Shown in pieces: positions 1 to 64,000 of a stretch of DNA of 64,000 nucleotides; position 1 is the first letter of the stretch; each line of letters begins with the position of its first letter. The stretch is from Paragordius varius (Eukaryota > Animalia > Nematomorpha): the NCBI GenBank assembly GCA_964247055.1, contig OZ176055.1, positions 4,464,001 to 4,528,000 on the forward strand, in the 5' to 3' direction. The translations under genes and the position numbers were made by a program. The notes beneath the pieces are model-generated. The model was not told the DNA's origin and did not search any database. It was given only the letters and a program-made list of their open reading frames with translations.

Positions 1-783
1 TTTCCAGCGTATCCATGTGTAATTCCTTACCTATTTTGTTTAATTCACTCCTTGTAGAACCTTCTATATATATTATAAAAATAAATATGAATTTAGTTTT
101 AAAAATTTACACCAAAAATATGGCACGTCTCATTTTTAAATATCGGCTATTTCCCCACGCCAAAGATCAAACGAAAAATATAAAATTTAGGTCCCGTTCT
201 CCTTTATATTAAAAAGTGACGTTAAAATTTGATAGAATTCATAAAAGCTTTAAATCCCTGCTTAGAGCGGATAGTAATGGAAAACTGTGCAGTTTATAAA
301 TTCGAACTTTGGCACACTGAGGCGGATAATGTGCGATCTGGCGTTTTAAAAACTTGACCACCACACCTATAAAACCAAATGTATCCAAAAAATGCCTTCG
401 ATTAATAATAACTTTAATTACGAACCGAAGTGTTCTATTTGACCAGTATACATAAATTCCAACGCATATTCTAGCATGTTGCCTCTCATCATTTTGAAAA
501 GAGAACTGCTTGTTAAATCCACCAATGTGATTTCGTTAAAGGATTGAATCTCTTCCTGATATGGACCACGAAGTATATGACAAAAATATTTACTGTAACA
601 AGCCATTATAAGTTTATGAGCATGTAATGTTTCATACGAAGTTAAAATAGTCAAATCAAATGGCTGATGTGGAGATCTTGTACGATATTTGGAAATATGC
701 ATACCCAATTTATATAAATGAATGCTTATTGGTGTCTTTAGGGTGTGTTTATAATTTAAAGCATTTTCAATTCGCATTTTCAT
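1..783 (-). CDS. BTB/POZ-domain protein (possibly BTB-BACK-kelch type), 3' partial
   Basis: Exon 783-426 encodes FDLTILTSYETLHAHKLIMACYSKYF...LEYALEFMYTGQI, a typical BTB signature. A phase-1 GT-AG intron (425-61) joins exon 60-1 (GSTRSELNKIGKELHMDTLE), which fits the last BTB helices. ATG at 783 is the first Met after intron-like AT-rich sequence. Confidence 0.85.
240..345 (-). mobile_element. tRNA-derived SINE-like fragment in the BTB intron
   Basis: Shares GTGTGCCAAAGTTCGAAT (B-box-like), CT(A/G)AGCAGG and TTAAAGCTTT in the same order as the copy at 63100-63235. Confidence 0.5.
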
Positions 784-1673
784 TAATTTGGGTATATAAA
801 GTATGCGTGTAAAATTAATTAAAATGACGTAAAATATCAATGATGTCGTTATTTTAAAATAAAAAATCAATTTTTGCGATTATAAATTAAGTTTTTTTTA
901 ATTGGTAAATAAATATTATTATAAATGCAAATTTGGTTTTAGGCAAAGTTCAGAAAAACCCGGAGAACCAGTCAAAATTAAATAATCATTTCATATTAGC
1001 ACAAAGCATTTTTATTACTCTTTGTGTTTAATCCACGTAAATTGGCTTTTATCGCAAAAATATATACCGTAAAAGACAATAAAGTTAGAAAATGTTTTAT
1101 TAACGCCGTCCGTAATTTATTCGAAAAATCCAGAGAATTTTTACTTATCAAATGTTGAATTTTAACAAATTATTCTGAAAATTTCTGAAATTTATAAATT
1201 TATGTACAACATATAATGTTAAAGAAGGGAGGAATTAGATTGGCTAATACGAATGTTTTTAAATAGGTATTAACTCGTATACTTATAAAGTAATTTTTAA
1301 CCCAATTTTTGAGCCCCATTAAACACACCTATCAAGAGGGTTGGATTTATTGATGCAACGATTATAGAAATAACTGGTTAACCTTTAGGTGTTATCAAAA
1401 AATAAAATTAAAAATTTAATCATCTCTTTATGATGTTTAAGAGAACATAGAATCAGATAAAATCATTGCTATCTTATTCTAGCTTTTAACATAATTATAG
1501 ATGTGCAGATTGGCTATTATATATCGTATACGACTAATTTTAGATTTTAATCCTTTTAAAATACATCATAAATTAAGATGTATTTCTGGCGTTTTTTTTA
1601 TTAATTACGAAATAATTTTTTTTCTAAACGGTATAAATATTTATAATTTTTTTTTCTTGTTTTATGCACAGCA

Positions 1674-1836
1674 GTGGTTTCCAAAGTAAAGGACATCCCT
1701 TTGGGGTATGGAAAAAAGCGATGCTAGAAAAAATAATCCATACCTTTGTTACATACTAGCATAAAACCATAAGTTTTTGTTAGCATAAAAAATTAAAGAC
1801 AGTGTAGGTCGCATACCAAAAAAGGTTGGAAACTAA
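1674..1836. mobile_element. Possible hAT-type MITE remnant
   Basis: Left end CAGTGGTTTCCAAA and right end GGTTGGAAACTAAC form imperfect inverted termini. No clear TSD. Confidence 0.35.
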
Positions 1837-4800
1837 CGCTTTATACTATGGACTTTTGTTTAATAACATTTTTAATATATTTTATATATACTATAAAATA
1901 GATTTTAACTGATTTTGAATTTTAAGTAGATTGCATTATCTGTGTCATTGCGTTTGTTATTTATTTTTCAAAATCGATTGTGTTGTAATTTAAAACTCAT
2001 TTTCAAATTCTAAAAATTTAATGTATTTCATTAATAAACTACTCTTAATATCTTGATAGCCTAATTTTGATTAAAATAGTTTTTACTGCTTATTTTATGT
2101 ATACCTTTATAAAATTCGAAAAAATTAAAATGAATATTTACAAACTAAGCTTCTTTGTTACAACAATGTTTATTATGTTAAAAATCTTTAAAGGTTAACA
2201 TTGAATGTTTAATAAGTTAATCATAAAATGTTACTGAAATATTCATAATAGTATTAAATATACCTCTTTTATGCCCATTTTTTCGGTGTTTTATAGAGAT
2301 TTTATATATAGACATATTTTTAATCAGTAAATATTATACGTTTACCACAAATATTCGTATAAATAAATAGTGTTTGATATCTTTAATTAAACACGAGAAT
2401 TCTTCTACCCGAAATATAATTATATATTTTATCAAAATAATATTAATCAATATTGGCATCTTTATTATCAGATAATAATATGCTTTCTTTTTTTGACCAT
2501 AAGTCATTTCACTTTATACCTTAAACTTAAAGGATTGTATTGCACCTTTAAAAATTTAACAATAAATATTATGAGTCATAAAATTAAAATTGTATTCAAA
2601 AAACATAAACAACCAAACATATGGAGAGAAAAGGTGAATGGATACCTGCACTCTGCAACATTGTTCATTTATAAAAATAATACAGCAGGGAGTAACAAAA
2701 AACAAATGGCTGAAAAACAATATTTCTCTCTTTTAACATTCATTAAGTTGTTGATATAATTATGTACAAAATTTATTTTATACCATACCCTACTGTAATA
2801 ATTAAAGTATGCTGTTTTTATTGATTATTTTTATTAATTTTTATTGTAGCGAAGTAGGTATAATGCAGGTATAAAAAGGTCCTTATAACCATTTTTATAT
2901 CAGCTGTTTTCCGTTGTTTTTATTATTTATATAGAAATTGTAAACTTACCTTAGAGAGTATATATTTATCAAAAAAACGTATGTTGTGTATGTCTTGTTC
3001 TGTTTGTCATTTCTACGTTTCTTGAATTATATTTTTTATTTTCTTATACGACGTTTTTTTAGGATTCACCTTTATTAAAAATAAAATAAAAAATCTTTCT
3101 CCTTTTTTTAACATGTAAATGTTATGTGTATACTCTCTGTACATCGTAGTAATAAAAAATAATAAAGGTAATTTTTTTCTGTGTTTATACTAGTTGTTGT
3201 ATTTTTTATTATTTTATATAATTCTGAAGAAAGTTTATATTGATCTGCTCACAATAAAAATAAATAATATATTTATACCTGAAAGGTGAGTTTTATTTAG
3301 TAATCATATATCTGTTGTTTTATTATCATCATCATTCACTATTACTCATTTAACCAACATAAAAATATTGATTATATCCAAAAATATTCTTATTAGATAA
3401 TAATTGAAAATTCGAATACTGTCAGTGTACGATTTCAATACATTCGTTGCTATTCGAAATTCTCATCTACCGAATTGTTTTTGTTCATTTATACAAATTT
3501 TATTTGTTAAAAGGCTCCTTTCTAAACACAATATAATACAAAAAAATTGAAATGAAAAAACAATGGGAAAAAGAGAAAGTTTTTTATTGCTGTTATTCAG
3601 TATTTTCACACATTTTATTGGCCTTCAACATCGTGCTGAATTGTACATAAAATTGGCGAGAAGGTTGGTTAGTTAGCCACTCCTATGAATAATGCTTTTT
3701 AAAATCTAAATCAAATCAAAATTTGTTCCCTTCTTCTGCGGATGAACTTTATAAAAGTTGAAAAAAATACATTTTAAACCCTATCAGATAAATTTTAACA
3801 CTTTGCGCTCATATCATATATAATCTCAGTTTTATGCGCCAAAAAGCAATTAAACTTTTAAAATATATATCCAAAATTTGCATAATAGCTATTAGTATAT
3901 ACACCCAACCCTAAATTTTATTTTAAATACAACAAAATTATTCCTGAATTATAAAATGTGGTCAATGCCTATTGGTTGGATCAGCAAAATATTTCTCATA
4001 TTCTACCTATATCTCACCGGTAAAATTTTGTATTTCTTTGATCTTTATAATGAAAGCACTTTTTATAAACTGTGTTAAGCAATTAAATAAAAAAAAGTTG
4101 TGCTAATCAATTTTTATGGTTCGTTTTTTGATGGGAAAATTGAATCAATTTATTATGTAATAAAAAAGTAATTTATAATTTGATCACACTGTGTGGTTGG
4201 TAATTGATATTTTCCATCATTTTAATTTAAAGAATTTGATATTTAATTTGATGAGTAAGTAATCTGAAGAATTTTATTATTATATAATATAATTTACTCT
4301 ATTGAACACTCAAAAAAAATAATATCAAAAATATTATAAATTATATTGTATTCTTTTCAGTATTTTTCTTGAAATCATATGTTTTTTCGAGCTTATTTAA
4401 TTAAATATTTTTTTATCAATTTAGACAATAATGATGATTGCAAAAACTATCATAAATAAGATTAAGAATTTGAATTAACTCCAATTTTCTAATATTAAAA
4501 TTTTCTGTTTTAGCAGGATTGTTAAACATGTCTGATAAATCACCAATAATTGACTCTTAATATTCCCAATGTATATTTAATTTTTGACCGGGGTGTACTA
4601 ATATTTTGTATGATAGTTCATAATTATTAGTTTAATTTCAAATCATTCAGCTATTTATGTCCACACTGGTTTTAAATATAATATGAAGCCACTTAAAACA
4701 CTTTTTAATAGAACTTTCCCTAATATTTGTGGCCGAGCCTAGAATAATACTGCTATAAATGTGGTGCTGGTTAGACCAAAATGAATTATCAAACGAAGTC

Positions 4801-5876
4801 AAATTTCGCATTTTTTGTTTATGTGGAAATTTTTTTCCAGACCTCTAAATACAAAAAATAATAGTCGCATCATAATAGTATACAGATATGTTATAGGTTA
4901 TATGGAATTCACTTCATTACATTCGATTTTAAATGGATACATTTTGGGGTGATTTATGTCAAGGCTAAAGTGTAAAAACTATAATATATAAACTTTTATT
5001 ACCATTATATTTTAACCAAAAACTTTATTCAGTTTTATAACTCATGCTATCTAAAATTTTGATGTGTATAAAATCCATCCACTTAAACAGCTGATTCTAA
5101 AAATTAATACTATACGAATATTGATGATATTACATTATTTATTTTTTTTATTTTTAACCAAAATAAAGCCGGTTTTCAGCGATGTAACATAAAAAAATAT
5201 GCGGAAAATGGATTGGAGATGAGGATTCTTCTCACAATCATACCTAAAGAATGTGCAAGGCTTTAAAGAATGCCTATTTTTGATGTTGGTTCAATATCCA
5301 ATATTTTTCAAAATAATTAAATTTGAAATTTACACCATCTTCAAATTGAAAAAATCGAACCGGATCAGAACAACTATTTGACCTAAAAAGTATGGAACCA
5401 AAACCAAATTCATGTTTTTCTAAAAAGCAAGGCTATTAGAACCATTTTGAATTTTTTTAAAATCGAAACCAGTGCATTTGGTCTGGACCGGTTATGTTTA
5501 AAAAATGTAAAAGCGGAGCCAGCAAAATATTTATCCAAAAACAACACAAAAATCGTTTTATACATACACTATGCCCATTAATTTTTAAAAATACTGTAAA
5601 TAAACAAATTAATGCTAATATAGAAACACATACGATGTGTATATTTGCAATTCCAAATGATATTCGGGAACGATTTACTTGCAATCGTATTTTTTACTAT
5701 TAACGATTCTTTCGACATTTTCAGTTTCAATTGTTAATTAAATTATTTAGGACAATATTTTTAAAGTTTTAGATGGTAAGTTATACCGAACTTTTCTCAT
5801 CTGTCATACCATAATTTAAAAAATTGAATTTTTATGAAGCATAAATTTTCATTTGGGATAATCTTGCATATAAGAC

Positions 5877-6933
5877 ACAGGTTTAGGCACATGTTTTCAT
5901 CAGTTCTTACGTAAAAAACATCTGTAATTTTGACAGGATATCATTCATTTATTCAAAAATTGTACATCGACTTCCACACAATTCGCTCATATTTCAGGTA
6001 ATGTATGAATGCCGTGCCAGAATTTGTAAAGCCTTTTTCCATCATCTTATCGAAATCATTAATCTGCTGCTCTGCGAACGTGTGCACCATTAATCCAAAG
6101 TTGTATTAGTAAATGGCGCCTGGTAAAAAGAGTTCAGCGGATGCCAAATAATTTCCCTCTAGGGAGATTTTTTGTTTTTAGATGGTTTTATTTGTGAGAC
6201 GGAGCATTGTCAAGTAGTAAAATCATTTGTCCATGTGTTCCCTCTTTTTCGTTTGTTTCTTAATTAATGCATGGTTATTAATTTGTTAGCAATAGTGTTG
6301 TGTGTTAGCTGTTCTTCGGGACCTCAAAAGTTTACACCCTTTAATCCCTAGATACAGAGCATGGTGCCGAAATTATGGATAGCTTTGCAAGGTAAAATCC
6401 ACGATTATGCAGCTTTGAATTTACATAATAAAGATTTCTCATCACCGTCCCGATTCGATGCAAAAATTATTCTTTTCGTGACTATTAAGAATAGCTTCAC
6501 AAGTCACTTTGCAATTTTCGATTTATCTTCCTTTAAATTGTGTTTTACCAAGTTTATTGGTTTTTCCTATAGACGTGTATTGATTGTTTTTTGAGATTGT
6601 GAATTCTTCTGTCGATTGCCGCTGACTTTCAGTTTGGCCATCATCAAATAATTTTTGCTTTTACAAGAAATCATATTTAATATTTCGAAACCATGTTTTT
6701 CACGTGTTAATCGATAGAGCGATGGCAATGCGTGTCAAATCTTCTTTAGCACAAAATTGGACATGATTACTGAATGATAAAAGTAAGACAATCGTTTTTG
6801 GCGAACTCAAGTGTGTGTATTTGTAGTTTAATGTCATATAAACATAATGGGATTCGTATCATACTAATCGTCTGTGTACTTTTCGCTGACGTCTACGCTT
6901 GGTTAAATCGGTTGATTTTATAAATACGCCTGG
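5877..6933 (-). mobile_element. Decayed mariner (Mos1-like DD34D) transposon, copy 1
   Basis: Minus-strand fragments MSNFV, WFRNIKYDF, FLHRIGTVDEK, ILLLDNAPSH and FWHGIHTLPE occur in Mos1 transposase order, with stops and frameshifts. The TIR CCAGGCGTATTT lies next to TA at 6934-6935. The 5' leader aligns with copy 2. Confidence 0.85.
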
Positions 6934-7428
6934 TAAATCTTTAACTATATAGAGGTAAAATAAAACCGAATCAAGTAAAAATACATTTTTTATCTAGATT
7001 AATTGGCTATTTTATTAGGGTAACATCAATACCAATGATTGTATGCCCATAATATCTCCGATATTTTATTATTCAATAAATAGATCAAAACTGGTATCCA
7101 CCACTTTAATTCTATTTTGCACCCCTAAATGTTTAATATATATGTAAATATGATTTCTAAACTCGATCTAGTTTCAATCCAATATTTGTAGAAAAAGTAT
7201 GTTTGACCTCTAACTACTCAAGTTATAATTTAATTTGTCAGCAATGTCATTATTTACGAAAATTAAGTTAGTTTTAGTATTTAATATACTAAATGGAATT
7301 ATTCAAGTGGATATGACAACCATATTAATGAAATCATTTTATATTTAATTATTATAAATTTTATGCCAATAATTTAGTTATATTTGTGGCCTATTAACAA
7401 AAAAATATTATTGAAACAATTTTTTTAA

Positions 7429-7432
<4 letters not shown>

Positions 7433-7468
<36 letters not shown>
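7433..7468. repeat. (TA)n microsatellite
   Basis: Direct reading. Other (TA)n runs lie at about 7634-7648, 10697-10738, 11535-11564, 18739-18764 and 25480-25504. Confidence 0.95.
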
Positions 7469-7469
<1 letters not shown>

Positions 7470-7581
7470 TGAGTTAGTCATTTGAATCGAATATGTTTAA
7501 TATTTAAAATAGACTGGTATGTATGCAAAAAGTCAGGCATGCAATCATTATTTTTCCTATAAACTTAATCTTTTTTACCAA

Positions 7582-7853
7582 TAAAGGGACTTAACTACGT
7601 AGGATATATATACCTGGAATGAAAGGGATTTTTATATATATATATATAGTTGTTCCATATTTACTACTTTTTCATGGAAATATTATACAGGTATTTACAT
7701 TTATATATATATAAAACCACCTTATTTGCGTAAGAATTTAGGTAACTCACCAACCATCTTTAATATTAAATGTAATGGATCCTTCTCATACACCTATAAT
7801 TATATTTACGTTTAAAAATATTAAAGAAACTGGTTGTGTGGTTAAGTCCCTCA
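7582..7853. mobile_element. Possible MITE with AGGGACTTAAC termini
   Basis: AGGGACTTAACTAC at the left end and GTGGTTAAGTCCCT at the right end are inverted. No TSD confirmed. Confidence 0.35.
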
Positions 7854-8937
7854 AAATTATGTTTCATCAAGAAATATATATTTTAATTAAACCATAAGAA
7901 TATGAGAAGAAAAGTTTTGTCGGTATGGTGCCGATGGTTCTTTTTTATTTGCTAATAAACTTTTTATAAACTATACATCTTGAACGTAGATCATACTATA
8001 TCATATATAGATATAAAACTAAATAAAATATAATTATATATGCTTAATTTTTTATATGAGGTAACCTGTGTATGTTAAATACTTAGAGACGATGGTTTTA
8101 TAAGTTTATAATTATATAAACATTTATGCCACTCTCAACAGGAAGCAAGGAAAATGTGTGAAAAAATTCAAGAATTTTGATATTAATTTGCGTTATTGCT
8201 TTTAATTGGTTGGTTGGCTGTTTTTAATACATTTATAAATCAGCTTCTTTGTATTACGATTTCGAAACATTTGTAATGCACAAAAAATGTATTTTCATGT
8301 TTCAAAAATTAATTCGTTAAACAAAATATTTTTATACAGGTAAAGTACAAATTAATTATTATGTTTAATTGCACATTTACACACCTGTGCTAAATTAGAC
8401 ATATACGCATATGTAATTTGACTGCCAAAGAGATTAACCCTATATGCAAAAATTAATTTGTGTGCAATTATTTCGGTTGACTAAACAACACTTCTCTTTC
8501 CAGTTTTAATTTAATTAATTTTAATTTTTTTAAAATAAAAAGTAAAATATAATTTAATTTGATCGATAATAAAAATCTTAACGCCCATATATTATAAATC
8601 GGTTATCTGTGATGAAAGGCATCTTATTTTACCATTAATCATTGAACGTTTAATAAAAAATAAGATGGGATATTATACTATAAATAAAAGAAATGTATAT
8701 GATTTACAAAATAGTCTACCAATTAAAAAATTGCATCAAAGTTCCGTTATCAGCTAGCGGTAAAACGTAAGGCTATACACCCTTTTATTATTCAAGCGAT
8801 TCTTTGATAAAAAAGTGAGTTGATAATAAGGCAAAACGTAATTGACGCTGATTGCCATAATTTTGTCGGTCGTTTTGGGAAATAATATAAATCAATAAAA
8901 TCCGCTTTTACAATCCATTTATTATATCATTTTTTAG

Positions 8938-10691
8938 GTGATACATTTTTACGAGATGTGAAATGTGTTGAGTACGGACTCGATAATCAATTCCTTGAAT
9001 TTTTGGGCGATGATAATGAACCGCTACACAAAAGGCCTACTAATGTAAGCTTGACACGTATGGTATTGCCAGGACAACAAGTCGATTTGCCTTGCGTCTT
9101 TAGACTTAAGACGTTGTCTACACCTTCGACTCGTGGAAAAACTTTGCTAGAAACCGGACTTTATGAATTCACGAGCGGGACCTGTGAATGGAAAAAAGGA
9201 TCTTTGGGAATATCGAGTGGAAATAACACACTTAGTCCCAACGTATTCCCTAGACCTGTTTTGGATCCCCAAAAAAGGGAACAGAGTTGTGGATTTAGGT
9301 ATATGAAAAAAACAGTAGCTTATATATTTCCTAATATATGTATGCAAGCCATTATTTAATAATTTAATTTGGAATATCTGGATTAGTCCATAGGTAAATT
9401 TAGGCATACTTTTATGTGCCTTTTAATTTTAATATTTGGGCAAATTAAAAGAATCGTAAGTTTTAGCTTAATATTCTGGAAAATAATATATTTGAATGGC
9501 GTTAGTTTTATTTTTGTATCTTTGTTGTTATTCATTTAGGCATAAGATAATATAGTACATAGTGTTTTATGTTGCCGCTCAACTTATTCATTTTTTTCCA
9601 AAAGGTTAAATGTGTTTGCAGTTAGTAAAAAAATTAATTAGTCGGCCAAGGATATGTTCAAATATCTGCTCCAACATTAAATTTTTTGTGTATTTTTTAA
9701 TTATTTTTCCAATTTATTTCATCTTTTAATAGTCATGCATTATTATTAACATTTTCAGATATTTCTATTTTTTTTAACCCTTTCACATTTTTTACTAATT
9801 TATAATAATTTATTCATTCTCAATCATATAGGATACTAGCCACCATATTGGATAATTCAATTTTTGAGTGTAAAGTCAACCTTGCGCTTCGTACCATTAC
9901 CGAATCATCTCGAATCGCAGCTAATGAACTGAGAATTACACCGGAAAATTATGTTTTCAAAGGACCTCCCATCAATCTAATTGTGCTTTGTACGTTTATT
10001 TTTGGAAAATTATTAAATTAATTTTATCTCATATACATTGTACGGTAAAAATTGCAATTATACTGACAAAATATAAAAAAGAAAAGTCAAATATATTTTT
10101 AAATCATTTTGTTTTTTAAAATATATAACTTATAGTTTGGTTGAGCAAAATGGGGATTATAGATAATTGATAATATGCCCAGTTATATATTTTATAAAGA
10201 AAATATCAAGCTTTTAAAAAGTATGCATGTGTGTATGTCTTTTTTTAAAAATATTTGTTTTTTTACGTATTGTCAGTATATTATTGTAATTCGTGTAAAA
10301 CAGCTGAACCAGGTCCACCGAAATTGCAGATGTCACCCAATGATGCCTGGATTGATGGTGATCGCCTTAATGTTACGTGCATGAGTGAATATGGAAATCC
10401 AGCACCGAAAATTCGCATATTTTCCAACAATAGGTAATTAATAAAATATACCATTTACAACACCTCAGTTTACCCTTAAACATTCCTAATTCACTATGTT
10501 TTGTGTTTTTTAATATAGAATTCGGAAAATAAACTTTGATTACAATTAAGATAGACAGAAAAAATAATGAATTCCATAAATAAATTATACATAACTATGG
10601 GTTATATTAGCCCAAGAACACAATTTATTTTTAGGGTGAATTGAATTGTTCGGGGGTGATTTTGAAATGTTCGAGGGTGAACTTAAAGTGT

Positions 10692-10741
<50 letters not shown>

Positions 10742-11530
10742 TGAATTTGTTATTTTGGGATAAAACATTCATCGAAATATTAGTGATAAAAAGCATGGAA
10801 ATCAGGGAATGGAATCAGAACCGTTTTTGTGTAATTCATGTAAAACCAAAAATATGATTTTTTGGTTGCCACTTTTTGTTATAATGTTAATCTTGTTATT
10901 TAAATTATTATGTATTTGAAATAAAATTAAGTGTTTTTGATGAAATACATTAAGCTAAAACCGGATAAGATTTCCTAAAAAATACTGCTTGATAAAACTA
11001 AATTACATGATTAAAAAATTATTTATTTGTAATATTTTTTTAGGGAAATCGATAAGAATGACAGCCAAACTCTTGTTATCTATAAACAACCAGATATCAC
11101 TAACGGTAGCAGTTATGTAACCCTTTTACGCAATATAAGTCTGGCTGACGATGGATCCAATTTTGCATGTTCAGTAAAGAATGATGCAATCGATCATGAA
11201 CTTTGGGAAAATAGTACACAAACAATCCAAGTTCAATGTAATTTGAATATTTTTCTAAAATTTTATGGGTGATTATTAATGTTTTTTAATATAAAATTTA
11301 CAGAAAGACAAAGAGCATTTATATTACGGATATTTATGAAAAAGGAAATCATTAATTTTAAAAGCCCAATAAAAACGATAGATAACGAGCGTTACAGTTT
11401 CCTGTATTTTACTTATTACTAGTTACCTGAAATATCAACATATTAATATAATATACTTTTGGAGACAATTTATTAGGCAACCTTTGTCTTTAAGCCAGGC
11501 CTACACATAGATTATTCATAGAAATTTCTC

Positions 11531-11568
<38 letters not shown>

Positions 11569-14500
11569 AATCTCAAAATATCAAACAGTTCCACCCCGAA
11601 TATTCCTTAATCCATCACGACTTTCAGTGGAAGTTGGTTATGGAATTCATATCAGCTGTTTAACAGTCGCTAAACCTAAAGCTTATCAACTGACCTGGTC
11701 TATAACAACTCAATCGCTGGGAAATGACACTTTGATTAACGAAGGAAAACAAAATACGGATTACAAAATGTTAAAAGAATCGAAAAAAATGACCGATGTT
11801 GTCGTTTCTCAAGGACAAGGGCGAAAACCTAGCGAAACTGAACTAAATTGGGCCAGACGACAGTTTCCAAATTTGGGTAGATATATACAACAATATTTTT
11901 TACACATTTTTTATGAATCTTAAAATATTTTAAAAACGAAGCACCCAGTTTTTAACAGGTAGAGTCAAAATTAAAAAGGTTTTATATAGGAAACCATATC
12001 TGTTATTTTGTTTTTTTTAAACCTATATCAATACGATTAATATAAATTGAGTTGTTACTAATTTAGATCCGTATTCCATAAAATTTAAACCGATTGTTTT
12101 TATTAAAAAATGGTTGTTTCTCTTGATTAAAAAACATCTTTTTATGTTTTTTGCCATCATATTTAATTCTGAAATGAAGATAATGTACCAGTTCCCTTTC
12201 TTTATATCGATAAATCAATGATTTAAACTTTTATTTTACAGAGAATATCGAAAATTTGATTCGCGTTTTGGATTTGGAAATCCCCACCCTAACTATAAAT
12301 GATTCAATGAAAGTATTAACATGTACGGCCACTAATGGCCTCCAAAATACTCAAATGCTGTATAAAAGCTTGTATGAAGATTCCCCAAATAACGTTAAAA
12401 GTTTGGCTGATCAAAGCTCTTCGATTCCCATTGACGTTTTATGTAATTTTTTTTAATATTTAATAATAACTTTTTCACTCAAAATCCTTTAAAAAATCTT
12501 GAAAGATTAAACAATTCTTGCAAAACATATTGGTTATTTTTATCAAACATGTAAAAATACCAATAACAATCTTAGTTTTATCCGAGTATGTCAATTGTTA
12601 TGAAAAGTTAAAACATTTTCAATATAATAAATGAAATAACACTAATATATATTTTAATTACAAAATGCTTAGACGGTCCTACTGTCATAAGTGTACCCGA
12701 ATATTCAGTCAAAGAAGGATCGAACGTTTCTATCCCTTGTACTATTTATGCAAATCCTAAACCATTCAAAGTAAATATTTAACTATTTTTTGTAGAAATC
12801 AAAATTGGACAGGTGCCAAATTTAATTTTTCACAGGAAAATTGTTGAATTTTAAATAAATTTACTATGATTGTAACTAAATAATTGTGAAAGTAAAATAT
12901 TGGATTCTGCTTGCATACAATCTCTATAATTTTTTTTCCTCTTATAACTTTAATAAGCTATGATATTATAACTCGGAATTGTAAAACTTTTCTACAGTTA
13001 GGTAACAGAGTATTCCTTTTAATATTAACAATAAAATTTTTTAGGAAAAAAAACCTTAAATTAATTTTGTTTTATACAAGGTAACTTGGCGTAAGAATGA
13101 ACGGTTAATCTCAATCAACTATTTGAGTCGAGATCCCATATTAACGATTCCATCTATTAAAAAAAGTATGGCAGGTACATATGTTTGTAGAGCCGAAAAC
13201 CTGCTTAAACTCAGTTCCAAACCCAATGATGACCAATTCTCGTTTGCATCAATATCCTCAATAGATAATAAAATTAATAATATGGGTGCATCCAACAATA
13301 GATTTGATGGAAGAAAAAGCTTGAAAGTTGGGGAAAGTGTCACACGCATCTACGTATTATGTAAGTTAATTATTTATAATTTAAATTTTTAATTTTTAAT
13401 TTGGTAATGTTTGGTAAATTGTTTAAAAAATATTCCTATGCAATATTTCTTATATTATTTCCGCCCTTTAAGGCATTTAGGGGAAATTATTTTAAAGGGC
13501 CCTTCTTTATTCCGGAATCAATTTGATTTTTTAAATTTTTTCCACCATATTAGATCCTCCGGAAAGAGTCGTAATTGAACTCCCAAACGCAAATCCCCCG
13601 ACAAAATCTGTCCCAGTCAAACAATATATCAGACCCTTAAAAACTAAAACAACCAACTTACAAGCACAAAAATTATCGACATCCACGCAAACACCCAAGA
13701 TGAATCCAACCAAAGTTTTAATTGTTCAGGAGAATGAACCATTCTCACTTTCCTGTAATATTATGCCCAAAAATATATTTACATCAGTCACATCTATGAC
13801 ACCAAAACCGGACCACATTCATGAGAATAATCATAATTTGTCGTCTACAACATTCGCCTCTGTGCAAAATACCGGCGGAAATAACAATGAAATGTTTGTG
13901 GGTAATCCAAAACCCCATTACACCTGGATAGGATATCATTTTACGGACTCAAAGGCACGCCTTCAAACTCCAGATCAACTTTTTCAAACATTACTAATTA
14001 CCAACACACAATCGGATGGAAATGAACAAGAAAATTATAATTATAATAACGTCCAATTACCCAAGGGTAAACACATGATTTACTAAAAATATATATATAC
14101 CTTTTGTGAAATTTGTTCATTAATGTTTTAAAAAGTTTTTTTATATAAATATATAGGAAATATTTGAATAATGCAACTACCTTAATTTTTCCAAATATTA
14201 TATTGAATGTCACTGTGTGTTTCTTTGATTTGACTACTAATTAAGTTAAGCCATAAAGTGTGTGTAATTATAATTTATAAAAAACTATGTAATGTTAACA
14301 TTTGAATTAGGTCAAGAATTGCAATTAGCCAAAGGTCCCAATCCAATTTACCAGGTTAAACAGGCCAATGTTCAAGATACAGGAATATATTATTGTTTTG
14401 CACATAACGAAGTGGGATCAACACCCAGAGCATCACTTGCAGTCTATGTCAAAGGTGGTTTTTTACAAAATTGCTCATATCAAATTTCGTTTATTTATTA

Positions 14501-17500
14501 TCTAAATTATATAATTTAAATAAGTTTTTTGTTATGAGCATTGTAATTTATGTATAAACTCGCAAAATTAAATGCTAAAAGTAGGCTAAAACTGCTCGTT
14601 GCGTCAATAGAATAATTTTCAACATGTTATAAGTATAAATATAGTTTGAAATTATTAATCAGAGAATAGTTGTCAATTTAAATCTTTCAAGCGCTGCAGT
14701 TTAATAAAATACCTGATACGATATGTGTCAATAGTATTTTATACAATTTTTTGATGAATACCTCTAAGGATTAAATAATTACATTCATTAGTTGCCCCGA
14801 AATTTGAATCTTCAACACTGGATACCGTTCCACCCTCCTCCTCGTTAAATAATGCCCCTTTTGTGACGGAATTTAAAAAACCCAACACCTATCCCATCCG
14901 TAATGGAAATGAATTAACGGTCAAAGAATTCAGCCCAGGTTTCAGACTTGAGTGCACCTTTACAGCCAGACCAGAACCTCGAATTATTTGGTTAAAAAAT
15001 GGGAAAATTTTAGAAACACATGGTAGCAACAACAAGCGAGATTCGAAATCCAATTCTGAATATTCTACATTCCTAAATGATAATATTATCCCAAAATATG
15101 GTGGTTTACCCTCTGTTACAAAAAGTCCTTCTGCTATTTACTCCTACAAATTGGAAAATATTAATAATCTAAAGTATTTAGTTTTGTTTAATTAATTACT
15201 GAAATTAATTTTTCAATAAATAAGCTTTTACGGATTTTTAAATTATAGTAATTTGTAAGCAAGTATAGATTTTTTAGTTGCTTAAATTTTCCCAATTTCT
15301 GTTAATAATAGCAAGTAACAAAGTCATATATTTATTAAACAAATAAAATGGCTGTATACTATATTCTTGTTTTTTTTCCCTTAAAATAGCACTTTTGAAT
15401 CCAATTTGGGGTTTTCCCATTTCGATCATGCTCCAGGTTTACATTTTCCACAAACTACCCAATCTGATAGTTTACAAAATGACGGAATCTTTACATCCAA
15501 TACGGAACGTAACTCTCCTACTTTCCATACGAATCAAACATCTAACATGGTTGGACTTCAAAACGTTTTTCAGGTTTTGTTACATAATTTTAAAATAAAT
15601 TTTCCCAACATTTTTGGGATTTATTTTTCAGTAATTCCAGCTAATTAGTTTTATTGGGCCATTTTTTGGGTTAAAAAAGGTTTATTTAACAAATTAGGAA
15701 AAACGATCATAAATGAGTTTTGTAATCTAGGAGTTAACGGAAACAATTGTATAAACTATCTAAATTGAACCCAAATGTAATAATATATAGATGAAACGCT
15801 TTTCCACAGTTCTCACAGAAAAGCTTCATGCTTGTTAGCATTTTTTAGTACAACTTGGCTATTTAATTAATCATAATTATCATTTCTAAACAGACTACAA
15901 GTTATTTGTATTGGACAAACCCTATACGAGCTGAAGATAGTGGTATATACGCTTGTTTGGCCTTAGATCAAACAATGTATGATGATGAAATTTTTTCCGA
16001 CACTGACCTCAAAACATTTGAAAAAAATCATCCTGTTTCCTATAATGTCAGTTTACGCGTTATTCATCAACCATATATAATCAAAGCTCTCAGCCCACAG
16101 TTGATACCTACAGTGGAAAACAAAGGTAAATATATAAGTTTTGTGGAGTTATTTTCCTGTTTCTAGAATAAAAAGTTTTATTTATTTTTTGTATCAATAA
16201 TTGTTATCCGTTAAATAATGTTATAAACGAACATTTAAATGAACTAAAAATGATAATGATATTTCAACTGAAATTTAAACTCAAAATTAACTTAACTTTT
16301 TATGTTTAATTTAAGTTTAAATTTCAGTTGAATTTTCGTTTATAACATTATTTAATGGAATTTAACAATTGTTAATATTGTTGTTGACTATGTTTTTTCA
16401 ACATGTATAATTTTAGACTATGATGCCGCTTTATTTTGTACCGTTCAAGCTGACCCAAAACCATCTTTTGAATGGGAATTCGAAAATCAACCGGTAACAT
16501 TATATGATAAATAATATTTGTCTTCTTTATATAATTGTTTTTACCTATATTGATCATTCTTGTTTATAGATTTCGATTGGGCAAAATGGTAAATATCAAA
16601 TTTTTACGCATCCAGCATCTATATCGGCAGAAAATCAATATCTCAATTATTTGTTTAACGGGAAGCGATCATTTTATCAATCGATACTTTTTGCTAAAAA
16701 GCTGAGTGCTAATAATAAGGATATGTTTACTGAGGAACATACGGATATATTTGGCAATTATACCTGTACAGTCAAAAATGAATTAGGATCCTTGCAATAT
16801 TCTATAAATGTTCAAAAACCGAGTAAATCATATTATTTAAAACATACTTTACCTGACAAATGTCATAACATTATAAATTTACAGCACTTATAATGACAAA
16901 AACCAAAACTGATTCCAGATACCTTTAAAAAATAATGGTATAGGCCTAATAACAAAAAATATGAAAATCGCTTGCTAAAAACGTGTTAGAATACAAACTA
17001 TCCTTGATTTTTTGTATCCCTACGAAATACGTTTTTTGCCTCAAATTAATGGCTATTTAAATTTGCCATTTTTATTGAGATTTAAGTGTAATATTTCTAT
17101 ATTCTTGATACATGTGTTCGATACCTATATACGGTTAAAATTCTCAAGTATGTGATGGAACATAAAGAAATGTGTTATGAATTTCGAAAACTCACCATAC
17201 AAATTTGATTAAATATTTAAAGTTTTGGCTATCACTGAATTCACAGGAAAATATTTGTTAAACCAAGGAACACCCAATGCAGTGTAAATTTAAGGACTTA
17301 AAAAATTTATGCGATTATATTAAATGTTAATTAAAACCATTTACGTTTTTTAAATAACAACTGGTCCAATTTTTCGTAACCTAACTCGTTTTTTTAAAAC
17401 CGGTTTCCATTTCAGTCCAGGTTTCAAGCTCCATACTAATATTTATAAATTATCCAATTTTTTAATAGTGCAAAATGTATTTATACACGTATATTTTCTT

Positions 17501-18734
17501 TCTTAGCCATTCCGGAACCACCAACATTTTTGGGTGCTAAAAATATAACGGCCGAAAATGGCGTTATATTTGTACGTCCAAACTTCGCTGGAGAAATCAA
17601 GCAAACGCTCGTACTTAACTATTATAAGGTAGAGACTCAAAGAATCATTGAGGCAATTGATACATTGTTTAGCAATGAACAACAACACACTTCAAATCCA
17701 TTAATTAAAACGTCTATATCTTCACCTTTTCATCAAATGCACACAGAATTGGCACAAAAAGTGATATTTTTATTGTTTAATCTTTCTAGAAATTATTTTA
17801 TGCATTTTAAGCGCAGAAATTTGGTTGTATTTTTTTAATATATACCATTGACAATTCAAATTCACCCTAAAAGAAATTATGTGTTTTCGAACTTAAATAA
17901 CTATAAAAAAAATATATTCTTATGGCAATTTTTTCAGTATTATGTTAATTTTAAACGTAATGTCATTTTTTAAAAATGTAGGTATTTTAATCTAAAAAAA
18001 TCCATAATTTATTTTAGGGTGAACTTGAATTGTTCAAGGGGAATTTAAATTGTTTAAGTGTGAATTTGTAGTGTAAATGGTATATTACTATTTTTTAGAG
18101 CCATTAATATGAGCAAAACAAATGATTTTATTACCAATTTTATTTATAATTGGCAAATTCGTTTTTTTGTATGAAGGATGTTCTTTTTACCGGGAAATAT
18201 GTCATTTTACCCTTTGATCTCAGTGTTATTGGTCTTTCGCCCGTCGATATGCACCAACTAATCATAAAATCCTTGAAAACGAGAAATTCTACTTATCGAA
18301 ACTCTGTATATAATAGTGATAATTCCGACTCTCTCGATATGCCCATGCATTTCAACAAATTTGGTACTTCACCCACATCGTATGATCCTGATTTGGATTG
18401 GAACCGAGTCCAACATTTAGAATTAATACAAAGCGATACATTAGCACAATACACGGAAAATGCATACAATAATATGATTTCATCGCTCCAACAATCTGAT
18501 AATTATGCCAATAATTATAATATTAATCAAGTGAATTTTGATGTAACTCAATTGCTAGCAGAAGCGATATCACCTCAAACTTTTTCTGTTCTAGGTTAAT
18601 ACTTATATATTTACACGATATTTTACGCTACACAGAGTTTACAAGTATAAGCTCTAAATTATGTAAAGTAACTATATCAAAGTTGAATCGCAACGTAAAA
18701 AGTAAAAGTCAATCAATCATATATTTTTGGATCC

Positions 18735-18765
<31 letters not shown>

Positions 18766-21598
18766 CCAATAGGAATGTTGAAGGGGTTGTATATAGGGGC
18801 CTCTTATGACATAATTAACCATTAATCATGTTTAAATAAGAAAATAAGGTATTAAAAATATAGTTAACTTTTACATTACACACAATGCCTTATCATCCAT
18901 ACTTTACTGTATTTTAAAAAATATTAAATAATAAATTTGAATAATATGATAATGCGAATAGATTTGGAAGCCAACTCGAAATACATTTTCTGGGTCACGG
19001 CCTACAATTCGATCGGGAGCTCAACGGATCAAAACCTTAGCATTCCATTAAAACCACTCGTTCCGGAATTCATGATTTTGTCGACACCTCACATCCCTTT
19101 TGCTAAACACAGTTTATATGAAATATTTTTAAAATATATACATTTTTCAATAAGATTTTTTATTTAATATGTCGAAAATAGACATTGTGTTAAGGAATTG
19201 TTTTTTGACATTAAGTTGTTGAAAAAATATATTGTATAAATATAATCATAATTGTAATTTTTACGAAAAATACTAAATCATTAAAAATTAATTAAATGTC
19301 AATCTACAAAACAATTTTTTACAATACCAATTTTTTATTATTTTTATATTTCGATATGTTTTAGATATTTATTACCAGAGTCTTGTGTATTGGGCCCATA
19401 ACGATACTTTGCATTTAACTTTTTCGAATAGGATCCCATATCAAGATTTGTGCATAAACCTTGTTTCCATTGGTATTAATATTTTTTATGATTATATGTT
19501 AAATTTAATACCTATGATGGAAATAAACATTTTTACTTTTTAAAGTTTTTAGTTGAGAAACGAAATTTAGTATTTTATTATTTTAAATCATCGTACTTAA
19601 GCCAAAACTATTTTTGTAAAAAAGTAACTTATTTTGATACCACTTTTGGAGATATGTAAAAATTTTAATTAAACATATTAAGATAAGGCACATACAAAAT
19701 TCTTAATAATATCATATAGATCAATGTATAACGATTGGATCTAAAAACGTTTTACAAACCTCAAACCTTTTTGAAGTTTATATACCCAACTTACAGCAAT
19801 ATGGTCCGTTGGAACGAAATTTGCTTAATACCAATGATATAAACTCAAATATCAACGACCAAATCCACAAAGATATTTATGTTAAATTATGTGCTGTGTA
19901 TGATCCTCGCAATACGTGCGAAAACGAACAAAAAGCAGAGATTAGAGGTTGTTATTTGATAAATCACTTAATTATAGATATTAACATTGGTAATTAAAAT
20001 TGCCGCTTTATGGAAAAATTCGACGGTTTTTTATTAATTTTGTTTCTTTTAAAGAAGTTTGGGCTTTTATTATCCACATTTTATAGCTATTGATATTTTA
20101 CGTAATTAATCATAAATTAACATTTTTTATGCACCTCTATTTGTTATTAGCCGAAGGATTAACATTACAAACACACATTCAACCACAGTCAATTCATAAA
20201 AAATTATGGCTAATCATCGGAACCCCTTTGATTATGATAATTATGTTACTGGGGACATTGGCCATCGTTTGCCTCAAAAGAAAGAAAGAACGATGTAAAA
20301 TATTTTCGTAAAAATTATATAAATTTGGATTCTCCAACCTTTTATTTGCATACAACACGAGTAAAAATGCATTGATACTTTTTTTTTTATTAAATATTGC
20401 CAGATAGGACATACAGCAAAGAGCATATTGTTGGCCTCTAGCAAATTAGTTTTTTTTGCTAGCAGCCAATACAATAGGAGTGCTCTTTACTGTATATCTA
20501 TGTTTATAAAACAAAGTATTTTTATTCATCCTTTTATAATCTATTTAAACTTTAATTAATATCATATTTTAAAGCTATTTTCGCCAATGAATATTTATCA
20601 TTGATTTGATTATGTTTCGTTTCTAGTACTGAAAGAATACGAAATGAAACAAGCCAACACCGCATCGGCCATGTTTAAACCAACAAATTACACGATTGGA
20701 TCCCTGAAATCTAATAATATGAATAATAGTTCAATCGGTAGAAAACCAAACCACACTCACAATAATAATGGTGTGCACCATGTTGCAAACGGTTCTGCAA
20801 ACAAAGATCATAAATTTAGTAATGGATCAATTGGATCCGCACATAATAAAAATTACAATACAAACACAATATCTAGCAATGGGCACTCGGGGGCTTTTGT
20901 TAACCGAGCCCTCGATTTAGTTGACGAATATCAAGTCACATCTCCGACAAGTATATTTCATAAAAACTTTTTGTATACGCTATTTTGACCTTAAATATTT
21001 GTTGTACTAATTAAAATTAGGAAAGACTAATATAAAGAAAACCATGATTTATTCATAACCTATCATTTTGGTCTACAAATAAAAAATAGAGATGTAAATG
21101 AGTAAAACATCTAATAATATATATTTTATCAAAATAATAAATCAGGATAAAAATATGGTTTTAGCTATAAAAATATTAATCTTTTACTATTTATGTTTTG
21201 TCTTTTTTAATTTGCACTGTTTAATTTTAGACACTGCTTACAACAATATTAACAATGTTCATGTTGATCAATCACATCATCCGGTTGTGAGAAATTCCAA
21301 ATTTGCGCATCAAAAGTTCAAGAGTCCCGAGGATCTTTTGATGGCCGCAAACGATTTCGAAGACGATTCTGATCAAGAATTTAACGCTTCACCTAGCAAT
21401 GGTGGTAACCATTCATCCATTTTTAATTCAACATCTTACGCTCATCACAATTACAATAGCAACAACAATAGTTATAATAAACCATCTTACAGCAATAATA
21501 TAAATCACCACAATGATATAAATCATTATACCAATCCTAATTTTATCAATGAACTTTCCTCTGCCCACCCGGATGAACCCTTTAGGGGTAATGAATAA
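8938..21598 (+). CDS. Echinoid/Fred-like (nephrin-related) Ig-superfamily single-pass receptor: 7 Ig, 2 FN3, TM, Asn-rich tail; 5' exon(s) not located
   Basis: 23 exons with consistent phases: 8938-9298, 9832-9989, 10304-10433, 11044-11237, 11589-11876, 12242-12442, 12673-12770, 13081-13360, 13554-14066, 14311-14454, 14792-15173, 15390-15573, 15894-16125, 16417-16493, 16570-16822, 17507-17760, 18177-18594, 18962-19111, 19365-19472, 19720-19947, 20151-20294, 20627-20950, 21231-21598 (about 1830 aa). Seven Ig Cys pairs (LPC..FEC, VTC..FAC, ISC..LTC, IPC..YVC, LSC..YYC, LEC..YAC, LFC..YTC). FN3 motif PEPP...DLEANSKYIFWVTAYNSIG. A Cys-containing second FN3-like region (VKLCAVYDPRNTC). TM LWLIIGTPLIMIIMLLGTLAIVCL followed by KRKK. 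The 7 Ig + 2 FN3 layout matches Drosophila Echinoid; orthology is an inference. Confidence 0.85.
10447..10700. mobile_element. MITE family A (TATACCATTTAC termini, subterminal TTCACCCT repeats), copy 1
   Basis: Inverted ends TATACCATTTACAAC and GTGTAAATTATATA. Internal TTAGGGTGAATTGAATTGTTC is shared with the copy at 17841-18085. Ends in a (TA)n run. Confidence 0.6.
17841..18085. mobile_element. MITE family A, copy 2
   Basis: Left TATACCATTGACAATTCAAATTCACCCTAAAA is inverted to right TTTTAGGGTGAACTTGAATTG...GTAAATGGTATA. Confidence 0.65.
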
Positions 21599-22575
21599 AT
21601 TAAATTATAGAGTAAAATAGGATTATGTATTAGACCGGTTAAAATATATAGTAGCCGGTCTGAGCGCTTCTTATGAATGCAGATATAAGCACTAACTATT
21701 ATAGCCACAAATCCAGTGTTTTAATTAAGTTAAAAAAATTTGAGCTTTTGGAAATAGGATAGAATCATGGTCATAAATGGATTTGTAACAGGTAAAATTT
21801 AATTCCAATCCAAAATAAAAGATATAATTTTTTTTGCTTACAAAAATAGCAAATGGTGGAAAACGTTTCTTTTTTTATAATCAAAATTAAAATATTTGAA
21901 ATATTGATACCGAATCATAATCCATTTTTATTTAAACACACATTAGATAATATACAGAAAAATGGTTCGACCACATCATCCCTTACAAATCTACAAGAGG
22001 TAATTGTTTAAAGCAAAAAAAAATGTATCCATTTCACAATGTGCCAAAACATGAACCATTTTAGAGCATTTATAAAAAGAGCATGCATGCTATGTTACGC
22101 AATTTTCATCCTCAATCATCATACCCATGCATTTATGTTTCTGATAACTTTTAAATTTTTTGGATCAAATGTATATAAAATATTTAGATTTTTATGATTC
22201 CATTCATCCCAGTCTCAATTTTTATGGATATTTTATTACATTTTTACTCTATTATTGTTTATAATTCATTTGATTACTATTATAATATGGATTTGTATAT
22301 AAAGATAAATAAATACCAATAAATTTATATATTAATTTTTTACCCTTATAGGTAAAACTTTCAATTTTCATAACATTTGATAAAGATGGTCATTATTTAT
22401 ATTATATCAAAGAAAAATTCAGATTTATCTTATTTAGACGCAATAAATAAATCTGAAAAATAAAACCTTAATAATTTATTTTTTCCTTCCATAATAAAAG
22501 TTACAAAGCACGTTAAATGCAAATGTTGTCAAAACCAAAGCACGAATGATGTTAAGCGTTAGGTTACTCCATAAT

Positions 22576-25480
22576 TTATAATTTTTCGAAATTCCATAGA
22601 CTTGATGCTTTAGAAATTAATGAATGGGTCGATATCCGTTTAGATCCTGACTTAACATCAGAACTTGTCTCAGAATGGCTGGCTGGTGGTATAATTAATT
22701 CTTGTTTAAGCTCATCCAATAGGGAGGGCAAATTGTATACCTCCCGATTAAATTTGAATTTATGAACTTTGCGAAAAAGGACATGAGTTATAAGATCCGC
22801 AGAAGATGGCCTATATATGTTAGGAACAATGTAAGACGTGGATGATAAACATGAAGGACATTTTTAAAAGCAATAACTGAAAGATTTTTATTTTTATATT
22901 ATAACCATAGCTTTAAATTTTTTTATATATAACATTCAGATCGTGATCGATTAGGATCTCATATTCATTTGAAATATTTGGTTGACAAAATAACAGTCTA
23001 TTAGTTCTAAATTTAAGGCTTGTTTAGACTAATACTTAGGATTTAACGCCTAGAATGAAATTATTTATCTTTTATAATAAAAATTTAATGAGTCTGATAC
23101 TAACAAAACCAAATTCTATCCTAAAAAACTATTTTTTTGCATTATTAAAAGATTACCTTTCCTCCGGATCAAATGTTAAACAAGCAAGAACAAAAGCTCT
23201 GAACTCAGAAGAAAAAGTAAAAATATCCGAAGTTGTACTGTTGGATGAGTCTTTAGAGCCAGAAATATCCAGAGCACCTTTAGTATTGTCTTTTATCAAA
23301 GCGGGATTGGGTTGACCTACCGTGATTAAACCATAACTTGGTCGAAAGGAAAACTTTGTTGATCTAAAATATACAATATGTATTATTTTTATGTAAAAAT
23401 GTTCCCTAAATAAATTTTGAAATTAGAGAAAAACTTTCTGGGTTGTGTAAAATCTTTGACGCGATTTGCACGAAAATCAATTAAAGTAGCTCTTCGAGTA
23501 CTCTTTTTACCAACTTTTGATATGGGGAAATTTGACAACTTTGTTGTCTTTGCAGCATTTGCAGTGGTTGGGATTAAACTTTGATACCTTCTCCGCTTTT
23601 GAGAAATATAGTAATTATCGAATTTGGATTGCACTAAGGGAGGTGGTAAAGGTGAATGCGATGGTAAACCTTCATGACCTTAAAAATTATTTATATAAAA
23701 TTAATCGATTGTTTTAATTAAATCCTTTCCCAGTGAGAAAATGTATGTTTAAGCAAATCCGAATATTTTTTAGGGCTGTTTGCAATTTAAATTAGAATTA
23801 CAATGAGATATATTATATATTTACTGTAAAAATTAGAATTATAAATACTTAGCATAAAGTGAAAGACTAAAATTTCTTGATTTTTTATATAGCTATTGTT
23901 TAATAGAACTGTAAACACTTACTACACTCATATTAATTGTAATCAAAAATGTTTCATAGAAATTAATGATAAGTAATTTTTTTAAATCAGATATCATATT
24001 TACCTCTACGAAGATACTTCTGAAGCGAAGAAATATTATTAAACATGGCACTTCCTTTACGTTGAATATTAGCACTTGCTCTTCGTAAAGATCCACGAAA
24101 AAGAGAATTTGATTTCTGACGCATTTCTCCAAACTCCTGTTTCTTATGTGCGTCTTCCTATTTTAATATAATTTTAAACTAAATGTAAAGATAGATATTT
24201 TAATGGAGTTCAAAATACACTAAAATTCAAAGTTTTAAGACAAAACGTAAAAACATTTTCCATTATGACAACCATACGAAAATATTTTTGGGTTTTACGA
24301 ATTGCCTTTATAATAAAATTATATTTTTACTGTATATTAAAACATCATACTTCCAATGGTAATGCCATGGATTTGTCACCATTAGATATTTTAGTTACAT
24401 GAAAATATTTTTTCTTTTGTTTGGCAGGAGTAGATTGGGTACTTTGTATAATGGTAGGTTCTTGGAATCTAAATATAGGCAAAAATATATTTTTCTTTTA
24501 TAAATTTAATTTATTATAAAAATTTAGGTTTTAAATAAAAATAAGCACGACTAAATTACTTTAAATTGGTGGTGAGTGTTTTGTAAAGTTTACGCTTTTG
24601 AAACGAAGGTCTGGAAGCCAAATTAGGTAGTATATCAGTAGGTTCAGTATTTATCACTAAACCAAATCTTTCATTTTTCTATACATTAATTGATTATTGT
24701 AATGGTAATGAACGGATTGGTTATGTTTTGTAATAACAGTTGTTAAAATCCGTAATTTAATGATAAAGGATAATTAAATAGAATTAAATGAAATTATAAA
24801 TAGATCACATATAGTTTATAATTTCATTTAATTCTATTTAATTATCCTTTATCATTTAAATTACGGATTTTAACAACTGTTATTAATTGATTATATTATA
24901 TAGTTATATATTATAATCAACACGTAATATTAATGAATAAACGTGAAATCCAAAAAATTATAATTAGTTCTTTGCTTAATAAATCTTAAAAAAGTTATAT
25001 TTCAAATCAAACTCTATATTAAATTATATATAATTAATAAGAAAAAGTAAATCTTTTTCCATATTATATTAATGCAGAATAATCTCTCCATAACTTTTTG
25101 AAAGTTTCAAAAAAACAAAAAACACATTCAAAGCAGCAAATAAAAGTATGTTAATGAATCATTATTGTATAATTAAATAACCAATTTTAATCAAATAAAA
25201 AGGTTAGACAATCCTAATATTTAGAATAATAAAAGCATGACAGGTTTTAGTAGTGATTGATTACTTTTTCAGTTCCTTCGACCTCTTTTTTTACGTTGTA
25301 AGGTTTTATAGCGATAGCGGCACTGAGTTTTCTGGGTAAACCATCTTGATTTTGTGAAGGGGATTCGATTTCGGCAATGTCCGCGTATCTGTCTTCGCTT
25401 GATTCTTTTTTAAAAAAAATATTATAATTAATAATGAATTAATTAACGTTGGACACAAAATCTGGTTTTAAGTGAGATGT

Positions 25481-25512
<32 letters not shown>

Positions 25513-28500
25513 TGTTTAAAATTATAATATTATATAAAAATGAAAATATTTATACAAATTTATTACCAGTATGTATATGTTAGTCGGATGGATATTTAAG
25601 AAATACAAAAACACATAAGTTAAAATTTCTTTCCTTTTACATTGAAAAGTGTATTTAAGACTGATGAAAGCTTTAATATTTACCTGGCCAAGGCTAACAG
25701 TGATGATGGAAAAATTGTGCAGTTTTACCCATTGTATTTAATTCCGATTTATTTTGATAAAAAAATTTTAGATTAAATTTAAATTTTTTAAAGCTTTTTT
25801 AACACTATACCATTTTTTTCGTCGGGAAGATATGTGTTGAAAAGTCCAAAAGGTCCCATACCCTCAGCCCGTTTAAGAATGTCATCCGTAAAAAGAACGA
25901 CTTTGCGATGAATGACACAATCTTCAAAACTACTCTCATTACTACTTCCAAGCGTTGTAATTTTTGCGTTTATGTTACTAAACAAAGAGTATTAAAATAT
26001 TTCCGAAATACTAGGAGATGTCTAAAGACCAAACAGACTTAAAAATTATAGTTACAACCAAAATATTTAAAATTTTATTTGTCGAAAACGGTAGGATAAA
26101 TTAGATTAAATTAGTTAGCATCTTGTAAAATTTAAATTAATTATTCGTTCGGATATGCCAAATACCGAATAATACAGTTATACAATAGTGACAGATATTA
26201 ACTAATTACTCAAAAATCCTATTAAATAAAACGTAAAAATTCAAACAAAATCTACTACAGATAGGGTAAATTTTAACCCAAAGATATAGGGAAGTACCCT
26301 GCAATATTGGTATCAGGACCCTTTTTATGCCATGCTTCATTTTTGCGATTAACAACAATAATTGAATTTTGTTGATCCGAATCGATTTTGTTTTCCCAAT
26401 TACTAACTTCATCGTTATAATTTTCTTCGATAACTGGTATCATAGACTGTTTTTTTAATTTATACATTTCAGTTATTGGGTTAATGTTTGGAGAAGGATT
26501 AACATGAGATGGATTTATACTTTCATACACATTATTTCTTTGGGGATCGGAATAACGCTTTTGGCTCAAAGACAAAATCATATTGTGAAATTTGGCTATC
26601 ATTGAATAAAAAACATTAGAGTTTATACCAAATATCTTCAGGATACAATAAATATCATCAATAAAAGTAATTAGATTTCGTTCAAAATTATAAGTAGCCT
26701 AATTAACAATAGGTATACATTTCATTTGATTAACTGTGAGAGAGAGAATCGATGCTCGCCGAGGGCTGTATTCCAGATAGTATGGCACTTTTCCACTTAT
26801 TTTTTCCAATAAAATCTATTAAAAACGCAAAAAATAGATGATAGGAATTTGTTAAAATTTTATGATTAACTATAAATTTTTTCGCAAATTTTTTATAATA
26901 ACCGTTAATAAATTGTCTTTTAAAGTTTAAAATATTTGGGGTGTTTGCTTAAATTCTCAATATCTATCGCTTAAATGTTTTTATAATATTGATTATTCTC
27001 TTCTTCCAATCAAAATTAAAAAATAGATAAAAACAAGTAAACACTTTTAATACTTTAATTTTGCATGATAAATTTTTTTAAAATAAAACTTGAGTATTCT
27101 TCATTCCTTGATATGGATGTTTACCACTAATCATTTGACAAGCCAACAATCCCAAACTATAAATGTCATTTTTACCATTGTACCCGCGCAAATCCTTAAA
27201 ATAATATGAATAAATTTTTTTGTGAGTATCAACAAAAATATTTAAATGTTCGTTCTAAAAACAATTTTTGCATGTGTAAGCTCTTTCAGAAACATTACTT
27301 GTGTTTAACTCAATTTTTAACTGGGAGCAAAATTCTTTCCTATAAAATCAGCGTTTTCATAGAAAAAATTGGTGAATAAGCCCCTATTACCTTTTGGGAG
27401 ACTTTATTTGAAAAAAGTCGATGATAAGTTTTTGTCCGAAAATTGGGAGTTTAACTTTAGATAGAAATAAAAAATGCCGTATAGGTATTCAAGAGGGCTA
27501 AGTTACATTAAAGAAACATCGCAAATAGCCGCAAAAAAATTATACATTTTGAATAATAGCGTTTCTGTATTTGCGAATTTCTAACTTGTTAGAATTATTG
27601 AGATGAAATACTGAAAATAAATGAAGGGGTAAATGCTTCGCATACATCAATATTTAATCTTAATTTATACTTGTCGAATGATGCGCCCTACTTGATGAAT
27701 TACAATAATATATAAAAAAACCTAAATTTATGGTATTATTGGTAATATATATACATATTATAATAAAAATTTATATAATTATGCTGTAAAAAATACCATC
27801 CTAAAAATGTTTGACATTCTTTAAAATAAATATTTATATCAAAAGCACAAGTTCAAATGATTTACTATGAAAATTTAACATAACACTAAATACAAAAGAT
27901 AAAGCCATCTTATAACTTAAGAAATGCTCAAAACGATTAATATTAAATTGATTTGCACTTTGTTTTTTGACATTTTTTCTTAGACAGCAAAAGCCCATTT
28001 TCCGTTTTAAATGATTCCTGATCACGCTCAATTTCAATTTTTAAAAAAGAAATACACTCAAATTTGACACATTATCATAAATGAATACAAACTTGCGCTA
28101 GCGCTTCGGGACTAGCTGCAAAGATAAATGATTCTAAGATTTTGCTTTCTGTTCGACTAATGTTTAATTGTTCAGGAAAATCAAATATTTTTTGTTTTAA
28201 CATTCCATGAATATATTGAGTAGTTATTAACTCAAACCCGCCCAAAAGAGCCTTTCCTTCGCTCAATAGAAAAACATTTTTACAAGATACATTTCTATTA
28301 TATATAATGCATTATACCGATGAATTATATTTCGCATGTGGAGATATATTAAAGCTTTTAGGATGTCAAATAAAATTTTTATGGCTAAAGATTCAACAAT
28401 ACCACGATGAATTTTCTCGATTAAATATTCAATATTGCCTGGATACAAATAAATTATTACCATATTCAACAAATGGTAAATAATATTGCAAACATATTCC

Positions 28501-28732
28501 AGTGGAAAATACGTTTAGTTGGGTAAATAAATTAGAGTGTTTTAAAAGTCTAAACGCGATAAGTTCTTTCTAAAGTTTTATAACATAAAAAAACTTGAAG
28601 AGCTATTAGATCACTGTTAGATAGCATATCCATATTATATTCCTTTATGTAATATATGGTTCCATTTCTTGCACTTATACAACTTCTGTATAGTTTATCC
28701 TGACAAGCGCTTATTTCTAAGCTTAAATCCAT
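22576..28732 (-). CDS. STRAD: STE20-related kinase adapter (STRAD/Stlk) pseudokinase with a very large insert, about 817 aa
   Basis: 15 exons: 28732-28595, 28569-28461, 28438-28318, 28294-28093, 27194-27090, 26815-26719, 26595-26298, 25977-25811, 25404-25265, 24678-24560, 24468-24351, 24157-24004, 23678-23435, 23363-23157, 22810-22576 (2454 nt, divisible by 3). Motifs match STRAD as recalled: HRNVSCKNVFLLSEGKALLGG (human [21 protein letters not shown]), IFDFP, SPEALAQDLRGYNGKNDIYSLG, ILLEKISGKVP, FSSEFRAFVLACLTFDPEERPS, and WNF near the C-terminus. HRD and DFG are absent. Confidence 0.9.
24731..24885. repeat. Near-perfect inverted repeat (70/71-nt arms, 14-nt loop) in STRAD intron 9
   Basis: 24731-24800 is the reverse complement of 24815-24885 apart from one A indel. 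Confidence 0.95.
28295..28317 (-). other. 23-nt GT-AG intron (STRAD intron 3)
   Basis: GTATAATGCATTATATATAATAG. Removal restores HR|NVSCKNVFL colinear with the STRAD catalytic loop; retention shifts the frame. Confidence 0.85.
28439..28460 (-). other. 22-nt GT-AG intron (STRAD intron 2)
   Basis: GTAATAATTTATTTGTATCCAG. Removal gives FVEYG|NIEYLI (human FMAYGSAKDLI); retention gives a stop 10 codons later. Confidence 0.85.
28570..28594 (-). other. 25-nt GT-AG intron (STRAD intron 1)
   Basis: GTTTTTTTATGTTATAAAACTTTAG. Removal gives ALQ|KELIAFRLLKHSNL (human FLQGELHVSKLFNHPNI); retention hits the stop at 28550. Confidence 0.85.
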
Positions 28733-28783
28733 CAGTCATATGTCTTGTTTTTAATCGGTGCCATATGACACGATTTAAACCAC
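28733..28783. promoter_or_regulatory. Candidate 51-nt bidirectional promoter with dyad GTCATATG(T/G)C motif
   Basis: Lies between divergent ATGs (28732 on -, 28784 on +). GTCATATGTC (28735-28744) and GCCATATGAC (28760-28769) form a 9/10 inverted pair around a 15-nt spacer. Promoter function is inferred. Confidence 0.55.
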
Positions 28784-31700
28784 ATGGATCGATTGGTTCA
28801 AAAAATATTCGAGGACACTATCGAGCACATAACGTTGGGAATTGTATTTGGTATTCATAGACAAATAAAGTTTGGAATTATAACACATGAATCTCTGAAT
28901 TATGCTGGTAAATTGTTATAATTATATTAGAACTTAAGTATAAAAACCGGTCGTATTCGAGGAACCCTAAGATCCCAACAACTTCTTATGATGAAATTAA
29001 ATCAATCCAATGTGTATGCCCTAATTGTAATAGATCCATCGCAGCATGTCGATTCGCACCTCATTTGGAAAAATGTTTGGGAATGGGAAGAAACAGTTCT
29101 CGATTAGCTTCTAAGAAAATTAAGAAATCCATATATTTGGAAAACATGAATAGTGATGAAGGTGACTTGGATAACAATGTAATTAAAACAGAATTTACAA
29201 ATGATTATTTTGGTACCGACAATAATACCATCAATTCTGCAAACTATGTGGAATGTATTCCTCCACTAATTGCAACAACCATATCTAACGATTCCAATTC
29301 ACACAAGAAAAATGGTAATAAAAGCAAAAAAACTTGTAAAGAAAAGAAATCCAAAAATAATGCAGACACATTAAATAATGAATCACCCAAAACTGTTGGC
29401 GATCCAGAAGCCACAATAGTATCGATCGGGATAGGGACCATAAATTTACACAATTATCTTTACACGACTCGTAATGCTATGACTGATTCGATTGAATCAC
29501 CCGCAATTAATTCGATCACAAATCGCAGCCTAAACAATATATTGACTGAGCCTGATAGCTTACAAGCAAGGCGATGTACGCGCAGAAATGCCCAACAACA
29601 AAATCAGGTGTGTTTATATTTATCTTATGACAAATTTTTAACAATATGTAGTGATTCCCTTATAATGACATTAATGGTGACAAAATGCATGGCTCAGGAT
29701 CCTTATTGTAACTTTTTAGATAAGATTAATTTTCTAAAAACAAATTCCAAAAATGTAAAATAATATATACAAATATAATAAAATATAAGAATTTTTTGTA
29801 ATTTTTGGCTAAAGTTATACCCAACTTTCAAACAAATAAGTTGTGGGAGGTACATTCAATAAACCCATATATCTAAAAAACTAGGACTTTGATGAAATCA
29901 GAAATGTTTATGACAGCATGAGCTCTTAAGTAAAAGTGTTATTATAGATTTGCTCCACTGTCTGATAACGTCTGTAAAGAATATAAGTTAAGATTTTATT
30001 AACTTTGTCGGGTTATCAACTAATATTTGAGTTATAAATTTTATATCTTGTTTGATCTCATATTTTACGGTTGTTTTTGGAGGGTTCGATGGTTTGGTTT
30101 GATTTGTCGTCGTTCTAATATGGTTAACATATTTAAATCTGCTATTTTGTATAATCTCTTGAACTTTATACTTAAATCATAGGATAATAATTTAAAACAA
30201 TATGTTTATAACTATATCGCTTTTATATCTGTTAGTTTTTATGGCCAACATCAACTAAAACAAATGAGGTTAAAGATTCACTAACTATTATCGATAATTA
30301 CACCATACTTAATTTATCCAAAGATCCTTTGACACCTGGCTGTATATTAGTTCTGAAAGCTAGCTATATTACTAAAATGACTCCGCAAAATGGTATAATT
30401 AAATATTAATTACTGATTATATGTTTAAATCGCAGTGTGTAAATAATATTTTAAATTTCAGTTATTATACCCCTTTTTGTGAAAAGCACTATACAGTAAC
30501 GAGAGCTATTACAGGCCATATCTGTCTTTAATGGCTAAAGGGGTATTTATTTTAAATCTGTCATTTATAAAATTTTTCATGTTATTAGTTACATATTTAA
30601 TTGAACACTGTATTTTTTCACCACATTTTCAAAAATGTAACTAATAAAAACATCTCATACATGGGACTAAATACCTTTTTAGCCATTTAATTCTAATGGC
30701 CTGAACTAGTGCTCGTTACTCTACTACTTAAAAATATTCACAAAAAAGTCATCGCTTTCGAAAAATATTGACTATAATTGGTTGGCACAAATATCAAAAA
30801 ACAGTTTTTAGGCCAAAAAACCGAACAGGTTTTCACATTTTTAATTAAAAACTGAGAAAAGGAGTATTTTGAAACTAATGCGAATTGTGTTGATTGAGTC
30901 ACATTTTCATCATAAGGCGGTTTTCATCAAAAATTATAATCTAAAAAATTTATGATAAAAATAGGAAATATAGGACTCGGAAAAAAATGTCTTAGTTACT
31001 AAAACCTGTTAACCCAAAAACTAAAAGTTTGTCATAGTTTTATAGGATCTTAATTTTTTATATAGGCATTCAGGATTAAGGTTGTAAGTTTAATGGGGGT
31101 TTTTACACTATATAAGAAGTATTATTCTTTATTATATAGTTCAGTTAAATAACACCCTGGTGGATGTTCATCAAACTACATCGGCCACAAGTTTCTTGCG
31201 TCGAAGATACAGTACGAGTTTGGGTCCTTCCACAACCAAGCCTTCAAGGTGGTTGGCACAAGTTGTACCCGATTCTGTACTTTTATCTTCGGCCGAAACT
31301 GAACAACAACAGACTGCTGGACCAAGCAAACAACACCAGCAACTTCATAAAAGAAATGCCCAAACCCGCACAAATACTACCCAATACGTAACAGTAAAAT
31401 GGTTAGACATTATTATGAAACCATCATCTACTCCTGAAGATGTCAAACAACGACCACCGACTATTTCACCCATTTTTTCTGATTATTCGTTCAATGACAA
31501 TTTTTCATCAACTGCTATCCACACTTCTACTACACATGTATACAAATTTGTTGATTATGACCAACTATTGGTTGCGAATGAAAACGCTGACAATACAATT
31601 ACAGGAAAAACGATCGAGAGAATAAAAACTAACCCACCCACAAACTCGCTTAAAAACAAACCAAATTATTTGAGCAACAAACATGATTCTACCGTCAAAG

Positions 31701-31849
31701 AACAATACCAAATTATTGATATTGACGCCATAGCTTTGGCAATAAAATTTAGGCATTCAATAGATGATAACCCTGATAAAGTTGTGAATGATGCATTTAT
31801 TAGCGAACGAGCTTTGCAAAGCTTTAAATCTGCATCCTTAAGCTCTTAG
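28784..31849 (+). CDS. SGF11: SAGA-associated factor 11 homolog (SGF11/ATXN7L3), about 501 aa
   Basis: Exons 28784-28907, 28931-29607 and 31145-31849. N-terminal helix [24 protein letters not shown] and zinc finger [33 protein letters not shown] match the family. The last exon has no recognisable domain and is joined on phase (0/0) and position only. Confidence 0.88.
28908..28930 (+). other. 23-nt GT-AG intron (SGF11 intron 1)
   Basis: GTAAATTGTTATAATTATATTAG. Retention gives an in-frame TAA; removal joins the N-terminal helix to the zinc finger. Confidence 0.88.
30494..30722. mobile_element. MITE family B (TA-flanked, about 55-nt imperfect TIRs), copy 1
   Basis: CAGTAACGAGAGCTATTACAGGCCAT...AATGGCTAAAGGGGTATTTA is inverted to TAAATACCTTTTTAGCCATT...ATGGCCTGAACTAGTGCTCGTTACT. 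A related copy lies at 50632-50858. Confidence 0.65.
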
Positions 31850-32340
31850 ATATTAAAATGCTATATTTTTGTTTCACATGTAGATCTAATAAATTAATAA
31901 AAAAATAAAATCCTTTTATTAATGATAATGTAAGAGTTTAGGCATACACTCTTTAAAGATAAATTTACCGCCTGCAATTATATTTTATTGGAAACATTAT
32001 ATATATAAGTAATTGATGAATGCTAACAAGCACTGAACTAGTCAGTTACTACTATTAATTTATTGAAGATGTTGTCCCAAAAGGAACGTATCTGACTAAA
32101 AATCGCTTCTTTTCACTTTTTTAGATTTTAAGTTTTGGTGTTTTGCAAAAAAATTTTGTATTAATAGAAATTACAAAAACCGTTATATGAAATGTATGAC
32201 TTTCACCCAATATAAACATATGAATTAAGATGAATTTATAATGGATTGAGAACATGCGTATCATGATGAGTAATTGATATTAAATCTGGTAATTATATAT
32301 ATAAATTATAAACTAAATGTCAATGAAATACTAGGTTGTG

Positions 32341-35300
32341 CTATGAACTACATTTACTATCGTCATGATTTAAGTTATTAACATTTAATATTGGTTCCAA
32401 ATTGGTTTCCTCATTCTCTGGTATCGTGAGGGGTAAAAACACAATTTGATGAAGGCATGTTGGGGTACATGGTTTCGTACAATTTTCATTAATTAAATTA
32501 TCAGTTGTTTGGGTTGAGTGCAGATTTAATTCGGCTCCAGAATTAGTATCGTTTTTTGGTGAGTTTTGGGCAATTGAAGGGTAATGACTAGAAGTTAGTT
32601 TATTTTCTAGAAATAAGGTTGTACATGTTGATCTTACTACTGATGTTGTAGATGGTGTTGTCATTGGATTCATTAGCGATGATATAATTACCGGGCTGGG
32701 ACTATTTTGTGACATTAGTTTTTGTCTCACCTATAAAAACAAATTATTACATTTTATATGGCAGTATAAAAGATTATCCAATTGTTCATACATAATATTT
32801 CTTTGTAAATTAGATGGTAGAATATTTTTATAGATTAATTCATGCATTTATACTCTTCATTTAAGAGAATTTTTGATAAGAACTAATAAAAAATGATAAT
32901 AGTGTGGTATAAATTTATCTTAAAATTCATTTTTAAACGGGATTGCCAATATGTTGGTCTTGCAGGTATAAATTTGATAAGAAAAAAAACCTCTCTAATT
33001 TTCAGAGTCAAGCACATTTTGGTGGGGAACAAATTTTTATGTTGTTGTTGAAAAGCAGTTACGGCTTTGGAGGATGGGAATAAGGAATGATCTTTGAATA
33101 ATTTTAAGACTAGGATTCGCCGACGGTCTAATGTGTAACGGACGTTTGTGTAATTGGGAGTTAATGTATCTTTATTTCATTAATAAATAAATCATATTAA
33201 TTTTAAAAGGATAATACATAAAATTAAAATAAATCAAAATACCTTTGTTAATACTGTCACTGTGCGAACCATGTTTGTTAGTAGATAAATTGTCTTTTGG
33301 TTTATCATTCTCTTTCATCGCGGTTAAATCGACATCTTTATGGGGGTATTCGCCTTCAAGAGATGAATTAAGTGCGGCATTTGCCAAGAGATCAAGACTA
33401 AAATTTTCACCAAAAAAATAAGAATCGTCCTGGTCTTTTTTGTCAGAGTTTCCTTGGGAAAGACCGGTGTCAAAATTATTTTGATCATTGTTTAGGGTAT
33501 ATAGGTCGGAGGAATCTACATCTACAGTTTTGTTTTGGGTAAGCAGCATTTTATCATCGGGTTTGATGGAATTGTTAACAGATTTTTTACGCTTATAAAA
33601 AGTCTTCTCCTGTGCCGAAAGTGGTAATTTTGGTGTGGATGCCATTAAAAGGGGAGAACAGCTTTCAATCAACTCGACAGGCAAAGAACCTGAATTTGTA
33701 AAATTCATAATACTAACTTAAGGAAAAGTTAGATTTATTTTAAATTAAAATTATAGTTTAATAAATAAGATAATCGAATTAATTTTTAAACAGGCATAAA
33801 TTTTACCATTTAAAGCAATTTTCCTTTTTTTCCGATAACTCTCTAGCAATAAAACCGGACTGGCAGGTAACAAATCAATTTTATTCGCCAATTTACAAAC
33901 ACCAGCATTATTAGTTTGTCCGGCAAAGAAATCCGATTTTGTTTCGGAATTCAATTTTGCTAAAGCAGAAGTTTTATTGGCTTCCAGACTACTGTGCCCC
34001 AAGTTTGCATCTTTTGTTTCGTTTAAAGCGATTATAGGTGGTTTTCTATTATCTGTATCATCTGCAAAAGGAATGGTATTGATACATGAGCCAATATGCT
34101 GAGGACTAGACTTTGATATGTTATCACACCGAGTTAACCCGTTAGAATTATTGTTTATTACCGTTTTGCAAGTTATGGTTGTGGGAAGGGGCTGTTGAAA
34201 AGTCGGCAAAGCAGCGAGTTTCTCGGTAAATTTAACTTTGTTTAACACACTAAATTGTATAGATGAAAAAAAGTTGATATAAAAATTTTTATATAGGAAG
34301 ATGACAAGATTTTTATGGTAACATAGAATAGAAAATAACATACTCGTTATAGAAATTATTTTGTTTGAGTACTATTTGACCAAGGTAGGGATTAGCATTT
34401 ATTTCTATTATATAAAAAAATCAAATATATAATCGCAATATATGGAAAGCTAATGTAATAAATATGATAAAAGTCTAAAAATATCCGCAAAATTAATTGT
34501 ATCGCAAACTATCAGGTGTATTCATAGAAAGTTGTTATCGGTTTAACTAAGAGAAGACGTCAAAAGTATGCAGACGATTAATTTTACACAGAGCCCATTT
34601 TGTTTATCTCACATTAAACTACAAACAAATAAATGTTGAGTTCACAAAAAACTAACTATTTATCATTTTCTAATCATGCCGAATTTTGTGGCTAGAAAAA
34701 ATTTGCGGCAATTGCTATAAGAAGAATAAGGCTGTTGATTTATTGTTTGCGGGCAGATACATATGGTGAAGCTTTATCGATTACCACTTGGTAATTGGTT
34801 TCGTACTATTAAAAGTGATTTCATGTGAAAGAATTGGCGCACTGTTAGACTGCACAACAGCAAAGACGCTAAAGTCCAAAAGTCATTGATTTATGAACCA
34901 ACTCATACTAAACAACAATTGACAGAAGCATTACATAGTCCAAAAAAATCAATAGATATCTACGAGCAATGGGGAAAACTACTCTGTAAATGAGTACCAC
35001 ACAATTTGAATGATCGTCAAATCGTAAACAAAGTGATTTGTGAAATCTGCTTTAACGGTACAAAAAGAAATTATTTTTGCATTGAATAAAGACAAGTGAT
35101 GAGTAATGGCTTTATTCTGTAAATCCAACGTTTAAAAATCGTGTTCATCATATCAAGCCGTTCCATCCGCAATAAGGCCAAATCGCTTCAGCAAGAAAAC
35201 CATGGTTTATGTCCTGCGAGACTAGGGCATTGTACATAAACTTTTGAAGTCAGATAATTGTTAATACTCTACACTATCTCAATGATAATTATAATAGTGC

Positions 35301-38300
35301 ATTTATCAAAAAACAACCGGGAAGACCAAAAAACATGAAACGATTTTGTTATATAACAATGCCCCGTCGGGCACAGTCAGACCATTATGGGAATTTTTTC
35401 TGCATCTGCTGAACTCTCCTGAACACAACCTCAGAGCAGCACGTAAATAACTTCGAAGAAGTTGGAAAATGGCTTAACTAATGGCTCTCCGCAAAAGTCA
35501 ATCAATTTTTTGACCTCACAATCATGTATTACCTGAGAGATGAGCGATATGTGTAGAAGCCAATGTACAATATTATGAATAAAATAAAGGATAGATTTTT
35601 TTAAAATTTACATGCGTTTTTACTTAAAAACCGGTTAAAACTTATTAATACACCTGGTATAATAGAGGTACCATACATAATTTCAGAAGCGTAGCTTGCA
35701 TTTCTGCGCTCGGTGCATGAATCCCTGATGGCGCCCCCACCCCCTCTATGCGACCCCTTGCATTTTTAAAAAAAAATGAAATTCGAACCGTGATCGTGAC
35801 CCATCAATTGGTGATTTTTTCATGTATCATTCAAAATAATAACTTTCAAATACCTATTTTTTTGGAATAAAATTAAAATAATCCGACGCCCATTTAATTA
35901 TGGTGGGCGCATCAGCCCTTTCCCTCCTGTGGCTATGCCTCTGCATAACCTTCTTAAACATAAGTCTGCCAACATAAGAAATTTTTTAAAAATAAAATTA
36001 TACCCTTTTTTGCAAACTTTTGTGGGAAATCCAAAGTTGTAAGAGATGGCACATTCAAATGGATGTTCGATTGTTTTTGTATTGATTCCAATAATAATGA
36101 GCCAGAAAAATCTGTCACACTTTTTAAACTGTTTTGGCTCGTAGTTATCTTTGGCAATATATTGATATTTTGACTTTTTGCGAACGATATTGAGTTACTC
36201 TTAGAATAACTAACATTTTCTAAAATGTTAAAATTTTTGGCGTTCGTAGTGGCGTAAGACAAATTTGGAAAAATTCGAATATATGACGTATTCATAGATT
36301 GTGAACTTATTGTTAATGTGGATAAATTTTGTGACGCAACTGATGTTGTCGTTAAAAATTCTTTTCTTAAAGTAGCCTGTAATTGACTAAAAAAAATAAG
36401 AAAATGGCATTAATAAAATGGCAGGATATGGCAAAAATTTAAATATTATAAACTTTTGATGATTTTGATTCAAATTGACTAATTTCAATGGCACCGGTTT
36501 ATTCAAACTAGTTGATGGTAATGGAGCTAGATCTAACAATGTCATGGGATCTATATATCAATATAAATTGTATAAAACCAAAATCCATAAAATTTCATGA
36601 AAAAAATAATGAGCAATCTTTAATTGTACCATGTATAATCCTCTTAAATATGCTTGTCAAATCATTAAAATGTTAAATAATTTGGATTGTAAATATAAAC
36701 ACAGAATTTTAATTTTATAACGATTTGCTCGCTATAAATATTTTTCTTTAATTTATAGTTTTTTTCAAAACACAGTGCATTTTATCCTAATCGCTTTGCG
36801 GATTATAATTTTATAAGAAAGTAGGGACTAGTTAGTAAGTACAGAACGTATATATTAATACCAGAAACTGATTGCAAGGAAGTGATGGTTGTACTTATAT
36901 CATTTTCCTCCAATTTCTCCGTATTAATTGCGGCCGTAATGTCTTCATAGGTATTACTTGGCATTGTTGTGCCGCATTTTCTCCTTTCTCTATTACACCA
37001 TTTCCAATCTGGGTAAGTTTTGTAATGTGCTTCTTTAACCTAGCATGCAAAAATATGAAGAGAAAAAGTCATATAGTTTAAGAAGTCGAATTGATGTATG
37101 AAAATTTGTATAAACCAGATAATAATAAAAATTGAATAAGTTATAGATTAAAATATGAATAATTTATACCTGTGAAGCCAAATCATAATACATTTTTTTA
37201 CGTTCTGGTTCAAGAACATACCACCATTCCCCAAGAATCTTTGAAACTGATCTATTATCTTTGTTGGGGTGTTTGGCATGTACCATAGGTCGATGCCTCT
37301 TACTAAATATCATAAAAGCGTTCATGGGTCTGCGGATGTGATTTATTGAAAAACCTATGATATATAAGAGAAGTTAGGCCATTTTGTATGACTCGCTCAT
37401 AAAATTGCAAAATAATCGATTTAATGGACCAGTTTTAAACTTAAAAAGAAATAAAAAATAAGATATTTTTCAAAATGTGGTAAATTCTCAACTACCTGAT
37501 GGTGTTAAGGTCGTAAAAGTTGGTTTAATGGGCGACATCGTAGAATGCTCACTTTTGAACGCAATATTTGTAATGCTTGTTGATAATGATTCGTTCGAAT
37601 AAATGGATGAACACAATAAATGTGTGGACGCATCAGGACAATAATCAATTTTATCAAGAGGTTTGGGGACAAGATATGACGAATTTATTTCTATTATTAA
37701 TATGAATTAATCTTTATTTTGAAATTTAAAAAATTTCAATTAAAAACAGTAATATATGTAACAAATTTTAATTTACCGTCATTGGCGAGATTAACATCTC
37801 TTCCAAAATCCAGCATTTCAGGGGCGGATGATGGGCGTTCTTTGGGCTTTACAGTTGAAATTTGCTTCTGTCGATATAATGTATTTTTATTTTATATATT
37901 TAAACTAAACAAATATTTTTCATTAATTTAGTTTAGATCACAAATAGTTTTATTTGGCTAATTGGTTATTTTATTTTTATAGAGATAATGTTATTTACTT
38001 CGTGAAGTGTCATGTTGGATAAAGGTGCGTTTGTAGGTATCAGACCATCAGGTGTTTGCTGATTATCTAATATTATATGGGTATTTTATATAAATATATT
38101 AAGTATGAAGCATAAAAGTTTTTATTTTCAAAGAAAAGGTAAATGTGTATTTTCCTTATCTAAAACCGAAAAAACTGCAGAACGATTAACTCATAATAGT
38201 TCGACTTACGATATTGAGACAACCAAAAGTACATGACAATCACTTCAATATTTGTATCAAATAAAATGGCTCTTTAATTACATAACTCCTCGTTCTGTGT

Positions 38301-41300
38301 TACCATCCCTTAAATTGGATAAAATTGATTTATTTATTTATTAAGTTTTATAAGCTTACCAACAAAGTATGAAATTGGATCATATATTTCTTGACTACTT
38401 TACAAGCCCTGACAAAAAGTTGTATAATTCCAATCCAAAGCTTTAGTGTCTCTAAGTGTAGCCCTAAATGGTGTCCAACACAAATGACTTCGGGAACCGC
38501 ATTTGAAAAATATATGGACATTGATATTTCATTAAATTTTGACACATAAGACTGTTTTTGCAAAAACAATATAACTGCTATGTATTTAACCAACATTTGT
38601 TTATGTAAGACTTATTCAAAAAAATTTGTTCAAGAAATATCAATTTTTCAAAGATTTTGTGAGCATATTGCGAATTATAAAATTTCCTATTATATATTAG
38701 GTATTCTTCAAAAAAATTCGGCCTGCACATAATATTTCGGGAAGCCACATGTTGGACACCCTTGGTCCTGCCCACAAACTGCTTAAAAATAAAAACCTGT
38801 GGGTTGACAAACTAGCTTACAGTGTAATATAAACTTTATGCAATTTGACATCCCAAGAACAGTAGAGGATATATTTGCGATTTGCCAACTGCTAAAACAC
38901 CTAAGGCCTCTACATTAAGCCTATTCGGCATTTGATTCTGTTTCCGTTCTAGATCATTGACTGTCCATACGACAAGGGTTAGACAAGATGTAATCACCTT
39001 TTAGAAGCTCTTTACTAAACATAATTATCTCCAGTGTTGGTGATGCAAAACCAATCAATTGTGATAATGGCTTTTCATCAAAATTTAATTATAAGTTCTT
39101 TATTTATAATTATTTATCGTTTGAGCTCCTTTATGCAAATAACTGAATCTTGCATGATATATCAGTGAAAGTTTTGGAATAAAACTAATGAAAAGACATT
39201 TTGGCTACATTTGTTTAAAACATTATCACATCAATAACTCATTTATGAGAATAACACGTTTTCAAAAACCGATCATGTTTTATCATTCGTTAGATGTAAC
39301 GTTTGATACGCATTCGTTCCACATCGCATTCAAAATGTATTTAAATTTCATAAGCTGAAATTTTTAGCGCTACCATATGGCCTGCCATATTGTATAGATT
39401 TTACACATGATCAATCCCGAAATCTAAATATCTTTTACTCCAAAAAGCTATGATGCCGCTAAACCCATATTTCAGGCATCCTCGATACCAACTAAACCTA
39501 TATCAAAGTACTCAATCTGCAAACTAAAAACATCGATTACGTTGACCTATGTTCACAAATCCAAATTTTATAAAGATATTACAATTATACGCATCTAATC
39601 GAAAATAAGTAGCCCATGTAATACTTGGACACATGCCATATAAAAGGTGCAACACCTAAACAACAAACGAAAAGTTTAAATTTACTATTTTTTTGAAAAT
39701 TTTATCAAATGTAGCATATGGTCAAAAATATATTCAAAATTTAATGAAAACATTTTACTAACCATATTTTTTCATATTTCCCACTGTTCCAAGATTAATA
39801 AAAGGATCTTCATCATCAATAAAATCATTGTTTTTGGACAATTGTTTTGTGTCAACCGATGAAATAGCGTTATCCAAAATTAAAGTTAATGATGTACTAT
39901 CAGACTTATTAACAATATTGTAGGAGGAATCCGTATGGTGCATATAAGAAAGTGAAACATTTGGAATTTTAAACAATGTATCCGCATTTGCAGGGTTAAA
40001 TGTTGAAATTGTCGAAAAAACTGATGAAATTGATGTGGTAAGAGCGGTTACTATTTTCGTTTTAGAAAGGGCAACTAACATGTTTGCTATATCATTATCA
40101 CTTAAAATTGTTTTATTCGCAGTTGGATTTAATTGAGTTGTTCCAACGCTTAAGCAAAATTTATTCACGTGGGTTAATATGGTATCAGGCAATGAAATTT
40201 TGTTTGGTACTAGGCTAATATTTAGATTTTTTAACAAAGATCCACTAAAATTAGGGCCTAAATTGGGGATGTTCACTGTTGTATTATTATTTAGAGGATT
40301 AGAATAGGTTGTTTGTATTGATATTTTTTCAGAACCGGTAGGCGCTCGAAGAAGAGGTTGAGACACAAAATAAGATGTTAATCCACAACCCAAACTGGGA
40401 ACGTTTTGCAAATTTTTCGCCATTATCGGTTGAGATTGTGAAAAATTTGATTGAATGCCTGTTTCATGATAACTAATCGATTTCTTAGTACCATTTATAT
40501 TTGGTCCAAAATTATTTGTTATGCAAACATTGCTATATTTGAAATTGTTAATAGGACAGAGGGTGCGAGAATTGGTATTATTTAGATAATAAAGTACATC
40601 ATTGAAAAACGTGGTTGTTGTATTAATATTAGCACTCTTACAATTCGAATCGAAAGTATTTTTAGCGTTGTTTGATTTTAAATCATTTAGCATGTTGATA
40701 TTTGACATAGCATTATTTAAATTATTACTGTTATTCAAGACATAAACAGTGGGGCTCAGTACGTTACTGAAAGGAGAAGATGATATTACTATAGAATTAA
40801 TAGGCATTTTAGCTATTGTTTTTGAGCCTGATACGTGATTACTACAATAATTAGCGATTTGCAAATCAGTACTAGCGCCATTAAATTGTGATGAAACCGT
40901 CATACAACTTGTCACAGGGGCAATGCTCTCATAATTGCTGTTATTGAAGTTATTGTTATTATTAAATATAGAAAAGGGCCTTAAATGCGGAACATTTATT
41001 TGAGGCGTTGAAATTAAGGTTATTTTCGGAATATTCAAACACAAATTTTTGCCGCCATTGTTAACGTAAACATTCAAGGGTGTCAAATTTATATTATTGT
41101 GACTGGAGGGGAAAACAAGGCTTTGAGTAACATTTGAAACGCTATGGTTATTAAGCACCATGTTTAATCGGGCCAAATTCAGACTTGGGATCATTGCAGT
41201 GGATATAGTCAAGTTTTTTATTATATTATTGACATTATTATTGGAAGGTACCATGGAATACACCAGATTAGAAGTTAAATTAACGTTTGGTGTTGGCATA

Positions 41301-44300
41301 ACAAAGTTGGGAGTAGCATTCGTACCAGTTGAAATTACGATAACATTCCCTTCCTGAGAACTCCGTATAATAGAAGAAGAATGGCCATCGGCGCCCATAC
41401 CATTACCAGCCAATAACCAGGAGGAACAGGTCAGAGATTGGTCATCAACATTCCCAAACAACGAGGATGAATTATTGGTACTGCCACCAAGCTGTGTAAG
41501 TAATTGTTGATTGCTGCTGTTGTTATTATGATTAGAGGAGGAGGAATTGGTAAGGATCGAATTACTATTCTCCTCATCCACGGTCGTATTATCAAAAGAA
41601 AGAAGTGATTGATTAGTACCGCCAGAAGAGTTTTGTCGTTGGAGCAAGTGTTGTTGTTTATTGCCGCCGAGATGTCGGCTACAAAAGCCTCGACGCTGAG
41701 ACTCCTTTGGACATTCGGGATGGGTACACAGTCTGCGCCATTGTTTTCCATTAAACTTTTTACGGACACCTTGTGACGTGAGTACAACATCACCCTTCTT
41801 ATAAATCGTGGTAGATGGGTGGAGTAAGGTTGAACAACCTCCCATAAGCACTGAACTATTACTTAGGGAAGAACTCAGGGTCGAAGATGATGATCCACAG
41901 TAAAATGGATTGTGTGAACTCAAACAATTATCTAATCTTGTGGTCATTAAATAACCAAGAGAGCTTGATGGTGTCAACAAAAAGCCTGACTTATTGCCGG
42001 TTCCACCATTTTTATATAAAGATCCAGCAGCGGTAGGTATCAAACTGTTTAGTGATAAGGGTGTTGATATGATTTGCGAGAAATTATTATTAGTATTGTC
42101 CCTTAAGGATAAAACTGAAGCATGAGATATATTAGAAGCGAATAAACTAGTAACAAAATTTAAATTGTTCATTCCCACAATTTTGTATTCGGGGATTGCG
42201 CTCATAACATTAGGGATATTTGAGGGAAATTGTTTGAGTTGAGAATTTGAGCAGTTCATTACTGTCAAACTAAGTGTCTTGATATTATTTTTTAGCATAT
42301 TCGTATCAACCACTAAAGGAGGTTCAGTTTTCGTTTGTATATTTGGAAAAGAAAAATTAGCCTTTTCCACCTTAGTTAATGGCATTTTTGTTTTGGTTGT
42401 AAGAACATTACCATTTATTTGAGAATTGCTGTTTTCAATCGAAGAAACCGTGTTAATCGAAACATTATTACTCATGTCGGGCGTTTGAGTTATCATTTCG
42501 ATAGGCATGATTCCTATATAAATTTAATCAAATATTTTTGAAAATATAAACATGAATCTAAGTATAAAATAAAAAAATAATAAGGCAATGGACAGGTAAA
42601 CTATTGTACTAAAAACTTATAAATAGTATTTGTGTTAACAAAGTTTATTGATAGATGTCAAATTAATATTTGATAGAAATAATCAGTCAATCAAAGTATT
42701 AGTCAAGGTCATATTGCATTAAAAATTTATGAATTAGCTGGGAACATAATTAAGGCATAAATCCAGTTATCGTATTTTATTTCATTAAGCCCCTTAAAGT
42801 TTTATTAATAATTAAAATTTTTCATACAATAGTCCATAAAATAGCCGACTCAAAAACAAAAATATTTTCCATATTTTGAAACGTATTACTTTGTACAGGG
42901 GTGTCCAACAACGGGCCCCATTCGCAAAATATATGGTCAATAACGAATATTTTGTTAGAACATTAGACTGTAAAAACTACTAATGATTTTAACATTTTTT
43001 GGTACTTCATTGGCAAAATTTGGAAAGATTTTTTCAATAAATTTGTTAAAAAAATTATTTTTACTTGGATTTTAAAAATTTTACATTCGACATTTTTCGT
43101 AAGCTGCATGGCGCGGCCCATGTTGAACACCCCTGCTTTATTATATCAAAAGTTTTATTGAAAATATGGCTTAAAAAGAAATATTTTACAAAAACCCGAA
43201 ACCAAATCAATATGAAATCGATAAATAGAAAAATATGTTTTACAAAACCGAACGAAAAAGAACACAAGGCCACGCGCACTAGCCAGAATCCGATTTACTG
43301 AAAAAGCCTTTATGTTAAACACATGTTTTTAATAAAAATTAAAGACATAGTGTGTAAAAACCAAGCATTTTTAGCAAAACAAGCTTTTAGTTTCATGTTT
43401 GATATTTTTGAAAGACGCTTCTTCTTATTAATGTCAAAATTAAAATAGAAGAGTATAAATTATTTATTTTATTATCATCTATTGATTAGTAAACCATTAA
43501 CCGTTTTGATAAAAAAATAATATTTTTATAACGAACCTTTTTTCAGATTTTAAAACCCGGTGAATGTCCCTATCTAAAAATAAGAAAATAAAAACTACAT
43601 TTTTATATGGGCGCACTATGCATACTATCTGTGTTGCAAATTGCCCAACTATAGTGTGAAATAACCATTAAAATGCATACTCAAAAATATAAAAATTAAT
43701 ATCAATCAATTTTAAATCTTATTTCAAGTATAGTATTATATTTGAGTCTTTCAATAAAGTGTATGAATTAAGATATCACTAATTTAACCATTTATTCTGT
43801 CTCATTTTGGATTAGTTATTTGGTAACACTTTAATCTTTTGAGGTAGTTTTAAAGAGATTTAAAATTTGAACATCCTAAAAAGTATTTAAGGTATTGGGC
43901 CAATTTTAAAAATTTCTTTCATTAGTTTTTACGCGCATGCTTCAATTTTTTTATATCCCTAATACAGCAGGCAAATAAATGTTTATTAAAGAGTTAGAAA
44001 ATGTAAAGGTTAGATTAAACCAGCTGTTTGCTTTCAATCGGATATTCAGGTTTTTTGAACTCTAGATCAGGGTTGTCAAAAACGCTTAGGCAGCATTTGG
44101 ACTCAAAAAAACCGGCAGGCCGTATTATGGGTTTTAATTTATATATTATAAGATTTCAAACATAAGACTGTAAAACGAAAAACAATATAACAATTTATTA
44201 TTTGCCAATCGGATGGACTATTTAGAAAAATTAATTAAAAAAATCAATTTTGCTAAAATTTTGTGTGCTTATTTTATTTCCAAATTATGGATTCCCAAAT

Positions 44301-47300
44301 ATTTCGCCGTCCGCATATGATGTCCCGAAGGGCCGCATGTTGGACACCCCTGCTCTGGATGATAAAAACTGAAAAAATATAATACCTAATACAAAAACAA
44401 TAATTGTTAATTAAATTTTAACCAAAAGAACTTTCAAAACTGTAGTTTATTTTCAGGTTTTATGGGATATAAAAGTACCTAAAACATAATCGTCTGCAAA
44501 AAATGAAAATATAAGTCGGCACTGAAATACGAAAAACTCCAATCTGATTACGAAAAATATTATTTATAAGAAAACAATTTGAAGCGAAATTTGGTTTCGT
44601 TTTCATAATATTTCTGTGTGTTAGCTTAGGCGCAGTCAACTATCACGTTTAGCATTAAAGTGTTATTAAAGTAAAAATATATGATCATTAAAAATAAAAT
44701 GAGCAATATTTTAATATTTTCAACCGCTAATTACCTACAAAAATATATCGATTTTAATGTAATAAAAATATCATTAAAAACTTGTTTTTTAAAATGTAGA
44801 TGACCATTACTAAAGCTTCCGATAGTGTATCTATAATTTCGTTTTAGGTACTAAATGGGCACGCAGACACCGCCTTTTTATTTTTGATTTAGTCTATATT
44901 TTCAAACATAGCCATGGCCAAAAATGAAAAGTAAAAATCATTTGAATTTCTGAATTTTTTTCGTAATTATAGGAAAGGTATAGTCATTTTGTGGGCGTAA
45001 TGTTAATAATATAACAATTTTATGTGATTTATCAATTATTTTACAAGAAAACACTTAAGATTTTAAACTAGATCCGTTTGAAGAAGCTTTTTCCATTAAA
45101 ATGGAGTCCAATTTATAAGTAACTTTCTGATTTCGACGATAATATTGAGTTGCCCACTTGCTATATTTTTTTTATAGAAATTAATGTTTATACTTCAGGT
45201 TACGACAAAGAGCTAAATAATATTATTTTTGGAAAGGCTTACAGAATACAAGATGTATAATCTAAGGTTATGTAACAAAAGTTTATTTCCGTTTTTTTGA
45301 ATGAAACGCTTAAATCAATATAATGTATGCTAGAATAAAAAGTTCGAACAAAAAATTTTTTAATTTGCTTAGGGCAAAAAAGTTTTAAATATTTGAAATT
45401 TTTAGAAATTAAAAAGATAACAAAACCATAATACCAAATTTTTATTCATGGGAACAATAACACCAAAATTATAATGTTATACGATAAGGTAAATTTGGCA
45501 CAATGCATTTACCTGGCCGAAATTTTTGAAAAATATATCAAATTATAGAAATATCAATTAAAATTTTGATTTGAAAGGGTTACTAGAAGCCTTTCTGATA
45601 TGATTAAATTCAGGATGGTGACTGTAATCAAAGTTTTTAAACACGTGTTTGCCACGTGATATCAAATAAATATAAAGTAATAAAGAAATTTATATTTATT
45701 GCGAACAAATTTAAAATTGTAAATTTATTACTAATAATGTTATTAACAATATTAGATTAATTTTTTGGTTAATTTCGTTTTTTTATAGGCATAGGAAATG
45801 CTTTCGATTAAGTATTTGTCGACATTAAAACAGTCATACCGATTATTATTTTTTAAATGGTTAAATAACTAACGCCAATTCTCATTTATCAATTATGTCA
45901 AAAGTATCTAAAACCATAAAAAGGGAAAAATATATTTTTTCAAAATATTGGTTATTAACAACACAACAATGGTAGAAAAATTTACATGATCATGGGTGAT
46001 TTTTCCAAATCATGGCTTTTTTGATATGCTACACTAAAACATATAAAGGGTAGGTACTAATATTTAACCTGTAGGATTGTTCATCACTGGACACGGCACT
46101 TGATTATAATCCACAAGCGTATGATCTAGGGGAAGAGGAACAATACGGTTCGTATAAAAAAACAATTCCTCGTGCCAAGGCCATTTAAGAATTCGGAGAT
46201 TATTGCGTTTACACCAGACCTCAGCTATCATTCCATTAGATGGATTTGCCAGATTTGGAAATGTTGATTGATTTGTGATTCCAGGGGTGTATGATAGATT
46301 ATTATTATTGCCATTTAAAGGTTTAACAAAACGTGCCAGAAATGAAAGAGAATTCGAGTCAAAGGCGAGTAGAACAGCTTCTGCAAAAACTCTAACAGAC
46401 GAATTTAGATTGTGTTGATTATTCATATTATTATTATTATGAAGAGGAAGATATGGAATTGAGTTTATGTTAGGGGTCGAAATAGTGGCTATGGATTGAA
46501 TAAAATTTTCTCCCGTTACATTTGTCATGCCATGCAAATTTCTGGACATTGGATTTGATGGAGATATCATGACATTACTTATATTACAACAAGCCAAGAT
46601 ACGATAATTGAGAGGTATGGTGTCTAAAATAATAGATTCCGCTCCTTGTTCAATAACCATATCAGGGTTGGGGAATAGCAGTTTTCGTTTTTCAGCAAGC
46701 CATGCTTGAGTGTTGGGTATCAAAGCAAGCAGTTCTGTTATCGAGGGAATACTATCACTTACCATATCTATTCTGCTGTATAAATCACTCGATTGATATG
46801 AACTAAAATCAAATGTTCCTATTGTGCCCAACAAACCGGGTGGTGAGTTTAAACCTCTTTCATACTCCAAAGCTATAACGTTTCCCACAATCCATTTGAT
46901 TCCGGCTTTGTGGTATAAATTTCGCTCATCATTTCTGACATTGCAATCTAAGTACAAAAAATTAAATCTTTAGGCTCGAAAATGGGATAGTTTGAAAGGT
47001 ATATTATTTCGCTAATATTTTTACAAATAAAACAAATTAAATAAGGTTTCGAGATTACTCACCCCATTGGATATAGAGTCATTGATTAAATTATAAGATT
47101 CGAAAGTAGGGGTCCTTAACCGTATAGGCGACAAATGGGGAACATAAAATGCAAACATATTTATCAAAAATACTGGACAACAATTTTTAGCCAATCAAAT
47201 TTTTGGATATTCTGATTTTTACGATCATTTAAACAGTAAATCTGAATCAAAAATTATAATGCATAAGATTTATTTAAAATTTGATTTTTTATGATTATGC

Positions 47301-49923
47301 GCGCTTTTTATATATACTAAAAAACGATTTTCTTTGAAAATATACAATAAATACCCATTTGTACTATTTGAAAAGTGAAAACTCTATAAAATGCATAATA
47401 ATAGATTTACTTCAATGGTTAATATTTATAAGCGACAAACCAGAAAAGAGCGTTTTCGTCAATAAATATAATTTTAAAATTATTGGATGAAAATAGCTAA
47501 AACCTTTTGTAGATGGCAATGAATGTCCAAAAAAGACACTAAAAGTTTTTTTGATTTAATAACTTATTAATTGCATTTATGTCATTAAAACAGCCATTTT
47601 TAAATTACAAAAAATTACCATCTCCTCTATATTAATCATTTTTTAATAGGCTTAATTTTAAAATTCCAAGAAAAATAAAGTTTAATGTTTTCTTGATTTT
47701 TTAACCAACAGGTAACTAATTTACAGTTATAATTATGCATTTTAGTATCATTAGCTAAAATAATTTTGATAATGTTTTTTATTAAAAAGCACAAGGTATT
47801 TTAGATATTTTGTTAAGTTTTATATTAATTTAACCCTATTTTTAAATTAGTTTGTCTGTAAAAATTTTTGACTTATTTATGGGTTAAAAATTTTGACCAT
47901 ATAAAGCCAAATAACTTTTACATCAGAATGATTTAAATGACTTAATACCATTCAAAATATTCAGTTTTTTGCGCTCTTTCGAATGATATAGATATGAAAA
48001 ATTTTGATAACGCTAATAAAAAAAATTCTTGGGTGTTAAACCAATTTTTTTCAAATATACTATTTATGTACTCTATGAATAAATTTTAAATTTTCAAAAA
48101 GGACACTTTAAAAAGTCAAAATTTGTTGTCTGATGTTATGCTTGTATTTTTATAAAATTTTAATATTTAATTGCATTTCAAGCTCTAGCTTTATATTTGA
48201 CGTCTTTTTCCAGTTTGATTTAGATTAATGGATGAACTCAAAAACTGGTATTTTATAACAAACAATTAAAGGGAAAATATTTACAATAGATAAAAGTGAA
48301 TTTATTTTTTTATGATGTTTTGAAAAATTTCAACATATTATCAAAAAAAGATTGGGCAAAAGTTGAAAAAATAAAAACGGAGTTTTTTATCTAAATAAAT
48401 TCAAATGGTAAAACCCCAACGATATTACAATTAAAAATCTTTTTATATATGATTTTAAGCAATATAAAAAGAAAAATATGTCGTTAGTAAATTCTGATAA
48501 GCATTTTCTGAACATCTTTTTTCAGATTTCAGTATGTTAACCATATAACATCAAAGTAGACATTCATCTATATATACGTGGGGACAGAATTGAAACGATA
48601 ACATAAAGAATGAAAAAAATAGACAACGTACGTTAGGGAACATTGAAAGGAGAGATTTTCAAAATGCAAAAATAGACAGTCATATAGTTTAAACCAGGAC
48701 GTGGGCGCCCTACGAGATGGATAGACACAAGAAAGAGAGAAAAGCTAAATGATGAAGGCGCTATATGACCAGATATGTTGTCTTACATGACCCCTTACAA
48801 GAAATATCTAATATAATAATAAAAGTGTTTTAAGTTAAACCAAGTAATGAAATTTTTCATAATAGTAAAGTTGGGTATTTTGTCTGACCATTTTGTTTCG
48901 AAAAGTTTCCCCGAACCTATGGTTCCAAAGAATTTTATAATCGTTCGTCATATTTTTCTGTTGCCTTGATTATATCTGATTTTGGTTTTTAATCTGATAT
49001 CATGCGATGAGTAACTGCTTTTGTAGTGGCGATTCTTCCAGACAAAATACCCAAGTCTCCTATTATGAACAAAATGAATCCTGAAATGTCTCTTCTTGGC
49101 AGACTAATACGCCAAAAACTCTCCTACTTCAGCCACATTATGAGATCAAACTTACTAGAAACACTGATGCTGGGAAAAGGCGGTGCTCGCAATAGAGGAC
49201 TAAGAACTCGCTGGATGCATGTTCAAAGAAACAAACCAAGCATTAGCCGAACTAAACGCTAGACTTGTATTCGCAATGAGTGGAGAAGATAATTTTCAAT
49301 TTTGCAGTTAATCGGAATCGACTTAACAACAACAACAACGTTAAACCAAAAGTAAATACACGTGTTAAATTTAATTATAAAAATTCAATTTTTGAAAAAA
49401 AAACAAATAAATTTTTAATCAGTGCGCTACAAACTGTATAACGCATTTTGTAAACTAGTTATCTAAATGTAACAATATATCTTTCAGTAAAAAACAACAC
49501 TTATTTTAAAACATTATTTTTTTATCGAAAAACAATCTTTTCATTCAGTCACATTTCATTCTTAAACAAAAGTCATTTCTCACGTGTTTATATTTGTATG
49601 AAAATTGTGGGTTTTAAATGGAAAAATGTCGCCTAAAAATGAAAAAAAATGCGTTTTTTGAATGAAAAAATGGTAGGTAGAATTGAAAAAAATCAATTTA
49701 ATATAGTATTAATATGCTAGGGTAAAATGATCAAAAAATACATTTATCTTTTTAAAAATTTATTTTGTCCTGATTAATCTAAATATTGGTTTATATAAAT
49801 CCAACCTTCTGGATCCTGGCTAGCATATGTGGAGGTTTGGTGATTCGGCGGATATTTAGCCAATACCTTGTGACCAATCCATTCACCTTGCTGAAGTATA
49901 TTGGCGACGATAGATGTTGTCAT
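32341..49923 (-). CDS. cic: Capicua transcriptional repressor, long (CIC-L-type) form, about 2150 aa
   Basis: Exons 49923-49806, 46947-46069, 42513-39763, 38308-38282 (tentative), 38066-37999, 37867-37777, 37690-37496, 37354-37170, 37039-36862, 36550-36454, 36386-36018, 34249-33807, 33716-33243, 33169-32991, 32730-32341; phases are consistent. HMG box [40 protein letters not shown]...[22 protein letters not shown]1 motif [25 protein letters not shown]...[14 protein letters not shown]-terminal [29 protein letters not shown] and [31 protein letters not shown]. The true start may lie further upstream. Confidence 0.93.
34512..35657 (+). mobile_element. Decayed mariner (Mos1-like) transposon, copy 2, near full length, in a CIC intron
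   Basis: TA-TCAGGTGTATT...AATACACCTGG-TA termini. Remnant peptides [48 protein letters not shown] and [15 protein letters not shown] occur in Mos1 order, with many stops. Confidence 0.9.
35684..35943. mobile_element. hAT-type MITE
   Basis: TIRs CAGAAGCGTAGC and CAGAGGCATAGC (reverse complement of the right end). Imperfect 8-bp flanks CATAATTT/CATAACCT. GC-rich subterminal sequence. Confidence 0.6.
38467..38765. mobile_element. MITE family C (CAGGGGTGTCCAAC-type hAT termini), degenerate copy
   Basis: TGGTGTCCAAC at the left end and CATGTTGGACACCCTTG at the right end, similar to the copies at 42896 and 44068. Confidence 0.5.
38800..39660 (-). mobile_element. Possible highly decayed LTR (Gypsy-like) pol remnant
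   Basis: Raised GC. Minus-strand fragments such as [13 protein letters not shown] resemble the end of RNase H. No intact motif. Confidence 0.25.
42896..43135. mobile_element. MITE family C (hAT type)
   Basis: Left end CAGGGGTGTCCAAC, right end GTTGAACACCCCTG. TSD unclear. Confidence 0.7.
44068..44352. mobile_element. MITE family C (hAT type) with 8-bp TSD
   Basis: Left end CAGGGTTGTCAAAA, right end GTTGGACACCCCTG. Flanks CTCTAGAT/CTCTGGAT. Confidence 0.75.
47230..47520. repeat. Dispersed repeat, second copy at about 55420-55735
   Basis: Shared blocks TTATGCGC, TTTTCTTTGAAAATATACAA.AAAT.CC, AAAACTCTATAA and AAGCGACAAAC in the same order. Confidence 0.6.
48570..48800 (+). mobile_element. RTE-like LINE 3' fragment
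   Basis: Remnant [10 protein letters not shown] resembles the RTE ORF C-terminus. Confidence 0.45.
49040..49340 (+). mobile_element. RTE/BovB-like LINE 3' end with (AAC)n tail
   Basis: [48 protein letters not shown] parallels the BovB-type C-terminus (ISPEYSLEG..KLQYFGHLMR..LEKTLMLGKIEG.RRRG..R.RW). It ends in AATCGGAATCGACTTAACAACAACAACAAC. Confidence 0.8.
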
Positions 49924-50631
49924 TTTGATAGGAATGCTATTCCCTAATCTTTTACTAGTCACTACATTCGTATAGTTAAAGAATATATCAGGAATTCGAT
50001 GACTATGCGAACATTAAATCCAAACACTACATATGATTACATTCGGGGTTTTTAGGGTTCCTTTCGATTAAATGGACAAATTATTTAAAGGTAAAACTTG
50101 GGATGCAATTTCTAAACCCCAACAAATAAAAAGTATAAAAATTGATATATATAAAAAAAGTGTTGTGCTTTTGTAATTACTACTACAGTTTTAGATAATA
50201 AATAATGCTTGCCTCCATCACCCTAAAATGTAAGGCTTGTTACAAAATATTTTTTTTTGCATCAACGTTTTTTTTTCAAAATAAAATTTGTATAAAAAAT
50301 AATTTAACAATGGTATATTTGCTATATTAATTTCTTTTATTAGCATAAATTAATTGTTATTAGTATTTGGAGTTGTACGTAACGGGTCAACCGCGTCTGT
50401 ATTACATACTTCACGTGCTTTTGAATTAATATCATTCGAGAACCGAGCTTAAAATTATTTTTCACAATACATGCATTTATTTCACTGGTAAAAGAAAAGG
50501 TATATGGGAGTTTTTGCCTTTTATATCCTTTATTTCTTAAATTTTTTAACAATGTTAGCGAATTTGATTAAAATTGACTGGCTTTAAATCCATGAAACTA
50601 GTTTGGGTAATAATATACACACTAAAGGTAA

Positions 50632-50858
50632 TATACACTAATGAGAACTATATTTGGTCGTTTCGCGTTTTAAATGGCTAAAAGGGTATTTAGTTTACAT
50701 GTCTGTTGGCATGTATCATAATTTTTCATATTTATTAGTTACATTGCGAACAAGGGCCACTGTATTTTCTCCATAATTTTTATTGAATAATAATGTAATT
50801 AAATACCATTGTAGCCATTTTATAACTAAATGACCAATAATGATTCTCATACCTGTAT
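50632..50858. mobile_element. MITE family B, copy 2
   Basis: AAATGGCTAAAAGGGTATTTA and TAAATACCATTGTAGCCATTT are inverted. The internal TTATTAGTTACAT...CACTGTATTTT is shared with 30494-30722. Confidence 0.55.
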
Positions 50859-53419
50859 TTCAACCACTTCGGGCGGCTATTCTCCTAATTTTTTAAGTGC
50901 GAATTTAATTAAATCTTTAAAGGCATGTGACTCGTTTAAGTTATAATGTAGCACTAAAGGCAATTTCCGATTTCGACTAACCCATCAAATTTATTATGCA
51001 TTTAATATGAGATTATATTAGTTTTATATATATCTCTTCAAGATTAGATCAGAAAAATAAATTATTTAATTTACAGTCTTTGAAAATTGTAATTCCTAGT
51101 CAATCCACAGGATTTTTTATTACATATGCTAAAAAGCTTGTTTATTCAACACTATAATTTCAGAAACTTTTATAGTTTATAACGTGTGTGTGTGTGTTTG
51201 TATGTGTACATCTTGTATTTATGTGTCTTTTAATAATAACTACAATAAAGAAAGACAATCAATGAAAGAATGACAAAAACGCAAAACTTGCACTTCGCCT
51301 CCGTCTTATACAATAATGCTACGTAAAGTATACGTTTAAAAAAATTTTCATTCACATAAACCAACCAAGTTAGAGATAGATATAGCAAAATCATGCTTAA
51401 TTTACATTAATTATTAATAATATCATTATATATAATATTAAAAAAATAAATGTTTCAAGGCATATGCACCAACAAAATCGTAATCTGTACATTATAGAGT
51501 AGTGTGTAGGAGGATAATAAAGATTAAAAAATTTGATACAGTTATGAATTTTTGTAAAATTTATTTGTGTATGTATACAAACATATTCCATCGTTTTTTA
51601 GAATAATTACCAAAATACATGATTATATAAACTGTAAAAATGGATGTAATAAGCCATAATTATTATACGTATCAAAGTTAAATTGTCAAGTTATTTTGAC
51701 GTGTTGCCAATTTTTCAATATTTTTTAGTAAAATGGACGCAAATTATGGAGCAAGCCAAGTAAAAATGTTTTAACAGTTTTTATTAATATTTTACCATTT
51801 TTGAATATGTACTCATAGACGTATTTTTTACAAATATACCTCCTATATTTTACATTATACGTATAAAAGTTCAAACTTAGAAAAAATGCAAATACTAAAA
51901 AGTTAAACTACTTAATGATTTGGGCAATTATTATAAAAATGAATAAAATTTTGTAAATATGTTAAATATAAAAAACTTACCTTAAATGAGTGTACAATAA
52001 AAAATCAAAAAAAATTTTTTATTATGGTATGAAAATGGGTTTAAAAATATTTATACTTAAATTATAAATTAGGGAAAATTAATAAACCTCAATAATTTAG
52101 TTCTGCATGGAATATCCGGTGGTAATTTAATAATAAAAATCAGATGGAAGCAAGGTGTTTAAAAGATAACACTTAATTCATTCAATTGGTTCTTTTTACG
52201 TGTGTATGATAATCATATTGAAATTGATATACAGTTTGTTCCAATAAAATTTTAATATAATAATACCAATTTATATGTGATGTGTTTTAGATAAAAACAT
52301 ATAATGTATAAAAAAACTTTCATGACAACGTTGATTTGGATAATAATATCAGAATATGAATTTATATATAGGGGTATTATTGTAAAGAAAATGGCAATAA
52401 TATTCTGCCCGCCAAAAATTTTGGATGCGGATTCTAAATAATAATATCCTCAGGGGAAAAATCTAACCGGATTTCGGATACTTTAAGTTTTGGACGTAAA
52501 AAGAAAAAGGATCGCATATTAGCGCACATTATGGTACTATCATAATATATATTCTGCAAAAATATTCATACACTTTAAATTACTAAATTGCTCATTTTTT
52601 ACTAGGCATTTTAAATCTCAACAACTTGGGCAACTTCATAACTTCCCAAACTCAACTCAGTGGAAGCTTTAAAAATATAGAATTTAACATTCACAAAGTA
52701 TTTTTGTAATTTCTATCGATTAATTTTAAGGCATAAATAAATATTCCCTTCAATTAACGAATTTTAAAAATAAACTAATACAATAGGCAAATAAATTCAT
52801 ATTATGTTTACAAAATATGAAAATAAATATTGACAAATCTTGATATTTTATTTATTTTCAAATCAACTGGTTAGTTCAATCGTGTTATGGAGATGTCTCA
52901 AATTTAGACTCTAGAAGTCACAAGACTGTAAAAAATATAATTTTGTATCTAATACAGGTGAGTAATGTTTGATAATCTTAACTATAACTTTTGAAAGAAT
53001 AGTTTATTGGGTATAAAACTACCCTAATATCATCGCCGACAGAGTGAAAGGGTCATAAGTGTTAAAGAATAAGGGATATAATTAACATTTAAATAACTTT
53101 TGATGCTTTGGGGTAGCGATAAGATATTTTAACGTTTTATGACCTTTCCTTTTTATTGTTCGCCATGACATCTTGGGGGTAGTTTATACCAGTGGTCAAT
53201 TACTATTTTTAAAATTAAATATCAGACATTGTTCTCATTTAAATAAAAATATTACAGTTTTGTAAATTCTAGAATCTAAAAGGTTAAAATTTAATTATCA
53301 CATTTTTCTCCTAAAAGCTTATATTTTATGTTTGTCTTCTAGAATCTAAACAAAACACGGTTTAAATAAACAGCTGGCTTTAAAATCAATAAATATTTTT
53401 ACTGGTAAAATACAATCTT

Positions 53420-54566
53420 AAAACTTCGATTCATTTTGGGGTAACTAAATACCCCAGACTAAATTTGAGTTAGGATTTTTAATAAACAAGGAAACGGTCT
53501 TAATTTAAATTTATGCTTTTATCCTAATATAACTATGCTAAAATATTTAAATAAAATTTTGTTTTGAAAAAAAAGTTTCATGTCAAACTACTTCGCTGCC
53601 ATTTTTATTTTAAAATATTTTTGCAAAATATCGTCTTCATTTAATTTTAAGGGTAGAATTAAAGCTAATATTTTAATTAAATTACATCTAACATTGATAG
53701 AAACAGAAAACGCGGTTTATTTTGTATTATTTTCTAATTTTACCATTGTACACATGCCACGTTGACTAAATTTTTACCTTTCGGTTTTAGTTAAAAAAGT
53801 AATATCAAATATTTTTGAATAAATTTTTTTATATATTTTGGTTTTTTAATGTTATATAGTGCAAATTTTGCCATGGTTTCGATTCATTCCATATTTTTAT
53901 AAGAATTTTATTTAACACTTCGATTCAAATTGGGGTATTTAAATACCCCAGACTATATTTAAATTAATTAAAAAATTATTGAAGGAAACAGTCCCAATTT
54001 AAATTTATGCTACTATCCTAATACAAATTATATGAATAAGCCAAATTATCTAAATAAAAATTCGTTTTGAAAAATAAGTTTCATGTCAAACTACTTGGAC
54101 GCCATTTTTTTTTAAATTTTTTTGCAAAACATCGTATTTATTTAATTTTAAAAGTAAAATTTCTAATTTTTTATTTAAATTACATCTAACATTGATATAA
54201 ATAGAAAAATTGGTTTATTTTGCATTATTTTTCAATTTAGCCGATACACACATGTTACGTTGACTAAATTTTTACCATTGGGTTTTACATCAAAATAAGT
54301 AATATCAAATATTTTTGAATAAAATTTTTTATACATTACGGTTTTTTAATGTTATATAAGTGCAAAATTTTGCCATGGTTTTGATTCCTTTCATATTTTT
54401 TAAAGTATTCAATTTTAAACAGGCCTGGGGTATCCAACTACCCCAATTTGAATCGAAAGACTAAAATGAATGTGTTGTATCCAAGTGTTAATAACAGGCC
54501 TGGGGTATTTAACTATCCCAATTTGAATCGAAGGACAGAATGAATTATTTTGTATCCAAGTGTTAA
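53420..54566. mobile_element. Tandem pair of TTAA-flanked (piggyBac-type) non-autonomous elements plus a duplicated terminal unit
   Basis: About 500-bp units at 53420-53910 and 53916-54487. Termini TTAA-CACTTCGATTCAAATTGGGGTA and TACCCCAATTTGAATCGAA...CAAGTG-TTAA. The terminal unit of about 75 nt is repeated at 54492-54566. Confidence 0.7.
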
Positions 54567-55739
54567 AGCATAAAGTCAATATTTTTATTTTTTAATATAA
54601 TTTTTTTTTGATATTAGCAAATTAAAAAATATAGAGAAAAAAAAATGATGGCGATAAAGTGGATTAATTACAAATTTACACTTAAAAAATTTTTTTTGTT
54701 TTATGGGCCTAAAAGGCTAAGAAAGCATATTTTCAAATTCAACCCATTAAAATTTTAAACACATTTAATTTTCAAATCGCTCTGGGATATAAAACTACCT
54801 CAAAAGCTCATGAAATATTAAAGAAGAAAATGACGTCGAAAACGTATGAAATGAGTTTTTACATTATATTTTAGATAAATTTTTTGTATTTAATTTTGGC
54901 AAAATATTTTTAAAAAAATGGCCCTGGGGTAAAAAATTACCAGAAAAGGTCAGGTAGTGTTAATAAATAAACCTTAAGGTAAATTTTAGGCAACATGACG
55001 ACATGTTTTTATTGGTTAAATAGAAAAATAAAAATAAACCACGTTTCCTCTTATTTATTTTTGATTTTAATAAATAATTACCAACTTTAATTTTAGCGTT
55101 AAAAACAGGATATACCATAGCACTTCAAGAGTGTCTTTGAACACTTTAAGTTGGTCCTTCAACTAAATTTGTTTTTAACTTTTATCAATCTAACCGTGCA
55201 TTATTAATATATTTTATTATTGTTAGCCTATTCTCGATTTAACCAAATTTTTAAATCACTCTTGATCATTCAGAAGCTGTTCTTTATTATTTAAAAAAAT
55301 ATTAATTTTAATAAGATTTCACCATGTACTTAAAAAAAATATATGTTTCCTGGTTTAATAAAATTTTTTCGTAGAAAATATTATAATACTAGACAACAAA
55401 TTTTTCTGTCACTCGAGTTCTTTGCATTTTCTGATATTTACTATCATTTTAACAGTAATCTGTAATAAAAATTATGACTTCACCTATTGTATAATTGGAT
55501 TTTTTTATGCGCCCTTTTTTCAGAATTTTACAAATAAAATATTTTTCTTTGAAAATATACAACAAATGCCCATTTTTATATCATTCGAAAGAGTAATTAA
55601 AACTCTATAACATACTAATATGTTTTACAGCGATGGGTAATATTGGACATGAGAAGCGACAAACTCGTTAAGCGAGAGTTTTTTTAATTGATATTTTTTT
55701 AACATATATGCATATAAATAGCTTAAACTTTGTCTAGTT

Positions 55740-56905
55740 ACTTCGATTCATCTAAATACCCCAGACTATATTTAAGTTGATATTTTTAATAAACTACTGA
55801 AAGAACAGTCTTAATTTAAATTTATGATTCTATCCTAATAAAAATTATATAAATAAGCCGAAATATCCAAATAAAATTTAAATTTGAAAAAAACTTCCAT
55901 ATCATACTAGTTCGACGCCATTTTATTTTTGCAACACCTTTGCAAAATATCGTGTTCATTTAATTTTGAAGCCAAGATTAAAGTTATTTTTTTATTTAAA
56001 TCACATCTAACATTGAAGAAACATAAAAAGTGGTGTATGTATTATTTTAAATTTAGCTAATGCAGTTTTATATAAAATAGTAATATCAGGTATTTTTAAT
56101 GGAATTTTGTTATATATTTTGGTTCATTAGTGCAAACTTTTGTCATGGTTTCAATTCATTCCACTTTTTTTAAAATATTAACAGGCCTGGGGTATCCAAC
56201 TACCCCAATTTGAATCGAATGACTAAAATGAATGTGTTGTATCTGGGGTTGTGCATTTGACTGCTTTTTCAAAAAAGTCCGGTCAGACCCAGTCAGACCA
56301 TGGTCATGACCACTATTTACTTAAGTACCATGCGATATTGGATTGTTAAAATAATGTTCGAATACACTTGCGTTTTACTTATAATGTCATGTTTTTTTTA
56401 AAAGTTTGTAAATATTTTCAATCGAATTCAATCAAGTATTTTGAATTTTGCCACATGTTTGTGGCCTTCTGATTCAATACATTGTTTTTAATGGATATTT
56501 CAATAAAATTTTACCTAATTTGTTTTACACTTTCTTTCATCTTCAAATATCCAATTTAGGATATTTTTCATTTTATTGGTTCACATATAAGGAATAATTG
56601 CGTATTTTGCAAAGTGCTTGATTGTTTTGTTTTTCGAAATAGCTGGATTTGCTTAAATGCTTATGTTCTAAGGAGTAATGTTTAAAATTTTTTAATATAT
56701 TGTTAAATAAATTTAAATATTTAATTTTTATTTTTTAAAAAATATATTAAAAAACAATAAAATCTTACCATCTCTCTTCCAAAAAAAATTTATTAGCATT
56801 TTTTCAAAAAACAGCCGTTTTTTTAATGACCAAGGTCAAAATATAAATAGTCACTGACCTGGGGTCATGACTTGGTCAGCACAACCCTAGTTGTATCCAA
56901 GTGAT
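55740..56905. mobile_element. Third copy of the TTAA-type element, interrupted by a hAT MITE
   Basis: 55740-56243 aligns with the 53916-54487 unit. The terminus resumes as TTGTATCCAAGTG at 56891. Confidence 0.7.
56244..56889. mobile_element. hAT-type MITE (646 bp) with perfect 8-bp TSD GTTGTATC
   Basis: Termini TGGGGTTGTGC and GCACAACCCTA. GTTGTATC at 56236-56243 and 56890-56897. Subterminal TCAGAC/GGTCA repeats. Confidence 0.85.
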
Positions 56906-58054
56906 AAATGGTAAAAATATAATAAATTACAAAATTGTGTTAAAAATTAATAAAATAATCTACCATACATTAAAGATTAAGCATATTTTATATTTATTTT
57001 AAGAAAGCCCATTTTAGCGGCGCCCAAAAATTTGCGACTTTTAGATCCTACAAATAAAAAAATTAATAAATATTATTTGCTTTATAGTCTATGATGTATT
57101 TTAATATTTTTTGAAATAAATCACTTAATTTCACTAAAAAAACTTATATATTATATGTAATTTTGCGACCTTTCGATATGAAGCAATCAACTAAAAAGTT
57201 GGATTAACTTCCCTAAATCACTCATAAAGGTCAAAACCAGAATAATGCTGATTTTTTATATCAGAATATATATAATATATCAGAATATTTGTTATATCAC
57301 CAGATTTTGTGCACTAGCAATTAATGAATTGAAAAATTGCATCGAAAAAGTTTAAAATTAGGATTTTTAACAATTTTACATTAGAATTTTTTTAAACATG
57401 CGTATAAAAGGCTAAAATGCATCTTTTTAATTTACCCCAATATCTTAAATAATATTTAAATCGGGTACAAAACAATCCCAAAAGCAATAAAGTGTTAAAA
57501 ATATGTGTGGAGTTTAAATGTAAACCGATAATGTTTGAAAAGGGTTGAGTTGGATTAAAAGTGTGTTGAGCCTACAATCCATAATTAGTAAATTTCCAAT
57601 CAATGCTCTTTCTATTATTATAAATATAAGTCAACCATTATAATATTCATTTTTTGAAATGTATTATCAACAGCTGTTATAAAAACTATCTAGAAAGACA
57701 AATTTACATCATGAATAAATTTAATGTGAAAGCCTTGATTAGCAATCGTGTCCTAAAATAAGTGGGCAATCTCTATACCGAATACAAATAATTATTTATT
57801 ATTTATCATTTTTGTATTATATTACTTTAAATATGTGTAAAGCATTTTTTTTCTAATAGGTAATTATTTATGTATGTATGGTATAATAATAATTGGTAAA
57901 GGTACAATAAAAATTTTAGTAAAAAATAGCACATACAAATATAATAACTATGGATAATAATTTTGAGGAAGGAAAAAAAATTAAGAGATAAATGCATAAT
58001 AAGTGTGTACGAGACAAACGCGATTCTCACACTTTTGTGTAAAATCTGCGATAA

Positions 58055-61000
58055 TTATATCAAAATATCTTTTTCTCGCGTCATATCCTTAACGTAATTC
58101 GTAAATTTTTTGAGAAATTTTGGGTATTCGCGTTTGTAAACAGCTCTCAATACCGAAGGAGGTGTCCATCCACCTGGATTAACTAAAAGAATAAAATTTA
58201 ATTTGTGGTAAATTAAGAAATTTTTCACAGCAATATTTAGCCAAATAATATTCCTCATATATTGAAATGTGGAAGAATTATTTTTATTTTCCAGTTATTG
58301 AAAATGCAAACAAATTAGCGTATTTAAAAATTAGAAAAAATACAATCAGACAGGCAGATATAATAATATAAAGCCAATTAATTTATTTTCATGTAAAATC
58401 AACTGATAGACATTTTATAAATTAAAATTAATTTCAAAGGGCGTGCAAAAAAGTATTTTATTTACTTTATCCTTAATATAGTGATTTTACTTAATTAAAA
58501 GCAATAACCTTATTTTAGAAATATATTTACAAGTTCACATATACATATCAATTTAATTTTCCGCTAAAAATAAATAAATATTTTACTTTTTGAACAATAA
58601 GTGATTTTACATTTAATATCATTGCGTTTCAATTGTCCATATTGCGTTATTAATGTTTCGAAATCTGTGACATTATCTCCATTCTTATCTATGGTGGATG
58701 GATTGTTTGATATGGCTTTTATCACGTGATCACGAACCAAAGTTTGACAGTGGAGAAATACTGCTAGCTTAACACGGATACAATTATTTTCCTAAAACAA
58801 CACAGTTATAGTTATTAGTTAATAGAATAACTAAAAATATTTATTTACAAGTAAAAAGGGGATATAGCCAGTACAATCTTTATTTTTAATAATGATCTGA
58901 ACTGGGGCCGTTTCTAAAAAAATTTTAAAAAAGTAATTCCAGTGTGATTTTTCAAAAAATCATGATTGCGGTTCTATTGTTTCTCGACCAGATGCCCATG
59001 ATTTCGGTTCATTTTTTTAATTTAGATATTATGCAGAGCATAAATTTGTCATTGTGGAACGTCTATTCGAATATATGTATCTGCACAGACGACTTTTTGA
59101 AGAAAGTGTTAAATATTATTAAATAAAAGATTAGCAAAATTATCAGTTCATCACTTTGGTAAGGGAAAAGAGAATTTATTAAGTAGCTTTCCAAAGTGAC
59201 TGTTGAGGCCAAGAATAATTAACTGTTTTTTAACTGGAAAAAAGATTGATTGATGAAGATGATCCCAACAAGAGATTCTTTCTTCAACTCTGTAGCTTTG
59301 TTGAGGAGCTACAAATTATATGTGTATGATTTTACCTTTCACATTACAACGGATTTTAGAAATTGGATCGTTAATTTGTTGTTGAGATAAACAAACTAGT
59401 TGAAGTCATTATGAATAAAAAAAGCCTGTACTAAATGCTATTATTCTAACTATCCCATATTTTGTAACCCTTATCACTTTCTTCAAAAAGCCGTCTAATT
59501 AGTAGAATTCCATTAATTGTTAGAACCGGTGCTACAATGCTAGATCAATGCCTCGGCACAGGAACAGATAAACGGTTATTTATCAATATCAAAATTATAC
59601 CTGCCTTTCGATTGCAGTATAAGTTAATAGTTCTAGAAATTAACCATAAATGTTTAAAGGCAATAATAATATGGTATATAGAATAAACTCTGGAAGCTCT
59701 AAAAGTATCATAAAACTAGAAGATAATTTCGTATAACGTCCACTACCCTTGATCCCCATATAAATTGTATTAAAACATGAAAATATCTGAAAAACGGATA
59801 CATAAGTCCACTAAATACATTAGTCGGGCAAAATCAAAACGTTTGATAAAAACAATAACAAAAATTAATGGTTATCACACGATTTAAAGCGGCCTTCTCT
59901 GCCAAAAACCAAGTCTTGAGATTATGGAAAAAAGATAAAACCATATAAAACTGCTTATATCAAGGGAAAACAATGTCAGAAAGCAATGAATGATTCAGTT
60001 AAGAAACTGGCGAAGAAATTGGGGTTAAATCCAAAGGTATGTCGGTTTATTTATGGGTAAAACAAGGTCTGATAATCTGGATAATATTGATAATAAACTT
60101 GTACATGTAATCAGATTAAAAGGTACCATCAGCCACAACCCAAAACTTTACTCAGGGTTTGCAAATTCTTTTAAAAAAACTAAATATCCTCAGGCTACCG
60201 AAGATGTTAAAACGATTCCAATCACGGGGTGCGCTGACCTTTTTTAGATATCAAAACAGCATTAAAATTAAAATAAGAAGACAGCTGGCATCCCAGAAGA
60301 CAATTGATATACTAGAATGGGCTAATCATGATAAAATGTCAACACTGATATATGATTCTTTTAATTCTATAAAAGCATCAAACATGGTCCCACATAAGTA
60401 AAGTGGCTTCATCATCCCTATCGATAAAGGTAACAGTGATAAGTTTAATCCTCAGTCCTACGAAGTAATAAAAATTTTGGAGCATACTATAAAATTTTAT
60501 GAATGTGCGATAATGAATCATCTAAATAAGTTATTCCATGTGAACGGTATACGATTTGGTTTTACTCAAAATAAAGGCACTACAATCTTTATTTCACACC
60601 AATTACAAATCCACACGTCAAACTGTTTGAATCAGAACACAACCCTTTAAATACAATTATGTTTTTTACACGCATTCTCAAGAAGTTCAATCAAACAATG
60701 AACCATGGCCCCAAACATTGCTATATGTAAGATCGATAGTCGATGTGATTCAAATGTGTACGATAAGATGAAGGGGTCAGATACATCGAGGAACGGTCCA
60801 ACATACTAAAAACAATGCCATAAACCATACCTTCAAACAATCAAAGAAGATCTAGCGCAACACAACCTAAACCTAAATCTAGCTGAACGTTATGGATAAA
60901 ACAATTAAAAGAGATTTTTTTAAAACAATTTTTTCAATGAATAATGCGACTGCATTAAAAAAAAATCTTATAGACAGATTTTACATAAGCATTATTAACT

Positions 61001-64000
61001 AGTGAACACTCAATTTTTAAATCGAGAAAAATATAACACTCTTGGTAAAAAAGCTTAATAAACGGAAAATTATTATTATATTATCAAAAAAATTAATAAA
61101 GTATACAGTAGCTTGTCCATGATCATTTGAGTAATTGCATACGGCCCAATTATTAAGGATACACCATCGATCTGTAGTACTACTCTTCAATTCCTTATCA
61201 GATATCGGTAAACCAGTCAAGGATTGATGAGCAGATATTTTTCGTATGTGAGACCAAAAACAACTGTCCCTTTGAGTAGCTGGCCAAACTCGTTTGTGAA
61301 GTTGGTGAAATATCAAAGTATCTTCCGACAAAATTTCAAGCACTTTCATGGATTCAAGAGTGGCTATTATAAAAATTCTTGTTATGCATATAGATTGTGT
61401 TTGTGTGAAAAATAAACACTCCCTCTTACCCTTTTTATTATGTTATGGTTGAAGTGATATATTTTTTAAAAATTCCCAGGATTGCCAATATTCTTGCTAA
61501 ATTTTTAAAAACTTTAAAATCCGGAAAAAGGCGACATTTTGGAGCGAGAAATAACTAATTTACACAAATGTTAACTACATAAACATTTATGGATAAAAAC
61601 TAAATCAAAAAAGATAAACGATGGATAATTGTGGTATCCGTAAATTATATGTTTATTTAAGGTAAATAAATTACTAATTTAGAAAAAGAGAAGAACCATT
61701 ATACTGATTAAATTTTAACAATGGGTCCTCAAAACCTTATTTCGCACTTTAACGCCGTTTATTTTAAAAAAAATTCTATGACATAGTTTATGACGGATAA
61801 TTTACAAAATATAAAATATATTAACAACGTAAAAATAAATTTTAAAAAATTAGTAAGCATTGAAAATAAAATGGTTGAATCCAGTAACCAACAAAATGAG
61901 ATAGAATAAAATAAATGTTATACAGCCACACAAACAAGAGTGACTTGATGCATTTAATTACTATTTTTGGGCATTCACAAAATCTCTCATGGTGAGTATG
62001 GAAAATATCATGCTTCGCAAAAACACACTGGTTAAAATATTTCATAATCAAAATAAAATTGTCATTAATCTTAATTTAATGCTACAATCATAAATTATAT
62101 TTTTATTTAAAGGTATTTTAAAACAGATTTTCGTACGAGTGTTTATTAATTATTTCGGGTTAATTTCCTGTTACATATTCCTTCATTATACACTATCATA
62201 AACAAAAAGAATAAAAATGATAATATGAAATCTATAAAAATTTTCACTTACTTTCCCAATCATAACGGTATTTTGGATCAAAGAAATAATGGCACATCTC
62301 CCGAGCAGTAACGCCCTAAATATTAAAAATTGCAATCCGCATAAAGTTAGATGTTTAAAAGCTGGAATGGTATATCAACTAAAACTATAGCATAGGTTTA
62401 ATTAACATGGCAAAAGCATAAAAACCACGCACTATTTCTTTTATATATTAAAATTCACCATGTTTACTAATTGGATTATAAAATGATCTCAAAATATTTA
62501 TCCCTCAAAAAAATAATAAATCCTAACCTGGACATAATGAATGGCTTTAAGGGGGTCACACACCAGCCCTTCCTCTTCAAGTTCCCTTTTAAATATTTTC
62601 ATATCCCCTTCCTGTGCTATTAATTGCCAAGCAGATATGTTCCCAATATTGATATTATTAGATATCGTATCGTTGTTTGTTGCTAAGCAAATAAACATCA
62701 TTTTATCACCAAATTAACATGCAAAACTAAAAGACCTAAACCTTAAAGTAATTTTTTATGAGCTTTTTATATGTATTATTTTTCCTTTATAATATTTAAC
62801 ATTTTTTATGTATCGTTTAAAAGATTAACTAATAGCAAATAATTACCTGTTAAATTTATATCGTTGTGCTCAACGTCAACTTGAGATATGACCAATTGAT
62901 CTTTAAACACTTGTTCAATCTATATTAAAAGGGCATAATGTTACTTTGTAATGAAAAATAAACTAGCCAAGTTTTAATTTCCAAAAATAATAATAAAAAT
63001 GGTTTTATAGTCAAGCATCAAAATATAATTAACTCAAAATACAGTTAAGAGTCTCTTTTTCTTTTTTTATAAAGGTTATAACAACTTAAATTGCAACAGG
63101 ACCTGTGAAAGCTTTAACACTCGCCTGCTCAGGGCCAATTGACAGTGATGATCGAAAAATTGCGTGGTTTGGGGATTCGAACTTTGGCACACCACAGAAA
63201 CACAGTATAAGAGTCCAGCACTCTACCAACTCTCAAATATAGTTGACTTAATTTAGTATGGAGTAACACTTATCCATATGTGGTGTGATAGTTCTAATCA
63301 ATATCCATCTTGATTGTTAATAAAATCTTATTTTCAAAAATCATGAAAAAAACCCTAAAAAACTAAAACGAAGGGTTGGCTGATGAACATTCAATACTCT
63401 CCAAAAATGATTATTAATAATAAAAAATATTAACCTCGTATGAAAGTCGGTGAGTTTTAATGTTTGGTAACGATGATAAGTTGCTCTCGACAGAACTTTC
63501 CAGATTTTTAATGGAAGGAGCATTTATAGATTGTTGTAAAGCAAATTTCTGCCTTTGGCTCAAAACCTAAAATATGCAAAAATGTTATGATAGAAAAGCT
63601 TTGTATCTTAAATCTTTACCAATAAGGTAAATTTATCGAATATATTAAAAGAAAGCCGCAATTCCTATTTTAATCAATGTTACTGAGTTTTTCCTTTAAA
63701 CACCAAGTAATAATTTTATCAAATACATAAATGTAAGCTTACATATTCCTCCTTGTCTAATTTGTCAAGCGTCGTTTCAACAGCATCGAAAAATTCATCT
63801 TCTTTAATTGAACTGTGTGGTCCTTCCTTTAAACAACAAAAATAAAGTTTTGTAAATAATTAATTAAACGAAAAGTTGATTTTGGAATTTAGTAAATTGA
63901 ATAAATGATATTTTTACAAAAATAAAGTTGCAAATAAAGTAAAATTTTTGTTATAAAAACACAGAATAAGAACCTCAAAATCTGGGCCTCCGATTCTCAG
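58055..64000 (-). CDS. CERT1: Ceramide transfer protein (CERT/COL4A3BP), 5' partial: FFAT motif and START domain
   Basis: Exons 64000-63974, 63826-63743, 63566-63435, 62919-62847, 62682-62528, 62315-62252, 61363-61107, 58791-58587, 58182-58055. [23 protein letters not shown] (FFAT), [40 protein letters not shown] and [27 protein letters not shown] match the family. Confidence 0.95.
59500..60900 (+). mobile_element. Decayed RTE-like non-LTR retrotransposon in a CERT intron
   Basis: Remnant RT-region text [34 protein letters not shown]...[11 protein letters not shown] and a C-terminal [10 protein letters not shown], with numerous stops and frameshifts. The left boundary is approximate. Confidence 0.7.
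63100..63235 (-). mobile_element. tRNA(Lys)-derived SINE-like element
   Basis: Minus strand GAGTTGGTAGAGTG (A-box/D-loop-like), CTCTTAT (CTT anticodon-loop-like) and GTTCGAATCCCC (B-box), but the stems do not pair. The 3' body is shared with 240-345. Confidence 0.55.

What the first reader, a model, noticed from the sequence alone, without database searches (positions are those of the whole stretch)
28295..28930. Four ultra-short (22-25 nt) spliceosomal introns clustered around one bidirectional promoter in an animal genome
Seen: STRAD introns 1-3 (25, 22, 23 nt) and SGF11 intron 1 (23 nt) are GT-AG. Each must be removed to restore a conserved reading frame, each removal gives gap-free or near gap-free colinearity with the family motif, and none is a multiple of 3. 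The other 57 introns modelled in this window are 67-2858 nt, leaving an empty gap from 26 to 66 nt. Established: most animal introns exceed roughly 40-50 nt; introns of 20-30 nt are known mainly from ciliates, chlorarachniophyte nucleomorphs and dicyemids. Inference: this animal has a separate tiny-intron class, here confined to promoter-proximal positions. That could reflect cap-proximal or non-canonical spliceosome assembly, local deletion pressure, or retention-coupled NMD control of two co-transcribed genes.
Basis: partly seen in the sequence, partly recalled or inferred. Interest (0 to 1): 0.92.

Follow-up and report, generated by a model that had tools for sequence, protein, structure and literature searches.

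The report
Four tiny introns, two head-to-head genes
Two neighbouring genes of a very AT-rich worm genome, probably a horsehair worm's, are each interrupted near their start by what are almost certainly real introns of only 22-25 bases, a size published for just two other animal groups; nothing shows that the shared promoter causes this.

Summary
The four GT-AG segments exist as described: 25, 22 and 23 nt in a STRAD-like kinase gene (minus strand) and 23 nt in SGF11/ATXN7L3 (plus strand). Each changes the reading frame, and each gives an early stop if kept.

Independent DNA contigs span three of the four without gaps, so they are not assembly errors.

For SGF11 the evidence is strong. The N-terminal helix and the zinc finger lie in different frames, 12-30 nt apart. 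Natural variants are mostly silent in exactly those two frames. A fish orthologue has a phase-1 intron in a Glu codon at, or within five residues of, the same place.

For the kinase gene the support is weaker. It rests on Pfam profile coordinates and kinase motifs only, because no orthologue could be fetched.

No RNA could be examined, so the splicing itself is inferred.

The promoter-proximal, special-mechanism reading is not supported. The head-to-head arrangement is absent in Gordionus and seems to differ in a related sample.

This scan has already noted the same tiny-intron class at many other places in this genome. That is a lead I did not test.

The published record (MBE, September 2026) lists introns under 30 bp only in myxobolid Myxozoa and Dicyema.

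The parts
28595..28732 (-). STRAD-like kinase gene, exon 1 (46 codons, first ATG of its open frame)
   Evidence: Reading. An in-frame stop lies just upstream, at 28736-28738. One variant (28658) is silent in this frame.
28570..28594 (-). tiny intron 1, 25 nt, GT-AG, phase 0
   Evidence: 47 open codons upstream and 46 downstream. Read-through stops after 14 codons (ORF 28550-28732). DNA depth is present in three runs, but no listed contig spans it.
28461..28569 (-). kinase exon 2 (109 nt)
   Evidence: Open frame; the spliced translation is continuous.
28439..28460 (-). tiny intron 2, 22 nt, GT-AG, phase 1 (rival model: 31 nt, 28416-28446)
   Evidence: Contigs from X1, X2 and X3 span it with 0 gaps.
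28318..28438 (-). kinase exon 3; ends in the His-Arg of the catalytic-loop motif
   Evidence: Pfam Pkinase profile positions 92-121, ending at the last residue of the piece. PDB kinases align up to the same last residue.
28295..28317 (-). tiny intron 3, 23 nt, GT-AG, phase 2, splits the Arg codon of His-Arg
   Evidence: 65 and 72 open codons on either side. An X1 contig covering 28212-28571 spans it with 0 differences.
28093..28294 (-). kinase exon 4 (catalytic loop to the SPE motif)
   Evidence: The spliced translation is continuous into exon 5. Its nearest feature clusters are kinase fragments, which is a lead only. No relative was found by sequence.
27195..28092 (-). ordinary intron 4, 898 nt
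   Evidence: GT at 28092 and AG at 27195-27196. It is indel-polymorphic in run X3.
27090..27194 (-). kinase exon 5 (subdomain IX)
   Evidence: Pfam Pkinase positions 173-204, E = 4.9e-4.
26276..26815 (-). 3' part of the kinase gene: a 38-codon stretch, an in-frame TAG (26699-26701), then a 141-codon stretch; the intron here is unresolved (36, 72, 90, 99 or 123 nt)
28733..28783 (.). 51-nt spacer between the two start codons, holding an 8-nt inverted repeat and upstream ATGs on both strands
Evidence: Reading.
28784..28907 (+). SGF11/ATXN7L3 exon 1: N-terminal helix
   Evidence: My own profile of the helix region from 31 homologues hits this stretch with E = 4.7e-6; the next best of 1,313 stretches scores 0.26. 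tblastn with the Gordionus protein also matches it. Of 3 variants here, 2 are silent and 1 is Ile to Leu.
28908..28930 (+). tiny intron, 23 nt, GT-AG, phase 1 inside a GAA (Glu) codon
   Evidence: The helix frame stops at 28919-28921 and the finger frame opens only after 28911. X1 and X3 contigs span it with 0 gaps. Sterlet has a phase-1 intron in a GAA codon within 5 residues of this point.
28931..29760 (+). SGF11 exon 2: Sgf11 zinc finger and a low-complexity tail (3' end of the exon not fixed)
   Evidence: Pfam Sgf11, E = 8e-16. The best hit is Gordionus ATXN7L3. Six of 8 listed variants are silent in this frame.
30490..30650 (.). repeated element inside the long second SGF11 intron
   Evidence: Depth rises 2- to 4-fold, with many loose ends, in all DNA runs.
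31160..31846 (+). probable last SGF11 exon (a C-terminal extension shared with Gordionus)
   Evidence: A weak local alignment to the C-terminus of P0122, score 40.

Best explanation
The four segments are genuine U2-type GT-AG spliceosomal introns, spliced out constitutively. They belong to an ultra-short size class of about 22-25 nt. In effect this is the 'minimal intron' mode of this genome, probably that of a horsehair worm (Nematomorpha) or a close relative, shifted far below the usual 45-90 nt of animals.

They are most likely recognised across the intron, using three signals:
- a reduced 5' signal (GTA or GTT);
- an A about 5-8 nt before the 3' end;
- a TAG or CAG 3' end, with no room for a pyrimidine tract.

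All four shift the frame and bring an early stop if retained. Unspliced RNA would therefore give a truncated product.

I read their position at the 5' ends of two divergent genes as clustering of short introns, not as a promoter-specific mechanism. On this reading the gene starts have stayed free of the insertions that enlarged the downstream introns.

Shown:
- the segments exist in DNA;
- the frames change across them;
- both SGF11 frames are under coding constraint.

Inferred:
- removal from RNA;
- the recognition mode;
- the reason for the 5' position.
For: - Coordinates, GT-AG ends, lengths, phases and read-through stops were read directly.
- Contigs from two DNA samples span introns 2, 3 and the SGF11 intron with no gaps, and no joint or indel is listed at any of the four.
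- SGF11: the helix lies in one frame (own profile E = 4.7e-6, next best 0.26). The zinc finger lies in another (Pfam 8e-16). tblastn with the Gordionus orthologue finds both parts in those two frames.
- After removal, the helix-to-finger spacing equals the vertebrate one (42 residues) with no gap.
- Nine of the 12 listed natural variants are silent in the frames of the spliced model. Six of the 7 variants nearest the SGF11 intron are silent, and the seventh is Ile to Leu. In the other frames most of these variants would change a residue or touch a stop.
- Sterlet ATXN7L3 has an intron of about 780 nt, phase 1, inside a GAA codon, between the same two domains.
- Kinase gene: exon 3 matches Pkinase positions 92-121 up to its last residue. 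Exon 5 matches positions 173-204. Exon 4 begins with a catalytic-loop-like motif and ends with an SPE motif.
- The long SGF11 intron holds a repeated element.
- Introns under 30 bp with a reduced 'GTa' 5' site, A residues just upstream of the AG, and short neighbouring introns are documented in myxobolids and Dicyema (PMC13644364).
Against: - No RNA was examined. The only read-laying run returned DNA-like contigs, and the small RNA runs of this species do not hold the locus.
- No orthologue of the kinase gene could be fetched. Exon 4 alone finds no relative among 1.84 billion representatives, and exons 1, 2 and 4 have no Pfam or PDB match of their own. For three of the four introns, colinearity therefore rests on motifs.
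- Intron 2 has a rival 31-nt model, and intron 3 has rival 29- and 32-nt models that fit the kinase motif worse.
- Gordionus has no intron at the SGF11 site.
- MAFFT places the sterlet intron 5 residues away from this one.
- Window-wide ORF statistics show no excess of 22-25-nt GT-AG candidates.
Confidence: 0.78

Rival explanations
1. A promoter- or cap-proximal splicing mode. On this view tiny introns are tolerated only close to the transcription start, because the cap-binding complex or the polymerase helps to assemble the spliceosome there. The shared bidirectional promoter would then couple intron retention and NMD of the two genes.
For: - All four tiny introns lie within 440 nt of the two start codons, which are 51 nt apart.
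- Downstream introns of the same genes are 274-898 nt and over 1 kb.
- The 3' introns of the CERT gene in the window are about 0.4 and 2.3 kb.
- Several earlier notes on this genome say such introns lie near gene starts. These are leads I did not test.
Against: - Three successive introns spread over 440 nt are not all cap-proximal.
- The pairing of the two genes is absent in Gordionus and seems to differ in a related sample.
- The kinase gene may have a 36-nt intron in its 3' half.
- Clustering of short introns along a gene is reported in myxozoans without any link to promoters (PMC13644364).
- No transcription start is known here.
Confidence: 0.12
2. The true junctions are different. The tiny segments would then be parts of somewhat larger introns (about 29-37 nt, or more) that also remove a few codons.
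For: Other GT-AG pairs that keep an open frame exist at two of the junctions. Intron 2 has a 31-nt alternative, and intron 3 has alternatives of 29 and 32 nt.
Against: - The alternatives at intron 3 replace the catalytic-loop-like motif with unrelated residues.
- The SGF11 model reproduces the vertebrate helix-to-finger spacing exactly.
- Even the alternatives are introns of about 30 nt, so the main point would stand.
Confidence: 0.06
3. One or both genes are decaying pseudogenes, and the segments are small insertions that happen to start with GT and end with AG.
For: - The kinase exons are very divergent: exon 4 has no detectable relative.
- No RNA shows that the genes are expressed.
Against: - All four disruptions have GT-AG ends and similar sizes, and there are no other frame breaks inside the exons.
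- SGF11 variants are mostly silent in both frames.
- The zinc finger is highly conserved.
Confidence: 0.03
4. The segments are assembly or sequencing artefacts, or DNA that is cut out of somatic cells rather than out of RNA.
For: None was found.
Against: - Contigs from runs of two samples carry the segments unchanged.
- No contig lacks them, and no joint is listed at these places.
- One caveat: one of the runs may be the sample that the assembly was made from.
Confidence: 0.01

Closest known systems
Ultra-short introns of myxobolid Myxozoa (Henneguya, Thelohanellus, Myxobolus; median 22-27 bp), PMC13644364
   Same: - GT-AG introns under 30 nt in an animal.
- A 5' signal reduced to about GTa, A residues shortly before the AG, and no pyrimidine tract.
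- Short introns sit next to other short introns.
- The host is a parasite with an AT-rich genome.
   Different: - In myxobolids they are the typical intron of compact genomes (20-200 Mb, few transposons), and long cDNA reads show the splicing.
- Here they sit beside introns of 0.3 to over 1 kb in a repeat-bearing genome.
- In this window they occur only at the starts of two genes.
- The splicing has not been shown.
Dicyema japonicum introns (about 26 bp), as cited in PMC13644364
   Same: The size class and reduced splice signals are the same, and the host is also a parasite.
   Different: In Dicyema nearly all introns are short and the genome is compact.
Tiny introns of ciliates (Paramecium about 20-30 nt, Stentor 15-16 nt); PMC13644364 cites them, and the details are from my own knowledge
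   Same: - The size is similar.
- Lengths avoid multiples of 3, and retention gives an early stop. For Paramecium this has been described as translational policing of splicing.
   Different: Ciliates are unicellular eukaryotes in which all introns are tiny, and some use altered genetic codes.
The 41-nt intron in Gordionus SGF11 (locus L001, 11288-11328)
   Same: It lies in the closest available relative, in the same gene, in an AT-rich genome, and starts with GTAA.
   Different: - It is almost twice as long and lies at another position, near the 3' end.
- Gordionus has no intron where this window has the 23-nt one.

Membership tests
U2-type GT-AG spliceosomal intron | GT at the 5' end and AG at the 3' end | tested here: met
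   All four segments.
U2-type GT-AG spliceosomal intron | Removal restores one reading frame that is colinear with homologues | tested here: met
   - SGF11: the helix and the finger are in two frames, and after removal the spacing to vertebrates is gap-free.
- Kinase gene: only partly met. The frame is continuous and Pfam coordinates fit for exons 3 and 5, but no orthologue is available.
U2-type GT-AG spliceosomal intron | Absent from mature mRNA | not testable with these tools
   The runs that hold the locus are DNA-like, and the one read-laying run is spent.
U2-type GT-AG spliceosomal intron | Present in genomic DNA | tested here: met
   Contigs with 0 gaps span three of the four; intron 1 is supported by depth only.
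U2-type GT-AG spliceosomal intron | Position shared with introns of orthologues | tested here: inconclusive
   - Sterlet has a phase-1 intron in a GAA codon, either 5 residues away or at the same place, depending on how a poorly conserved linker is aligned.
- Gordionus has no intron there.
- The kinase gene was not testable.
Animal ultra-short intron class (under 30 nt) | Length under 30 nt | tested here: met
   22, 23, 23 and 25 nt.
Animal ultra-short intron class (under 30 nt) | A recurrent genome-wide class rather than isolated cases | not tested
   - Only leads from earlier notes of this scan.
- The 64-kb window is too small: the ORF-joining scan shows no length peak.
SGF11 / ATXN7L3 | N-terminal helix followed by an Sgf11-type zinc finger | tested here: met
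   Pfam PF08209, E = 8e-16. Helix profile E = 4.7e-6. Best hit is Gordionus ATXN7L3.
STRAD (STE20-related pseudokinase adaptor) | A kinase fold that lacks the catalytic Asp and the DFG motif, and is orthologous to STRAD | tested here: inconclusive
   - Kinase-like pieces match weakly.
- The spliced sequence has Asn in place of the catalytic-loop Asp and Gly-Phe-Glu in place of Asp-Phe-Gly.
- No STRAD sequence could be fetched for comparison.

The most novel reading that the evidence does not exclude
A third, independent animal lineage (Nematomorpha or a close relative) has evolved introns of 21-28 nt. It would be the first to do so in a large, repeat-rich genome where such introns share genes with kilobase introns and are polarised towards gene starts. 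The spliceosome of an otherwise ordinary bilaterian would then handle both extremes. Gene finders with the usual minimum intron lengths would break or miss many hairworm genes, which could inflate the reported loss of universal animal genes in this phylum.
Probability: 0.35. Interest if true: 0.8.

Novelty: new member of a known kind. Interest (0 to 1): 0.62.

Why it matters
The most recent survey (PMC13644364, September 2026) found introns under 30 bp in only two animal lineages, both with compact genomes. It predicted that more would turn up.

A horsehair-worm lineage with 22-25-nt introns beside long ones would show two things:
- extreme intron shortening does not need genome compaction;
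- one spliceosome can serve both size ranges within a single gene.

There is also a practical side. Hairworm genome papers report low BUSCO scores (71.6% for Gordionus) and do not mention introns. If gene predictors and read mappers reject such introns, some 'missing' genes may be annotation failures. I did not test this point.

Tried and rejected
1. RNA evidence. The look-up of sequencing runs returned five runs that hold the locus. All behave as DNA: depth is even over introns and spacers, and there are no splice joints. The RNA-labelled runs of the species hold none of the sampled words.

2. A STRAD orthologue.
- Exon 4 alone, searched against 1.84 billion representatives, gave only two spurious repeat proteins.
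- PDB searches with exons 1-4 gave nothing, or marginal kinase hits.
- The tools take no spliced protein by reference.

3. The Gordionus locus. It has no intron at the SGF11 site and no kinase gene within 10 kb.

4. A window-wide statistical test for a tiny-intron class. I scanned for GT-AG pairs that join open frames, by length, against seven decoy dinucleotide pairs, and with a codon-usage score.
- There were about 5 chance candidates per length, and GT-AG showed no excess.
- The codon score did not recognise even the kinase exons.
- I dropped this test as uninformative for a 64-kb, 28% GC window.

5. Other candidates from that scan.
- 396-421 (after the BTB domain) is unconvincing.
- 11075-11139 and 11627-11655 lie inside Ig-domain exons.
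- 60045-60636 are frame breaks in a decayed reverse-transcriptase element.

6. Taxonomic placement with the capicua ORF gave broad animal hits and no resolution.

7. Pfam on the kinase 3' stretches gave nothing useful.

8. Rfam found nothing in the window.
Full report
**What is there**

The window is 24-36% GC throughout. Two genes lie head to head.

On the minus strand an open frame starts at ATG 28732, directly after an in-frame stop. On the plus strand another starts at ATG 28784, also the first ATG after a stop. The spacer between them is 51 nt.

Reading the sequence and locating the segments by script gives:

| Gene | Segment | Length | Phase |
|---|---|---|---|
| Kinase gene (minus strand) | 28570-28594 | 25 nt | 0 |
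| Kinase gene (minus strand) | 28439-28460 | 22 nt | 1 |
| Kinase gene (minus strand) | 28295-28317 | 23 nt | 2 |
| SGF11 (plus strand) | 28908-28930 | 23 nt | 1 |

- All four begin with GT (three GTA, one GTT) and end with AG (three TAG, one CAG).
- None is a multiple of three.
- Each leads to a stop within a few codons if read through.
- The frames on either side are open for 36-72 codons, and for 276 codons downstream of the SGF11 segment.
- With the segments removed, the kinase-like exons 1-5 translate as one continuous protein. So does SGF11, from the first Met into the zinc finger.

**Not an artefact of assembly**

The five runs that hold the locus behave as DNA. Depth is even over introns and spacers, and no splice joints appear.

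| Contig | Span | Tiny introns covered | Differences |
|---|---|---|---|
| X1 | 28212-28571 | introns 3 and 2 | 0 differences |
| X2 | 28311-28546 | intron 2 | 0 gaps |
| X3 | 28322-28558 | intron 2 | 0 gaps |
| X1 | 28811-29227 | SGF11 intron | 0 gaps |
| X3 | 28890-29123 | SGF11 intron | 0 gaps |

Intron 1 is supported only by depth in its bins; no listed contig spans it.

No joint or indel is listed at any of the four. The long introns, by contrast, show indels between samples. X1 and X2 may come from the assembled individual. X3 is another sample.

**SGF11: the strong case**

- Exon 2 carries the Sgf11 zinc finger (Pfam, E = 8e-16).
- The best database hit is ATXN7L3 of Gordionus sp. m RMFG-2023 (E = 2.5e-24). 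The next hits are vertebrate, at about 1e-17 to 1e-18.
- I built a profile from only the N-terminal helix region of 31 distinct homologues. Among all 1,313 stop-free stretches of the window it hits the stretch 28769-28918 with E = 4.7e-6; the next best is 0.26.
- tblastn with the Gordionus protein finds the helix and the finger in two different frames.
- The helix frame closes at 28919-28921, and the finger frame opens only after 28911. Any join must therefore happen within a few bases of there, or else delete conserved residues.
- After removal of the 23 nt, the distance from the conserved His-Arg of the helix to the first Cys of the finger is 42 residues. That equals the vertebrate distance, and MAFFT aligns the two without a gap.

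An independent line comes from natural variation. Twelve listed differences between the window and the DNA contigs fall in these exons. Nine are silent in the frames of the spliced model:

| Exon | Variants listed | Silent | Other |
|---|---|---|---|
| Kinase exon 1 | 1 | 1 | none |
| SGF11 exon 1 | 3 | 2 | Ile to Leu |
| SGF11 exon 2 | 8 | 6 | 2 changes to Ser (Thr to Ser, Asn to Ser), in the low-complexity tail |

Six of the 7 variants nearest the SGF11 intron are silent, and the seventh is the Ile-to-Leu change. In the other two frames most of these variants would change a residue or create or remove a stop. Both exons are thus under coding constraint, each in its own frame. This fits an expressed, spliced gene and argues against a pseudogene.

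**Comparison of intron positions**

- In Gordionus (locus L001) the helix and the finger are in one exon. The only intron of the gene model is 41 nt long and lies near the 3' end.
- In the sterlet (locus L002) an intron of about 780 nt separates the helix exon from the finger exon. It is phase 1 and lies inside a GAA (Glu) codon.
- The window's tiny intron is also phase 1 inside a GAA (Glu) codon.
- MAFFT places the two introns five residues apart. An alignment that matches a Glu-Ser-Leu/Met triplet puts them in the same place, at the cost of two compensating gaps in a poorly conserved linker.

This is compatible with an old intron that shrank here and was lost in Gordionus. It does not prove it.

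**The kinase gene: the weaker case**

- Exon 3 matches Pfam Pkinase positions 92-121, right up to its last residue (E = 0.016).
- Exon 5 matches positions 173-204 (E = 4.9e-4).
- PDB kinases align to exon 3 up to that same last residue.
- Exon 4, which must fill the profile positions between, begins with a motif like the catalytic loop. It has Asn where active kinases have Asp. It has Gly-Phe-Glu where they have Asp-Phe-Gly, and it ends with a Ser-Pro-Glu motif just before exon 5. That is the make-up of a pseudokinase.
- Exons 1, 2 and 4 find nothing on their own in Pfam or the PDB.
- Exon 4 finds no true relative among 1.84 billion representatives.
- Only a feature search points to kinase fragments, and that is a lead.

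I could not fetch a STRAD sequence. The name 'STRAD' and the gap-free colinearity at introns 1 and 2 therefore rest on family motifs known from the literature, not on a test made here.

Rival GT-AG pairs exist: 31 nt for intron 2, and 29 or 32 nt for intron 3. The intron 3 rivals destroy the catalytic-loop motif. All rivals are still tiny introns.

**Is it promoter-specific?**

Within these two genes the tiny introns come first.
- The kinase gene continues with introns of 898 and 274 nt.
- SGF11 continues with one of over 1 kb, which holds a repeated element (a depth spike and loose ends at about 30490-30650).
- The 3' exons of the CERT gene in the window are separated by about 2.3 and 0.4 kb.

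That is suggestive, but it is only two genes. Several points speak against a link with this promoter:
- Gordionus has no kinase gene within 10 kb of SGF11.
- A contig from a related sample (organism B) runs into unlike sequence 9 nt upstream of the kinase ATG.
- The 3' half of the kinase gene has an in-frame TAG between open stretches of 38 and 141 codons. An intron must remove it, and a 36-nt GT-AG segment is the shortest realistic candidate (a 9-nt GT-AG pair also fits the frame); alternatives are 72-123 nt.
- Short introns with short neighbours are a reported property of myxozoan genes (PMC13644364).

Earlier notes of this scan describe the same class in many other genes of this genome, several of them 'near their starts'. 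One note reports about 63 such introns in seven genes, and one reports RNA support in a neighbouring gene. I treat these as leads, not evidence.

My ORF-joining scan could neither find further convincing tiny introns in this window nor show an excess. Chance gives about five candidates per length in such AT-rich DNA.

**What is known**

A paper of September 2026 (PMC13644364) surveyed 51 animal genomes.
- It found introns under 30 bp only in myxobolid Myxozoa (median 22-27 bp) and in Dicyema japonicum.
- These have 5' sites reduced to 'GTa', a few A residues shortly before the AG, canonical U2 and U2AF, and short introns next to short introns.
- It does not mention Nematomorpha.
- The Gordionus genome paper and a comparative paper on four hairworm genomes do not use the word intron.

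The four introns here fit that description in size and signals. All four have an A at position 17, which is 5-8 nt before the 3' end. With four cases, that is not significant.

**Organism**

The evidence for a horsehair worm or a close relative is:
- the Gordionus best hit for SGF11;
- a weakly similar C-terminal extension shared only with the Gordionus protein;
- similar base composition (28% GC here, 28.5% in L001, 26.9% for the Gordionus assembly).

The capicua gene gave no resolution. The genome is not Gordionus itself: identity is 57% even around the zinc finger.

**Verdict**

- The reading as real ultra-short introns is well supported for SGF11 and reasonably supported for the kinase gene.
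- The reading as a promoter-bound special mechanism is not supported.
- Splicing in RNA remains to be shown.
- The same class was noted before by this scan on other DNA of this genome.

Noticed in passing
window 28733-28783: The two start codons are only 51 nt apart. The spacer holds an 8-nt inverted repeat (28735-28742 and 28762-28769), each arm containing CATATG. There are upstream ATGs on both strands. On the minus strand a 10-codon upstream frame ends in a TGA whose A is the A of the kinase ATG. Either the 5' UTRs are extremely short, or the transcripts overlap, or their 5' ends are made in some other way.
   Followed up: partly
window 26699-26701 (minus strand): A single in-frame TAG lies between open stretches of 38 and 141 codons in the 3' half of the kinase gene. 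A 36-nt GT-AG segment (26699-26734) would remove it. So would segments of 72, 90, 99 or 123 nt.
   Followed up: partly
window 30401-30800: DNA depth is 2-4 times that of the flanks, with many loose ends in all runs. This is a repeated element inside the long second intron of SGF11.
   Followed up: no
L001 10001-11490 (Gordionus) compared with window 28784-31849: The two SGF11 genes share no intron position. Gordionus has one 41-nt intron near the 3' end. The window has a 23-nt intron near the 5' end and a long one in the middle. Intron turnover between these relatives therefore seems high.
   Followed up: partly
window 28741, run X4 (organism B): A contig from a differently labelled organism matches kinase exon 1, then continues for 255 letters that are unlike the window, starting 9 nt upstream of the ATG. 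The head-to-head arrangement may not be shared.
   Followed up: no
window 29513-29550: Run X3 skips 36 nt and has 3 other letters in their place. This is a net 33-nt, frame-preserving length difference in the low-complexity tail of SGF11 exon 2.
   Followed up: no
window 59900-60900 (plus strand): A decayed reverse-transcriptase-like element with several frame breaks lies inside an intron of the minus-strand CERT gene. Its frame breaks mimic tiny introns in an ORF-joining scan.
   Followed up: partly
window 39758-42508 and 46064-46957 (minus strand): Large exons of a capicua (CIC) homologue: DUF4819 plus a conserved N-terminal Cys/His motif, with broad animal hits.
   Followed up: partly
window 61020-61349, 58567-58791, 58058-58294 (minus strand): These are the last three exons of a CERT-like gene with a START domain, separated by introns of about 2.3 and 0.4 kb.
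   Followed up: partly
window 421-870 (minus strand): A gene with a BTB/POZ domain. A 26-nt GT-AG candidate directly after the domain (396-421) joins two open frames, but the downstream sequence does not look like the end of a BTB domain.
   Followed up: partly
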